Part shown: positions 1 to 64,000 of the stretch, piece after piece
How the letters are laid out: each line of letters begins with the position of its first letter
Position numbering within the stretch: position 1 is the first letter of the stretch
DNA from: Eledone cirrhosa
Lineage: Eukaryota
Direction: 5' to 3'
Assembly: GCA_964016885.1 (NCBI GenBank)
Contig: OZ024743.1
Span: forward strand, 156,612,001-156,676,000
Length of the DNA stretch: 64,000 nucleotides
The notes under the pieces: generated by a model
Databases searched by the model: none
What the model was told of the DNA's origin: nothing
The model's input: the letters and a program-made list of their open reading frames with translations, nothing else
Translations under genes and position numbers: made by a program

Positions 1-46
1 TTTCGCAAGCGACGAAAGAAAAGAAAAGTCTCGTGCAAAGCGTGCA

Positions 47-1966
47 ATGTTTCTCCACGACGACGACGACAGCGACGAAACAGGTGTGCGGGAAATACGA
101 AAACCCATTTCATTCGTCTGACGTCAGGAATAATAGCAGTAGCAGCCGTAATAACAACAGCAACAGTGACAATGAAAACAACAGTAGCAGCCGCAACAGC
201 ATCACCAGCAGCATAAACAACAACAGCATTAGCAGCAGCAACACCAACAACAACCACAGCAACAGCGGCGGAGGCAGTAGTCGTAGTACCTGCAGCAACA
301 ACAAAGGTAACAGCAGCTCTGACGACAACAACAACAACAGCAGCAAAGAAAAACCAATCTCATTTGCAGGTATTGCGAAAAACTTGGAAACAATCCTCAT
401 AACAAATGAGGAATTAGAGGAAGCGAAGAAGATGGTGACAAAGACTGGACACCGAACAATCTGCAAGGCAGCGGAAAAATGTTTCGAAACCCAACAGCAC
501 TGTACGGTCACGTACCGTACAGTAAGTACAAAATCCCGTAGGGTGGAAAGAGCCACAGAGGCTCAAATACAAAAAGCCTTGGGGTCTGTGTGGCAGCAGA
601 AAACGCACATCACCCGAGGAAAAAAGTATGCCACCGTAGACGTACTTTTTGCCACACCCCAGGAGGCAAAGGCCCAATCCGTAGTGACCCTAAGGAGCGA
701 GTAAATGGTGTTGGTGCCCTCCTACTGCGGGCAAACAATTGTGAGGGTCAAACTGACCCCCCCCCCCGGGATGGCCCCTTCTTGGCTGGGCGCGTCTGTC
801 CTTGTCGGATTCGAGGACAAAACAACTGTACTGCATGTACAGAAAAACGTAAGAGAAGATTGGGTTGGCACCTCCATTGAGATGCTAATCCAAACCCACC
901 AGGAGTGCATCGAAGCTATCCCGGATGTGATAGACTTCGATAACGGCACTCAACTGCCCATAAGTGTTGAAGGAAAACGCCCGAAATGCTTTCGCTGTGG
1001 ATCGAAGACTCACCTCAGGGCCTTCTGCAACGAGAAGACCCTGAGAAAGGAGAAAACCCCCCTCCTTCCGAAACCGGCTCCACGGCTACCAGCAACAGGA
1101 CAAGCGGCAACCAGGAACGACAGGTCCGTGGCACCCATACCCACGCCATGGAAATCAAAAACAGCAGCAGCAGTGGAATATTAACAACAACAACAGCAAT
1201 ACCAAATGCAGCTGAAACAGAGACTCCAGTGCAAACATCAACAACAACAACAAGTCAAAGAGTGGTGCTGGTACCCCTTCCCGACCTCACAGAATCAGAC
1301 ATGGAGTGTGAGGTGGGAGAGGGATGGCAAAAAGTCGTAAGAAGGCACAAACGCAGAAGCAGCGCATCGTCGCCTTTGAAAAGTGAGGAAAGAAATGAGA
1401 AAAGGGTAAAGTCTACTGCAAAGAGACCCACAGCAGCAACACCACCAACACCATCACCACCCACACTAGCACCACCATCACCACCGGCGACAACTCCACC
1501 GCCAACAACACCTTCAACACCACCACCACAAGCACCAACATCGCAAACACAACAACAAAACACACACACCCAGCAACAACGACAAGAAAATAGCAGAACC
1601 ACACCCCACCCCCAGAAAAACAAATGCACGGCAATAAATACACACAACAACAAACTAATGACTTACATAATTGAACACACAGACATTTCACAACAGGACT
1701 ACATAATACCAGCACCAATCAAAACGCCAACTAACATAAGACTGCTAAAAATAGCACAGAAACAATACACGAACATTAAAACGAAATTCCCCAACGCAGT
1801 TGGTGATTTCAGGGACCTAGGAGGAACTAACAATCGAAGAGTATATTCAGACATTCCCATAGAAGAGCCGACGACCAGCCGAAGGGACGATTCAACGGTC
1901 CCTTCACCAGACGATCAAGTGAAAAGGGATGTAAAAACCATCCCTCCTCTACCAAAAGTACGGTAA
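47..1966 (+). pseudogene. ORF1 (gag-like nucleic-acid-binding protein) of the Tx1-type LINE, disrupted
   Basis: Probable ATG at 47 (MFLHDDDDSDETGVREIRKPISF), N/S-rich tract, stop at 704, zinc knuckle CFRCGSKTHLRAFC, frameshift into a P/T-rich C-terminal frame 986..1966. Confidence 0.75.
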
Positions 1967-2001
1967 GTGGTCTTTCCCATCTTTTCCACTCTATTTTAAA
2001 C

Positions 2002-5000
2002 ATGACCTCACTCAGAATAGGCAGCATAAATGCGCGTGGCTTGGGGTCGTCATGGAAGCAGGGTCACCTGCTCAACGACCTCAGGTCACTAAACATAGAT
2101 GTAGTGGACATCAGCGAGACCAGAATCTCCGAAGCACGGGTCTTCGCACCGATCTTCGGCGGCTACGATGTGTACGCATCTCCCAGCCGTCCTGGATCGG
2201 GGGTAGGAGTTGCTGTGCTTTTTCGGAGAAGTTTGGATCTCGCCATACGGGCCATCTTCCTGGACCCAGAGGGTAAGCTGGTGGTGCTGGACGTGACCAG
2301 CGGAGACGGGCAAGCTTTCAGGCTAGTGGCCGTCTATGCCCCGACAGGAGCACGGCGGCCTGATTTCTTCCGGCGTCTGGAGACCTTTCTTGGAACGTCC
2401 CGCTCTTTAGTGTTAGTGGGCGACTGGAACGGGATCTTAGATGCACGCTGGGACTGTGTGGGATTAGCGGATAGGAGTGGAGGGTGCAAGAGCCTCACCA
2501 ACCTGCTCAGGCGTTTTGAACTGTCTGACAGGTACCGATTGGATTTCCCGAATGTGCCAATGTGGACTTGGACAAATCGCATAGTGTCATCCAGATCATA
2601 TCTAGATAGAGTATTTTGTAGGGAAATAGATAGGTCTAGCATAGGCTGTCCACAATTCAAGATAGTCAGCTACACGGACCACAAATTCGTGATCTGTGTG
2701 CTTCACTTAGATAGGCTTCATAGACGAGGACCCGGCTACTGGAAGCTAAACGCGTCCTTACCAGCGCGCAAGGCCTACAGAGACCGGATTAGCGAACTAG
2801 TTAAGCGGGCGTTGACGGGGGCCATCGTCAACAACAAGTGGTGGCTTGCTCTGAAAAGAGCGATTAGAATAGAATCCATAAGGTTTAGTAAGGCGTTCGC
2901 AATACAGAAAAATAGAGCAGAGGGAGAACTAGTTAGAAAATTAGACGAGGCGCTTAGCAAAGGCATTGCGACCGACGTGCTTGCGGCGAAATTGGCCCTT
3001 GACCAATTCTTCAATGCAAAGCACGAAGGCTGCGTTGTCACAGCAAGGGTGCATGCTTTCAGACACGAGGGGACGAAAGCCGTTCAATGGGCCCGAGTGG
3101 CGGAGGCGCGTCGTGGCAACAAAGCCACGATCCGGTCTTTGGTGGACCACGATGGGCGCATATCCCGGGAAAATGTGGGAAGCTTTTCAGCGACACTTCG
3201 CTCAGCTGTTCGGGGGCAGCGGTGGGCCGGGTCGAGGGATGGACTTTAGTGTCTACCTCGACGGACTGCCGCGGCTCTCGGCCACTGAGGCTACGTGTTG
3301 CGTAAAGCCGATAACAGCTGCTGAAGTAAGGGAGGCATAGACTGGCTGCACAAGGGGTAAATCGCCTGGTTTGGATGGTCTGCCCTATGAACTTTACGTA
3401 CAGATGCCAGACTTGTTCGGAGGCCTCTTGGCGGACGTCTACTGCAACTGGCAACAGAACGGGAGAATTCCCAGTTCTGTGAGCCGGGGAGCGGTGGCAC
3501 AACTGAGAAAGGATCCGAACAAGGGGGATAACATAGATAATTTCCGGCCCATAACCCTGCTAAACACAGAGTTCAAGATTTTGGCCCAGGTGCTAGCAAA
3601 GAGGTTGGCGCTTGTCGTTGGTGGTCTGGTGGGAGAGGCGCAGACATGCGCCATTCCCGACAGATCCATCCACGACAACCACCACCTCATACGATACATC
3701 GTAGAGAGGGTAGCTAAGGAACCTGGCACGGGTGGGTCCTTGATCAATTTAGATCAGTCGAAAGCTTTCGATAGGGTCGACCATCGTTACCTAGCGACAG
3801 TCCTGAGGGCGGCTGGCTTTGGGCCCGTCTTCAGAGGCTGGATCGCTGCCATGCACAGCGACATCTGCTCTGTGGTGAGAGTGAACGGTCACCTGTAGGA
3901 ACCGTTCAACATCATGCGCTCTGTCCGCCAAGGATGTCCCCTCTCGTCCCTCTTGTACGTATTGACTCTCGAGGCATTACTGCACAAACTAGAGACGTTG
4001 AGGGGCGTCCCGCGTGAACTAGGATGCGGAAGATCCGTGTCAGCATATGCGGACGATGTCACCGTAGTTGTGTCGAACGCCAAACACATCGAGGCGATCG
4101 GCACTACACTAATAGAATACGAAGCGGTGACAGGAGCAATGATCAACCAGGAAAAGTCAGTGGGCCCTCAGCTCGGCACCTGGAGAGGCAGGTCCATGCC
4201 GTCCAACAGCGTCGTCGGACGCTGGACGGACGGACCGGTTAAATTGCTAGGGGTCTGGTTCGGTCCGGACCCCCAGTCGGAAAAAAACTGGGACGAGGTG
4301 ACGAGCAGGGTGGCTTCTCTCACCCAGAAATGGACGGTGAGGAAGCTATCCCTGAAAGGTCGAGCGGAGGTGGCTAACGCGTACATCGCGTCTGTCATCT
4401 GCTACCGCCTGACCGTCGTACCTTGTCCTAAGCCCCGCCTGACTGAGCTGGAGCGTTTGCTCTTTCGCTTCTTGTGGAAGGGACGCGCTCCGATGGTCAG
4501 GCGGTCCATCTGCTGTCAACACCCGCTACGTGGAGGGCTTGGCATGCCGTGGCTGATGATGCGCAGACACGCGCTCAGGCTACATCTCCACCTCTTCCTC
4601 GACGGTGATCAGGTGTGGTCGCCGTTTGCTAGACGCGTTTTTCCCCAGCTCGTCTCCTTGACGGAGCTGCAGTCCTGGGTCAAGCGAAGACCGAGAGGGA
4701 GCGCTTGGAGACTGGAATGTCTTCAGGCGCTCACAGCTCTCGACCAATCGGGCAATGTGATCGGTGGAAACTCCACCTTGACGTTCTATAGGGGATTAGT
4801 GGAGGGGAAGACCGACGATGTACTTGGAGAAACTCTAGGCGTCAACGAAAATCAACTAGCCAATCTCTTCGGAAGGACTTTCGGGCCGGGGCCTATGGAC
4901 AACTTCCAGAAATCCCTGTCCTGGCAGTGCTACCGAGGAGCTTTGCCAGTTGGGGATAAACTCTACAGGTATGGAGGTGCCGTCAGCCGGGCATTTCCGA

Positions 5001-5397
5001 GATGCGCCCAGGGCTACGAAACCGTCCTACATGCACTGGTCCAGTGTCCGAGCATTGCTGACTTTTGGGTTTATGTCGAACACCTGCTGTCGCGTGTAGA
5101 ACGGATCCGACTATCAGCTGAGTCCATCATGAGGATTGTCCCGCCCTCTTACTTTAGCCGGGAAGGGCAGGCAGTTTTTATCTGTCTGATGGCCTTGGCA
5201 AAAGAGATAGTATGGTAGACGCGTCTGAAAGGGCTGAAGACGAGCACTTACCTCTTCGGTGATGCCCTGATTAACTTTTTCAAATTTCACTTGAAAAGGA
5301 AAATCATGGAAGAGAGGGAGGTACTCTGTTCCCAGCTTTTTGTTGAAAGATGGGTGAGAGAGGCAAGAATGGCCCGAGTGATTGGACCTACTCTGTA
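2002..5397 (+). pseudogene. ORF2 APE endonuclease-reverse transcriptase of the Tx1-type LINE, frameshifted
   Basis: SINARGL, SET, VYAP, GDWN, SYLDR, TDH (APE); GYWKLN; KSPGLDG, FRPITLLN, DQSKAFDRVDH, RQGCPLS, YADD (RT); CxxxxETxxHxxxxC near the C-terminus. Confidence 0.92.
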
Positions 5398-5631
5398 AAT
5401 TGAAGGTGGAAAACTGGGAGAGGACAATTGCCCTGGTGGTTAGGGTCACCGTGACGATGGCCCTCGGAAGTCTCCCCCCTATTGGGGAATTATTTCATTG
5501 TTCTTTTATTACATCCTCTGTTTTTTTGTATATTTTTTACACTCAGAAATGCCCATTTTTACCGTCCTGTATTGTCCTGTACTGTCCTTAATGTCTACTT
5601 TGTGTAAACCCTTGTAGTTTTATGAAGAAAG

Positions 5632-5632
<1 letters not shown>

Positions 5633-5668
<36 letters not shown>

Positions 5669-8278
5669 GTTGTTATTCCTTGAATCTCAGTCATTGATGT
5701 TGGTTAACTGGAAAGTCTGTTGGATTGAATATCAAGCCACTACCTGCAGCCTCAGATATTCAGGACGTATCGGAGGGTTCTTGCTGTTCCAAGCAAGCAT
5801 GCCTTTTGAAGCGTTCCATAAAGCGTGAAGGGGCCGATTTTCTTTAACCATCCCTGGAAACTTTTGGAGATAGTCCCCAGTGCGCCTATGACAATCGGGA
5901 TCACTTTGACTTCATGGCAGTTCCAAATCCTTTTCACCTCCCACTTTAGGTCCTGGTATCGGTTAATTTTCTCCCTCTCCTTCTCTTGCACTCTCGTGTC
6001 GAACGGGCAGGCCACATCCACAATCAGACACGATCTTTTTTCTTTGTCCACAACCACCAGGTCAGGTCTATTGTGTTCCAGTTTTTTGTCCGTCTGTATC
6101 CTAAAATCCCACAGCACCTTCACCTGATTGTTCTCCATCACCGCCTCTGGCCTATGCTCATACCATTTCTCAGAATGTGGTAAATTGTTTACTTTGCACA
6201 GGTGCCAGTGGATCACCCTGCCCATCACATCGTGTCTCCAGCCCTTATAGTGGGTCTGGGCTAGGTGTTTACACTCGGACACAATGTGAGTCACAGTCTC
6301 CTCTCTCTCTCTCCACAGATCCTGCACAGTGGGCTAGCCTCCTCCTTGTAAATATGGTGCTTCAACCACTTCGTTTTGAGGGCCTGCTCCTGCACAGCCA
6401 TTAGCATTCCTTCTGTAGCCTTTTTGAGGTCTCCTCTTCTCAACCAGTTCCATGTCTGTGGATCTCTAAATTCAGTTTTCTCAAAGAAGGTACTATGAAG
6501 GGATTTTCCCTTACGGCTGCTCTTCCTCCTTGATGTTATTTCCTCCTTGGACATCCCCTGGCCTACTGTCCCCTCCTTCAGTACAGTTCTGAGCATTGGC
6601 GCCTTACTATAGGTCACGTATTTGTATAGGTAGTTTTTCTAATTCTGAACACAGTCCTCTATGCTGATAAGACCTCTTCCACCCTCAGATCTCCTTAGGT
6701 AGAGTCTATCGACATCACTCCTCTTGTGGAACATGTTGTAGATAGTCAATAGCTTCCTAGTGTTCCTATCCATTTCTTTTTGTTCAGCAACATTCCATCT
6801 CAGAATTCCCGCACTGTACCTAATAATAGACACAGCTCGGGAATTTACTGCGCTTATGGCATTTCTGCTGTTCAGATGTGACTTCAATACGCTCCTTACT
6901 CTCCGAATGTATTCAGTTCTTAACAATTCCTTCATTTTTTTGTTCTTTATGCCATCAGCCTCCAGAACGCCCAAATACTTGTATCCTTCCTCAGAGTCAA
7001 TTTCCTTTATCATCTCACCTGTTGGTATCTGGATCCCGTTACTTCTGCTCAACCTACCCCTCCTCATCACAATGACTCCACATTTACCAATACCAAACTG
7101 CATACATATATCACTGCTGAAAATACGGACAGTGTCAACAAGCACATCCAACTCCTTCTCACTTTTCCCGAAGAGCTTAAGATCGTCCATGAAGAGGAGG
7201 TGATTGATGGTAAGCTTTCCCCTTCCCAACTTGTATCCTGCTCTCACTTTTCGCAGCATAATGGTCAAGGGCATCAGGGCAAGGACAAACAACAGAGAGG
7301 ACAGGCTATCTCCCTGGAAGATACCTCTCTTGATCTTCACGCTTCCCAAGGATACTCCAGTTGATGTCAACTCTGTCTCCCAGGACCCCATACTCCTGCC
7401 TAGCAACTGTCTGATGTTATCTGCCACCCTGAAGATCTCCAGGCTTTTGGTGATCCAAGAATGAGGCACCATGTCAAATGCCTTTCTGTAGTCTATCCAT
7501 CCCATGGCAAGATCAGTGTGTCTCCTCCTGCAATTCCCCATTACCATCTTATCAATAAGTAACTGGTCCTTTGTACCACGTGACTTCTTTCGGCATCCTT
7601 TCTGTTCGTCCGGTAACAAGTTGTTTGTGTGGAGGTGATGGTAGATTTCCTCAGACACAATGCTCGTCAACAGTTTCCACATTACGGACAGACATGTGAT
7701 AGGTCTATAGTTGGTAACATCATTACCCTTGATTCGGTCTTTCATTATCAGAACTGTGGTACCTTTTGTCAACCACTCTGGCACCTCACCCGACACCAAG
7801 CAGTCATTGAACATGGCCGTCAGCTTCGGGTGGAGGGATGTTAAATGTTTAATCCAATACCCCTGCACACAATCTGGGCCTGGTGATTTCCAGTTGGTTA
7901 GTTTTTTGGCCTGCTCCTTAAGAGTTTCAACTGTGATATTCAAATCAGTTTTTTGGTGTGCCTGCTCACCGATCTCCCTCTGTACTGTCTCAATCCACCC
8001 TGCCTGGACATTATGTCTAACATCCTGCTGCCATATTCCTCTCCAGAATGTTTTAGTTTGCTCCGCCCCCAGGGATCAAGTCGTTGCCTCTTTCTTTCCC
8101 CTCAAGCTGTCCAAACAGCATCGTCTGGTTGTTGTCGAACATGCGATTCTGTTTATACTGACTGACTCTGTTCTCGTATCGCCTTATTTTTGCACTCTTT
8201 GCTACAATGCGTTGCTTCAGTTCCACTATGATAATATTTAGCTTTTTCCTCCTAGTTTTGTATTTTATTTCCAGTCTA

Positions 8279-8310
<32 letters not shown>

Positions 8311-8314
8311 GTTA
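5633..8314 (-). mobile_element. R4/Dong-like RLE non-LTR retrotransposon family A, 5'-truncated, bounded by (TAA)n
   Basis: ORF 6639..7943 has [33 protein letters not shown]-terminal CRICG..HIVSEC, RH and RPD..D..K nuclease motifs (5752..6617). (TTA)n tracts at 5633-5676 and 8285-8314. Confidence 0.9.
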
Positions 8315-8317
8315 TAT

Positions 8318-8880
8318 ATTAAAAGAAAGCACAAAAACAAGGGAATTCCCCTTTTCAGTTGTCTGTCTGAGGTCACCGACATTTCAACGCATTAAATACA
8401 ATATGTCTATCTCAAGTGCGTCAATAACTTTTGACAATTATTAGGGAATCAAAAAGGGAGACAGAGAAAAAAATTAAACAGGCGGAAGAAAGAAAAGAAG
8501 CAGAGAACATACCGATAAAAAGGGGTAACACGACGGGAAGCATATGTATGTAAGTAACCAGAAGTGAGAGAAAGAGAGAGAAGTCAAACCAGCGTCTGAA
8601 TATAAGTCCGAGGCCTCATTGACGGTGAGATAGGGTGAGCGATTAAAACAAGTCTAACCTCGGCGGGAGTAGGTGATAAGAGGCAGAAACGCTGGAAAAC
8701 GGAAGTAGTAAGGGAGCAAAAATATTGATGCACTGGAGATAGGCATGTTGTATTTAATGCGTTGAAATGTCGGTGACCTCCAGCAGACAACTGGAGAGGG
8801 GACTGTCCGTTGTTTGTGCTTTCTTTTTATTTCTAAATACACTTTATCACGTAACAACACAATCCCTTGTTTCCTCTAAT
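8318..8880. mobile_element. Non-autonomous element with ~105-bp diverged inverted arms (PLE pLTR-like)
   Basis: 8321-8426 is the approximate reverse complement of 8722-8828 (gaggtcaccgacatttcaacgcattaaataca vs tgtatttaatgcgttgaaatgtcggtgacctc). Sits next to (TA)n. Confidence 0.55.
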
Positions 8881-8902
8881 CTCTTATTATATATATATAT
8901 GC

Positions 8903-8971
<69 letters not shown>

Positions 8972-9659
8972 GGATATAGACCCCCTTTGGTAATGATTGA
9001 GCATGGGATTAGCACCTAGATAGTTCCCCTCGCAGGAAAAGGTTGTTTGTTTTAGACCAACAATCACCCATGCTACGAGTCTCCCCTCTCCACGCCTCCG
9101 ATGTTGTCCAAGGGTAAGCAAAGAGCCGATACACAGACTCGCACACACGCGCGCGCGCGCGCATATATATATGTTTATATACGCATGCAAATAGGTAGCT
9201 GGTTAAGACACTTGTTGGATAGATACATAATTAATTTGATTTAGAGAGATATTGATACTTTAAAAAATGCTAAATAAATGTACCTATATGGATATATAAT
9301 TATTTTTAGACATACATAAATAAATACATATTTATACTTATGGCATATCCACGAACATACGGGGAGGAAAATACTAAATGTAGAATGAAATACACTAAGA
9401 CTGAAAATAAGGAGCAGTCCTCTCTGGAATACTCTGACATCGTCGTATCTGGACAGTCAAGGCCAAATGTGTGCTGAAAAGCATGACCTTTAAAATATTT
9501 ATTCAAGTGTCATGTATTTATATAAATTTGTTCGGTTTATTATTTTTCTTTTGGTTCTGTTTTGTTTTTTCGATTGTTGTTTCTTTCACTCTCCAAAGTA
9601 CAGTGTGTGTGTTAGTGTCATATTAATTGTTAATTATTATTTTTCTTTTTGTCTTACAG

Positions 9660-9740
9660 GGCGGTGGATTGGCAGTATCGGTAGAGGGTCGGACGCCATG
9701 CTTTGACGCATATAGTTACGGCCTTTGCCATTCTGAGTGT
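9660..9740 (+). mobile_element. tRNA-derived SINE, 5' fragment
   Basis: gtggattggcagtatcggtagagggtcggacgccatgcttt matches the SINE copies at 25407 and 31957. Confidence 0.7.
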
Positions 9741-11233
9741 TACGTTTAAAATATATTTTTCTGTTATTTTCGATTTTCAAATCACAAATGTTAATATTTG
9801 AAGCATTTCAAGATAAAAAACGCAATATTATGTACGTCAATGAGAATATATATTTTCTCTGATTACGGATTCATATTACTCACAAATACAGTGTGAACAT
9901 GAACATAAAATTAGTGCATTTGGGTTAAAATTATTGTCCCAGTATTTCATATATATTCCTCTCTCTTTACACAACCTCTCTCTCTCTCTCTCTCTCTCTC
10001 GCTCTTCTCAATATATACGCATACTCACACACTCACATACATACATACACACATATATACATATATAGGTGTGTGTGTGTGTGTGTGTGTGAGTGTGTGT
10101 GTGTGTATGTGTGTACATATACATATACCATATATCATCTGTGAAATATAGAATTAATTTAGATGCCTAAAACAAAAGCATTGCTTCACTTAATAAAGCT
10201 GATAATTAAAAAAATGTAAAGAGATTTCGAAAAATGGAACCAATATTTTAACACATACGTTCACACTTTTCTTCACAAATATTGTATTGTATTTAATTAG
10301 ATGGCAACCGTATCTGTATTGGTAATTTCATATGTTCACATTTAATTGTGTCCATATGTTTGATGGATATACATGTGTTTACGTCTGCGTATGTGTTTGT
10401 GAGCGTGTGTGAGTCTGTGTGTGCACGGGTGCATATGCGTGCGTTTTATGAATATATGAATAATAGATTTATTAATACTATCAACAAACACGTTAGTAGT
10501 GAAATCAGTTTCTGCTACCTCAACAATTTCCCATTATGAACAACTATATGCTATAATGGCACTTACCAGCAGAACACGACCTAAAATATTTCGAATATTC
10601 CGTCTATACACGCAACCTAAATACGAATGTTATTGCTTGTCTTGACTTTTATATTATGTTCGAGAGCAAATACAAATAAACCTCTTTAAGATACAAATAT
10701 TAAATATTCTCTTACCAAATTCCTATAACGGCTTATCTTTCTAAGATACGAGGATTTGCCAAACTAATTGTGTTAGCTGAAGTAAAACTAGATGGATATA
10801 TCAGTTCTAGTGGACATATCTTGTCAGTGGTGCTTCGTCCAAAGAAACTAGAAATGAGCGTATACTGTATGGAAGAAGTTGTTCACGTACTCACAGGGAA
10901 GTGTAACTTCCTAAACAATTTTCATCTGAAAATGTCACTTCATACATTCGCAAAAACTATAACAATAATCTATTTTCTCAATTCATATTTCATCGGTGGA
11001 TACCCCATTGCTGAAAACTTACATGTAATGAACATACAACCCTGCTATCACCATCAATCAAATAGGAGTACGCAGTTAATTACAAACAGTGACCACCATC
11101 TTATATAATCACTATTATCTTTATAGATATATGCCAATGCATGTGTGATATATATATATGCATGTTGCATATATATGCGTTTTCTTTTGTGTGAGCCTAG
11201 GTATATATTATATGCAGAGAGAAATATGCATGT

Positions 11234-11325
11234 ATATGTGTATGAAACTGGATTTCCTCATGTGTATGTATATATATATATATATGTATATACATACACA
11301 TCAGGAAATCCAGTTTCATACAGAT
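11234..11325. repeat. Short fold-back palindrome around a (TA)n core
   Basis: tgtatgaaactggatttcctcatgtgtatgtata ... tatacatacacatcaggaaatccagtttcataca. Confidence 0.8.
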
Positions 11326-11349
11326 ATAGTAGAGGTATATACACTGAAA

Positions 11350-11399
11350 TATATATATATATATATATATATATGTGTATATATGTATATACACACACA

Positions 11400-11480
<81 letters not shown>

Positions 11481-11485
11481 GTATA

Positions 11486-11574
<89 letters not shown>
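11350..11574. repeat. Compound (TA)n/(CA)n microsatellite, representative of many such tracts in the window
   Basis: Direct sequence. Confidence 0.95.
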
Positions 11575-11577
<3 letters not shown>

Positions 11578-12310
11578 AAATAATTTTAGTTAAATTAAAT
11601 TAAAGTAGTCATGTCAAAGATTCCACTGAATAGATCTGAGCAGTTTATATCAAGTAGTAATTGATTGATATATATATATATTTAAAATAAACACATGAAA
11701 CAATCACAAGGGATAATTTGTAAAGTGTGTAATCACACACAGCTAGGTAGGTAACTAATTGAAGTTTAACTAGATCTTCAAATATTACCTTCAGTGGAAT
11801 ATTTGAGTTTATTCTACAATGGGTATGGCGCATATCTCGGACATGACTCCTTTAATTTTTTTTAACTAAAATTATTTCGGATATATAAACGGCTCCTTAT
11901 CTGTAGAGCTATATCGGTTGAAAGGACTTGGCTGCTATTTATAGCTGTCGACCACCCTATTCACGCCAATGGGAGGACGCTAGCATGTTGTTAGTAGTTT
12001 TAGAATTGCAGCACGTGCGAAGGGTCACTCGCAAGTTTGCATTTGATGCGTAAACACAGACAGTTATTTATTTCTCCTTGCTCATGATCTAACTTCTACT
12101 GTGACATTACGGATTTTTAGTGAAATATATTTCTTTAATGAAATATATACAAGGAGGATTAATCATGTTTTAAAAGGTAATATTTGAAGATCTAGTTAAT
12201 CTTTAATTAGTTACCTACCTAGCTGTGTGTGATTACACACTTTACAAATTATCCCCTATGATTGTTTCATGTGTTTATTTTAAATATATATACGTCAATC
12301 AATTTCTAGT

Positions 12311-12316
<6 letters not shown>
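11575..12316. mobile_element. Non-autonomous element with ~140-bp inverted arms, embedded in (TA)n
   Basis: 11648-11791 approximates the reverse complement of 12173-12316. 11576-11620 approximates the reverse complement of 11835-11879. Confidence 0.6.
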
Positions 12317-12395
<79 letters not shown>

Positions 12396-12569
12396 AGTAG
12401 AAGGGGTATTTAATTTGTTGGAAGTCCGACAAATATAAATGTGTATAACTGATTTAGAGCACTCAACAGCTTACTGGAGTAAATATTCAATGATATTAGA
12501 TAAATGGAAACTATATTTGTAAAACCATATTTATTTTATTATATATATTTCGAGGGTTCCAAGACAACA

Positions 12570-13215
12570 TTATCATTAAGCGTAAAAACACCTTTAGCAA
12601 AGCTGTTCTTTAAAGCACTAGATAAATGTTTTCCTAAAGCCCATAGATACCACTCAATCTTTAACAGACATACTATAAAACTATCCTACTCTACTACTAT
12701 GAACATAGCACAAAATATAAATAGAATTAATAATAGAAATTTAAACCCTAACCAAAATAACCAAAATAGCAGTAATATCTCTAGCAATATGTAACTGTAG
12801 AATTAACTCAAACTGTCCTTTACAAAATAAGTGTTTAGATAAGAACGTGGTCTATGAATGTACAGTTAAAACCAGTGATAATATATTTAACTATGTAGGT
12901 GCAACCTCTACAGAATTTAAAAGTCGCTGGAATAATCACAAATACTGTTTCCGAAGATTTGATAAAACATCTTCAACTTCTCTTTCAAACCTGATATGGA
13001 ACTTAAAATGCAAGAATATGGACTATTCATTAACTTGGGAAATAGTTTGAAAAGCACCCGTGTACCGAACCACAGCTTTATCTAGATTCTGCAAATTTTG
13101 TGTTGAGGAAATGTTTTTCATACTTAAATGTAAGAACTCTATTAATCAAAGAACGAATTTATTTAATTCTTGTAGACATCGCCTGAATTCAACATTCAGA
13201 ACTATATATAAATTA
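12570..13215 (+). pseudogene. PLE linker + GIY-YIG endonuclease remnant
   Basis: ORF-track pieces 12504..12794 and 12847..13050 are homologous to the C-terminus of the 19265..20362 ORF. Confidence 0.85.
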
Positions 13216-13393
13216 TAATTATATTTATAATATTTCTACTTATTTCCATAACAATCTTATCCACTTGGTTTTAATATATTGATATCATCTAAACCATAAT
13301 GTCTATAACATTTGCTATAATTCCACTTCTTAAAGTTTCATAAAATATATACATATATAATCTAATTTTTTTTTAAATTTAAATTTTAATTGT

Positions 13394-15801
13394 AATATAG
13401 ACATAGAATATTCGAAAATATTCTGTATGTTTATAATAAACATTTTGAAGACCTAATCGCTATAGAATAGAATACGTCACGTATTACAATTAGATTCTCG
13501 ATAAAAGCAAGGGAAGTAATCTACGCGTTTCATTCTCGTTAGAAATCATCAGGACTACATATCCAGTGCTTTTATCGAGAATGACACAGCTAGAGACTTA
13601 TAGAATACTTAGCTGTGTACAGGAACTGGTTTGAAAGAGCGGTTGCCGGTCCGGCAGAAATTAGAAATTGGAATAAATGCTCTGAAATAGCGATATATAT
13701 GTGAATATAGACATAGAATATTCGAAAATATTCTGTATGTTTATAATAAACATTTTGAAGACCTAATCGCTATAGAATAGAATACGTCACGTATTACAAT
13801 TAGATTCTCGATAAAAGCAAGGGAAGTAATCTACGCGTTTCATTCTCGTTAGAAATCATCAGGACTACATATCCAGTGCTTTTATCGAGAATGACACAGA
13901 TTCACATATATATCGCTATTTCAGAGCATTTATTCCAATTTCTAATTTCTGCCGGACCGGCAACCGCTCTTTCAAACCAGTTCCTGTACACAGCTAAGTA
14001 TTCTATAAGTCTCTAGCTGTGTCATTCTCGATAAAAGCACTGGATATGTAGTCCTGATGATTTCTAACGAGAATGAAACGCGTAGATTACTTCCCTTGCT
14101 TTTATCGAGAATCTAATTGTAATACGTGACGTATTCTATTCTATAGCGATTAGGTCTTCAAAATGTTTATTATAAACATACAGAATATTTTCGAATATTC
14201 TATGTCTATATTCACATATATATCGCTATTTCAGAGCATTTATTCCAATTTCTAATTTCTGCCGGACCGGCAACCGCTCTTTCAAACCAGTTCCTGTACA
14301 CAGCTAAGTATTCTATAAGTCTCTAGCTGTGTCATTCTCGATAAAAGCACTGGATATGTAGTCCTGATGATTTCTAACGAGAATGAAACGCGTAGATTAC
14401 TTCCCTTGCTTTTATCGAGAATCTAATTGTAATACGTGACGTATTCTATTCTATAGCGATTAGGTCTTCAAAATGTTTATTATAAACATACAGAATATTT
14501 TCGAATATTCTATGTCTATATTCACATATATATCGCTATTTCAGAGCATTTATTCCAATTTCTAATTTCTGCCGGACCGGCAACCGCTCTTTCAAACCAG
14601 TTCCTGTACACAGCTAAGTATTCTATAAGTCTCTAGCTGTGTCATTCTCGATAAAAGCACTGGATATGTAGTCCTGATGATTTCTAACGAGAATGAAACG
14701 CGTAGATTACTTCCCTTGCTTTTATCGAGAATCTAATTGTAATACGTGACGTATTCTATTCTATAGCGATTAGGTCTTCAAAATGTTTATTATAAACATA
14801 CAGAATATTTTCGAATATTCTATGTCTATATTCACATATATATCGCTATTTCAGAGCATTTATTCCAATTTCTAATTTCTGCCGGACCGGCAACCGCTCT
14901 TTCAAACCAGTTCCTGTACACAGCTAAGTATTCTATAAGTCTCTAGCTGTGTCATTCTCGATAAAAGCACTGGATATGTAGTCCTGATGATTTCTAACGA
15001 GAATGAAACGCGTAGATTACTTCCCTTGCTTTTATCGAGAATCTAATTGTAATACGTGACGTATTCTATTCTATAGCGATTAGGTCTTCAAAATGTTTAT
15101 TATAAACATACAGAATATTTTCGAATATTCTATGTCTATATTCACATATATATCGCTATTTCAGAGCATTTATTCCAATTTCTAATTTCTGCCGGACCGG
15201 CAACCGCTCTTTCAAACCAGTTCCTGTACACAGCTAAGTATTCTATAAGTCTCTAGCTGTGTCATTCTCGATAAAAGCACTGGATATGTAGTCCTGATGA
15301 TTTCTAACGAGAATGAAACGCGTAGATTACTTCCCTTGCTTTTATCGAGAATCTAATTGTAATACGTGACGTATTCTATTCTATAGCGATTAGGTCTTCA
15401 AAATGTTTATTATAAACATACAGAATATTTTCGAATATTCTATGTCTATATTCACATATATATCGCTATTTCAGAGCATTTATTCCAATTTCTAATTTCT
15501 GCCGGACCGGCAACCGCTCTTTCAAACCAGTTCCTGTACACAGCTAAGTATTCTATAAGTCTCTAGCTGTGTCATTCTCGATAAAAGCACTGGATATGTA
15601 GTCCTGATGATTTCTAACGAGAATGAAACGCGTAGATTACTTCCCTTGCTTTTATCGAGAATCTAATTGTAATACGTGACGTATTCTATTCTATAGCGAT
15701 TAGGTCTTCAAAATGTTTATTATAAACATACAGAATATTTTCGAATATTCTATGTCTATATTCACATATATATCGCTATTTCAGAGCATTTATTCCAATT
15801 T
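13394..15801. mobile_element. Retrozyme-like tandem array of 310-bp HHR-containing units: 1.6 units on - (13394-13899), then 6.1 units on + (13900-15801), with a 15-bp TSD
   Basis: ttcacatata recurs at 13901, 14211, 14521, 14831, 15141, 15451 and 15761 (period 310). Units look identical by eye. TTTTAATTGTAATAT occurs at 13384-13398 and 15800-15814. Confidence 0.92.
14048..14090 (+). ncRNA. Type I hammerhead ribozyme (further copies at 14358, 14668, 14978, 15288, 15598 on +; 13516-13558 and 13826-13868 on -)
   Basis: GUAGUC-CUGAUGA-U(UUCU aacg AGAA)U-GAAA-CGCG-UA^GAUUAC. Stem I is 6 bp, stem III is the palindrome ACGCGU, predicted cleavage after 14084. Confidence 0.9.
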
Positions 15802-16596
15802 TTAATTGTAATATTTAATCTTAATAATTTTTAATTCTTTATTTGTATTTCTTTAATTTTTATTTCTTTTAAAAATGACTTATAAATCATTTTTTTTTAA
15901 ATGTTCTCACATTTTTAATATTTTTTCAATATATTTTATTAGATTTATAACCACTAACTGATTCTGGCTAAATATATATTTCAACATTTATACTTATTAT
16001 GACTAAATAGTCTCATACTAAGGAATAAATAAATTAAACTGGAGTTTTTCCGTATCTTCCAATTTTAAAATATATAAATATAAATATTCTTATTAACTCT
16101 ATTTTAATTTAACTTAATATTTACTTACATTAAATACAAAACCAATATCGCTCATAGCTCATTAAAACAATTATCTATCATATGATATACCCATCTATTT
16201 ATTTATTTATTTATGTATGTATCTACTTATAGCAGAAAATATTATATTATCAACGAATTTTAAACAACTAATAATCGTAAATACACTTCTATTAAGATAT
16301 ATACTTAGAACATATTTCCCCCAAATTAACGTTATATGAGTTTCATTCATCCTCTCTTGTTTATTTCTTCTCTCTCCCTCTCTCGTACTATTTTTTTATC
16401 TTTCTCCCCTTATATATTCGCTCTCTCTTTCTCCAGTGTCGTTTAAGTAAACGGTTGTTTTTCAATTATTTGCATATTCATTTGCATATTCACAGATAGT
16501 GTGAATAATCCCTAATATATTTCCACTATCCAGTGAATTTCCAACCGATAAGGTATGATTGTTATGGGTATGTCTCTATATATAAAACAAACTTTG

Positions 16597-16660
16597 TATT
16601 TTATCTGACGAAAGCGTACCAATGTTGTCTTGGTACCCTTGAAATATATATAATAAAATA
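16597..16660 (+). ncRNA. Type I hammerhead ribozyme at the PLE 3' end
   Basis: UAUUUUAU-CUGACGA-AAGcGUACCA..UGGUACcCUU-GAAA-UAUAUA-UA^AUAAAAUA. Confidence 0.85.
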
Positions 16661-16699
16661 AATATGGTTTTATAAATATAGTTTCCATTTATTTAATAT

Positions 16700-16785
<86 letters not shown>

Positions 16786-16789
<4 letters not shown>

Positions 16790-17421
16790 CATAACCTGTG
16801 TATTTGCTGGCATGGGCGTGCATCTGTGCGCTTATGTTAGTTGATATATTAAATTATCTATATTTATCTCCAAATCACTGATTTGTCGAGCAAACTTGTC
16901 AAAACCACTTCTAAAAAAATTTTTTTTGGGGTGTTAGTAGGCGTCAGTCATCTTACCATCCCATTCCTTCTAACTAGCCTCTGTGTCACGTGATTGATTC
17001 TTTAGAATCGGCCATTTGACTTGAAGCAGTGAGAATTTCGGTACATAGAATCCAGTCCTCGCAAGCTGTTCGATCTACCGAATTATTATTATTTTTATAT
17101 GAGCCGCCAGTGTCCGCGCATTGCCTGGAGACTTAACTGAGAATAGACTTCCTGATGACGCAATGAATTCTCGACAGTTGGATTACATAACTGTCTTTAT
17201 CCCATTGCAGAAACTAATTAGTTGGAGTGAAAATTTAAGTAAGAAAAAAATTTTTTTTTTAAATTTTTTTAAAAAAATATTTTCTTATTTTACGTCCTTT
17301 ATATTATTGTTCTGCATTCTCATGCATTGAACCACCTAGGTACTATGACATAACCTGTGTATTTGCTGGCATGGGCGTGCATCTGTGCGCTTATGTTAGT
17401 TGATATATTAAATTATCTATA
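16786..17421 (+). mobile_element. Non-coding 559-bp HHR element with ~77-bp direct terminal redundancy, inserted in (TA)n
   Basis: atgacataacctgtgtatttgctgg..aaattatctatat occurs at 16786 and 17345. Internal HHR at 17147-17228. Confidence 0.75.
17147..17228 (+). ncRNA. Type I hammerhead ribozyme with extended stem II
   Basis: ACUUC-CUGAUGA-cGCAAUG..GACAGUU..AACUGUC..CAUUGCa-GAAA-CUAAUUAG-UU^GGAGU. Stem III is the palindrome ACUAAUUAGU. Confidence 0.8.
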
Positions 17422-18223
17422 TATATATATATATATATTTCAGTGTATATCCCTCATGGTAGATATATGTAAATATAAGCATGTGTTGGTGTGTATATAT
17501 GTGCAGTGTAGTGTTAAAATATAGATTGCATAGATACATGTATTTACTGTTCCATGAACAAGTCTAACAGTTTCAATACAATTCATCTGCTGGGCTACTT
17601 GGTTTCATTAATTATTAAGTCCTTATAATCCCTCAAGGTGTCTTCCAAGAGTAAAGTAATGTTTAAACCAGTATCGTTCAGTGATCTGATTTCCCCCAAC
17701 CCCGATCAACTGGCAGTTATAGTTCAGTTCTTGATGTTGTCATCTGAGCATGTGGACAGCTGTTGTTGTTCGCTTGTGTCCTGTGATGATAGCATTGATG
17801 TTATCCTGAAAGGAACAAACAATTGTGACTTATAATGGAGTTGAAGATTTTGTTGTATTTGTGTCATCGAATGTGGGCAGGAATGTTTTAACTATGTTTA
17901 TAGACACATAGATTTAAATGATGATTGTAGGGGTTTGTGTTTCTTTTACCAAATTAATATAGCTTGGGTTCGATTCGTCGATGCACGTTAGGTGTTTCCT
18001 TACATTAAAGTCTCACTAGTGCTTCTTCATGAGGCAATCCTGTGCAACATATCTATTTCCTATGATAAGCTGCACTGTTTTCTCCTAATCCTGTTTAATA
18101 TGTATATACCTACATCTGGTTTGGTTGTTCTTGTTTCATGAATATATTATGTTTCCTCAATAGAAACCTTCTCACTCCCTCTCTATATCTTTGAGTCTGG
18201 ATGTGTGCATGTGTGCGCATGTT

Positions 18224-18268
<45 letters not shown>

Positions 18269-19264
18269 TAAAATAACAGATTAAAGTTTAATCAAAGAAT
18301 CGCTGTTTTCACCCTTAACGGGATCTTCTGAAACTAACAAAGTCAATCTGTAAACGCAGAACTGGATATTTCAAAAAACGTTGCAACCAGAGGAAGACAG
18401 GAAGACGATACTTTGGTTCGTGGAAACGTTCGCTGGTGAAGAACGGGAAAAAACGAATAATACGTCATTAATAGGAGCGGTGAAAAACAATTACGCGCAA
18501 AGACAGAACAACGTTTATGGTATAAAAGAGGTCGTAGACTAATGTTCTCTTAGGTGGTGCATAGAGACGTTCTCTGGCAATGAACGAAAAAACGAAGATA
18601 ATAAGTCATATGTGGAGCGTGGAGAACAATAGCACGCAAAGACAAAACCACGTAAATGGTATAGCAGAAGTTGTAGACTAAAATTCTAACTAGGAGACCA
18701 AACGAATCTCCGCTACAGAGTTAAGAACAAAGTAAATAAATACAATACAGAAGTAATAGAAACAAATAAATACATACACGCAAACAGATACGTACATACA
18801 CAAGCATACGCAAAACCTTACCATAGGTATACAAAACCACGCACATATAAATATGTGTGTGTGTGTATGCTTGTGTACAAATAAATAAATAATTATATAA
18901 ACGTATATAAGTAAATAAATACTTATATAACAAGCGCACACACATACCTACAAATAAATACACGAATGTTCGAAGACGTAAGTCAACTAAAACAAGAAGT
19001 ACACATATACACACACCCACCATACGTACGAACCTGCATACTCACGCAGACGCAAAACTCCCATATACACATAGACAAACCCTAAATACCAGAATATGTA
19101 AAAATTATACGCCATAACAGTCAAATATACGTACGAGAAGGTATACATACCTTCACAAAATATACATGGTAATATATACTTACCTATGCAAATAAGTAAA
19201 GGAATAAACAAAACATATTCTTAGCTCCCACATCAATACGTAAAATATGCACGTAAAGATCGTG

Positions 19265-21393
19265 CTATCCGTTAGGGTATAACGTGGGGCTGTAATACAG
19301 GAAAGTTTTGTGCAATTTATGTTTACAAGCCGAAATTGCCTCAGATTTTTTGTTTAAGATGTGGTCTGTGGCGTAGAGTATTTCCAGGGCCTCAGCGGCG
19401 CAGAGGTCACATGGTCTTTTATTTCCGTTATACGATCTAGCCCTAGCTAGGATCTCCAAGTGTAAATTATATTGGGTGTGGTTGTCTTTTAGACTCCAGA
19501 TATAAGCTGAAAGTGACGTCATATTCCTTCTTAGAGGGTAACGAAAAGAATGGGTATGCATGTAAAGACGCTGCTTGAAACTATTGGCGGTTAACCCTAT
19601 GTAGGCCCTACGGGACGTGGGTGTTACAACCTTACATTTATAGACAATGTTACTAGAGAGGCATTTCCCGGATAGGGGACAATCAGCCCGATTCCTACAA
19701 TTACAGTTAGTACTAACTACAGGGTTGCACGTGTTCCTACGGCTAGGTAGTTTTGCTAAATTTGAAGCTGTGATGTTATGTGCAAGGTTAGGAGTCGTAG
19801 AGTAAAACATTTTAATCGTATTTCTATTAAAAAATTTACTATGTTTATGCGTAGGGGGAAAATGCTTCGTAATAAGGGAAAGAAAGATGTTAGCTAATGG
19901 TTTGGCCACCTCCACATTATATGGTGGGTTAAACCAACAAATACGACGGGATCTATTTCTTCTAGGTCTATTTTCGTACTCTGTATATGCTACCTTATCG
20001 ACAAATCCACTTCGAGCAAGAGCTTCATTGTAATAAGTGGAATGGTCGTCGAAAATGCGCTCGTTGGTGGAAAGACGGGAAAGCCTCAACGAAACGTTTT
20101 TTACCAGGTTCTTGGTTATGCTGGCAGGATGGTTGGAATGCTTACTTATGTAATTAAGCGTATCATTCGGCTTTCTATACGGGTAATACAACCCATTCAA
20201 TAAATTGAGGGTAACGTCGAGGTAATTAACGACTGAGAGATTGGCCTCAACCTGTATAGAGTGGTTGAAGCCTTTAAAGAAGGCTGTGAGTTCTTTTCTG
20301 AACCTGTCGCAAGCACGAGGTCCGCACTTAGTCATGGTCAAAAGACCATCGTCACGGTACAAACCACCCCCGCGTTGGGGAATTCGTCCTTGATAGAGAA
20401 AAGAAGGAAAAGGCCAATAAGATCAGTAACCTCCGCAGAGTGACTGGCGCACATACTCGCGTCGAATGGGGTACTATTGGATTGTTTAATCCAAATAGAG
20501 TCGTCGAAATTAATCACCGGCTTTCGGGCATTAAGGATGACATCAACTTCGAAATCCTTAACCACTGTGAGTGTTTTAGCGAAATTGATAGCTCTAAGGA
20601 GAAGTGGTAAAGTAATGGAGGAGTAGTAATTGTTGATGTCGAATTGGATAAAACGGCAATGTTCCTTGTTACATATGCCGTTGAACCAATCAATCACCGC
20701 GAAAGAATTGTTCCACAGTGCGAGAGGGGCCAAACTTAAAATTTCAGGTATAATTCTATCAAGAATCGTTTTACTAAGTCTACCTAAATCGGACTTCGTG
20801 GGGTTAATAAGCCGAATAGAGGGGTTGTTCGGAAAATTGGATTTGTGATCCTTCAGTGTAAAGTGGGGAGAGATAGAGTCCAGAGGTTCGGTCCGGTCCA
20901 GGATGTTGAGATCAGATGTGATTTTAAACCCAGCATCGTTGATTTCATTGACGACACACCGATTAGTTTTACGGTAATCCTTAGTTACAGCATTATGTAG
21001 TAGTTGATGGTAAGTACTGCGCTCCACTTGATATAGGTTGCCAGTTTTGTCGGAATGGACGTGCACGGCGTTAGAATCCTTAATATAACGAATTCTATTC
21101 TTCAGGTCTTGCTGGAAGGAATTGCTCCTATTTCGAAATTTGATACTCTGAATGAGTTCCAAGACATCATTTTCGAAGGCTAGCAATGCTGGGTTCCACG
21201 GAGGGTTATTATAGGTTTTAAATCCAAATTTATTCTGTTTGTTGTCTGCTTTTCGCGGATTATCGAAATAAAAGGCACGCCAACGCAACCTTTTAATGAA
21301 CGCGTCTGTTTTCTGTATCAGGAGTTTTAGGTATGTTTTCCTGCTTGGTACGGGTATGTTCTTTGTAGAAATATTGAGATGTTGTTTCTGCAT
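19265..21393 (-). pseudogene. PLE reverse transcriptase + GIY-YIG endonuclease, one frameshift near 20365
   Basis: DKTGNLY, RLINP, QFDINNYY, (GL)YRDDGL, YLDVT, WFNPPY, CNCRNRADCPLSGKCL, IVY..YIG..FKQRLYMH, CDLC..E, LNKKSE..CKH. Confidence 0.92.
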
Positions 21394-23017
21394 GATGAAT
21401 ATAAGTCAGTAGAGTGCTCAACCGAAGGAGCCAAATAGTAATAATAATAAAATTGAAGACTAAAATCCAAAGAGGGCTCGATAAGGAAAATATATATCAA
21501 ATATATAAGAACCGAAGAGCAAATAACAGATTAAAGTTTAAGCAAAGAATCGCTGCTTTCACCCTTAACGGGATCTTCTGAAACTAACGAAGTCAATCTG
21601 TAAACGCAGAACTGGATATTTCAAAAAACGTTGCAACCGGAGGAAGACAGGAAGACGATACTTGGTTCGTGGTAACGTTCGCTGGCAAAGAAGGGGAAAA
21701 AACGAATAATACGTAATTAATGGAGCGGTGAAAAACAATTACGCGCAAAGACAGAACAACGTTTATGGTATAAAAGAGGTCGTAGACTAATGTTCTCTTA
21801 GGTGGTGCATAGAGACGTTCTCTGGCAATGAACGAAAAAACGAAGATAATAAGTCATATGTGGAGCGTGGAGAACAATAGCACGCAAAGACAAAACCACG
21901 TAAATGGTATAGCAGAAGTTGTAGACTGAAATTCTAACTAGGAGACCAAATGAATCTCCGCTACAGAGTTAAGAACAAAGTAAATAAATACAATACAGAA
22001 GTAATAGAAACAAATAAATACATACACGCAAACAGATACGTACATACACAAGCATACGCAAAACCTTACCATAGGTATACAAAACCAAGCACATATAAAT
22101 ATGTTTGTGTGTGTATGCTTGTGTACAAATAAATAAATGATTATATAAACGTATATAAGTAAATAAATACGTATATAACAAGCGCACACACATAACTACA
22201 AATAAATACACGAATGTTCGGAGACGAAAGTCAACTAAAACAAGAAGTTAAAGACCATGTGACCTCTGCGCCGCTGAGGCCCTGGACATACTCTACGCCA
22301 CAGTCCACATCTTAAACAAAAAATCTGAGGCAATTTCGGCTTGTAAACATAAATTGCACAAAACTTTCCTGTATTACAGCCCCACGTTATACCCTAACGG
22401 ATAGCACGATCTATACGTGGATATTTTACGTCTTGATGTGGGAGCTAAATATATGTTTTGTTTATTCCTTTACTTTTTTGCATAGGTCAGTATATATTAC
22501 CCGTATGTTTTGTGAAGGTATGTATACCTTCTCGTACGTATATTTGACTGTTATGGCGTATAATTTTTACATATTCTGGTATTTAGGGTTTGTCTATGTG
22601 TATACGGGAGTTTTGCGTCTGCGTGAGTATGCAGGTTCGTACGTATGGTGGGTGTGTGTATATGTGTACTTCTTGTTTTAGTTGACTTACGTCTCCGAAC
22701 ATTCGTGTATTTATTTGTAGGTATGTGTGTGCGCTTGTTATATACGTATTTATTTACTTATATACGTTTATATAATTATTTATTTATTTGTACACAAGCA
22801 TACACACACAAACATATTTATATGTGCGTGGTTTTGTATACCTATGGTAAGATTTTGCGTATGCTTGTGTATGTACGTATCTGTTGTGTATGTACGTATT
22901 ATTTTCCGTTTCTTTGCCAGCGAACGTTTCCACGAACCAAAGTATCGTCTTCCTGTCTTCCTCCGGTTGCAACGTTTTTTGAAATATCCAGTTCTGCGTT
23001 TACAGATTGACTTTGTT

Positions 23018-23068
23018 AGTTTCAGAAGATCCCGTTAAGGGTGAAAGCAGCGATTCTTTGCTTAAACT
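23018..23068 (+). ncRNA. Hammerhead-like fold with non-canonical CAGAAGA core in the Naiad pLTR (also - at 18285-18335, 21535-21585, 28593-28643, ~47504-47553)
   Basis: AGUUU-CAGAAGA-U(CCC guuaa GGG)U-GAAA-GCAG..UUGC-UU^AAACU, with stem I extended by ACAGAUUGA/UUAAUCUGU. Confidence 0.65.
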
Positions 23069-23165
23069 TTAATCTGTTATTTTAATAAATATTTGTTCTT
23101 CGGTTCTTATATATTTGATATATATTTTCCTTATCGAGCCCTCTTTGGATTTTAGTCTTCGATTT

Positions 23166-23319
<154 letters not shown>

Positions 23320-25404
23320 GTAAATATGTATGAATCTCCAAGGTTATTGGTAGGGTGGGATTAGGCCTGATAATCTACTCTCTCCTTAAATGACTCGATT
23401 GCATTTTGTCTCATATGGCATTTGACAACCCAGCTCCTGGCTTTCTTGTGACGAAAACATTAGTAATTAACAAAGAAAGATATAAAGGTTGAGATGATGG
23501 GGGCCTTTTAAAACAGTCTTCTGATAGACAGAAATCGTCGTCTACCTTGGGTGGTACACTGTCCAGGCGAAGTATCACTCGGGTTTCAAAACCATGGTAG
23601 ATAGGACTACGTAGTCCCAATTGTGGTAAACCATCTGTGCACGGGAACACGGAAATCCCCCTTCGTTATATCAAGGTGCGCAATACATTCACTGGAAGTG
23701 AAGGAGATCGAGCTTTTGTTACAACATTGTTCTAAATGAAGGAAACTGTGAAATGAAATATTCAGGTTACGTCATTACGAGTCATTAAGCTTAGGCGTGC
23801 AATGAGATAATAGCCATCAAGAATTGATGAGGGCTTCATGCGTCGTAAAGGTATTTCACTATAATCCACGGGGTACGGATGTCCCTTTTGTACTATTCTC
23901 CTCTGCTATTTTGTCTCTCCAGCAAATGCTGGCCCGGAGTCCGAAGGGTTGCACCATATACATTGGAATTATTGGTGGGGTTATCGTAATATCACGCGAA
24001 TTTGCACCATTGACATATAGCAACCTTTCTAGTTTCATTACCTCCGGAGTTGTAATATAGGCTGGAACAACCATGGTCCCCCTGTTACCCGTGATGATGC
24101 GTACTGTGATGGAGTGAATTCAATGTCTGCTTCTAGGAATGGTCCTCCCTTTTTTCATGGATAGAAAAGTCAGATTTGTTCATTTGGGAAGGTGTAGACT
24201 TGCGGGAATGTTTGAGGTGGTGTTCAGATTGTTATCATATCACAAAATGGAGTAATCATCATCATAAATACCTATACAGGCATGGTTATGGACTGTGTTT
24301 ATTTCAAAGTCATTTAAGAAGTATTCAAAATGCCACATTGACATATTGTGCTTTGGTATTAGCTGTTAAACTATTGGTTCATAAACACAGCATGGAGTCC
24401 TTCGTGTCTTGTAAGTTTTATATGTCTATCCGTATCATGAGCATTCAGAATTGAATATAAAAATCTCCCCTAACATATGTTTTATCTGGAGATATTAAAC
24501 CTCCAATATACCTACCGAATATCAGCTGCAACAAACTCATTCATGTGTAGAGACTAAAATTCACGAGAGCTGCTTTTTCAAACTCGGAAAAGAATTCCAT
24601 AAGTATAATGAATGCCGCGTTAGATTAATAGGGCATTTGTGCTGAATAAACACTGATTTTGAGTGATGTATAATGAACGCTATTCTAGTGATCAATATGC
24701 CATATTATATTTGCAATTAGACTTAAATCCCTTAACACCATTATCCAATATGATTTGATTTGTGAGTGAGAGAAATTCAGATGAAATTTCTAGCTACTAG
24801 AAACATGTAGAAGCTCCCTTTTTATGTCGGACCACTGCAAACCTACTCAAATGATTGTGCGCACACATATGCCATACATGCTCAAGAGATAGATTTCGTT
24901 TAGTTCCTTTCCTATTTTGTCAATAAGCCCTAACCACTGGTTGGGGTAATCATTAAAACACCAAAAACCGACAATGGTTTAGATGACATATGGTATTTTG
25001 TATTTAATTTTTAAATTTTGTAATGTCAATGAATTTGCTGTAAAAGAATAATAGCATGTGATAGATATTGATTTAATTGATTTGCCTCATTGCAATATTT
25101 ATTTTTATTGTCACTACTCTTATTCTGTTGGTTGCTACAAATGTATTATTTTCGTATTACTGTTTTCATATTTATAAACTTATCTCTGTTTATAAGCGAT
25201 TGAATGCACATGTACGCGCAAAAACAAATAGGGACAGCATAATCTACTCAAATGCTTCCTCCAAGACAAGTTGTCCATATTTTTTGTAATAGGTATGTAT
25301 AATTTGAGATGTATTATATCTATACTTACCATGGTTTACCCTGTAGAGGGAAAAATGCCGACATTTAGACTCAGACAGACAATTAATAATAATAATTTAC
25401 TTCC

Positions 25405-25590
25405 GAGTGGATTGGCAGTATCGGTAGAGGGTCGGACGCCATGCTTTCCAGCATAGTTACGTCCCTTTACGATCTGAGTTCAAATCCCGCCGAGGTTGAC
25501 TTTGCCTTTCATCTTTACGGGGTCGATAAAATAAAGTACCAGTAATGTACTGGGTAATTGCTGGCCTTGTCCCTAAGGTAGAAATAATTA
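25405..25590 (+). mobile_element. tRNA-derived SINE
   Basis: A-box-like TGGCAGTATCGG, B-box GTTCAAATCC, core gcctttcatc..cggggtcgataaaataaagtacc. A second full copy is at 31955. Confidence 0.85.
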
Positions 25591-26773
25591 TTAATTACAA
25601 AATGATGAAAAAAAATGTTGCGAGCATAAGCACAATGTTAAAGTTAAAAAAAAGGGATGTTAATCGATCTCTTCAACATAAGCACTTAAACTGGAATTAT
25701 TTTTTCATCGACCCAGAGACGGTTAAATGCAAATTTTCCTCAGTCAGATTAGAGTTCAGAATATAAAGTGTCAGATAAGTGGTAATAATGTCGAATGTTG
25801 CTGTAGGATGAAATTGAAACATTACTATCAACATAAACAACAATGTAAACATGAATAAGGGAGTAATAACCTTGATAATGATGATATGTATAGTTATAGT
25901 ATTAGATATGAGGATTGTTATGGTAAGTTTGATACTAGGTGTGATAGTGATGACCATAACATAAATAAATGTGGTTGTTTTGGGAGTTGTTGTTGATGAT
26001 GAGAAAGATGACGAAGATAATGGGGAGGAGGGGGAGTGGAGAAGAAGGGGGTATTTTAACACTGGAAATAAAAGAGGATTCCGGACATCAATGAAAAACA
26101 CCTATAAAAATGGCCCCGTATTTCTTTAATAAAATAAAAAGATAACAAAAGTAGAATAATTCAATTACAATTAAAATTAGAAGTGGAAATAGAATAAAAA
26201 TGAAATAAGAAATTGTAGAAATAAAAAGTAGATGGTGTTTTTTTTTTTAATAATTTTCAAATCATAAATAAATTTCGCATTTTATTTTACAATTTCTCAA
26301 GTTTTAGAGCGTCCTCTTGAATAATGCTAATTATTCAAATTTAATAAATGATTCAGCCGTAATTTCAATACTTTAATGCTGCCAGAATAATAATGAACTC
26401 TTCTCTTTTGCACACTTTTACTCACTTTTTTACACTCTATTTTTCTCGTATTATTTTTTACTCTCCCTGTTTCTAGGTTTCTTCCTTTTTCTTTCACATG
26501 CTTACTCACTCTTTCTCTCTCACTTTATCCCAATCAATCACCCGTTCAATAGTCATTATTTCCTGTCGGTAACATTCCAGTTTGAATTATGAATCTATAA
26601 TTTCATGAAATTCTACCACATACCCTTCATTAGTCACCAAACAGACATTTGGATATTGTCGAATCAAACTTATAGAAACTGTCACGGCTTAATTAAGCCA
26701 TAAGTATGATACTACTTGCAATAAATTGAATATTTAACCACACTCAAAGAAGATAAATAAATCATATTATATA

Positions 26774-29065
<2,292 letters not shown>

Positions 29066-29120
29066 CTATATATATATAAATATATATATATGTGTGTGTG
29101 TGTATGTGTGTGTGTGTGTG

Positions 29121-29183
<63 letters not shown>

Positions 29184-29186
<3 letters not shown>

Positions 29187-29453
29187 ATTGCCTCAGTAGG
29201 CGGTATGCCGGGTCAACACTCGCTGTTCTTGGGGAGCAGAGTAACAATAGTATTTTTATATAAAGGAAAAAGGAATCAGTTTGCATCATATAAATATGTA
29301 TTACACATTCCATATGTTTCACTGTCGATCAGCTTCAGGAGCGATCTGTTAATGATCGAACCTGTCTCTGGAATCGGAAGTTCCTGAGATAGGTTTTAAT
29401 ATCCAGGTTCATGTTTGAGACAGTCTCAGACGCGAGCCTGCATATTAAAATAT

Positions 29454-29455
<2 letters not shown>
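29184..29455 (+). other. Multi-hairpin non-coding insert between (TG)n and (TA)n
   Basis: cgatc/gatcg; aacctgtctc/gagataggtt; ttttaatat-caggttcatgtttgagac/gtctcagacgcgagcctg-atattaaaa. Confidence 0.5.
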
Positions 29456-29523
<68 letters not shown>

Positions 29524-29607
29524 AGCGGCGATGAATTAGTGAGTGTGTTCTGTTATCAATTCTGGCAATATTACACAAACATGACCCTCCCCAAGTATAA
29601 CAATATA
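29524..29607. mobile_element. Miniature back-to-back remnant of the second PLE family
   Basis: gcggcgatgaattagt (same as 48354) is fused to the inverted pLTR end gagtgtgttctg..caatat. Located in (TA)n. Confidence 0.75.
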
Positions 29608-29760
29608 TATATATATATATATATGCGTGCGTGTGTGTGTCTGCGCGCGCGCGTGTGTCTGAACTATCTTAAACTTATATGAGCACCTGATACTGGGTCA
29701 CAATTTTGATCACACTTACATTCAGGATATATGGTTAATATTGGCATTTGAAACACACAC

Positions 29761-29789
<29 letters not shown>

Positions 29790-29791
<2 letters not shown>

Positions 29792-31030
29792 GATATACGT
29801 GGACAAATAAGAAATATGAGAACCAACCGTTACAACATGTCTATTTAAAACAGCTCATACGTACGTTTCGCCCGGATGGGCTTCTCAGGGGCATAAATAA
29901 CTAAAAGAGTGTTCCTTACAAGGCCCGGAAAGTGTTTTTGGAGATAAGTTCATCTCAGAGTTCATTCTTCTCAAAAAAGCGTGTTTTGATTTTGCAGTAG
30001 GTCAAGGGAGGTAACTCTGGCCGGTGTTAGGGCAGTCTTTCCCGGACAAATTTTCATCCGTTACAAGATGTGGTTACACCCTTACCATTGTCAGGTATGC
30101 AACGTTTGTTTTGAGACGTTTGTTTGTTGCACCTCTCCGCCTGGGTCATTTGAAGCCGGGTCTGGGATGCATGGTTAGTTTCCGGATGTTTTTTGCAGCG
30201 CCTACTCGCTGGAGTGTTAAGGCTTGTCGCAGGAAGACCCGCTATACGGTTTCACTCCTTGTCCTTATCCCATCTGAAGAAGGATATTTTTAAGCGATGC
30301 GTTAGCATATCGTCGTTTCAGCTCTGCTGTTGAGGAAATCGTGGGGTGCCGTTATGATGTGATAGAGCTCCATGAGGCAAAAGTCGCACTTCCTCTTGAA
30401 GTTGTACGGTGCAGCCCTGCCGACAATTCCCCAGTGCGTGGAGAAGCTGATGTTTAAATCTTTAATGATATGATGTAGTCCGCGAGAGAAGTGGATGTAT
30501 TAATTTCCTATTTATGAAAGAGTGGAATTGTGTTCGAAATCTAATTTTGAACGGGCCAGAGGTTATCCCTATATAATGTTTAACGCTATTGTGGCTAGTT
30601 ACAGTGCACATATATATAACTCTATCGGTCAAGAAGTATTCTCTAAGGGGACAGCGTCCCCTGTCGCGGCAGTTGAAATTTCGGTCGCGGTCCCTTCTAA
30701 TTCCCATGGTAATGCTATCATTATTTCTATCTACGTTGTTACCTACACTCCCACACCTGTGGTTAGTACCATTATAATCCACAGTTCGCGGGATGGTACC
30801 ATTATTATTCCGCAGGTTATGTCCTGCTTATTCCCCAGTCATATCGCGGTTATACGGGTTGCGTCTGTAGAAGCTGTTGCCAGCACTATTGGATGCTGCT
30901 AGGGAGTCGTTAAGGCTGATATAGTTATTGTCAGGTGTAGGTGCGTCTGTGCTACGGTGCTGTGTCTTGGTGATATTACTGTGATTAGTTTTTCCTATGA
31001 TGTCTGCTAGGTTAGGCGTAGTAGACAGGA
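29790..31030 (-). mobile_element. Degenerate Naiad-like PLE 3' fragment (third subfamily) with a decayed HHR at 29853-29892
   Basis: STTPNLADII, NCRDRGRCPL..VIYMC..YIGIT..FKIRF, CDFCLME. Minus-strand CUGAgaa-GCCC aucc GGGC-GAAA-CGUACG-UA. Confidence 0.8.
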
Positions 31031-31954
31031 TATTTTTATATTTTATATAAGATAAAATTGTATCGTTCGCTATAATTTAACCGAAAAAACTGTTGATTTC
31101 CATCGGACAGGTGATGCAAACAGAAATATTTTTGTCAGTTTCGCTCACATTTTCCTTTTTCGATCGCCTTGTCTGTCTGCAGATTCAGAAATGCAGATTC
31201 AGACATAAAATCGCTTCTTACCTGCAATATGTCTGACTCTATCTGTCATTCGCTCTCCTCAATCTATTTCTTTCTTCTCCATTCTGTGTTCCTTCTGTAA
31301 CTCCCGCCCTCCTATCTCATTCTTGTACAGCATATTTCTCGCTTTTAATCTTCACATCTCCCTGTCACACTATACATGTGTTATGTATTTTCCATGTTTC
31401 CTGATCTGTAGTCATCCCAGCAGTTCACTTCGACCCATATTTGTTTCCTCTCTCCATTTCCATCTCAGTTCAAATTGTGCGCTCTGTATATCTTTACTTA
31501 TCATTATGTTTTTTTTCTTTTATAATAAACAGCTGTTTTTGTTACACATTGTCTAGATTTCTTTTTTATTGTGTCATGTTTCAGTTTGGAATATCTAGCC
31601 GTTGATATGCATTCTTTTTGCCTAGCCTTCCTTATTGATCGAAATATAATTTTTTTTTTATCTCGGGATGTATTGTTTTGACATGTTTTGTTATACTTAG
31701 TAGCTAAATTATATTACCTGCTATTTCTTATGATGGAATCATGTTAACGTATAAATGTCAGTGATTGTCGTGAGTACCAGCGGTTATCTGGTTTAAAATG
31801 GATATTTTAGTTTGTCCGCTTTGATCCGAGTTTCCACAAAAATGTTACTTGCTTTGTATTCTGAATATCTATGCTTTTTTATCATCTACTACTCTTCTCT
31901 CACCACCACTATTTCGTCATGTAGAAAGAAAACATTATTTATTTTTACTGGGGG

Positions 31955-32140
31955 CTGTGGATTGGCAGTATCGGTAGAGGGTCGGACACCATGCTTTCCA
32001 GCATATGTACGTCCCTTTACAATCTGAGTTCAAATCCCGCCGAGGTTGACTTTACCTTTCATCCTTACGGGGTCGATAAAATAAAGTACCAGTAATAAAC
32101 TGGGTATTTGCTGGCCTTGTGCCTAAAGTAGAAACAATCA
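31955..32140 (+). mobile_element. tRNA-derived SINE (same family as 25405); 3' fragments also at ~40440-40490 (+) and ~50392-50455 (-)
   Basis: A/B boxes and shared core and tail ctggccttgtgcctaaagtagaaaca. Confidence 0.85.
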
Positions 32141-34708
32141 TTTATTTTTACTTAAATATTATTACTAAGCCCACTTACTTCGTCATCCATACGATCTACT
32201 TTCGGTGTCCCGCCACAAATTCTCTCTAATGATTGTACTATTTCCTCTATAATTTGTATATAAATCTGTCTTTGTTCAGATCGTACTCCCAACATTCTTC
32301 CTTCTCAAAACAATCCCATACGCTATATCTCTTCATTTTTCAAATCACTCATTCATTTCAATCATTTGCTAGTTTACCATCAAACGGACAGCAGGAATTT
32401 ATTTCTCGACATTATGTCAAAGGAATGTCACCGACCCGAAAGCGTCTATTAGATACTAGTCATGGCTATTTTAATCAACAAAATGATCTTCCTTTGAGGA
32501 ATTATTTCTCACAGAAACCATTAGACTTCAGCCCAATTTCTAAACTATACTCCCAAACCATTATTAAATTTCCTAGGATGAACTTTTACTGAAGTTTTAT
32601 CATGTGTATGCCTATTATGTGAATTTTATATCAGTTTATTTTATATATTGTGTGTGCTCAACTATTCTGATCTCATATCAATTGTATTTATTATCAATAA
32701 TATTTATTTTCATAAAGTTAAACTTTCACAGGAAAAAAAGAAAGAAAACGAAGAATGATATTCCAGATAAGATCTTGTAGTGCCAATGTATTGTTTGCAA
32801 TGAAAAGAATTGTCAAAGTACGACTTCTTGAAAGATAAACTCTAATTAATATATAAGAGAAAACTTACAGTGTTGCAATAGCTAACTATATCTGAAGGAG
32901 AAAAATTACCACGAACCTATGGAAATCCTTGGAGCATGTGAGAAATACTAACAACATTTATTTTTATACGAATGAAAGACTGGAAAATAATTTCTGAAAG
33001 AACAAATTATAAAGTTGGATTTGAAATATTTTCAATTATAATTTTAAATTAAAATTCAATATAATTTTAAATTTAATTATAAAAAGTAACCATTTGCTCA
33101 GAGACTTAGTAATCATGAAAGCATCATTGTAAATGCCTGGAAAAAGTCCATTAGGATATTTTTTATTTCTATATTTGCAGTCATAAAAACCGACACCACA
33201 TATATAAAATATCTTCACAGCTATATTTTCATGCTGGGTTGAATAAAACTGCACATTTAGATAAAGTATTTTCTTAGACCACAAAGTTATCCTACTGAAT
33301 ATTTTCATTAATTTCATCGGAACATCATAAAAGTTTCTATTTCTATAGATATTGCTTGGCTATGTCGTTAGGATAGAGAGAGTAAGGGAATATCAAATGA
33401 TTGATATCAAATATAATAAGCATATTACCTTGCTGAAACTAGGTTGAATATTGTGTTGCCCAGCAGGCGAAAATGAATCGAACTATGATGAAAGGTATTA
33501 CTACCATCATCATACTGCAATCAACTCACTCAAAATATAGAACTATTTAATGACGACAGTGTTAAGAGAAATTATTCTGTTATTTATAAAAATTTAAGTA
33601 GAGAAGAATAGGTAAGCTTGTTGATTTATCCTGGAGATCCTCATTGCATTGCTATATTATGTAGACAGGGAATAAATAGACAACTCTAGTTATCAAGAAG
33701 TGGAGAGATAATGTCTTCAGATAGTAAATATATAGAATTGAGCGTGTATTTTGTATATATATATGTTAGTGGTAACGAACGGAAGAATGACTACAGACTT
33801 GGGTTAGAATATAGGCATGCACATTACAATGTAAAAAAAAACGTACCATGTTCGGGTGCAATATGCTCTGGTGTCAAATCTTGCAGAGGCAAGATCACAA
33901 ATTAGATAAAAGGGGAGAAATCCATGACGAAGTATTGTCAAGATTTGAGTATCGGGTGTGATTCACTTTGGTATCCGTTCTGAATTAATGAGTTCTGAAA
34001 TGTAATCCTACAGTCGATTTATAGACCTAATTCGCCACCTGATTTAGCGCCAGCACTCTGCATTTATTTTACTTTAGTGCGAAGATTACTACACTCCAGA
34101 AATTTGAGACAAATTTTAGGATACCATCTCTACCGAATTAAATTTAAAAAAAAAGAAATTATGTGAACAATTTTCAGAGGATTATTGAGAAATATTAAGT
34201 TGACATTAATTGTGCTGCACCATGTGCATATTAAGAGTTATGTATGACAAATGAAATAAAAGTCATGTAAAATAGTATCACTTTGCTTACTTTTGAAACT
34301 TGCATCCAATTAGTCGAATACAAAATGTGATTGATATTCTGATAGTTTCTAATTAGACCGATGATTCAGATAGCCTTGTACTACTGGACAAAAATTAGAT
34401 TCTACGAATTTTTTGTCAACCTACAAGAGAGAAATTTTTCTTGGAAGAGCGTTCTCTAGCAGAAGGAACACTCCATAAGTTGTATATATATATATACATA
34501 TATATATGTAGGAGGTGAGTTTTATTGTAGTACAATAAAGCAATGCAGATATCGGATATCTCATCTCCTTCCCTTTTCATCCTCCCCCCCCTCTCTAAAT
34601 AAAATATTTTTCCCAATATCACACATCAATCTAAAACCACTTTTCATATGTTGATTTAAAACTGCACTATCAACAAGTGTTTTTTAGCCTTCATATCATG
34701 TTCTCCTG

Positions 34709-34775
34709 TTTTATCTGATGAAAACACAAATATTATTGCTTGATGATGTTTGTTTTTGAAATGCGCATAATAAAA
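34709..34775 (+). ncRNA. Type I hammerhead ribozyme related to 16597-16660
   Basis: UUUUAU-CUGAUGA-AAAcACAAAUAUUAUU gcuu GAUGAUGUUUGUUUUU-GAAA-UGCGCA-UA^AUAAAA, followed shortly by (TA)n. Confidence 0.85.
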
Positions 34776-34837
34776 TATATGGAACTCCTTTAACCATCTT
34801 TTGATCTTATATTATATATATATATATATATATATAT

Positions 34838-35255
34838 GGGGAGTGTAACGTGAAGTTACTGTAGTTTCACTTAGGTGAGAATACGATATTTAGATTCAGG
34901 TCTATAACGAAGTGTAGACCTAAACAGAGAGTAAAAATAATAATACAAGGACGATTTTTGGCACTTCTTCATTACGCATATTGGTTGATGACAGGCCTTT
35001 GGCTATTGATCAGCACAAGCTTCGAGCTGTAACGACCTGGCCCGACAATAGAATCAAAAGCTCGTCGGACCTCTAGCTGTTGTAACGGTTGAATTGGTCA
35101 TTATAACAGCAGATGTCCGACGAGCCTTTGATTCCAGAGGCGGGACAGATCGATACAAATCGAACCTTGAGCTGATCAATAGCGAAACGTGCGTCACCAA
35201 ACAATAAATCAATAAATCCAAGGAAGGCTTATCAAATCGTCCTTGTATTATTATT
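34838..35255 (+). ncRNA. Rod-like structured non-coding element with a variant hammerhead core
   Basis: Nested stems 34936-34957/35234-35255 (22 bp), 34981-85/35196-200, 35002-14/35171-83 (13 bp) and 35051-70/35115-34. UGAUGA at 34986 and GAAACGUGCGUC at 35184. Confidence 0.65.
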
Positions 35256-35269
35256 AATATACATACATA

Positions 35270-35350
<81 letters not shown>

Positions 35351-35351
<1 letters not shown>

Positions 35352-35605
35352 GGATTTGGAACTGCCATGAAGTCAAAGTGATCCCGATTGTCATAGGCGC
35401 ACTGGGGACTATCTCCAAAGGTTTCCAGGGATGGTTAAAGAAAATCGGCCCCTTCACGCTTTTTGGAACGCTTCAAAAGGCATGCTTGCTTGGAACGGCA
35501 AGAACCCTCCGATACGTCCTGAATATCTGAGGCTGCAGGTAGTGGCTTGATATTCAATCCAACGGACTTTTCAGTTAACCAACATCAATGACTGAGATTC
35601 AAGGA
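35351..35605 (+). mobile_element. R4/Dong-like family A, 3' stub between (TAA)n tracts
   Basis: Near-identical to the 3' end of the copies at 5677 and 39487. (TAA)n at 35268-35350 and 35606-35659. Confidence 0.9.
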
Positions 35606-35616
35606 ATAACAATAAC

Positions 35617-35659
<43 letters not shown>

Positions 35660-35662
<3 letters not shown>

Positions 35663-36404
35663 GGCTACAGAAGGAATGCTAATGGCTGCGCAGGAGCAGG
35701 CCCTCAAAACGAAGTGGTTGAAGCACCATATTTACAAGGAGGAGGCTAGCCCACTGTGCAGGATCTGTGGAGAGAGAGAGGAGACTGTGGCTCACATTGT
35801 GTCCGAGTGTAAACACCTAGCCCAGACCCACTATAAGGGCTGGAGACACGATGTGATGGGCAGGGTGATCCACTGGCACCTGTGCAAAGTAAACAATTTA
35901 CCACATTCTGAGAAATGGTATGAGGATAGGACAGAGGCGGTGATGGAGAACAATCAGGTGAAGGTGCTGTGGGATTTTAGGATACAGACGGACAAGAAAC
36001 TGGAACACAATAGACCTGACCTGGTGGTTGTGGACAAAGAAAAAAGATCGTGTCTGATTGTGGATGTGGCCTGCCCATTCGACAATAGAGTGCAAGAGAA
36101 GGAGAGGGAGAAAATTAACCGATACCAGGACCTAAAGTGGGAGGTGAAAAGGATTTGAAACTGCCATGAAGTCAAAGTGATCCCGATTGTCATAGGCGCA
36201 CTGGGGACTATCTCCAAAAGTTTCCAGGGATGGTTAAAGAAAATCGGCCCCTTCACGCTTTTTGGAACGCTCCAATAGGCATGCTTGCATGGAACAGCAA
36301 GAACCCTCCGATACGTCCTGAATATCTGAGGCTGCAGGTAGTGGCTTGATATTCATTCCAACGGACTTTCCAGTTAACCAACATCAATGACTGAGATTCA
36401 AGGA
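35660..36404 (+). mobile_element. R4/Dong-like family A, 3' fragment (zinc finger + RLE) between (TAA)n tracts
   Basis: CRICGEREETVAHIVSEC, RH, RPDLVV..DVACP..K. Confidence 0.9.
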
Positions 36405-36412
36405 ATAACAAC

Positions 36413-36460
<48 letters not shown>

Positions 36461-36461
<1 letters not shown>

Positions 36462-39400
36462 GAAGGAAAGGGACCAGAACCAACTGGACGAAAGAATTGA
36501 ATAGAACTGTTATGCAATTTAACCTGAAAAGTAACCCCGAGGAGGGGGGCTATAGGAGACGGATGCATAACATCTGGAACGAGATTGGTCTATTTAAATT
36601 AGATGAACAAAAATTGGCCGGTCAGGCTCGGGTAATAAGAACTAATGGGTGGATAAGCGACCTGGAACTGGAGGAACTGAGCAGAGAGATTAGCTTGGAG
36701 ATGGAGGGTGGAGTATGCCAGTCAAACGAGCCAGTGGGAAATGAAGGTGAAGAGGTCGAGAGAACGGAGGAACCGCCCAACGCAGACAATGATCTGAATA
36801 CTGAAATAAATAATACCTGGAACAGAGATACGGCCACTGAGGAGATGAATGCTGACGGGCTAGGACAAGATTCGGTTGACATCCTAAATTTAGTGGTAGA
36901 TGAATTGAACAATGGTAGTGGGAGACCTATGAACCTAAGATTTGTAGACAGGAAAAAGATAAAAGAAACAACAGCTAAGGTAAACAAAGTCATCCCATAC
37001 CTTGAGGCGAGGAGCCTTCACCAGTGTAAAAATATCCTCAAAGAAACAGCAAATACGGTGAGGAAACTACTTGGTATAAAAGCGAGAGGAAACAACAGAC
37101 AAAAAAGAGCAGAGCCTTGGTGGAAGAAACGACTGAGTGGTCAAATCAGGGAAATGAGAAATAACATTGGAAAGCTTGAGTCACTACTGAATGGGACACT
37201 AAAAAACATAGGCACTAAAAATAGACTGGAAATAAAGTACAAAACTAGGAGGAAAAAATTAAAATATATTATCATAGACGAACTGAAGCAACGCATTGTA
37301 GCAAAGAGTGCAAAAATCAGGCGATACGAGAACAGAGTCAGTCAGTATAAACAGAACCGCTTGTTCGACAACAACCAGAAGATGCTGTTTGGACAGCTTG
37401 AGGGGAAAGAAAGAGGCAATGACTTGATCCCTGAGGCGGAACAAGCTAAAACATTCTGGAGGGGAATATGGGAGCAGGATGTTAGACATAATGACCAGGC
37501 AGTGTGGATTGATACAGTACAGAAGGGGATCAGTGAACAGGCACACCAACAAACTGATTTGAGTATCACAGTTGAAACTCTTAAGGGGCAGGCCAAAAAA
37601 CTAACCCACTGGAAATCACCAGGCCCAGATGGTGTGCAGGGGTATTGGATTAAAAATATAACATCCCTCCACCCGAAACTGACAACCATGTTCAATGACT
37701 GCTAATGTCAGGGGAGGTACCAGAGTGGTTGACAAAAGGTACCACACTTCTGATAATGAAAGACCGAATCAAGGGTAATGATGTTACCAACTATAGACCT
37801 ATCACATGTCTGTCCGGATTGTGGAAACTGTTGACGAGCATTGTGTCTGAGGAAATCTACCATCACCTCCACACAAACAACTTGTTACCGGACGAACAGA
37901 AAGGATGCCGAAAGAAGTCACGTGGTACAAAGGACCAGTTACTTATTGATAAGATGGTAATGGGGAATTGCAGGAGGAAACACACTGATCTTGCCATGGG
38001 ATGGATAGACTACAGAAAGGCATTTGACATGGTGCCTCATTCTTGGATCACCAAAAGCCTGGAGATCTTCAAGGTGGCAGATAACATCAGACAGTTGTTG
38101 GGCAAAAGTATGAGGTCCTGGGAAACAGAGTTGACATCAACTGGAGAATCCTTGGGAAGCGTGAAGATCAAGAGAGGTATCTTCCAGGGAGATAGCCTGT
38201 CCACTCTGCTGTTTGTCCTTGCCCTGATGCCCCTGACCAGTGTACTGCGAAAAGTGAGAGCAGGATACAGGTTGGGAAAGGGAGGGCTTACCATCAATCA
38301 CCTCCTCTTCATGGACGATCTTAAGCTCTTCGGGAAGAGTGAGAAGGATTTGGATGTACTTGTTGACACTGTCCGTATTTTCAGCAGTGATATATGTATG
38401 CAATTTATACAGTGATATATGTATGCAATATATATATGCAATTTATGGTATTAGTAAGTGTGGAGTCATTGTGATGAGGAGGGGTAGGTTGAGCAGAAGT
38501 AACGCAATCCAGATACCAACAGGTGAGATGATAAAGGAAATTGACTCTGAGGAAGGATACAAGTATTTGGGCGTTCTGGAGGCTGATGGCATAAACAACA
38601 AAAAAATGAAGGAATTGTTAAGAAATGAATACATTCGGAGAGTAAGGAGCGTATTGAAGTCACATCTGAACAGCAGAAATGCCATAAGCGCAGTGAATTC
38701 CCGAGCTGTGTCTATTATTAGGTACAGTGCAGGAATCCTGAGATGGAATGTTGCTGAACAAAAAGAAATGGATAGGAAGACTAGGAAGCTATTGACTATC
38801 TACAACATCTTCCACAAGAGGAGTGATGTCGATAGACTCTACTTAAAGTGATCTGAGGGTGCAAGAGGTCTTATCAGCATAGAGGACTGTGTTCAGATGG
38901 AGAAAAACAACCTACACAAATACGTGACTGATAGTAAGGAGCCAATGCTAAGAACTGTACTGAAGGAGGGGACAATAGGCCAGGGGATGTCTAAGGAGGA
39001 AATAACATCAAGGAGAAGGAGCAGCCTTCAGGAAAAATCCCTTCATAGTACATTCTTTGAGAAAACTGAATTTAGAGATCCACAGGCATGGAACTGGTTG
39101 AGAAGAGGAGACCTTAAAAAGGCTACAGAAGGAATGTTAATGGCTGCGCAGGAGCAGGCCCTCAAAACGAAGTGGTTGAAAGACCATATTTACAAGGAGG
39201 CTAGCACACTGGGCAGGATATGTGGAGAGAGAGAGGGGACTGAGAGAGAGAGAGAGGAGCATAAGCCAGGGGCGGTTATAGAGAACGATCAGGTGAAGGT
39301 GCTGTTGGATTTTAGGATACAGACGGACAAGAAACTGGAACACAATAGACCTGACCTGGTGGTTGTGGACAAAGAAAAAAGATCGTGTCTGATTGTGGAT

Positions 39401-39737
39401 GTGGCCTGCCCATTCGACACGAGAGTGCAAGAGAAGGAGAGGGATAAAATTAACCGATACCAGGACTTAAAGTGGGAGGTAAAAAGGATTTGGAACTGCC
39501 ATGAAGTCAAAATGATCCTGATTGTCATAGGCGCACTGGGGACTATCTCCAAAAGTTTCCAGGGATGGTTAAAGAAAATCGGCCTCTTCACGCTTTTTGG
39601 AACGCTTCAAAAGGCATGCTTGCTGGGAACAGCAAGAACACTCCGATACGTCCTGAATATCTGAGGCTGCAGGTAGTGGCTTGATATTCATTCCAACGGA
39701 CTTTCCAGTTAACTAACATCAATGACTGAGACTCAAG

Positions 39738-39802
<65 letters not shown>
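36461..39802 (+). mobile_element. R4/Dong-like family A, near full length, disrupted, with (TAA)n tail
   Basis: ORF pieces 36497..37705, 37705..38415, ~38445..38851 and 38897..39664 carry RT and RLE motifs. Part of the zinc finger is deleted near 39240. Confidence 0.92.
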
Positions 39803-40300
39803 TATTATATATTTTGTATTCAAAAAAAGAAAATGGTTATAAATGGGGAAAAAAACACCCTCTCTCTACACTATATAGAACAGCCAAATAACAGCAATTT
39901 CACCAACACCAGAAACTTGATACACCACCTATCCCATCACACTAAATATAACAGCCAGATAACGGCAATTTCACCAGCATCATAATAATAATTACTATTA
40001 TTATTGTCTCAAATTTTAAAAAAATGTTTAATTCCAATTTTACGGGATTATGTCAACACGAAATATAATAAAAATGTATATTAAACATACGAACGCAAAC
40101 TCATAGATACTACATATCAGTAACCACACCCCATCCATCATTGCTAACACTATCCCATCGTCGCTGCCACCACTCCTTCAATGCTCCCACCACTATTCCC
40201 CTGTTAACTTGAGAGAGAAAGGGGAAGGTGGCGGTATCACTACACAAGGGAGAGGCTAGCAAAAGATATAAGTAGATTGACTTAGTGACCTGGCCACCGG
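39803..40300 (+). repeat. Diverged dispersed repeat shared with 44735-45380
   Basis: aagaaaatggttataaatgg..tctacactata..gaacagccaaataacagcaatttcaccaaca occurs at both loci. Confidence 0.75.
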
Positions 40301-40569
40301 CCAAACGTCAAACATCAACAACTATGGGACTGCTGGCTCACCCCTTCCTCACCAACAATATATAAAGCCCCGGCACCACCACCGACATAGCCAACAACAA
40401 TAACAGCTAACTACAACAAAAAGTATATTATATTATTGTAATGCACTGGGTGATTGCTGGCCTTGTGCCTGGAGTGGAGACAATTATTAATAATTTCATT
40501 CTTAAGCCACGCAATGCTCACATTAAGGAACCACTCATGATAATAACAATTTAAAAAAACAACAAAAAG

Positions 40570-43500
40570 AAAACCCCGTGGCCAAGAAATACCGGGATGG
40601 CGGCCGGCGGGGAATAGCCGTGTCTCTAGGGGAGAACGACCCCTCTAGTCTTGCTTGACACGCGTTCTAGAAGTGGTAACACGAAATCATTACCCCTTGG
40701 CGGATAAGGATAAAACGCGACAAAATAAAGTAAATGTTTAATGATAAAATCTCATGCCGGATCGGCCGTCACCCGGCTAAAAAGGGGCCGCGTCCCTCAG
40801 AGAGGAACCAGACTGGGGTCGAAAAATCAGCTGATGGTTCAAACCTTCCCATCACTTCAGAGCTGGAGACCTCCCATAACCGGAATACTACTACTGTTGG
40901 CCATCCATGCTCACCACCAAGAAATCCAAAGAAAAAGAGAGAAAAATGGTCAAGGGAAGAAAATAAAGAAGTCCTTGAGGCTTTCTACACTGCCATGTAC
41001 TACCCATCAAATACATCGAATACAGAACAGACATATATCAACTGGAAAATGAAACATCCCGAAAACAAAGGCTATATTGACAGTAACAAACTAGCCAATA
41101 TACGAAGAAATATTGTAAGAAAAAAGTTACTAACTGATATAGAAATTGATCAGATCAAGCTATTAGCACAAAGTCAGCGAAGGGAAAATGAAACATGTGT
41201 CAGTGAAAACGAGGTAAACTGTAACAGTTCGAACCCCAGGGTTGGGGCGGAATCACTGGCAACAGAACAAATTAAAGAAAGGATCGAACAAGTGGAGGGA
41301 GTGCATGCTCAGGATGAAACTCCAAATGAAAATAATGAGATCGTAAATGATAAAGAAATGAATGAGAATGAACTTGCCAACTTGAAGGATGAAATTATGA
41401 TCGAATTGATGAAAATGAAAGAATCTGACATGGGGCAACGAGACACCCTCCCTAAGATCCAGAACTCCAAACAGAACCAAAAGATAATACGCAAGACTAA
41501 CATAATTCTCAAAAACATTATCATCACAAACAAACTAAACATTACTGATTTAAATCATCTCTATTATGCATCGGCTAAAGTCACCACTCACTTATATGGA
41601 GTGAAGATGAAAAAACAAAGGAATTCCCACAAGAAATCTACTTGGCAAGAGAACATCAATCGCCAAATAAACCTTCTCCGACATAGAAATTTTAACAAAC
41701 TATAAAGTAGGTGAACAATTTAAACAAACTAAACTTAGAAAATTGAAAAAAAGTACAGTATAAAATCAACATGTGACATAGACATGCTGATAGAAATAAT
41801 CAAGCAAAAAGTGTCGGGCAAAGCTGCTCGTATAAGGCGCTTTGAAAAACGATCCAGATTCTATAAGGACAATAATATGTTCAAAAAGAACCAAAGGAAC
41901 TTCTACAGAAAAATTGGTAAGTCAACAATAACTGCTAAATCAATACCACCCAAGGAGGAAGTGCAAGAATTCTGGGAAAAGATCTGGGCCGAAGAAAAAG
42001 TTCATAACATACATGCCCCATGGATAGACAGACAAATGAAAGATACAGCTCACCTTGAGGAACAAACATGGGAAAATATAACAGTTGAACAGTTGCGCTT
42101 GGCTCTAAGAAAAACCAGCAAATAGAAATCCCCAGGAAAAGACAAAATACAAAACTTTTGGATAAATGCCTTCACAGAGTCTCATGAGCTGTTAGCCCAA
42201 CTTTACAATGAAATAGTTAAGGAGCCAGAAAAGATACCATCATGGCTAGGTAACGGCATTACATTCCTGCTTCCGAAGAATGATGAGACAAACAATCCCA
42301 AAAATTACAGACCGATAACTTGCTTGACCACAATTTTTAAAATTTTAACATCAGTCCTAACTGAATACACATATGACCACCTGATAACAAATGACCTATT
42401 TCCCATTGAGCAGAAAGGATGTAAACGAGGCTCATATGGCTGTAAAGATCAGCTTCTGGTTAGCAAAATGATACTGGAAGATTGTCATAATAGACACAAA
42501 AATCTATCGATTGCTTGGATAGATTATAAAAAAGCATTCGATAGTTTGCCACACAGTTGGATTGAAAAATGTTTAGAGATTTTCAAAATATCCCCCGTTG
42601 TCAGGAGGTTTTTGTCGTTCAGTATGAAGACATGGAAAACGACACTCCTTTTGAATAGTGAAACAAAATAACTGGAAGCTGGAGAAGTTAATATTAATTG
42701 TGGAATTTTTCAGGGTGACTCTTTATCACCGCTTTTATTCTGCATCGCACTTATACCATTAAGTAAAATACTCAATGAAACAAAACATGGATATAAAGTC
42801 TATGACAAAACCATTAATCACCTGTTCTACATGGATGACCTGAAACTATTTGCAAAAAATGAAGAACAATTGCAAGGGCTATTATCCACTGTGAAGCAGT
42901 TCAGTGATGAAATTAAAATGGAGTTTGGACTAGATAAATGCGCCAAAGCAACGTTCACCAGAGGAAAGCTGCTGAAGAGTTCAGACATTAATCTTGATCG
43001 GGGGAACGTGATAAGAGAACTTGATCAAGAAAAAACTTACAAATATCTAGGTGTTTGTGAAGGAGACGGAATCAAGCACTCGACAATGAGGGAAAGGATA
43101 AGGAAGGAATGTTACCGCAGAGTAAGTGCAATCTTAAGAACGGAATTGAATGCAAGGAATAGGATCGATGCCATAAACACGCTTGCCATACCAGTAGTAA
43201 CCTACAGTTACAATGTCATCAACTGGTCAAGCACAGAGATCCGTAGGCTCGATACAAAAATTTGAAAATTCTTAACCATGCACAGAATGCATCACCCTAA
43301 GGCAGATATAGATAGAATTTATCTCCCTAGGAAAGAAGGAGGACGTGGGTTAATCCAGTTAGACATTGCGTTGAAAACTGCAACAATTGGATTATCTACA
43401 TATCTAATGGAATCACATGATTGGATGATCAAACTCGTTTTGAAACACGAAAGCATCAAAAGATCATATTCCATTACAAAAGATGCACAAAGATACAGTA

Positions 43501-44535
43501 ATGGACTACAAATTTCAGAAGTCCCATTTACTGCTGAAATGGAAAACACAGAAAAAGCAAAGCAGGTAAAAGTAACTGCAAAGAAAGAACTGCTACAGAA
43601 ACTGGCTAAGAAATGGCAAGAAAAGCCTCTGTATGGAAAATACCCAGAGCGAGGTAACAATCCTGATGTTGACAAAACTTTAACCCATCAGTGGATGGCA
43701 TCCTCTGGACTGAAATCGGAGACTGAAGGACTGATTATATCGGCACAAGATCAGTGTCTGCCAACAAAAAATTACCAAGCCAACATAATAAAAAATGGGT
43801 GCAGCCCATTATGCCGTGTATGCAAAAATCAACCAGAGACCATTGACCATATAATTTCAATGTGCAGTCCTATAGCTCCAACTGAATACCTAAACAGGCA
43901 TGACAGAGCTGCACAATACATACATTGGATAATGTGTAAACATTTTGACCTGCCCCATCAAAAGAATTGTTGGGAGCATCAACCACCTCCCATACTTGAA
44001 AAAGATCACATCTCAATCTTGTTGAACTTTAGCATCCAAACAAACCGAAAAATAAATGCAAATAGACCTGATATAATATTGAAGGACTTTAAAAAGAGGG
44101 TATGCCTGCTAATTGATATGTCTGTTCCAATAGACAAGAATGTATCTATAAAAACATTTGAAAAATTGAGCAAGTATAAGGACCTGGAGATAGAAATTGG
44201 AAAAATGTGGAAATTGAGAACTAAAACAATACCAGTGGTTGTAGGCACTCTGGGAATGATACCTAAGGGGTCTAATGACTACTTTTCGCAAATCCCAGGA
44301 AACCCGCGTATAGGAGAAATACAAAAGATAGTACTAATGGGAACTGCCCATATACTAAGGAAGATTATGTCAATATAAGTACATCACAAGTCTAAACACT
44401 AAAGATGCATGTGTGAATATGTATGTTCTTTCTGGCGGACCTTGTTGCCTCTTGGGGTCACTGGTTGTGACTTGGTGATAACTCGTATGAACATAAAGCA
44501 AGATAAATGCAACTGTAATAATAATAATAATAATA
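40570..44535 (+). mobile_element. R4/Dong-like RLE LINE family B, full length, several stops and frameshifts
   Basis: GC-rich 5' UTR, ATG 40734, KSPGKD, YRPITCL, WIDYKKAFD, QGDSLSP, YMDD, CRVC..HIISMC, RHD, RPD..D..K, stop 44378, (TAA)n tail. Confidence 0.92.
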
Positions 44536-44964
44536 AAAATAAAAATAATTAAGGGAAGAAGACACACATAGTAGAAGGTCGAGAAATCGCTCCCGTAAGT
44601 TTTGATTTTTTAACATATTTAAATCAATTGTGAAATAACAATTCTTAGTACAAATGTTGAATAAAACATAAAGCTTGAGTCCCAAAAAATTCGGATCCAC
44701 AATATATTGTTATATCGCTCAAATATTCAATGTTGTATTATACATTTTATATTCTAAAAGAAAATGGTTATAAATGGATGGAAACCCCCTCTGTCTACAC
44801 TATAGAACAGCCAAATAACAGCAATTTCACCAACATCACAAACTAGATACACCACCTACCCCATCACCCCTCTCTGTACACTAAACACAACAGCTCGATA
44901 ACGGCAATTTCACCACCACCACCACCAATCTCAGCATAATAATAATAATTACTATTACTATTGC

Positions 44965-45840
44965 CTCAAGTTTTAGTTTTACCAAAATGTTTAATTCCAA
45001 TATTATGGGTAAATGTCAACACATACACGCGACTAACGATAATTTCACTAAAGATAATTTCACCACCAATACCACCACCACTACCACGATGAAAACTCTG
45101 GTCAAGTCGACTCAAATTTCTACTCCAACTTCAACACCATCACTACAGCAATACGATCACATCACCACCACCGCTGCCTCATTATCGCTACCGCCGCTAT
45201 TCTCTCCCACTACCTCCTGCTAGTTGCTGCTAGCACAGCACCGCCACCGCCGCCGCTGCCTCTATATCACTACTGCCGCTATTCTCTCCCGCTACCCCCT
45301 GCTACATTGTAGAATTCTCACTAAAAGAGGAAAACATCGAAATATATAAATAGACTGAATTGATGACCCGATCAAAATAAAAATTTAAAAAAAAAACAAT
45401 AATCAAACTCAAGTTTTAGTTTTAACAAAATGTTTAATTTTAATATTATGGGTAAATGTCAACACATATACGCGACTAACGATAATTTCACTAAAGATAA
45501 TTTCACCACCAATACCGCCACCCCTACCACGCTGAAAACTCTGGTCAAGTCGACTCAAATTTCTACTCCAACTTCAACACCATCACTACAGTAATACGAC
45601 CACATCACCACCACCGCTTCCTCACTATCGCTACCGCCGCTATTCCCTCCCACTACCTCCTGCTAATTGCTGCTAGCACAGCACCGCGACCACCCCCCAC
45701 CGCCGCTGCCTCAGTATCACTACCGCCGCTATTCTCTCCCGCTATCCGCTGCTACATTGTAGAATTCCCACTAAAAGAGGAAAACATCAAAATATATAAA
45801 TAGACTGAATTGATGACCCGGTCAAAATTAAAAAAAAACA
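44965..45840 (+). repeat. Tandem duplication of a ~443-bp unit
   Basis: ctcaagttttagtttt..aaatgtttaatt starts at ~44965 and ~45408; the copies are highly similar. Confidence 0.85.
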
Positions 45841-46009
45841 ACAAAATTCAAAATCCAAGCAGCACAGCAACAACAAAAAACGTAAAGGAAATAAAAATGA
45901 AGAGAAAAATAAACGGACGGACAGAGAAGGGAAGGGAAAAACTAAATCAGACATTCAATGAAAATTATGCTTATTGATTTTTGGTTTTTTTCTGCCTGTT
46001 TGTTTGTTT

Positions 46010-47256
46010 GGGTTCGTCTACAGCGTGATAATGCCACACAAAAGTCGCGTGGAGTGACGAAACCACCGGAGACAAATAATACAGCGGTGGTTATGTAACC
46101 ATACATTCACCAATTCTCGATAAGAGTGTTTAAATGTCGAGCCTAAACAGTTCGAATAACGGTGAAATGGAGACTAGAATGTCATGTGACAGACTCTCAC
46201 CCAACAGGTGCTCCCTGGCTCAGCAGCAGGGACCTGGCTGTCAACCAAATACTGCTGGTGTCGGAGGGAGAAGAAGAAGGAAAGGGACCAGAACCAACTG
46301 GACGAAAGAATTGAATAGAACTGTTTTGCAATGTTACCTGAAGAGTAACCCAAGGAGAAAGGCTATAGGAAAAGGATGCATAACATCTGGAACGAGATTG
46401 GTCCATTTAAATTAGATGAACAAAAACTGGCCGGGCAGGCTCGGGTAATAAGAACTAATGGGTGGATAAGCGAGCTGGAACTGGAGGACCTGGGCAGAGA
46501 GATTAGCTTGGAGATGAAGGGTGGAGTATGCCAGGCAAACGAGCCATTGGGAAATGAAGGTGAAGAGGTCAAGAGAACGGAGGAACCACCCGAAACAGAC
46601 AATGATCTGAATGCTGAGATAAATAATACCTGGAACAGAGATACGGCCACTGAGGAGATGAATGCTGACGGTCTAGGACAAGATTTGGTAGATATCCTAA
46701 ACTTAGTGGTAGATGAATTGAACAATGATAGTGGGAGACCTATGAACCTAAGATTTGTAGACAGGAAAAAGTTAAAAGAAACAACAGCTAAGGTAAACAA
46801 AGTCATCCCGAGGAGCCTTCACCAGTGCAACAATATCCTCAAAGCACCAGCAAATACGGTGAGGAAACTACTTGGTATAAAAGCGAGAGGAAACAACAGA
46901 CAAGAAAGAGCAGAGCCTTAGTGGAAGAAACGACTAAGTGGTCAAATCAGGGAAATGAGAAATGACATTGGAAAGCTTGAGTCCCTACTGAATGGGACAC
47001 TAAAAACATAGACACTAAAAATAGACTGGAAATAAAGTACAAAACTAGGAGGAAAAAGCTAAATATTATCATAGAGGAACTGAAGCAACGCATTGTAGCA
47101 AAAAGTGCAAAAATCAGGCGATACGAGAACAAAGTCAGCCAGTATAGACAGAACCGCATATTCGGCAACAACCAGAAGATGCTGTTTGGACAGCTTGAAG
47201 GGAAAGAAAAGGACAACGACTTGATCTCTGAGGCGGAACAAACTAAAGCATTCTGT
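46010..47256 (+). mobile_element. R4/Dong-like family A, 5' portion (UTR + N-terminus), 3'-truncated
   Basis: 46274 onward matches 36461 onward. It supplies ATG 46134, which the other copies lack. Confidence 0.88.
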
Positions 47257-47396
47257 AGAAGCTTGTATAATATCAAGATATACTTATTCAAGTGGGCTCT
47301 TATAATTCTTCAGTGGGTGCCCAATAATATTAATATTGATAACCAAATCAACATCATTATTTAGCGATAATCACACACACATATATATACATATAT

Positions 47397-47485
<89 letters not shown>

Positions 47486-47487
<2 letters not shown>

Positions 47488-47715
47488 TAAAATAACAGAC
47501 TAAAGTTTAAGCAAAGAATCGGTGCTTTCACAATTAACGGGATCTTCTGAAATAAAAAAAAAATCAATCTGTGAACGCAGAAGTAAATATTTCGAAAAAC
47601 GTTGCAACCGAAGGAAAACAGGAAGACGATACTTTGGTTCGTGAAGACGTTCCCTGGTAATGAACGGAACAAAGCGAAGATAATACGTCATTGTGTGGAC
47701 CGTGATGGTATAAAT
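47486..47715 (-). mobile_element. Naiad pLTR fragment
   Basis: Matches 18268-18470; adjacent to (TA)n. Confidence 0.85.
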
Positions 47716-47928
47716 GGAATCATTAGTCTAATATTCTATTTAGGAAACCGAATGATTCTCGGCTTCGGAATTAAGAATAATGTAAATAAATTAGTTGAAC
47801 AAAAATGACAAGGTTATTATAAACATAAAATTAATAATAATTAAATACGTACGTAAACCCGGCGCAACACATATACCCCACAGATAGGAACGTATACACC
47901 GAATACACACACACACACACATACACAC

Positions 47929-47988
<60 letters not shown>

Positions 47989-48223
47989 TTGTGCGTGTGT
48001 GTGTGTGTGTGTGTGTGCGTGTGAATGTGTGTATATATACATATAATCATGTATACATATATAAATATACACGCATAACTGCGAATATGATGCACACACG
48101 GACATTACACGTAAATACACATGTTCAACTAACGTACATATAGCAAAACCCTATTAACAGATATAGGTGCAAACACACATACACACTCATACGTACCCAT
48201 ATAGAGACACATACAAACATAGA

Positions 48224-48268
<45 letters not shown>

Positions 48269-48303
48269 AAAACATGCCAAAATACATATACATATACATA
48301 TAA

Positions 48304-48353
<50 letters not shown>

Positions 48354-48355
<2 letters not shown>

Positions 48356-49038
48356 CGGCGATGAATTAGTTTTGCGAGGTTTTTTATATGAAATCGTGTG
48401 TCGAAACAGATATTGTTATATTTGGGGAGGGTCATATTTGCGTAATATTGCCAGAATTAATAACAGAACACACTCACTGTTTGGTTGGTTTTCGCTTCTC
48501 GCTGTCTTTTATATATATATATCTGCGATCTAACTTACTCGGTCCTCAATGTTGCCATTGACTGACCGGCGGTCAAAAATAATACAGATACAATATAGAC
48601 AAACACATATATATATAGTTTACATAAATCTTTCGTTGCACATCTGCAACATCGTCAGTGGTGTTATATTCATTGTTCCTCCTGTTGTGTTGTATGTCTA
48701 CGCCATTTTTTTTTGTTCAGTCTGTCTCAGACAGACTGAACAAAAAAAAATGGCGTAGACATACAACACAACAGGAGGAACAATGAATATAACACCACTG
48801 ACGATGTTGCAGATGTGCAACGAAAGATTTATGTAAACTATATATATATGTGTTTGTCTATATTGTATCTGTATTATTTTTGACCGCCGGTCAGTCAATG
48901 GCAACATTGAGGACCGAGTAAGTTAGATCGCAGATATATATATATAAAAGACAGCGAGAAGCGAAAACCAACCAAACAGTGAGTGTGTTCTGTTATTAAT
49001 TCTGGCAATATTACGCAAATATGACCCTCCCCAAATAT

Positions 49039-49046
<8 letters not shown>
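48354..49046. mobile_element. Perfect fold-back of the second PLE family pLTR (318-bp arms, 1-nt spacer at 48728) plus a 56-bp extension on the left arm
   Basis: 48410-48727 is the reverse complement of 48729-49046; the ORF track gives mirror-identical ORFs. Homologous to 26808-27118. HHR-like CUGACGA-uGUUGCA gaug UGCAAC-GAAA at 48798-48825 has a poor stem I. Confidence 0.92.
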
Positions 49047-49078
<32 letters not shown>

Positions 49079-49082
<4 letters not shown>

Positions 49083-49960
49083 GGAAAAAATGATACGAAT
49101 TTCATTTCTCACTCTTAGTACGGCTGTTACTTAAATATAAGTATGTATATGTACATACATATATGTATACAGACGTACAGTAATATGTATTTATATATAC
49201 ATACATGCACACATCTATATATGTACGTATGGATTCACCGAACATTTATTATAATGCTCGGTATGTTTGTAAACAAACATCCCGAATTAAGCCGTACAGT
49301 GTTTAGCAACCATCGTTGCCCTTTTGTTCAACACTGACAAAGGAACGATGTACTAGTTTCAAGCTTATTCGCTATCGTTAGCTCCGTATCCCTTCCTACC
49401 AGATTGTTGAACGTCTGAAAGTATATACTTTCCTTACGCATATTAACGGCTGAGCAGCCTAATTTGCCTATCGAGTGAGTTAATTGACCGGGCGCACCGA
49501 AAACGACAAACGGAAAAAATGAAACAAATTTCATTTTCTCACTCTTAGTACGGCTGTTATTTAAATATAAGTATGTATACGTACATACATATATATATAT
49601 ACAGAGGTACAGTTGTATGTATATATATACATACATGCACACACATATATATTCACGTATGGATTTACCGAACATTTATTATAATGCTCGGTGTGTTTGT
49701 AAACAAACATCCCGAATTAAGCTGCACAGTGTTTAACAACCATCGTTGCCCTTTTGTTCAACACTGACAAAGAAACGATGTACTAGTTTCAACCTTATTA
49801 ACTATCGTCAACACCGTATACCACCTTGCCAGATGATTGAACGTCTGGAAGTATATACTTTCCTTATGTATATTAACGGCTCAGCAGCCTAATTTGCATA
49901 TCGAGTGAGTTAATCGGCCGGGCGCACCGAAAACGATCAACGGTAAAAATGAAACAAAAT
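49079..49960 (-). repeat. Two diverged tandem 430-bp units, each with a decayed minimal type I HHR (49346-49386, 49776-49816)
   Basis: Unit starts at ~49079, ~49508 and ~49939. Minus-strand CGGAG-CUAACGA-UAGC..GCUU-GAAA-CUAG-UA-CAUCG and CGGUG-UUGACGA-..-GAAA-CUAG-UA-CAUCG. Confidence 0.8.
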
Positions 49961-50960
49961 GCAAATTGACATAACCGTGGAAAAATCAACCTTGACGGTT
50001 GAAAGTCCACTGGATAGTGGAAACATTTTTTATTGAGGGTAATAGAAAGTTCTGTGTGATTATGCAAATGAATGTCCGAAAGATTGAAATAAAACAACCG
50101 TTTATTTAAATTATACTGTTGGAAGAAGAGAGAGAGAAAAAGGGGAGAGAAAGAAGAGAGAAAAAAAAAATTATATGTAGAGTTATAGTGGAGAAATAAA
50201 GTGAAGAAAGAAGGAGCGACGAAATAAGCTCATCAGAGGATGAGTTTGTGTATCGTAAATACGTCCTATGTTCATGTTAGATATTTATGTTACTTATATT
50301 TACTAATAATTGTTAAATTTTACTATAATAAGTATATAGAAAGTTATATATATATAGGAAAAATAAAGATATATTAAAGATAAAAGATATATTTGTTTCT
50401 ACTTTTGGCACAAGGCCAGCAATTAACCCAGTGTATCACTGGTACTTTATTTTATATATCTACATATATTAAAATATATTACAAATGCATAGATATAAAG
50501 ATAGATATATGAAAGTATGTTGGGTATATCATGTTATAGATGTTAAATTATTTCAATTAAATTAAATTAAATTAATTGAGTCTATAAGATTACTTATATA
50601 TTTAATGTTTTACATTGGAAAAATATTGAAAATCCGAGTTTTGTTTATTTATTAATTATTATGAGATATGTTTGACAATGATATGTTTAAAGATATATTT
50701 CGCCATAGTTTGTTACTGGTTGTAACTGTAATATTAAATATTAAAAAATTACAAAACATTACAAAACATTAGAAAATTAGAAAATTACAAAAAATTAGAT
50801 AATTAGTTGAAAGTATAATAAAATAGTAAAACCATTTAAAAATTCAGACTATAATAATTAAGACTATAAGAAGACTTCCAAGTGAGTTTTTTTTTAAATC
50901 TCAAAAAAGACTCCGAAGATACTCGAAAACCTTTTAATAACATTTAAAAACATTTAAAAA
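49960..50960 (-). mobile_element. Diverged homologue of the AT-rich PLE 3' UTR at 15850-16560
   Basis: Shared blocks atgatataccca, taaacggttgtttt, attcatttgcata and ttccactatccagtg..aaccg..aagg in the same order. Confidence 0.65.
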
Positions 50961-50983
50961 TTAAACCATAAAATTAATTTTAT

Positions 50984-53900
50984 TGGCGGCCGGCTGGGAA
51001 TAGCCGAGTCTCAAGGGGAGGACAACCCCTCTAGTCTTGGTTGACACTCGTCCTAGGAGTGGTAATTCGAAATGATTACCCCTTTGCGGTTAAGGATAAA
51101 ACTCAGAGACGAACCAGACTGGGATCGAAAATTAGCTAATTGTCCAAACCTTCCCATCAATTCGGATACCTCCCATAACCGGAATACTCTACTGATGGCC
51201 TCCATGCTCGCCACCAGGAGATCTAAAGAAAATTAGAGAGAAATGGTCAAGGGAAGACAATAAAGAAGTCATTGAGGTTTTCTACACTGTCATGTACTAT
51301 CCATCAAATAGATCGAATACAGAACAGACATATATCAATTGTAAAAAGAAATATCCTGAAAACAGAGTCTATATTGACAGTAACAAACTACCTAATATAC
51401 GAAGAAATAATATGAAGAAAAGGTTACTAACTGATGTAGAAATTGATCAGGTCTAGCAATTAGCGCAAAGTCAGCGAAGGGAAAATGAAACATATGTCAG
51501 TAAAAAAATGTTAATTATAATACTTTAAATGCCAGGGTCGGGGAGGAATCACTGACATCAGAACAAATTAAAGAAAGGATCGAAAAAGTGGAAGGAGTGC
51601 ATGTTCAAGATGAAACTCAAAATGAAAACAATGAAAAGATCAATGATAAAGAAATGAATGTGAATGAACTGGTCACCATGAAGAACGAAATTATGATCGA
51701 ATTAATGAAAATGAAAGAATCTGACATGGGGGAACGAGACACTCTCCTTAAGATCCAGAACTGTAAACAAAACCAAAGTATAATCCACAAGACAAACATA
51801 GATCTAAAAATTATTATCATCACAAATAAACTAAACATTACTAATCTAAATCATCTCTATTATGCAGCGGCTAAAGTAACCACTCACTTATGTGGAGTGA
51901 AAGTGAAAAAAAGAAAGAAATTCCCACAAATAACCTACTTCACAAGAGAACAACCATTGCCAAATAAACCTTCTCCGATCAGACATAGCCATTTTAGCAA
52001 ACTACAAAGTAGGTGAACAAGTTAAACAAACTAAATGCAGAAAATTGAAGAGAAAATACAATATAAAATCAACAAGTGACATAGACATGCTGATATAAAC
52101 AATCAAGCAAAAAGTGTCGGCCAAAGCTGCTCGTATAAGACATTTTGAGAAACGCTCTAGATTCTTTAAAGACAATAATATGTTCAAAAAGAACCAAAGA
52201 AACTTCTACAGAGAAATTAGCAAGGCGACAATAAGTGCTAAATCAAAACCACCCAAGGCGGAAGTGCAAGAATTCTGGGAAAGGATCTTGGCGAAGAATA
52301 ATGTCATAATATACATGCCCCGTGGATAGGCTGACAAATGAATGATACAGCTCACCTTGAAGAACAAACATGGGAAAATATAACAGTTGAACATCTGCAT
52401 TTAGCTCTTAGAAAGTCCAACAAATGGAAATCCCCAGGGAAAGACAAAATACCAAATGTTTTGATAAATGACTTCACAGAGTCTCACGAGCTGTTAGCCC
52501 AACTTTACAATGAAATGGTTAAGGAGCCAGAAAAGATACCATCATGTATAGTTAAAGGCATTACATCCCTACTTCTCCAAGAATGAGACAAATAATACAA
52601 AAAATTACAAACCTATCACTTGCTTGACCACATTGTATAACATTTTAACATCAGTCCTAACTGAATATGCATATGATCACCTGATAACAAATTATATATT
52701 TCCTAATTAGCAGAAAGGGAGTAAAACGAGGCTCATATGGCTGTAAGGATCAGCATTTGATTAACAAAATGATACTGGAAGATTGTCATAATGGACACAA
52801 GAATCTATCAATTGCTTGGATAGATTACACAAAAGCATTCGACAGTTTTCCACACAGTTGGATTGAAAAGTGTTTAGAGATTTTCAAAATAACTCCTGTT
52901 GTCAGGGGGTTCCTGTCATTCTGTATTAAAACATGGAAAACAACACTCATTTTGAATAGTGGAGAAAAATCACTGGAAAACTGGAGGAGTTGATATTAAT
53001 TGTGGAGTTGTTCAGGGTGATTCTTTATCACCGCTTTAATTTGCTTCGCACAGATACCATTAAGTAAATGCTCAAAGAACAACATATGAATATAAAGTCT
53101 ATGACAAAACCATTAATCACTTGTTCTACATGGATGACCTGAAACAATTTGCAGAAAATTATGAGCAATTGCAAGGGCTATTAACCATTGTGAAGCAGTT
53201 CAGTGATGATATTAAAATGGAGTTTGGACTAGATAAATGGGCCAAAGCCACGTTCACCAGAGGAAAGCTGTTGAGAAGTTCAGACATTAATCTTGATCCG
53301 GAGAATGTGATAAGAGAACTTGATTAAGAAGAAACTTACAAATACTTAGGTGTTTGTGAAGGAGACGGAATAAAGCACTCGACAATGAGGGAAAGGATAA
53401 GGAAGGAATGTTACCGCAGTGTAAGAGCAATCTTAAGAACGGAGTTGAATGCAAGGAATAGGATAGATACCATAAACACGCTTGCCATACCAGTAGTAAC
53501 TTACAGTTTCAATATCAACTGGGCAAGCACAGAAATGCATAGGCTCGATACAAAAATTAGAAAATATTTTACAATGCATAGAATGCATCACCCTAAGGCG
53601 GATACAGATAGAATATATCTCACAGATAAGAAGGAGGACGTGGATAAATCCAGTTAGTTATTGCTTTGAAAACTGCAACAATTGGATTATCTACATATCT
53701 AAGGGAGACTCATGATTGGATGATCAAACTCGTTTTGAAATATGAAAGCAACAAAAGATCATACTCCATTACAAAAGATGTACAAAGATACAGTAATGAA
53801 CAACAAATTTCAGGAGTTCCCTTTACTGCTAAAATGAAAAACACAGAAAAGGTAAAGTGGGTAATAGTAACAGCAAAGGAAGAACTGCTACAGAAACTGG

Positions 53901-54832
53901 CTAAGAAATAGCAAGAAATGTCCATGTATGGAAAATACCCAGAAAGAGCTAACAATCCTGATGTTGACAAAACTTTAACCCATCAGTGATTGGCATCATC
54001 TGGACTGAAATCGGAGACTGAAGGACTGCTTCATCAGCACAAGATCAAAGATCAGTGTCTGCCAACAAACAATTATCAAGCAAACAACATAAAAAATGGA
54101 TGCAACCCATTATGCCGTGTATTTAAAAAAACAACTAGAGATTGTTGATCATATAATTTCAATGTGCAATCCTATAGCTCCAACCGAATACCTAAACAGG
54201 CATGACAGAGCTGCACAATATATACACTTGGTAATGTGTAAGCATTTTGAATTACCCAATCAAAATAATCTATCAACCACCTCCCGTACTTGAATAACAT
54301 CACATCTCAATCTTGTGGAACTTTAGCATCCAAACAGACCAAAAATAGAGGCAAATAGACCTGATATAATACTAAAGGACTTTAAACGGAGGGTATGCCT
54401 GATAATTGATATGTCCGTTCCAATAGACAAGAATGTATCTATAAAAACATTTGAAAAATTGAGCAAGTATAAAGACCTGGAGATAGAGATTAAAAGTGTG
54501 GAAGTTCAGAACTAAAATAATACCAGTGTTTGTAGGCGCTCTAGGAATGATACCAAAGGGCTCTAATGATTACTTATCGCAAATCCCAAGAAACCAGCGT
54601 ATAAGAGAATTAGAAATGATAGTACTAATGTGAACTGCCCATATACTAAGGAAGATTTTGTCAATATAAGTACATCACAAGTCTAAACACCTGAAGATGC
54701 ATGTGTGTGTATTTATCTCATTCTTGAACATGGAGGACCTTGTTGTCTCTTGAGGTCACTGGTTGTGACTTGGTGATAACTCGTAAGAACATAAAGGAAG
54801 ATAAATGTAACTGTGATAATAATAATAATAAT
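50984..54832 (+). mobile_element. R4/Dong-like family B, heavily degenerate second copy
   Basis: Colinear with 40598-44530 from ggcggccggc to the 3' UTR; many stops. Confidence 0.9.
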
Positions 54833-54843
54833 ACATTTATACA

Positions 54844-54905
<62 letters not shown>

Positions 54906-55009
54906 TCTATATATACATATACACATTCACATACATAACAAATAACGGTGCTGCGATCGAATGTGTTTTTTTAGCCCAGCCAATGATCTAAAACGTCTTG
55001 CACAGAGTT

Positions 55010-55780
55010 GGCTACCAAATCATTATCTGGCTGTAGGCGGCTGTGGTTAGAGTTCATCTACCTAACTTTGCATGTCGTTTGAGCCCTCCTGCTGATCTAC
55101 ACTCTTCCACATGCTTGGCAGGCATGATGAGTAGCATCTCCAATATCAACTGCTAGTCAACCACTGGTCTCAATGTATGACTGCAAAGATGACTTTCGAG
55201 TCCACCTTTGCTGAGGCAGAGTCTCGCACAGATGCTGTATGCAGCGCCACAGGATGATCTTCGCTGCCTGGAAATGCAACACCAATACCCTTCCTCACAT
55301 CACTATTTACTTTCTCGTATGGGATTCGAGATGACTGAAAGGCAGATTTCCCCCCGTGTACAATCTTTCTCCATTTATTACAATCAGAAACTACGCTTTC
55401 CCATGTATCAGGAAAGATTTTAGCGTCTTTCAAGGAGGCTTCAACGAATCCTTATACCTCTTTGTTGGTATATGTGGAGGTCGCTTTCTTTTAACTAACT
55501 CTCTATAAAAGAGTTGTTTCGGTATTCTAGAATCCTTCATCCTTGCAAGGTGACCACTCCATCGGAGTCGTTGCATAAGAACAAGAGTTTCTATACTGTG
55601 ATACAGAGAGCTTTCCAAACTCTCGACGTCACTGATGTGATCCCTCCAGTGAACGAGATGGATCCGTCTGAGACACATTTGATGGAAACGCTCCAATTGT
55701 GTAAGGTGGTGTCGATATGTGAAACAGGTCTCGCAGGCATAAATATGAGAAGAGAGATCTGCGTCACATACATACCTAGT
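55010..55780 (-). mobile_element. RTE-clade LINE 3' fragment
   Basis: YACET..QLERFHQMCLRRI..W.D.IS..RLRWSGHLARM.D.RIPKQLFY.EL..KRYKD.LK. Confidence 0.8.
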
Positions 55781-56699
55781 CAACGCGATCAGTCGCATAT
55801 TTTGGCATGGGAGACTATTTTGTAAGTATAAGATGAATACTATCTCCGACAGTAATGCCACAACTACAGTCATGTTGAATAACTGGATATTCTTCTAACT
55901 TTTGTCTAACGGAAGACACCTTTTATACGAATTATTAAAGATATCCGACTAAATACATAATTCATTTTACAATGATTTGCTACAAACAACATGGTTGAAC
56001 ACAACATCAACAACAACAACATTAAGTATGTACCGAAGAAAAACAACTAGAACTGTAAACAACACTTATTCAGCTGTAGCTACAGAAGAAACCGAAATTA
56101 TAAATCGCATTTCTCTTGGAGTTGCGAACTTAATGATGATTTATTTACTTGTTATAACATGGCAAAAAACAATCCCTCCATTGGATATATGAACAGAATG
56201 AAGCTACACTGGGATGAAATAAACCCAGAGCTAAATCACTTCACAGCGAAAAAATACGCCAGCCAGCGACGTTTGTTGAACGTAAAAATAAGATAAATAT
56301 TATTAATTGTAAGTCCCCCACAACAAACATGGGACCAACAACACGTGCTACGGGTCGCCATGCTACTAGAATTCCTAGCAGCTATGTCGAACAGTGCCTT
56401 GAAAAAACTATGCCTGTAAGAAACTTGACACCACGTGTACCCTCTAAGTCTACCTCGAATGCTGGGGAAAACACTATCTATAATAATAATAATCGAAGAA
56501 ATTTGACACCACGTGTACCATACGAGTCTACCTCGCCTTAGGCGATATAGCGATCTCTTTCTCTCTCTCTTAGTCTTTCTCTTGTTAGATAGATACATAG
56601 ATACATAGATATAACGTCGTGCCTCTATAATATATGTCGGTATGCCTGAATGTCTGCATTACGTCATTATGACGCGATCAGTGTGTGTTTATATATATA

Positions 56700-59065
56700 T
56701 TTATATACTGTATCATCCCCCATTCCTCCAAGCGAAACCTACAGCACTTGCAGCACCACTAACAAACGGAAGAGGGGCTGGAACTGTTTGGGGTGGGGCT
56801 GCTTCCACCACCTCACCTGCGTTGGCACACCACCAGATGGGCCTCGCTGGTGAACATCGCTCGACTCAGACGGCTCGGGAAGATCCCACTCAAGATCCTG
56901 AGAGCGGCACGGGTGCCGGTAGCCGAAGCCCTTGCTTCCTCGATTGAGAGCGCCGTGGACTCCAGTCGAGCCAGTGACTGGGAGCGGCTGTTCTATTTTG
57001 ACCCACTCGCCCTCGGCCTCCCTAGCTCTAGCGTTGACCGGAGCGGCCGCTCAACAGCAGCCTTCGTCAAGGCCAATGTCGCGTCCTTTGGGCGATCGCC
57101 CATTCCAAGCGTGCACAGGGACCCCACACACCCCTCCCTCAGGTACCCCCTATCATCAACCCCCGAGGCCAGCGCCAGGCGTTTGCGTGACCAGGTAAAC
57201 GCCACGCTTATCATGGGTAATGTCTCGGCCGCAGTCAGAGTTGTTTCCTCAGAGGACACTGTCCTCCAAAAGCTGCCCATCGGAACCGGCATCCAGGGAC
57301 TCCAGGCACCTTATTGTCAAGCTTGACATGAGGAATGCCTTCAACTCTTTACGCCGGGATCATCTGCTGGAGGCATGCCTCAGCCGAGCCCCCTCTGCCT
57401 ACCCGCTGGCCTACTTGTCATATGGAGCCCCGAGCATGCTCCTAGCTGCTGATACGGTCATATGCTCAGCTACTGGGGTCCAACAGAGCGACCCTTTGGG
57501 ACCTCTCCTCTTCGCCCTTGGTACTGACCACATCGCTCGGTGGATTACGGCCCATCTCAACGTTTGGTATCTGGAAGATGTTACGTTGGGTGGGCCCGTA
57601 TGGACGCTCTACCATGACCTTCAATCGGTGGGTCCTGCCCTGGCGGGAATCGGCCTCCAGGTCAACTCGGCCAAGTCGGAGGTGGTGAATGTCACCCTCG
57701 ATGCTGCGACCTTTGAAGCCTCCGTCTTGGACGTGCGGTCCATTCTCCGCCAGGTTCAGCTTACCCCCAAAGTGGATGTTCTCATCCTCGGATCACCGAT
57801 CAAACCGCCGACCACCAGCTCCAACATCAGGTCCATGCTTCAACAGATCCAGACTCTCACGAACCGACTGGGTTTGATTGACGGACACCTAGGTCTTTTT
57901 CTGCTGAGGAACTGCTTCGCCATGCCGAAGCTCCTCTATACACTCCGCAGCGCGCCGTGCTACACCCAGACATCTCTCCTCGCTGACCTCGATACTTGTA
58001 TCCGAGCAGCAGCCGAGGAGATATGCAACGTCAAGTTTAACGACATAGGGTGGCAACAGGCCACTTTACCTGTCAGGTATGGCATTCTTGGCCTCCGGTC
58101 CTCAATCTCACCAGCTTAGCCGGAGTATCTTTCGTCGGTAACATCGTGCCGCGTCCTCGTCAGCAGGGTTCTTCAAAACACAACGGAACCCTCTGTGTTC
58201 AGAGAACGTGAGGCCGACTGTGAGACGTGGGACCGGCTGGGACTTAGCCCAGTAGACGTCCCTCCTCCTTCTCCCCCCGTTGACGTCAATTCACCCCAAC
58301 GCACGTGGTATGCCATGCAGTGCAGCCTAGCTTCAGATAGGCTCACGCCCAGCTCGACCAGCACCGCTTTGCTTGTTATCGTGCGGCCTCCAAACCCTAC
58401 AGTGGTGCCTGGCTCTATGTCCTGCCCTCCTTCTCCACTTGCACGCAGCTAGACAAACATATCCTGCGCATCGGTGTTTCCCGAACCTCGGCCTCCGGAT
58501 CTGACAGCCAGACCAATATCGCTGCGGTACCACCGTGGACTCTTTCGGTCTCGGCCCGCTTTCTCGTCGTCACAAGCCGGCCGTATTCCACGCCATGCTG
58601 CTCTCAACGAGGTCATTAAGCATGGCTTTGACGCTGCAGGCTTCCCTTCCCAGCTCGAGCCGGTGGGGTTGGATCGAGGGTACGGCAAAAGGCCATATGA
58701 CATGACCATCTTCCCGTTCCGCGGTGGCAAAACTCTCGTCTAGGATACCACTTGCACCGACACCTTCTGCAGCCGCAACCCGGTGCATTCTGTAACTGAC
58801 CCAGGTTCTGCAGCACGTCGGGCTGAGGGGGCCAATCTTCTCAAATACCGGTTGTACTCTTGGCAGTGGAGACTTCTGGTGTCCTCGCTCCCAGGGCTAC
58901 CTCCTTACTCACAACCATAGGCGCTGAGCTGGTCAGCCGCAGGTGTGAGCCCCGCGAGTTGGAGTGGCTTTTACAGCGCGTCTCCCTTGCCGTCTTCCGA
59001 GGAAACGCCTTCTCTATTCTGTCCGCCGAGGCTGTGGGTGGGCCCCATCGCGTACCATTGTAGTT
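56700..59065 (+). mobile_element. CRE-clade RLE non-LTR retrotransposon, internally deleted and degenerate
   Basis: VKLDMRNAFNSLRR, GVQQSDPLGPLLF, WYLEDVTL, WQQATLPVRYG.LG, RHAALN, KRP.DMTIFPF.GGKTLV(W)D, AVETSGV; GC-rich. Confidence 0.85.
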
Positions 59066-59204
59066 GTTGTATACAGATATTAACTCATCAATCCCATTCT
59101 CCTAAGACTTATGACTGGATAGAGTAAGAATGGCAGTTATAAAGATTTCTATCCGACGTTCTAAGGACTCTGACAATTCTACACAGCCTTTATTTCTATA
59201 CAGT

Positions 59205-59975
59205 TATCTTAGCTTTTTTCCGTTTATTGCCAGGGAGTGTCTCCACGAACCAAAGTATCGTCTTCGTGTTTGTATATATATATATATTCTTATGCCAGGG
59301 AACATCTTCAGGAACCAATTGTATCGTCTTCCCGTTTTCTTTCGGTTGCAACCTTTTTATGAAATATTTCCATCTGCGTTCGCAGATTGATTTTTTAGTT
59401 TCAGATTATCCCGTGAACTTTGAAAGCAGCGATGCTTTCCTTAAACTTTAATATGTTATTTTTGATATAGATATTCGTGTACAGATATTTATGCAAAAAC
59501 AAAATATAAACAAACAAGGTTGGCGATTATATAATCACAAGCATCACTGACAGATATTTTTGCATACAGAAAAGCAAAATATAAACAAACAAGGCCAACG
59601 ATTACATCAGTTAGTTTTAGTGTACTTCCTTCTGCTTTTAGGTAGAAGATCCCGTTAAGGGTGAAAGCAGCGACTCTTTGCTTATGTTATTTTATGTTAT
59701 ACACAAAAACAAAATATAAACAAACATCGCCAACAGTGAGTGTTAGTGTACTTCATACCTCTTTTAAGTTGAAGATCCCGTTAAGGGTGAAAGCAGCGAT
59801 GTTTTGCTTAAACTTTAATCTATTATTTGAATATATATATATATATATAATTATATATTCCTGTACAGATATTTTTGCATACACAATAAAAAAAATATAA
59901 ACAAACGTATTTATTTCACGAGGCCCGATAAGGATAAATATATATCAAATATATATGAACCCTAGAGCAAATCCC
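59205..59975 (+). mobile_element. Degenerate, rearranged Naiad pLTR pieces with three HHR-like segments and an inverted extension
   Basis: gaagatcccgttaagggtgaaagcagcga at ~59646 and ~59771, and a decayed copy at ~59400. 59924-59971 matches 21477-21523. Confidence 0.75.
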
Positions 59976-60009
59976 GAACAACGCCGGGCCATTCTGCTAG
60001 TATATAACT

Positions 60010-62760
60010 AAAAAAATAATAAAAGATTGCTGAACTACCTAAAACCATAGGATATGTGACAATGCTGCTTACATGCAAACAAACACAAACAAACCTCACT
60101 CCTCACCAACAAAGAGTGAAAAATAAAATAGAGACGATGTTTGGTAACAGTAGAACCAGAACTATTCAATATAAGCTGATCACCCTCAAACAAGAATTGA
60201 GAGCTGTTAGCGTAAAACGCCGATACCTGAAGAAGGTAGATGAAAGAAAATTGTCTAATAAAAGAAACCAAACATCAGTCTATAGAGATATGAAGGGCAA
60301 AATAATAAGTGTCACTGAGGCCCCATCCCAGAACGACATAGATTCCTTTTGGAGAAAAATATGGGGTGAAAAGAAAAATTTCCACTAAGATGCAGTGTGG
60401 CTAAAATAAATCCGAAAGAACTATTGCTCCTACACTACAACAAAAGCATACGAAATAAGTGAGAGTACCCTTGAGACTGTGATAGGAAAACTCCAAGATA
60501 AGAAAACACCAGGAAGAGACATGATTGTCACAAAACTGATATTCTATTGGAGGTATCTTACTGACCTCTACCAACAAGTTCTTTAGGGAGAAACACTTAT
60601 ACCAGAATGGTTGACATTAGCAAAGACACCCACTTGGCAAAAAAATACCGACCCATTGTATGCCAGAACCTGATGTATATGATTTATACAGCTTGCCTGA
60701 ACCTATTCCTCCAAGATCACTGTGAAAATAATAACATCATCGCAGATGAACAAGCAGTTGGAAAGAAAGGGGTTTGGAGATGTGCTGAACAACTCCTAAT
60801 CAACAAAACTGCGATGTCAGAGGTGCGACAACTTAGGAGGAATATTTCAACAGTCTGGCTGAACTACAGGAAAGCTTTCGATTCTGTCCCCCATTCCTGG
60901 ATGATAGTGGCCCTCCAACTTGCTAAAGTCCCATGCATTATTGTCAGAGCCATAGAGAAGCTGTCTTCTTCTTGGGCTACTATCCCAAGGTTAAAGACAC
61001 AGAAGGATGACTCTATTTTCACTGATAAAATAAAATATCACAGGGGTATATTCAAGGGAGAGAGTCTCTCTGTGATAGTATTCATCCTGTCATTACACTC
61101 CTTGTCTTTTTGGCTCAAGATATGTAACGGATACATAATTGGCTCACAGGAGGATAGAAATGCGAACATAACCCATAATTTATTTGTGGATGATCTGAAA
61201 GTATATGCCAAGAACATGGATGTGATGACGAAAAATCTTGACCTGGTTACAGCGTTCTCAAAGGATATAGGAATGGAGTTTGGCGAATATAAATGCTCAT
61301 ATATAAAGCGGGGAAAAATAACAACCCAATCTAGCAACATTGTCATTAATGGCCTAACTATTTCATGGATATCTGATGAGGACTGCTACAAATACCTGGG
61401 GATATATGAGAACATATCCTATAATGGTATATGTAATAAGGTACGTGTAACCAGGGAATACTACACCCGATTAAGAACTATTTCGTAATCGGAACTCTCT
61501 GCGCAAAACAAAACAGTGGCTCACAATCTATTTGCTGTGCCTGTCCTAACACCAACGTTTGGAATACTCAATTCGACGATAAACGAAATCCGAGCAGTTG
61601 AGGTTAGAACTCTAAAAATACTAAACAACACCGGAAACTTCCACAGCAACAGTGACATAGACCGCCTTTACTTGAAACGTAAGCAGGGAGGCAGAGGCCT
61701 AACATCAGTCCAGACAACATTTGAATGTCGCATCATATCTCTCCGACAACATTTACGAATCTCGAAGCGTAGGAGCCCGTCTCTCGAGAAAGAAACAGTT
61801 AAGATCATGAGAGCATGAGACAGGTAAGATCATGAGAGTTGGAAAGAAACTCCTCGAGAGTTATTCCCTGTGTGATAATCAAAAACTCACACCCAGGGAT
61901 GTCGCTCAGAAGTATCGCAGTGAATCCATGCATGAAAAACGGCATGCTTATCAGCAAAAAATCATGCATGATTATGTTGCCAGGAAGCTCCAAAATGATA
62001 GGTAAAGTAGTCTATCTTAGACCAACAACCGCTATATTGGCTCCCACTTTGAAGGATACGCTTTTTCAATTCAAGAACAGGAAATTAACACGAAATACCT
62101 CATTCACAAAACAGATAGGGATGCAGTCAAAACACCTAGATGTGATAATAAGTGCTGACTCTGCAGAATTAACATCAAAGATGTCACGCATATCATCAGC
62201 AGCTGTCCAAATATGTCATCGTGGTACGATCTACCTATGAGGCATGATGCAGTGGGCAAACGACTGTACAGTGCAATCCCTAGAAAAGATAGCCCCGATA
62301 ATAAACACTTAAGAATCTACAGCAATGTGGAAGACATCCATATACATAATATGAAAGAGTACTGATGGAATGTTCCAGTAAAATCCCCAATAAAATGCAG
62401 GCATAACAGACCATATATTATGATATGGGACAGGGAGAAGAAAGCATGCACAGTAGTGGAAGTTAGCTGCCCAGCAGTTGCCAATATACTATCAAAGATT
62501 AGCGAAAAGAAGAATATTTATGCAGAACTGATGATAAATCTGCAGATACTCCACCCTCATTACACCTTTAGATTTATGCCTGTGATTATTGGGGCACTTG
62601 AGTATGTTAGTAACTGCGGCAATACAAATCTTGAGAAACTAAGCTTAACAGGAACTGAAAGAACACAACGTGTTAGGAAATTATAAGTACAATCCATTAA
62701 TGGAAGAATAAAATTATGTAAAAACGTTCCAAATATTTTGCATTTAATCACATGTACAGA
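60010..62760 (+). mobile_element. R4/Dong-like RLE LINE family C, degenerate
   Basis: KYRPIVC, WLNYRKAFDSVPH, GIFKGESLS, LFVDDLK, YKYLG, DIDRLYLKRKQGGRGL, HNRP..WDREKK..VEVSCP. Confidence 0.85.
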
Positions 62761-63289
62761 TACAAAGCATATACACATACACACACAACTCAAAACATAC
62801 ATATCCACACATACAATAACATCCATATCTACACATGCATGCAGGCATGCATACATAATCTACCTAGTCGATGTCCTGTAAATTCCAATGACAGCGTCTT
62901 GCATCTATGTTAGCAACCGATTCTCTCTCTATTGGTAAGAATTTGAGAAATTATAAAACCAGAAGTATATACATACATGTATTCCTATATACTTACAAAA
63001 AAAAACGACACAGATCTGGGATGTATTCGAGACCAAGCAAGCTGAGGAAAAGTTTGGGTTTTCCTCTGGATGCATCAGAGCTGACCAAATATACATACAG
63101 TGGACAATCTCTGAGAAACCATGGAATTCACGCTAAGAGGCATGTGATTTTGTTCTACGGAACTTCATATGGAAGGTTCTGCAGCTTTATGGCATCCATA
63201 CATCTTGTTGACCTGATGTTTCTATAAGAAGTCCCTAAAATTTGTATTCGGATAAATGGCGTAAATCGAAACCATTCAATGTGGGTGAT

Positions 63290-63545
63290 GCAGTCGGCCA
63301 GGGCTAATTTCTATCACCTTTACTTTTCATAATATTTATAGAGGGGATTGGCAGGCGCAGCCATGCTGGAAATGGTGTCTAGTAGGGTCAGTCTTCTTGA
63401 ATTTGCAGACGACATAGTACTACTCAAATCACCAATAGTTAATATCTGACATGGACCTGATGAGGCTGTTGCCCAGTGCTGCATAGCAGGAATGAGAAAC
63501 AAGAGAGTGAATACTGAAATATACATCATCTCCAGGAAGCCTACG
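63290..63545 (+). mobile_element. Highly decayed LINE RT fragment
   Basis: LEFADDIVLL encoded at about 63397-63426. Confidence 0.4.
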
Positions 63546-63700
63546 CAGTTCTCTTTACATGAAGAAAAAGAAAGTGAACTGATATGTCACCATATCCATA
63601 TGTTTCATCAGTTGTTTTCTTATCCAAACACACGTATGCACCTGCTCACAAACATACATGCATGCACTCATACCTACACACACACACACATACACACATT

Positions 63701-63785
<85 letters not shown>

Positions 63786-64000
63786 GGATTTAAATGGATA
63801 CATTTCAGTATAAGGAATTTATTGACATATGTTTCAATAACAGTTATATAACCTGAATACAGCTGCTAACTACAAAGTATTAATTATGCAGACACTCAAT
63901 ATTTCAATGTTTTTTTCAACTACCATTTCATCAGAATAATATCATTGAGAACATGTTTGGTTTTTATAGAGAATATTAAGAGCGAGGAGTGAATTCTTTA

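What the first reader, a model, noticed from the sequence alone, without database searches (positions are those of the whole stretch)
13384..15814. Recent-looking retrozyme-like insertion: ~7.8 identical 310-bp hammerhead units with an internal inversion and a 15-bp TSD
Seen: a strict 310-bp period with no differences between units that I could find by eye. Each unit has one canonical type I HHR (CUGAUGA/GAAA/GUA, palindromic stem III) inside a 16-bp perfect stem (14024-14039/14097-14112), plus further hairpins. There is no ORF. Two arrays sit back-to-back with a clean junction at 13899|13900, and TTTTAATTGTAATAT is duplicated on both sides. Known: metazoan non-LTR retrozymes are HHR tandem repeats that yield small circular RNAs, and palindromic stem III HHRs can act as dimers. 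Inference: this is one recent integration made by rolling-circle reverse transcription of a 310-nt circular RNA. It was probably mobilised by PLE machinery, because the two outward 3' ends differ by ~40 nt as in the PLEs here. It landed inside the 3' UTR of a Naiad-like PLE.
Basis: partly seen in the sequence, partly recalled or inferred. Interest (0 to 1): 0.88.

Follow-up and report, generated by a model that had tools for sequence, protein, structure and literature searches.

The report
Two-armed hammerhead retrozyme, Penelope-style insertion
This is one young copy of a 310-base non-coding jumping repeat with a hammerhead self-cutting motif, inserted as two back-to-back multi-copy arms between a duplicated target, and the shape of its sister insertions suggests that a Penelope-type enzyme likely copied one small, probably circular RNA round and round from both sides of a DNA cut.

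Summary
Observation confirmed: 1.63 + 6.14 identical 310-nt units back-to-back, type I hammerhead motif, 13-15-bp target duplication (19 paralogues of the host element lack the insert). It is one of roughly 1,600 insertions (estimate). Of 62 insertions with both ends readable, 60 end at two fixed unit positions about 35 nt apart, nearly always in (TA)n: the Penelope-like-element (PLE) 'tail plus inverted copy' footprint. Units differ about 7-fold less within than between insertions, 24 haplotypes occur among 53 two-armed insertions, and inner ends ignore the cleavage site, so each insertion likely came from one monomer, probably a circle. Fixed variants spare stems and core; older sister families keep the structure. 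Corrections: the host is a Hydra-clade PLE with its own hammerhead and a ~90-nt tail, not Naiad; no partner PLE was linked by sequence; Rfam gave no hammerhead match; cleavage and circle are untested. Near-identical hits in other organisms' runs look like trace contamination. A new member of animal non-LTR retrozymes; the insertion evidence was not found in the papers searched. The scan noted this same family at other loci of this genome before.

The parts
13384..13398 (+). Target-site duplication, left copy (13-15 bp; last 5 nt also match the element end)
13394..13899 (-). Left arm, 506 nt = 1.63 units, unit position 118 to 3 (the 'short' outer 3' end)
13900..15801 (+). Right arm, 1902 nt = 6.14 units, unit position 1 to 42 (the 'long' outer 3' end)
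15800..15814 (+). Target-site duplication, right copy
14048..14090 (+). Type I hammerhead motif (stem I 14048-53/14085-90, core 14054-60 and 14075-78, palindromic stem III 14078-83, predicted cut after 14084); repeated every 310 nt to 15640
   Evidence: cleavage untested; no Rfam hit
13516..13868 (-). Two further hammerhead motifs on the left arm (13826-13868, 13516-13558)
14024..14112 (+). 16-bp perfect stem enclosing the hammerhead; sister families keep a long stem here with other sequence
14182..14201 (+). 8-bp hairpin just before the short 3' end; compensatory changes across three sister families
14215..14249 (+). 35-nt 'tail' between the two fixed outer 3' ends (unit 5 and unit 40), the inferred two reverse-transcription start sites
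   Evidence: PMC11167929 for the meaning of the tail
12393..16704 (+). Host: 5'-truncated, decayed Hydra-clade PLE (inverted short arm 12393-12571, C-terminal GIY-YIG about 12770-13200 with a premature stop, 3' UTR)
16599..16656 (+). Hammerhead motif of the host PLE
   Evidence: motif scan, stems read by eye
26811..28449 (-). Truncated copy of a young Neptune/Nematis-type PLE family, a candidate source of enzyme (not linked by sequence)

Best explanation
The array is one insertion of a young, non-coding 310-nt hammerhead repeat family whose copies sit as two back-to-back multi-unit arms ending at two fixed sites about 35 nt apart, and it was likely written into the genome by a Penelope-like-element enzyme that copied a single monomeric, probably circular RNA from both ends of a staggered DNA cut. 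Shown: anatomy, fixed ends, (TA)n targets, target duplication, one haplotype per insertion on both arms, scattered inner ends with microhomology. Inferred: tandem transcripts are cut by the hammerhead (probably as dimers) and ligated to 310-nt circles; a PLE protein (probably a dimer) binds the hairpin-plus-tail module, nicks both strands of AT-rich DNA about 15 nt apart here, primes one cDNA at unit ~5 and the other at unit ~40, rolls round the circle for 0.2 to over 20 turns, and the two cDNA ends are joined by short microhomology and filled in.
For: 4033 exact copies of the 43-nt hammerhead stretch, reversed control 0; 795 forward-strand long ends next to (TA)3. Loci chosen by hammerhead alone: 9 of 10 two-armed with one short and one long end. 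All 71 loci: 66 back-to-back insertions; 60 of 62 with both ends readable have one short plus one long end, the other two are an assembly gap and a split arm (60 of the 70 other loci were picked by a long-end pattern, so only their short end is an unbiased test). Modal ends unit 5 (30) and 40 (37) of 130; 122 of 130 flanks TA-rich. Within-locus 0.38 vs between-locus 2.84 differences per unit over 357 units in 45 loci. 24 haplotypes among 53 insertions with a unit on each arm; e.g. L075 15/15 and L093 14/14 units share a haplotype seen once. Single-unit changes covered by the other arm at the same turn: 37 unshared, 2 shared. Inner ends: 1 of 132 within 5 nt of the cleavage site (4.7 expected); overlap of 2+ nt at 34 of 66 junctions vs 18% for random joins. 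Damaging variants: 1 of 27 fixed vs 19 of 67 sporadic, p=0.010. Hairpin covariation across three families. In vitro a PLE protein cuts AT-rich DNA, extends both strands and starts at two internal sites that define the tail (PMC11167929).
Against: No RNA data: transcription, cleavage and circle are not shown. No Rfam hammerhead hit; stem II and III are weak. No autonomous PLE shares sequence with the unit: none in 48 Hydra-type loci, 15 Neptune-type loci or the masked window, and no PLE frame abuts the unit in 40 sister-family loci. Tails of the PLEs examined (about 90 nt and 45-59 nt) do not equal 35 nt. 11 multi-unit but unfixed variants (e.g. L082, L169) need template switching or gene conversion. 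In PMC11167929 ribozyme cleavage was not needed for insertion and unprocessed RNA was the main substrate. The unshared-variant test is weakened if most single changes arose after insertion.
Confidence: 0.7

Rival explanations
1. PLE machinery copies long linear uncleaved transcripts of existing arrays; no circle is involved, and homogeneity comes from a set of already homogeneous source arrays.
For: Internal initiation works on unprocessed linear RNA and ribozyme mutants still insert (PMC11167929); the hammerhead is predicted weak; 27 of 53 insertions share two haplotypes; a 70-locus sample of about 1,600 cannot prove a haplotype is private.
Against: Needs at least 23 separate returns to a single unit to explain 24 haplotypes fixed on both arms; only 2 of 39 testable single-unit changes are shared in register; fixed variants avoid the ribozyme core and stems; arrays reach over 21 units.
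Confidence: 0.2
2. A short PLE-style insertion is expanded and homogenised afterwards at the DNA level (unequal exchange, gene conversion), as proposed for retrozyme arrays in Li et al. 2026.
For: Some variants are shared between arms out of register or symmetric to the junction (L072, L097); the older sister family has arrays with units only 89-94% alike to their majority.
Against: Both inverted arms carry the same haplotype, outer ends and target duplications are intact, and the window array has 0 differences in 2408 nt.
Confidence: 0.06
3. The inverted arm arises by fold-back self-priming on an antisense template (model of PMC3846280 for PLE inversions), not by priming at both DNA ends.
For: Head-to-head arrangement is the one that model addresses.
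Against: The two inner ends are at unrelated unit positions, with no palindrome at the junction: offsets spread over the whole unit; arms end at different fixed sites.
Confidence: 0.03
4. The array is an assembly artefact, or the stump (pLTR) of an ordinary PLE.
For: Identical tandem repeats are prone to misassembly; no long read across this locus was seen; an earlier scan note (e1-7908855) found a similar case to be a PLE end.
Against: Locus-specific haplotypes and ends at 70 other loci, target seen once in paralogues, arms of pure units up to 21 copies and no PLE frame joined to a unit.
Confidence: 0.01

Closest known systems
Metazoan non-LTR retrozymes (Cervera and de la Pena 2020, PMC7229834; read parts 3-4 of 6 and passages; supplement could not be read)
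   Same: Tandem non-coding repeats of 170-400 nt, low GC (35% here), one type I hammerhead per unit, target duplication longer than 4 bp; the hammerhead combines the two weak features of the axolotl motifs (single-pair stem III with palindromic tetraloop; U-U at the base of stem II), which cleave well only as dimers.
   Different: That paper shows cleavage and circles but only proposes PLE mobilisation; the word 'inverted' does not occur in its main text. Here the insertion footprint is documented and the RNA is not.
Li, Clavereau and Pollet 2026 (bioRxiv 10.64898/2026.07.22.740005; parts 1-3 of 5 read, all main text before the references)
   Same: Concludes that animal retrozymes are non-autonomous PLE derivatives.
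   Different: Evidence is co-occurrence and pLTR similarity; it suggests local tandem amplification and does not discuss tails or inverted arms. Here no pLTR homologue was found.
EN+ Penelope-like elements: inverted 5'-truncated copy, 30-40-bp tail, (TA)n targets (PMC8557442 passages and section 11; PMC3846280 passages; PMC11167929 parts 1-2 of 4)
   Same: Same insertion architecture, tail length, target preference and target duplication range.
   Different: No ORF; both arms are multi-turn copies of a 310-nt unit.
L1 twin priming (recalled, no call)
   Same: Both target ends prime, giving an inverted arm, a target duplication and a microhomology junction.
   Different: Both primers start at fixed internal sites on a repeating template instead of poly(A) plus a random internal site.

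Membership tests
Metazoan non-LTR retrozyme | Head-to-tail repeats of about 170-400 nt with a type I hammerhead in every unit | tested here: met
   (motif anatomy; no Rfam hit)
Metazoan non-LTR retrozyme | No coding capacity, no LTRs | tested here: met
   PBS and PPT were not searched separately
Metazoan non-LTR retrozyme | Dispersed mobile copies with target duplications longer than 4 bp | tested here: met
   further duplications of 9-34 nt estimated at 6 chosen loci with interrupted microsatellites
Metazoan non-LTR retrozyme | Ribozyme self-cleavage | not testable with these tools
   only indirect: variant pattern, sister families with intact cores
Metazoan non-LTR retrozyme | Expressed as a monomeric circular RNA | not testable with these tools
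   no RNA run available; DNA haplotype pattern is indirect
PLE-type insertion (works like) | Inverted 5'-truncated arm head-to-head with the main arm | tested here: met
   66 back-to-back insertions at 71 loci
PLE-type insertion (works like) | 30-40-nt tail at one outer end | tested here: met
   60 of 62; modal ends unit 5 and 40
PLE-type insertion (works like) | (TA)n target preference | tested here: met
   122 of 130 flanks (partly selected), 9 of 10 unbiased loci two-armed in AT microsatellites
Non-autonomous derivative of a named PLE family | Shared 3'/pLTR sequence with an autonomous partner | tested here: inconclusive
   none found in the loci sampled; only two PLE groups were sampled
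Autonomous PLE | RT plus GIY-YIG ORF | tested here: not met
Host as Naiad | N-terminal endonuclease, no hammerhead | tested here: not met
   C-terminal GIY-YIG, hammerhead at 16599-16656
Host as Hydra-clade PLE | C-terminal GIY-YIG, CxCX5C linker, DKT motif, hammerhead, (TA)n target | tested here: met
   against PMC8557442 section 11; no tree was built

The most novel reading that the evidence does not exclude
These insertions are a genomic record of a PLE enzyme doing two-ended rolling-circle reverse transcription of one ribozyme-made RNA circle: the retrozyme lineage evolves as a selected RNA population (three successive families that keep a hairpin-and-tail recognition module while exchanging hammerhead variants, including a U3-A8 core), and the same two-ended priming explains the long-unexplained inverted arm and tail of PLEs in general.
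Probability: 0.55. Interest if true: 0.78.

Novelty: new member of a known kind. Interest (0 to 1): 0.62.

Why it matters
How animal retrozymes get back into the genome and why PLE insertions have an inverted arm and a tail are both open questions in the papers read. This family gives a 310-nt minimal substrate with two mapped start sites, a conserved hairpin, well over a thousand young insertions, and, at this locus, a target outside a microsatellite where the duplication can be read. It makes PLE-driven rolling-circle copying directly testable in vitro.

Tried and rejected
DNA search of the own genome with the unit returned nothing because common words are skipped; patterns were used instead. 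Horizontal spread or a free viroid-like RNA: 20 runs under 18 coded organism labels hold the unit (no RNA holder listed). Rejected as most likely trace contamination: in X1, X3 and X4 other high-copy repeats of this genome are present at similar depth, and the Hi-C DNA run X23 of the same organism label as X1 has no read on the unit in 1.9 Gb; X5 looks like this species' own DNA (825-nt contig identical over 17451-18212). The 340-nt closed contigs cannot tell a circle from a tandem array. L1-style contiguous twin priming on one RNA (suggested by the right arm starting at unit 1): inner ends are unrelated at other loci. Partner search by sequence: negative. Pol III box patterns: none. A-to-I editing lead: A>G is 6 of 27 fixed vs 4 of 67 sporadic variants (p=0.03), but a genome pattern at one stem position gave 10 matches with no multiply edited string; G-U tolerance explains it as well. 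Dropped: one out-of-register row (L065) in alignment A1; the stem test had one mis-indexed stem and was redone; one search pools two insertions in L072, which inflates the within-locus figure; one search lists L061 twice. Literature: 6 searches found no paper describing two-armed PLE-footprint retrozyme insertions; subscription journals, Repbase/Dfam entries and the unreadable supplement of PMC7229834 were not seen.

Full report
Observation. The finding is real. The right arm (13900-15801, +) and the left arm (13394-13899, -) are 1902 and 506 nt of one 310-nt unit with no mismatch, joined bluntly at 13899|13900. The 15-mer flanks both ends and occurs nowhere else in the window. Nineteen paralogues of the host element have no insert, and 18 show the target once, lacking one A, so the duplication is 13-15 bp. 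Each unit has a type I hammerhead motif inside a perfect 16-bp stem, with a predicted cut after 14084; stem III is one pair capped by the palindrome CGCG and stem II starts with U-U. These are the two weak features of the axolotl retrozyme ribozymes, which cleave efficiently as dimers (PMC7229834). Rfam did not recognise the motif. There is no ORF.

A family, not a single event. The 43-nt hammerhead stretch occurs exactly 4033 times in the 3.0-Gb genome. Long ends next to (TA)3 number 795 on one strand, which suggests about 1,600 insertions (my estimate). I mapped 70 other loci: 10 chosen by the hammerhead alone and 60 by long-end patterns. Nine of the 10 unbiased loci are two-armed with one short and one long end. 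Over all 71 loci there are 66 back-to-back insertions; 6 loci show one arm (one at an assembly gap, two cut by the stretch fetched, three truly one-armed). Of 62 insertions with both outer ends readable, 60 have one short and one long end; median length 2.4 kb. The modal ends are unit 5 and unit 40, and 122 of 130 flanks are TA-rich; this window is the only sampled case with no TA run at either end, which is why its duplication is readable.

This is the PLE footprint. An inverted 5'-truncated copy, a 30-40-bp tail at one end and (TA)n targets are described for EN+ PLEs (PMC8557442; PMC3846280). In vitro, an anole PLE protein cuts AT-rich DNA, extends both strands, and starts at two internal RNA sites that define the tail (PMC11167929). 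The orientation here fits priming from both 3' ends of a staggered cut. The inner ends are spread over the unit and unrelated to each other, which argues against fold-back self-priming; 34 of 66 junctions overlap by 2 or more nt against 18% for random joins, 22 have inserted bases, one of them 272 nt of foreign sequence.

Template. Units differ by 0.38 positions within and 2.84 between loci (357 units, 45 loci). Among 53 insertions with at least one unit per arm there are 24 haplotypes, each fixed on both arms; 27 insertions share the two commonest. There are 76 single-unit substitutions in 182 kb; where the other arm covers the same turn, 37 are unshared and 2 shared. Only 1 of 132 inner ends lies within 5 nt of the cleavage site (4.7 expected), so copying runs through that site, for over 21 units in one arm. 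A monomer bottleneck followed by repeated copying is the simplest reading; a circle supplies both. Eleven multi-unit unfixed variants need template switching or conversion, and a linear uncleaved template is not excluded.

Selection on the RNA. One of 27 fixed variants breaks a stem or the core, against 19 of 67 sporadic ones (p=0.010). Two older sister families exist (2523 pattern hits for one). In the copies read they show the same two ends; they have a long stem of different sequence around the hammerhead, stronger stem III, and in one family a U3-A8 core. The hairpin before the short end shows both-sided changes at 3 of 11 pairs and 93% paired cells in 18 hand-picked sequences (the changes are few events inherited within families). 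I infer that hairpin plus tail is the part the enzyme recognises.

Host and partner. The host has a C-terminal GIY-YIG domain with a CxCX5C linker, a relative with a 699-aa frame and DKT motif, and its own hammerhead: Hydra clade, not Naiad. It is old (paralogues 85-92% alike) and its ends differ mostly by about 90 nt. A younger Neptune/Nematis-type family is abundant (150 of 150 scored hits at 97-100% identity, frames up to 1176 aa), inserts the same way, and has 45-59-nt tails, but shares no significant sequence with the unit. The partner is unidentified.

Other runs. Near-identical sequence in runs labelled with 18 organisms is best explained by trace contamination; it is not evidence of horizontal spread or expression.

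Verdict. A new, very young member of the animal non-LTR retrozymes. The kind is known and the PLE link has been proposed (PMC7229834; bioRxiv 10.64898/2026.07.22.740005); the two-armed footprint with one haplotype per insertion was not found in 6 literature searches. Earlier notes of this scan describe the same 310-nt family at other loci and similar families in this and other genomes; they are unchecked AI notes and are not counted as support. Cleavage, circle and enzyme remain to be shown.

Noticed in passing
L123:5871-6270, L124:5708-6439, L131-L150: Older 320-nt sister family with a U3-A8 hammerhead core and 4-bp palindromic stem III, same two ends, mostly short insertions, units about 92% alike to their majority.
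   Followed up: yes
L177, L180-L199: A third, older sister group with a C3-G8 core and longer stem III; stem II resembles the young family.
   Followed up: partly
window 26811-28449, 48370-49050; L201-L215: Young, very abundant Neptune/Nematis-type PLE family with asparagine-rich frames up to 1176 aa, two-armed (TA)n insertions and several long-end positions (45-59 nt).
   Followed up: partly
L073:1699-1970: 272 nt of GC-rich foreign sequence captured between the two arms; no match in the loci fetched by then.
   Followed up: partly
L082, L087, L169, L073: Arms that switch haplotype part-way, suggesting template switching between circles or gene conversion.
   Followed up: partly
L124:5300-5705: Another two-armed hammerhead element in (TA)n with ends about 44 nt apart, unrelated in sequence.
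   Followed up: no
window 18224-23170 and 19268-21405: Hydra-type PLE (about 38% identical to the host family) with direct and inverted terminal repeats and an end offset of about 85 nt; its end is a very common repeat here.
   Followed up: partly
window 34709-34815: Stub of a further PLE end with a hammerhead motif, followed by (TA)n; 21 related motifs in fetched loci end 43 or about 133 nt after the cut site.
   Followed up: partly
L166: An arm split by about 4.1 kb of other sequence, resuming at the next unit position: likely a nested insertion.
   Followed up: no
window 11575-12312: About 740-nt element with 119-nt terminal inverted repeats between (TA)n runs, MITE-like.
   Followed up: no

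Follow-up and report, generated by a model that had tools for sequence, protein, structure and literature searches.

A rod-forming locus of Eledone cirrhosa is probably an aged inverted pair of a short Penelope-type repeat unit

Hammerhead viroids and viroid-like circular RNAs are rods with internal mismatches. Endonuclease-positive Penelope-like elements (PLEs) are described, in the accessible portion of the work of Arkhipova and colleagues (PMC3846280), as bearing inverted pseudo-LTRs that are joined head to head and may have a tail on one of the arms, an arrangement ascribed there to self-priming, and the corresponding portion of the study by Craig and colleagues (PMC8557442) reports inverted 5'-truncated PLE copies, tails and a bias towards (TA)n, together with some clades that are without canonical hammerheads. 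Minimal hammerheads occur, according to the accessible text of PMC4209133, as pairs on opposite strands, 100-700 bp apart. Retrozymes, as far as the available sections of PMC7229834 and bioRxiv 10.64898/2026.07.22.740005 describe them, are head-to-tail tandem units with a complete type I hammerhead each and give rise to circular RNAs. Finally, short non-autonomous Penelope elements are portrayed in the accessible parts of reports on Heliconiine butterflies (PMC6685494) and on MRC1 of Chlamydomonas (PMC8557442).

Here we analyse a rod-forming locus in a 64,000-nt stretch of contig OZ024743.1 of E. cirrhosa (the window), which is AT-rich animal DNA dense in microsatellites and retroelement remains. 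An earlier note on this DNA had read the locus as an unrecognised mobile RNA with a hammerhead-like core split across a viroid-like rod, and had added as a side remark that it might be a PLE terminus. The side remark has gained support, and a resemblance to a minimal hammerhead of the Penelope type is indeed seen in the 3' half of the core. Very likely, a short multi-copy PLE-type unit, which may be a solo pseudo-LTR or else a non-autonomous derivative of a PLE, was inserted at the rod locus long ago, in the form of an inverted pseudo-LTR pair produced by fold-back reverse transcription. One copy of the unit lies on each strand, head to head in a (TA)n tract, and only the minus-strand copy has a tail (Table 1). 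The left copy has its GAAAC box decayed to CAAAG, and the right copy has an 8-nt duplication near 35202-35217 which is private to the locus. To the right, the degenerate (TA)n and an (AAT)27 tract together occupy 35256-35351 and are followed by pieces of an unrelated non-LTR retrotransposon; the flanks being microsatellite, a target-site duplication is unreadable.

Table 1. Features of the rod locus and of two related loci in the window, with the evidence for each
Feature	Position	Strand	Evidence
Left target site, (TA)15 tract	34808..34837	.	TRF
3' extension ("tail") of the left unit, ~98 nt, on the left arm only; three small hairpins inside	34838..34935	-	contig contiguity
Left repeat-unit copy, sense on the minus strand; ~10 nt missing at the 5' end; core decayed	34936..35090	-	arm alignment
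UGAUGA string, antisense of the left unit's cleavage-site region, rod-paired	34986..34991	+	ensemble pairing and alignment
Head-to-head junction at the rod apex; the unit's 5' boundary recurs at ~35091-35097	35085..35097	.	listed pieces and joints
Right repeat-unit copy, sense on the plus strand; ends in (ATT)3; no tail	35091..35255	+	sequence, contigs, alignment
Putative half-hammerhead relic	35165..35195	+	sequence, contig tables, negative minimal-hammerhead scan
Right target site, degenerate (TA)n remnant	35256..35269	.	sequence, TRF
Distant relative of the unit core: CCTGAA for CCTTGA, same stem, GAAAC-ATAT	29316..29375	-	within-window comparison
Perfect head-to-head palindrome of a Penelope-like 3' end of a different family	48355..49046	.	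within-window alignment

As far as the accessible portions of PMC3846280 and PMC8557442 describe the inverted pseudo-LTRs of PLEs, the locus agrees with them in its head-to-head junction, in the 5' truncation of one partner, in its one-arm tail and (TA)n site, and in a hammerhead-type motif near the 3' end, whereas it differs in having no ORF between or beside the arms, in the ~98-nt length of the tail, and in a hammerhead core that is incomplete in the majority of the family. Like the metazoan non-LTR retrozymes, in the available descriptions, it is short (within the 170-400 nt range), non-coding, AT-rich, multi-copy and probably PLE-derived. However, its units stand head to head, no head-to-tail joint is found among the 15 listed joints (30 in all) and no tandem repeat at the rod locus, the core is incomplete, and single units alone fold weakly (z -1.9 and -0.5). 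An assignment to the non-LTR retrozymes was rejected because these, as the available sections define them, require tandem units with complete hammerheads, which the rod locus lacks. With the PLE minimal type I hammerhead, as presented in the accessible text of PMC4209133, the unit shares the G10.1-C11.1 closing pair, GAAA, the GUC triplet, and the palindromic 15.2-16.2 and loop 3, but it has neither CUGANGA nor UUGANAA, no helix I, and a helix II of 4 bp only. The short non-autonomous Penelope elements are likewise non-coding PLE derivatives at high copy number, a likeness that is drawn from the available descriptions alone. The ~320-nt rod with internal mismatches recalls hammerhead viroids, from which it differs in containing no contiguous ribozyme in either polarity and in being a genomic repeat duplicated in inverted orientation, and unlike in viroid-like RNAs the rod apex is absent from most copies. 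Measured against the accessible accounts of these systems, the unit works like an inverted PLE pseudo-LTR pair and is neither a retrozyme nor a hammerhead.

The rod itself is real and spans 34936-35255, none of 100 shuffled sequences being as stable. In the shuffle test the z score is -15.0 on the plus strand and -18.9 on the minus strand for 34930-35262, and -14.9 on the plus strand for 34838-35255 (0 of 100 shuffles as stable). Much of what the earlier note had described was found in place, namely the 22-bp perfect outer helix (34936-34957/35234-35255), the 13-bp perfect helix (35002-35014/35171-35183), the 19/20-bp inner helix, and both the UGAUGA and the GAAAC-GUGC-GUC (35184-35195) strings; a 10-bp apical helix is present in addition. 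A further helix proposed there, UUGGU/ACCAA, fell away, with a pairing probability of 0.02-0.03 as compared to 0.93-0.96 for the rod register, in which UGAC (34989-34992) pairs with GUCA (35193-35196) and G8, A9 and the cleavage triplet are buried. Nor do G-U pairs favour the plus strand, as had been suggested, since the MFE folds contain 4 of them on the plus and 9 on the minus strand. A strand-neutral alignment of the arms gives 5 and 10, respectively (p=0.30), among 33 mismatches, 18 of which are mismatched on both strands; 119 of its 152 columns are Watson-Crick and 8 are gap columns. ADAR editing before retroposition was rejected because of this lack of a significant strand bias. Of two hairpins placed upstream of the rod, the one at 34898-34920 was confirmed and the other proved slightly misplaced, hairpins lying at 34845-34859 and 34860-34885 instead. 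The 98-nt tail block that contains them is modestly structured (z -2.5 on the plus and -3.4 on the minus strand); by eye, a double change at 34865/34880 preserves a pair in these hairpins, and changes at 34899 and 34919 disrupt pairing in the third.

Copies of the unit were examined in three contig sets of one sample and in one RAD-seq run under the same species label, contigs being aligned to 34830-35270 at 80% likeness. No RNA run is among the listed data sets that contain the stretch, which has no bearing on expression. Summed contig depth is 120,000-352,000 at 35145-35189 and 12,000-19,000 at 34845-34874 and 35220-35249, with the rod locus's own contig contributing ~10. Summed depth is not copy number; a divisor of 10, and one of 31 to allow for contig overlap, put rough bounds on the latter, ~900-33,000 copies in the case of the core and 40-1,500 in that of the end of the tail. 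The rod apex is rare, with a depth of 12-25 at 35086-35087 of which ~10 is the rod locus itself. Forty of the 202 variant rows are listed, and the tail region takes 14 of these. For the left arm (15 rows listed), 11 of 12 tested rows have other letters that match the right arm in reverse complement; rows 35014 and 35016 and the T allele at 35020, which occur almost exclusively in the RAD run and fail to match, were set aside, so that the full count is 11 of 15. For the right arm (11 rows listed) the 4 rows that fall within the aligned stretch were tested, and in all of them the majority letter brings back Watson-Crick pairing with the left arm, as it does by eye in four further rows (35217-35219, 35222), 35207, 35232 and 35257 standing outside that assessment. 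Both arms therefore derive from one unit. Each arm carries changes of its own, and the two copies are 76% identical over 156 columns.

The ends of the unit can be read from pieces and joints among these contigs. Among the 24 listed pieces (of 10,592), several of which represent one locus in three runs, 13 start at 35096-35100. The loose ends agree back to ~35091 and diverge beyond, and the boundary at 35097 may partly reflect alignment clipping where the rod-locus copy differs. In 11 of the 15 listed joints one side lies at 35069-35101 and the other side is variable. They are of two types, either a near-complete inverted copy followed by a forward copy from 35146-35167, or a forward copy from 35097-35101 preceded by an inverted copy that is cut at 35163-35211 or in the tail. 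In two listed joints the tail continues into the reverse complement of the right arm (34881 and 34957, joined to 35208 of the other strand); two others represent internal deletions. The tail is contiguous with the arm in other copies too, as seen in 135-138-nt contigs spanning 34830/34839-34957, loose ends show (TA)n directly before 34839 in other copies as well, and 146 reads have unrelated flank before 35223, as expected of a 5'-truncated copy. The unit is ~165 nt plus the 98-nt tail (~265 nt), with its 3' end at (TA)n. Each joint is a single short-read contig per run, all of them from one sample, and its sides measure 20-49 letters; the joint-based structure of the unit is to be taken as suggestive and not as a census. 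In other collections, a 17-mer found 3 loci in IMG/VR with homology confined to 18-21 nt, a 24-mer had no match in the JGI metagenomes, a degenerate 23-mer had 8 there, all GC-rich (55-72%) and without flanking homology, and GTDB gave no match.

The rod locus has the same layout, in aged form, as the perfect palindrome of a different family at 48410-49046. The arms of the latter (48410-48727 and 48729-49046) are identical at 318 of 318 positions and are separated by a 1-nt spacer, and the whole is flanked by (TA)n to the left and right. Each arm contains one hammerhead-like motif, a 55-nt tail is confined to the left arm, and there is no ORF. This palindrome could be a very young insertion or an assembly artefact. 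One arm matches 26807-27119, the 3' end of an element, with 298 identities, and the ORF of that element, at 27339-28448, sorts with clusters of the HTH_animal and GIY-YIG kinds at a best score of 0.97, GIY-YIG being present in 18% of one such cluster. Another PLE-like element, at 18271-22914, has ORFs 20338-21405 and 19265-20422 on the minus strand, 730-bp direct repeats (97%) and a head-to-head inverted copy joined at 22244-22248; its homologues carry PF26215, and the scans found no canonical hammerhead in it. Pfam left the PLE-like ORFs undetected. The best named homologues reached 51-53% (Penaeus) and 41-43% (a coral and a sea cucumber), and the element content suggests an invertebrate animal. 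On the plus strand, 34707-34775 and 16597-16660 are intact minimal type I hammerheads that belong to one family, both with an 8-bp helix I, CTGATGA or CTGACGA, GAAA, and long helices II that differ from each other. Their palindromic loops differ as well (TGCGCA, TATATA), and each is situated ~35-45 nt before a (TA)n tract; the one at 34707-34775, only 60 nt upstream of the rod locus, was missed by Rfam. Decayed or variant minimal hammerheads are also seen on the minus strand at the 3' ends of two other PLE-like remnants, at 29889-29855 (CTGAGAA core, GTAC loop) and ~27056-27020 (CTGACGA core, 6-bp helix II). Comparison of the unit with the PLE ends in the 64-kb window gave no significant match that would point to an autonomous PLE with the same unit, and a 14-nt match of the apex to 29824-29837 was set aside as chance (E 0.27).

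A multi-copy unit, arms derived from it, truncated head-to-head joints elsewhere, (TA)n flanks and a one-sided tail are thus direct observations, and they suggest the following course of events. A PLE reverse transcriptase with a GIY-YIG endonuclease, supplied in trans, would prime cDNA at a nick in (TA)n; the cDNA would fold back near the 5' end of the RNA and be recopied into a perfect palindrome; and neutral decay of ~11% per arm would leave the imperfect rod. A read-through transcript would then give double-stranded RNA on either strand as a by-product. By eye, the 5' end of the unit at 35098-35104 and the segment 35218-35224 are complementary over 7 bases in majority letters, and this complementarity could seed fold-back priming. 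The decay looks neutral, since polarised changes (10 in the left and 4 in the right arm, p=0.18), the ratio of transitions to transversions (15/18 among arm mismatches vs 80/57 in the family, p=0.24) and the G-U counts of the arm alignment show no significant bias. Selection on the rod left no sign in the tests of G-U strand bias and mismatch spectrum, and the idea of selection prompted by regularly spaced, transversion-rich mismatches was dropped because the spectrum is that of the family.

Some observations speak against an inverted PLE pair. The ~98-nt tail exceeds the 30-40 bp given in the accessible portions of PMC3846280 and PMC8557442, that of the young palindrome being intermediate in length. 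The left unit and its tail look more diverged than the right unit, even though the polarised test is not significant, and a higher divergence of the left arm would not be predicted by an origin from one template; two template RNAs or later gene conversion could be behind it. Moreover, A34988 is found in most of the left-arm contig depth (133/150, 65/65 and 126/154), and therefore TGATGA is not private to the rod locus and a subgroup of copies carries the UGAUGA string. Then again, most of the contigs with A34988 have G34997 and C35001 as well and so regain GAAAC on the minus strand, just as would be seen in a second copy of the unit. In simulated inverted copies decayed by 11%, TGAnGA appeared in 5% of runs and CTGAnGA in 0.3%.

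Could the rod instead be a fold-back DNA transposon or MITE, with terminal inverted repeats of ~160 bp, a DDE transposase, and tandem GATCRATA-like motifs as its binding sites? The 22-bp perfect outer repeat, the TA-rich target and the short motifs repeated in the arms would fit such an element, but we consider it unlikely. In a MITE the inverted repeats are both outer ends of the element, whereas here 98 nt of family sequence lie outside one repeat only and are contiguous with that repeat in other copies, one-armed and inner-truncated copies exist, as do copies with unrelated inner-side flanks, and the apex is common to about one other contig. In addition, the perfect palindrome at 48410-49046 is a retroelement that produces the same shape.

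Within the inverted Penelope-type pair, the hammerhead-type motif calls for an explanation of its own. The core of the unit in most copies consists of a 4-bp stem closed by G-C, GAAAC, GCGC, GTC and then AATAAA; at the rod locus CCTTGA replaces CTGANGA, the stem is GCTG/TAGC with its G-C closing pair, GAAAC, a GTGC loop and GTC follow, and AATAAA stands 3' of them at 35203-35208. The GAAA box, the palindromic helix III/loop 3 and the NUH site are all present at 35184-35195, and for helix I of a half-hammerhead there is no local complement 5' of CCTTGA. We infer that GAAAC-GCGC-GTC is a relic of a dimer-type minimal hammerhead from which part of CUGANGA and helix I have been lost, and because of this loss no self-cleavage would be expected. 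In the distant relative of the core (73% over 60 nt, E 9e-6 in the within-window search), CCTGAA would be the residue expected after loss of one TGA from CTGATGAA. Alternatively, the half-hammerhead might be retained as a substrate-only strand that, through its palindromic helix III, pairs with the intact minimal hammerhead of a helper PLE RNA and is cut by it in trans at GUC, in which case the non-autonomous family would parasitise the ribozyme of its helper as well as the reverse transcriptase. It is true that the read pile-up is deepest over the stem, GAAAC, the palindromic loop and GUC. At 35190, 87-88% of contig depth has GCGC as the loop, one RAD locus has GTAC, each of them a palindrome, and PLE minimal hammerheads are described as dimers in the accessible text of PMC4209133. 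However, depth is confounded by the closeness of the rod-locus copy to the majority, GTGC and GTAC are also the CpG decay products of GCGC, the bases 3' of GUC differ between copies, and by eye the hammerheads at 16605 and 34715 offer no partner for helix I, all of which makes cleavage in trans quite improbable. The literature covered, mainly non-subscription papers and with Repbase and Dfam outside the comparison, gave no account of the unit family or of a trans-cleaved half-hammerhead.

That the rod is kept as a hairpin-RNA locus which feeds Dicer and so silences the family is very unlikely. Its stability on both strands and the thousands of potential targets would suit this role, and small RNAs from Penelope copies are reported for rotifers in the accessible portion of PMC3846280; yet there is neither a G-U strand bias nor an unusual mismatch spectrum, and the best Rfam microRNA-precursor score (34.6 vs a gathering score of 100 bits) reflects a generic hairpin. 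As for a tRNA-like head, ARAGORN found no tRNA genes in the window, and the unit shows no A box and no Rfam match. Two nonamers near 35149-35167 resemble, by eye, the B-box consensus, and most copies have a T4 run at 35126-35129.

The split hammerhead across the rod, finally, fails on its core. As had been recognised, this core is atypical, C3 being absent and 10 extra bases following A9. Forcing the split fold costs +16.2 kcal/mol, or +15.3 kcal/mol if helix III is left to a dimer, the ensemble probability of the model's helix III is 0.000, and the 5' half of the core is GTCATCA of the left copy read in reverse complement. At the gathering score Rfam has no matches in the window, and at E up to 10 it has 12 in 34500-35600 with no ribozyme among them. 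A minimal-hammerhead scan with CUGANGA cores and the U3-A8 variant UUGANAA found nothing at the rod locus, and in the whole window it found two well-formed minimal hammerheads (16605, 34715), as compared to 0 matches of that strength, and a weak match in 8, in 100 shuffled windows. No core-restoring insertion appears among the 12 of 14 indel rows listed. Depth over UGAUGA is 65-154 vs 227,000-268,000 over GAAAC, with the reservation that left arms closer to the right arm would align to the right arm. Thus, although UGAUGA and GAAAC-GUGC-GUC oppose each other around the 13-bp helix and some few contigs have A34988 in common, a viroid-like mobile RNA of the non-coding kind, with a switchable hammerhead or one with a giant stem II of 180 nt, is scarcely credible, given the defective core, the 15-16 kcal/mol penalty, the missing Rfam hammerhead, the shallow depth over UGAUGA, the rarity of the apex, the second-copy letters of the A34988 contigs and the ready appearance of TGAnGA in simulated decay, and the copy data have already largely refuted it.

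An inverted duplication of a GAAAC-NNNN-GTC-A(C/T)CA repeat needs one base change to place a UGAUGA-like string on the opposite arm, and old PLE fold-backs can therefore mimic viroid-like split-hammerhead rods. The rod locus is chiefly a caution and a resource, a real structure of ordinary origin. The window brings together a perfect, apparently young palindrome and a decayed one, and its minimal hammerheads comprise two that are intact and several that have decayed, so that this genome is useful for studying the origin of inverted PLE ends and for asking whether PLEs can do without their hammerheads; that they can would be favoured by a high-copy family without the catalytic box.

Other elements fill much of the remaining map. 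Copies of two non-LTR retrotransposon families, at 5633-8283, 35348-39802, 40734-44549, 46275-47258 and 51102-54833, have restriction-like endonuclease ends, terminate in (AAT)n and are nested in (AAT)n tracts; we take these families to be R4/Dong-like. A LINE remnant with two ORFs lies at 705-5218; it has a reverse transcriptase and an N terminus like that of AP endonucleases, and is Tx1/L1-like by inspection. At 13394-15807 there is a 310-bp satellite (6.2 copies at 99%) to which an inverted block of 506 bp (13394-13899) is joined.
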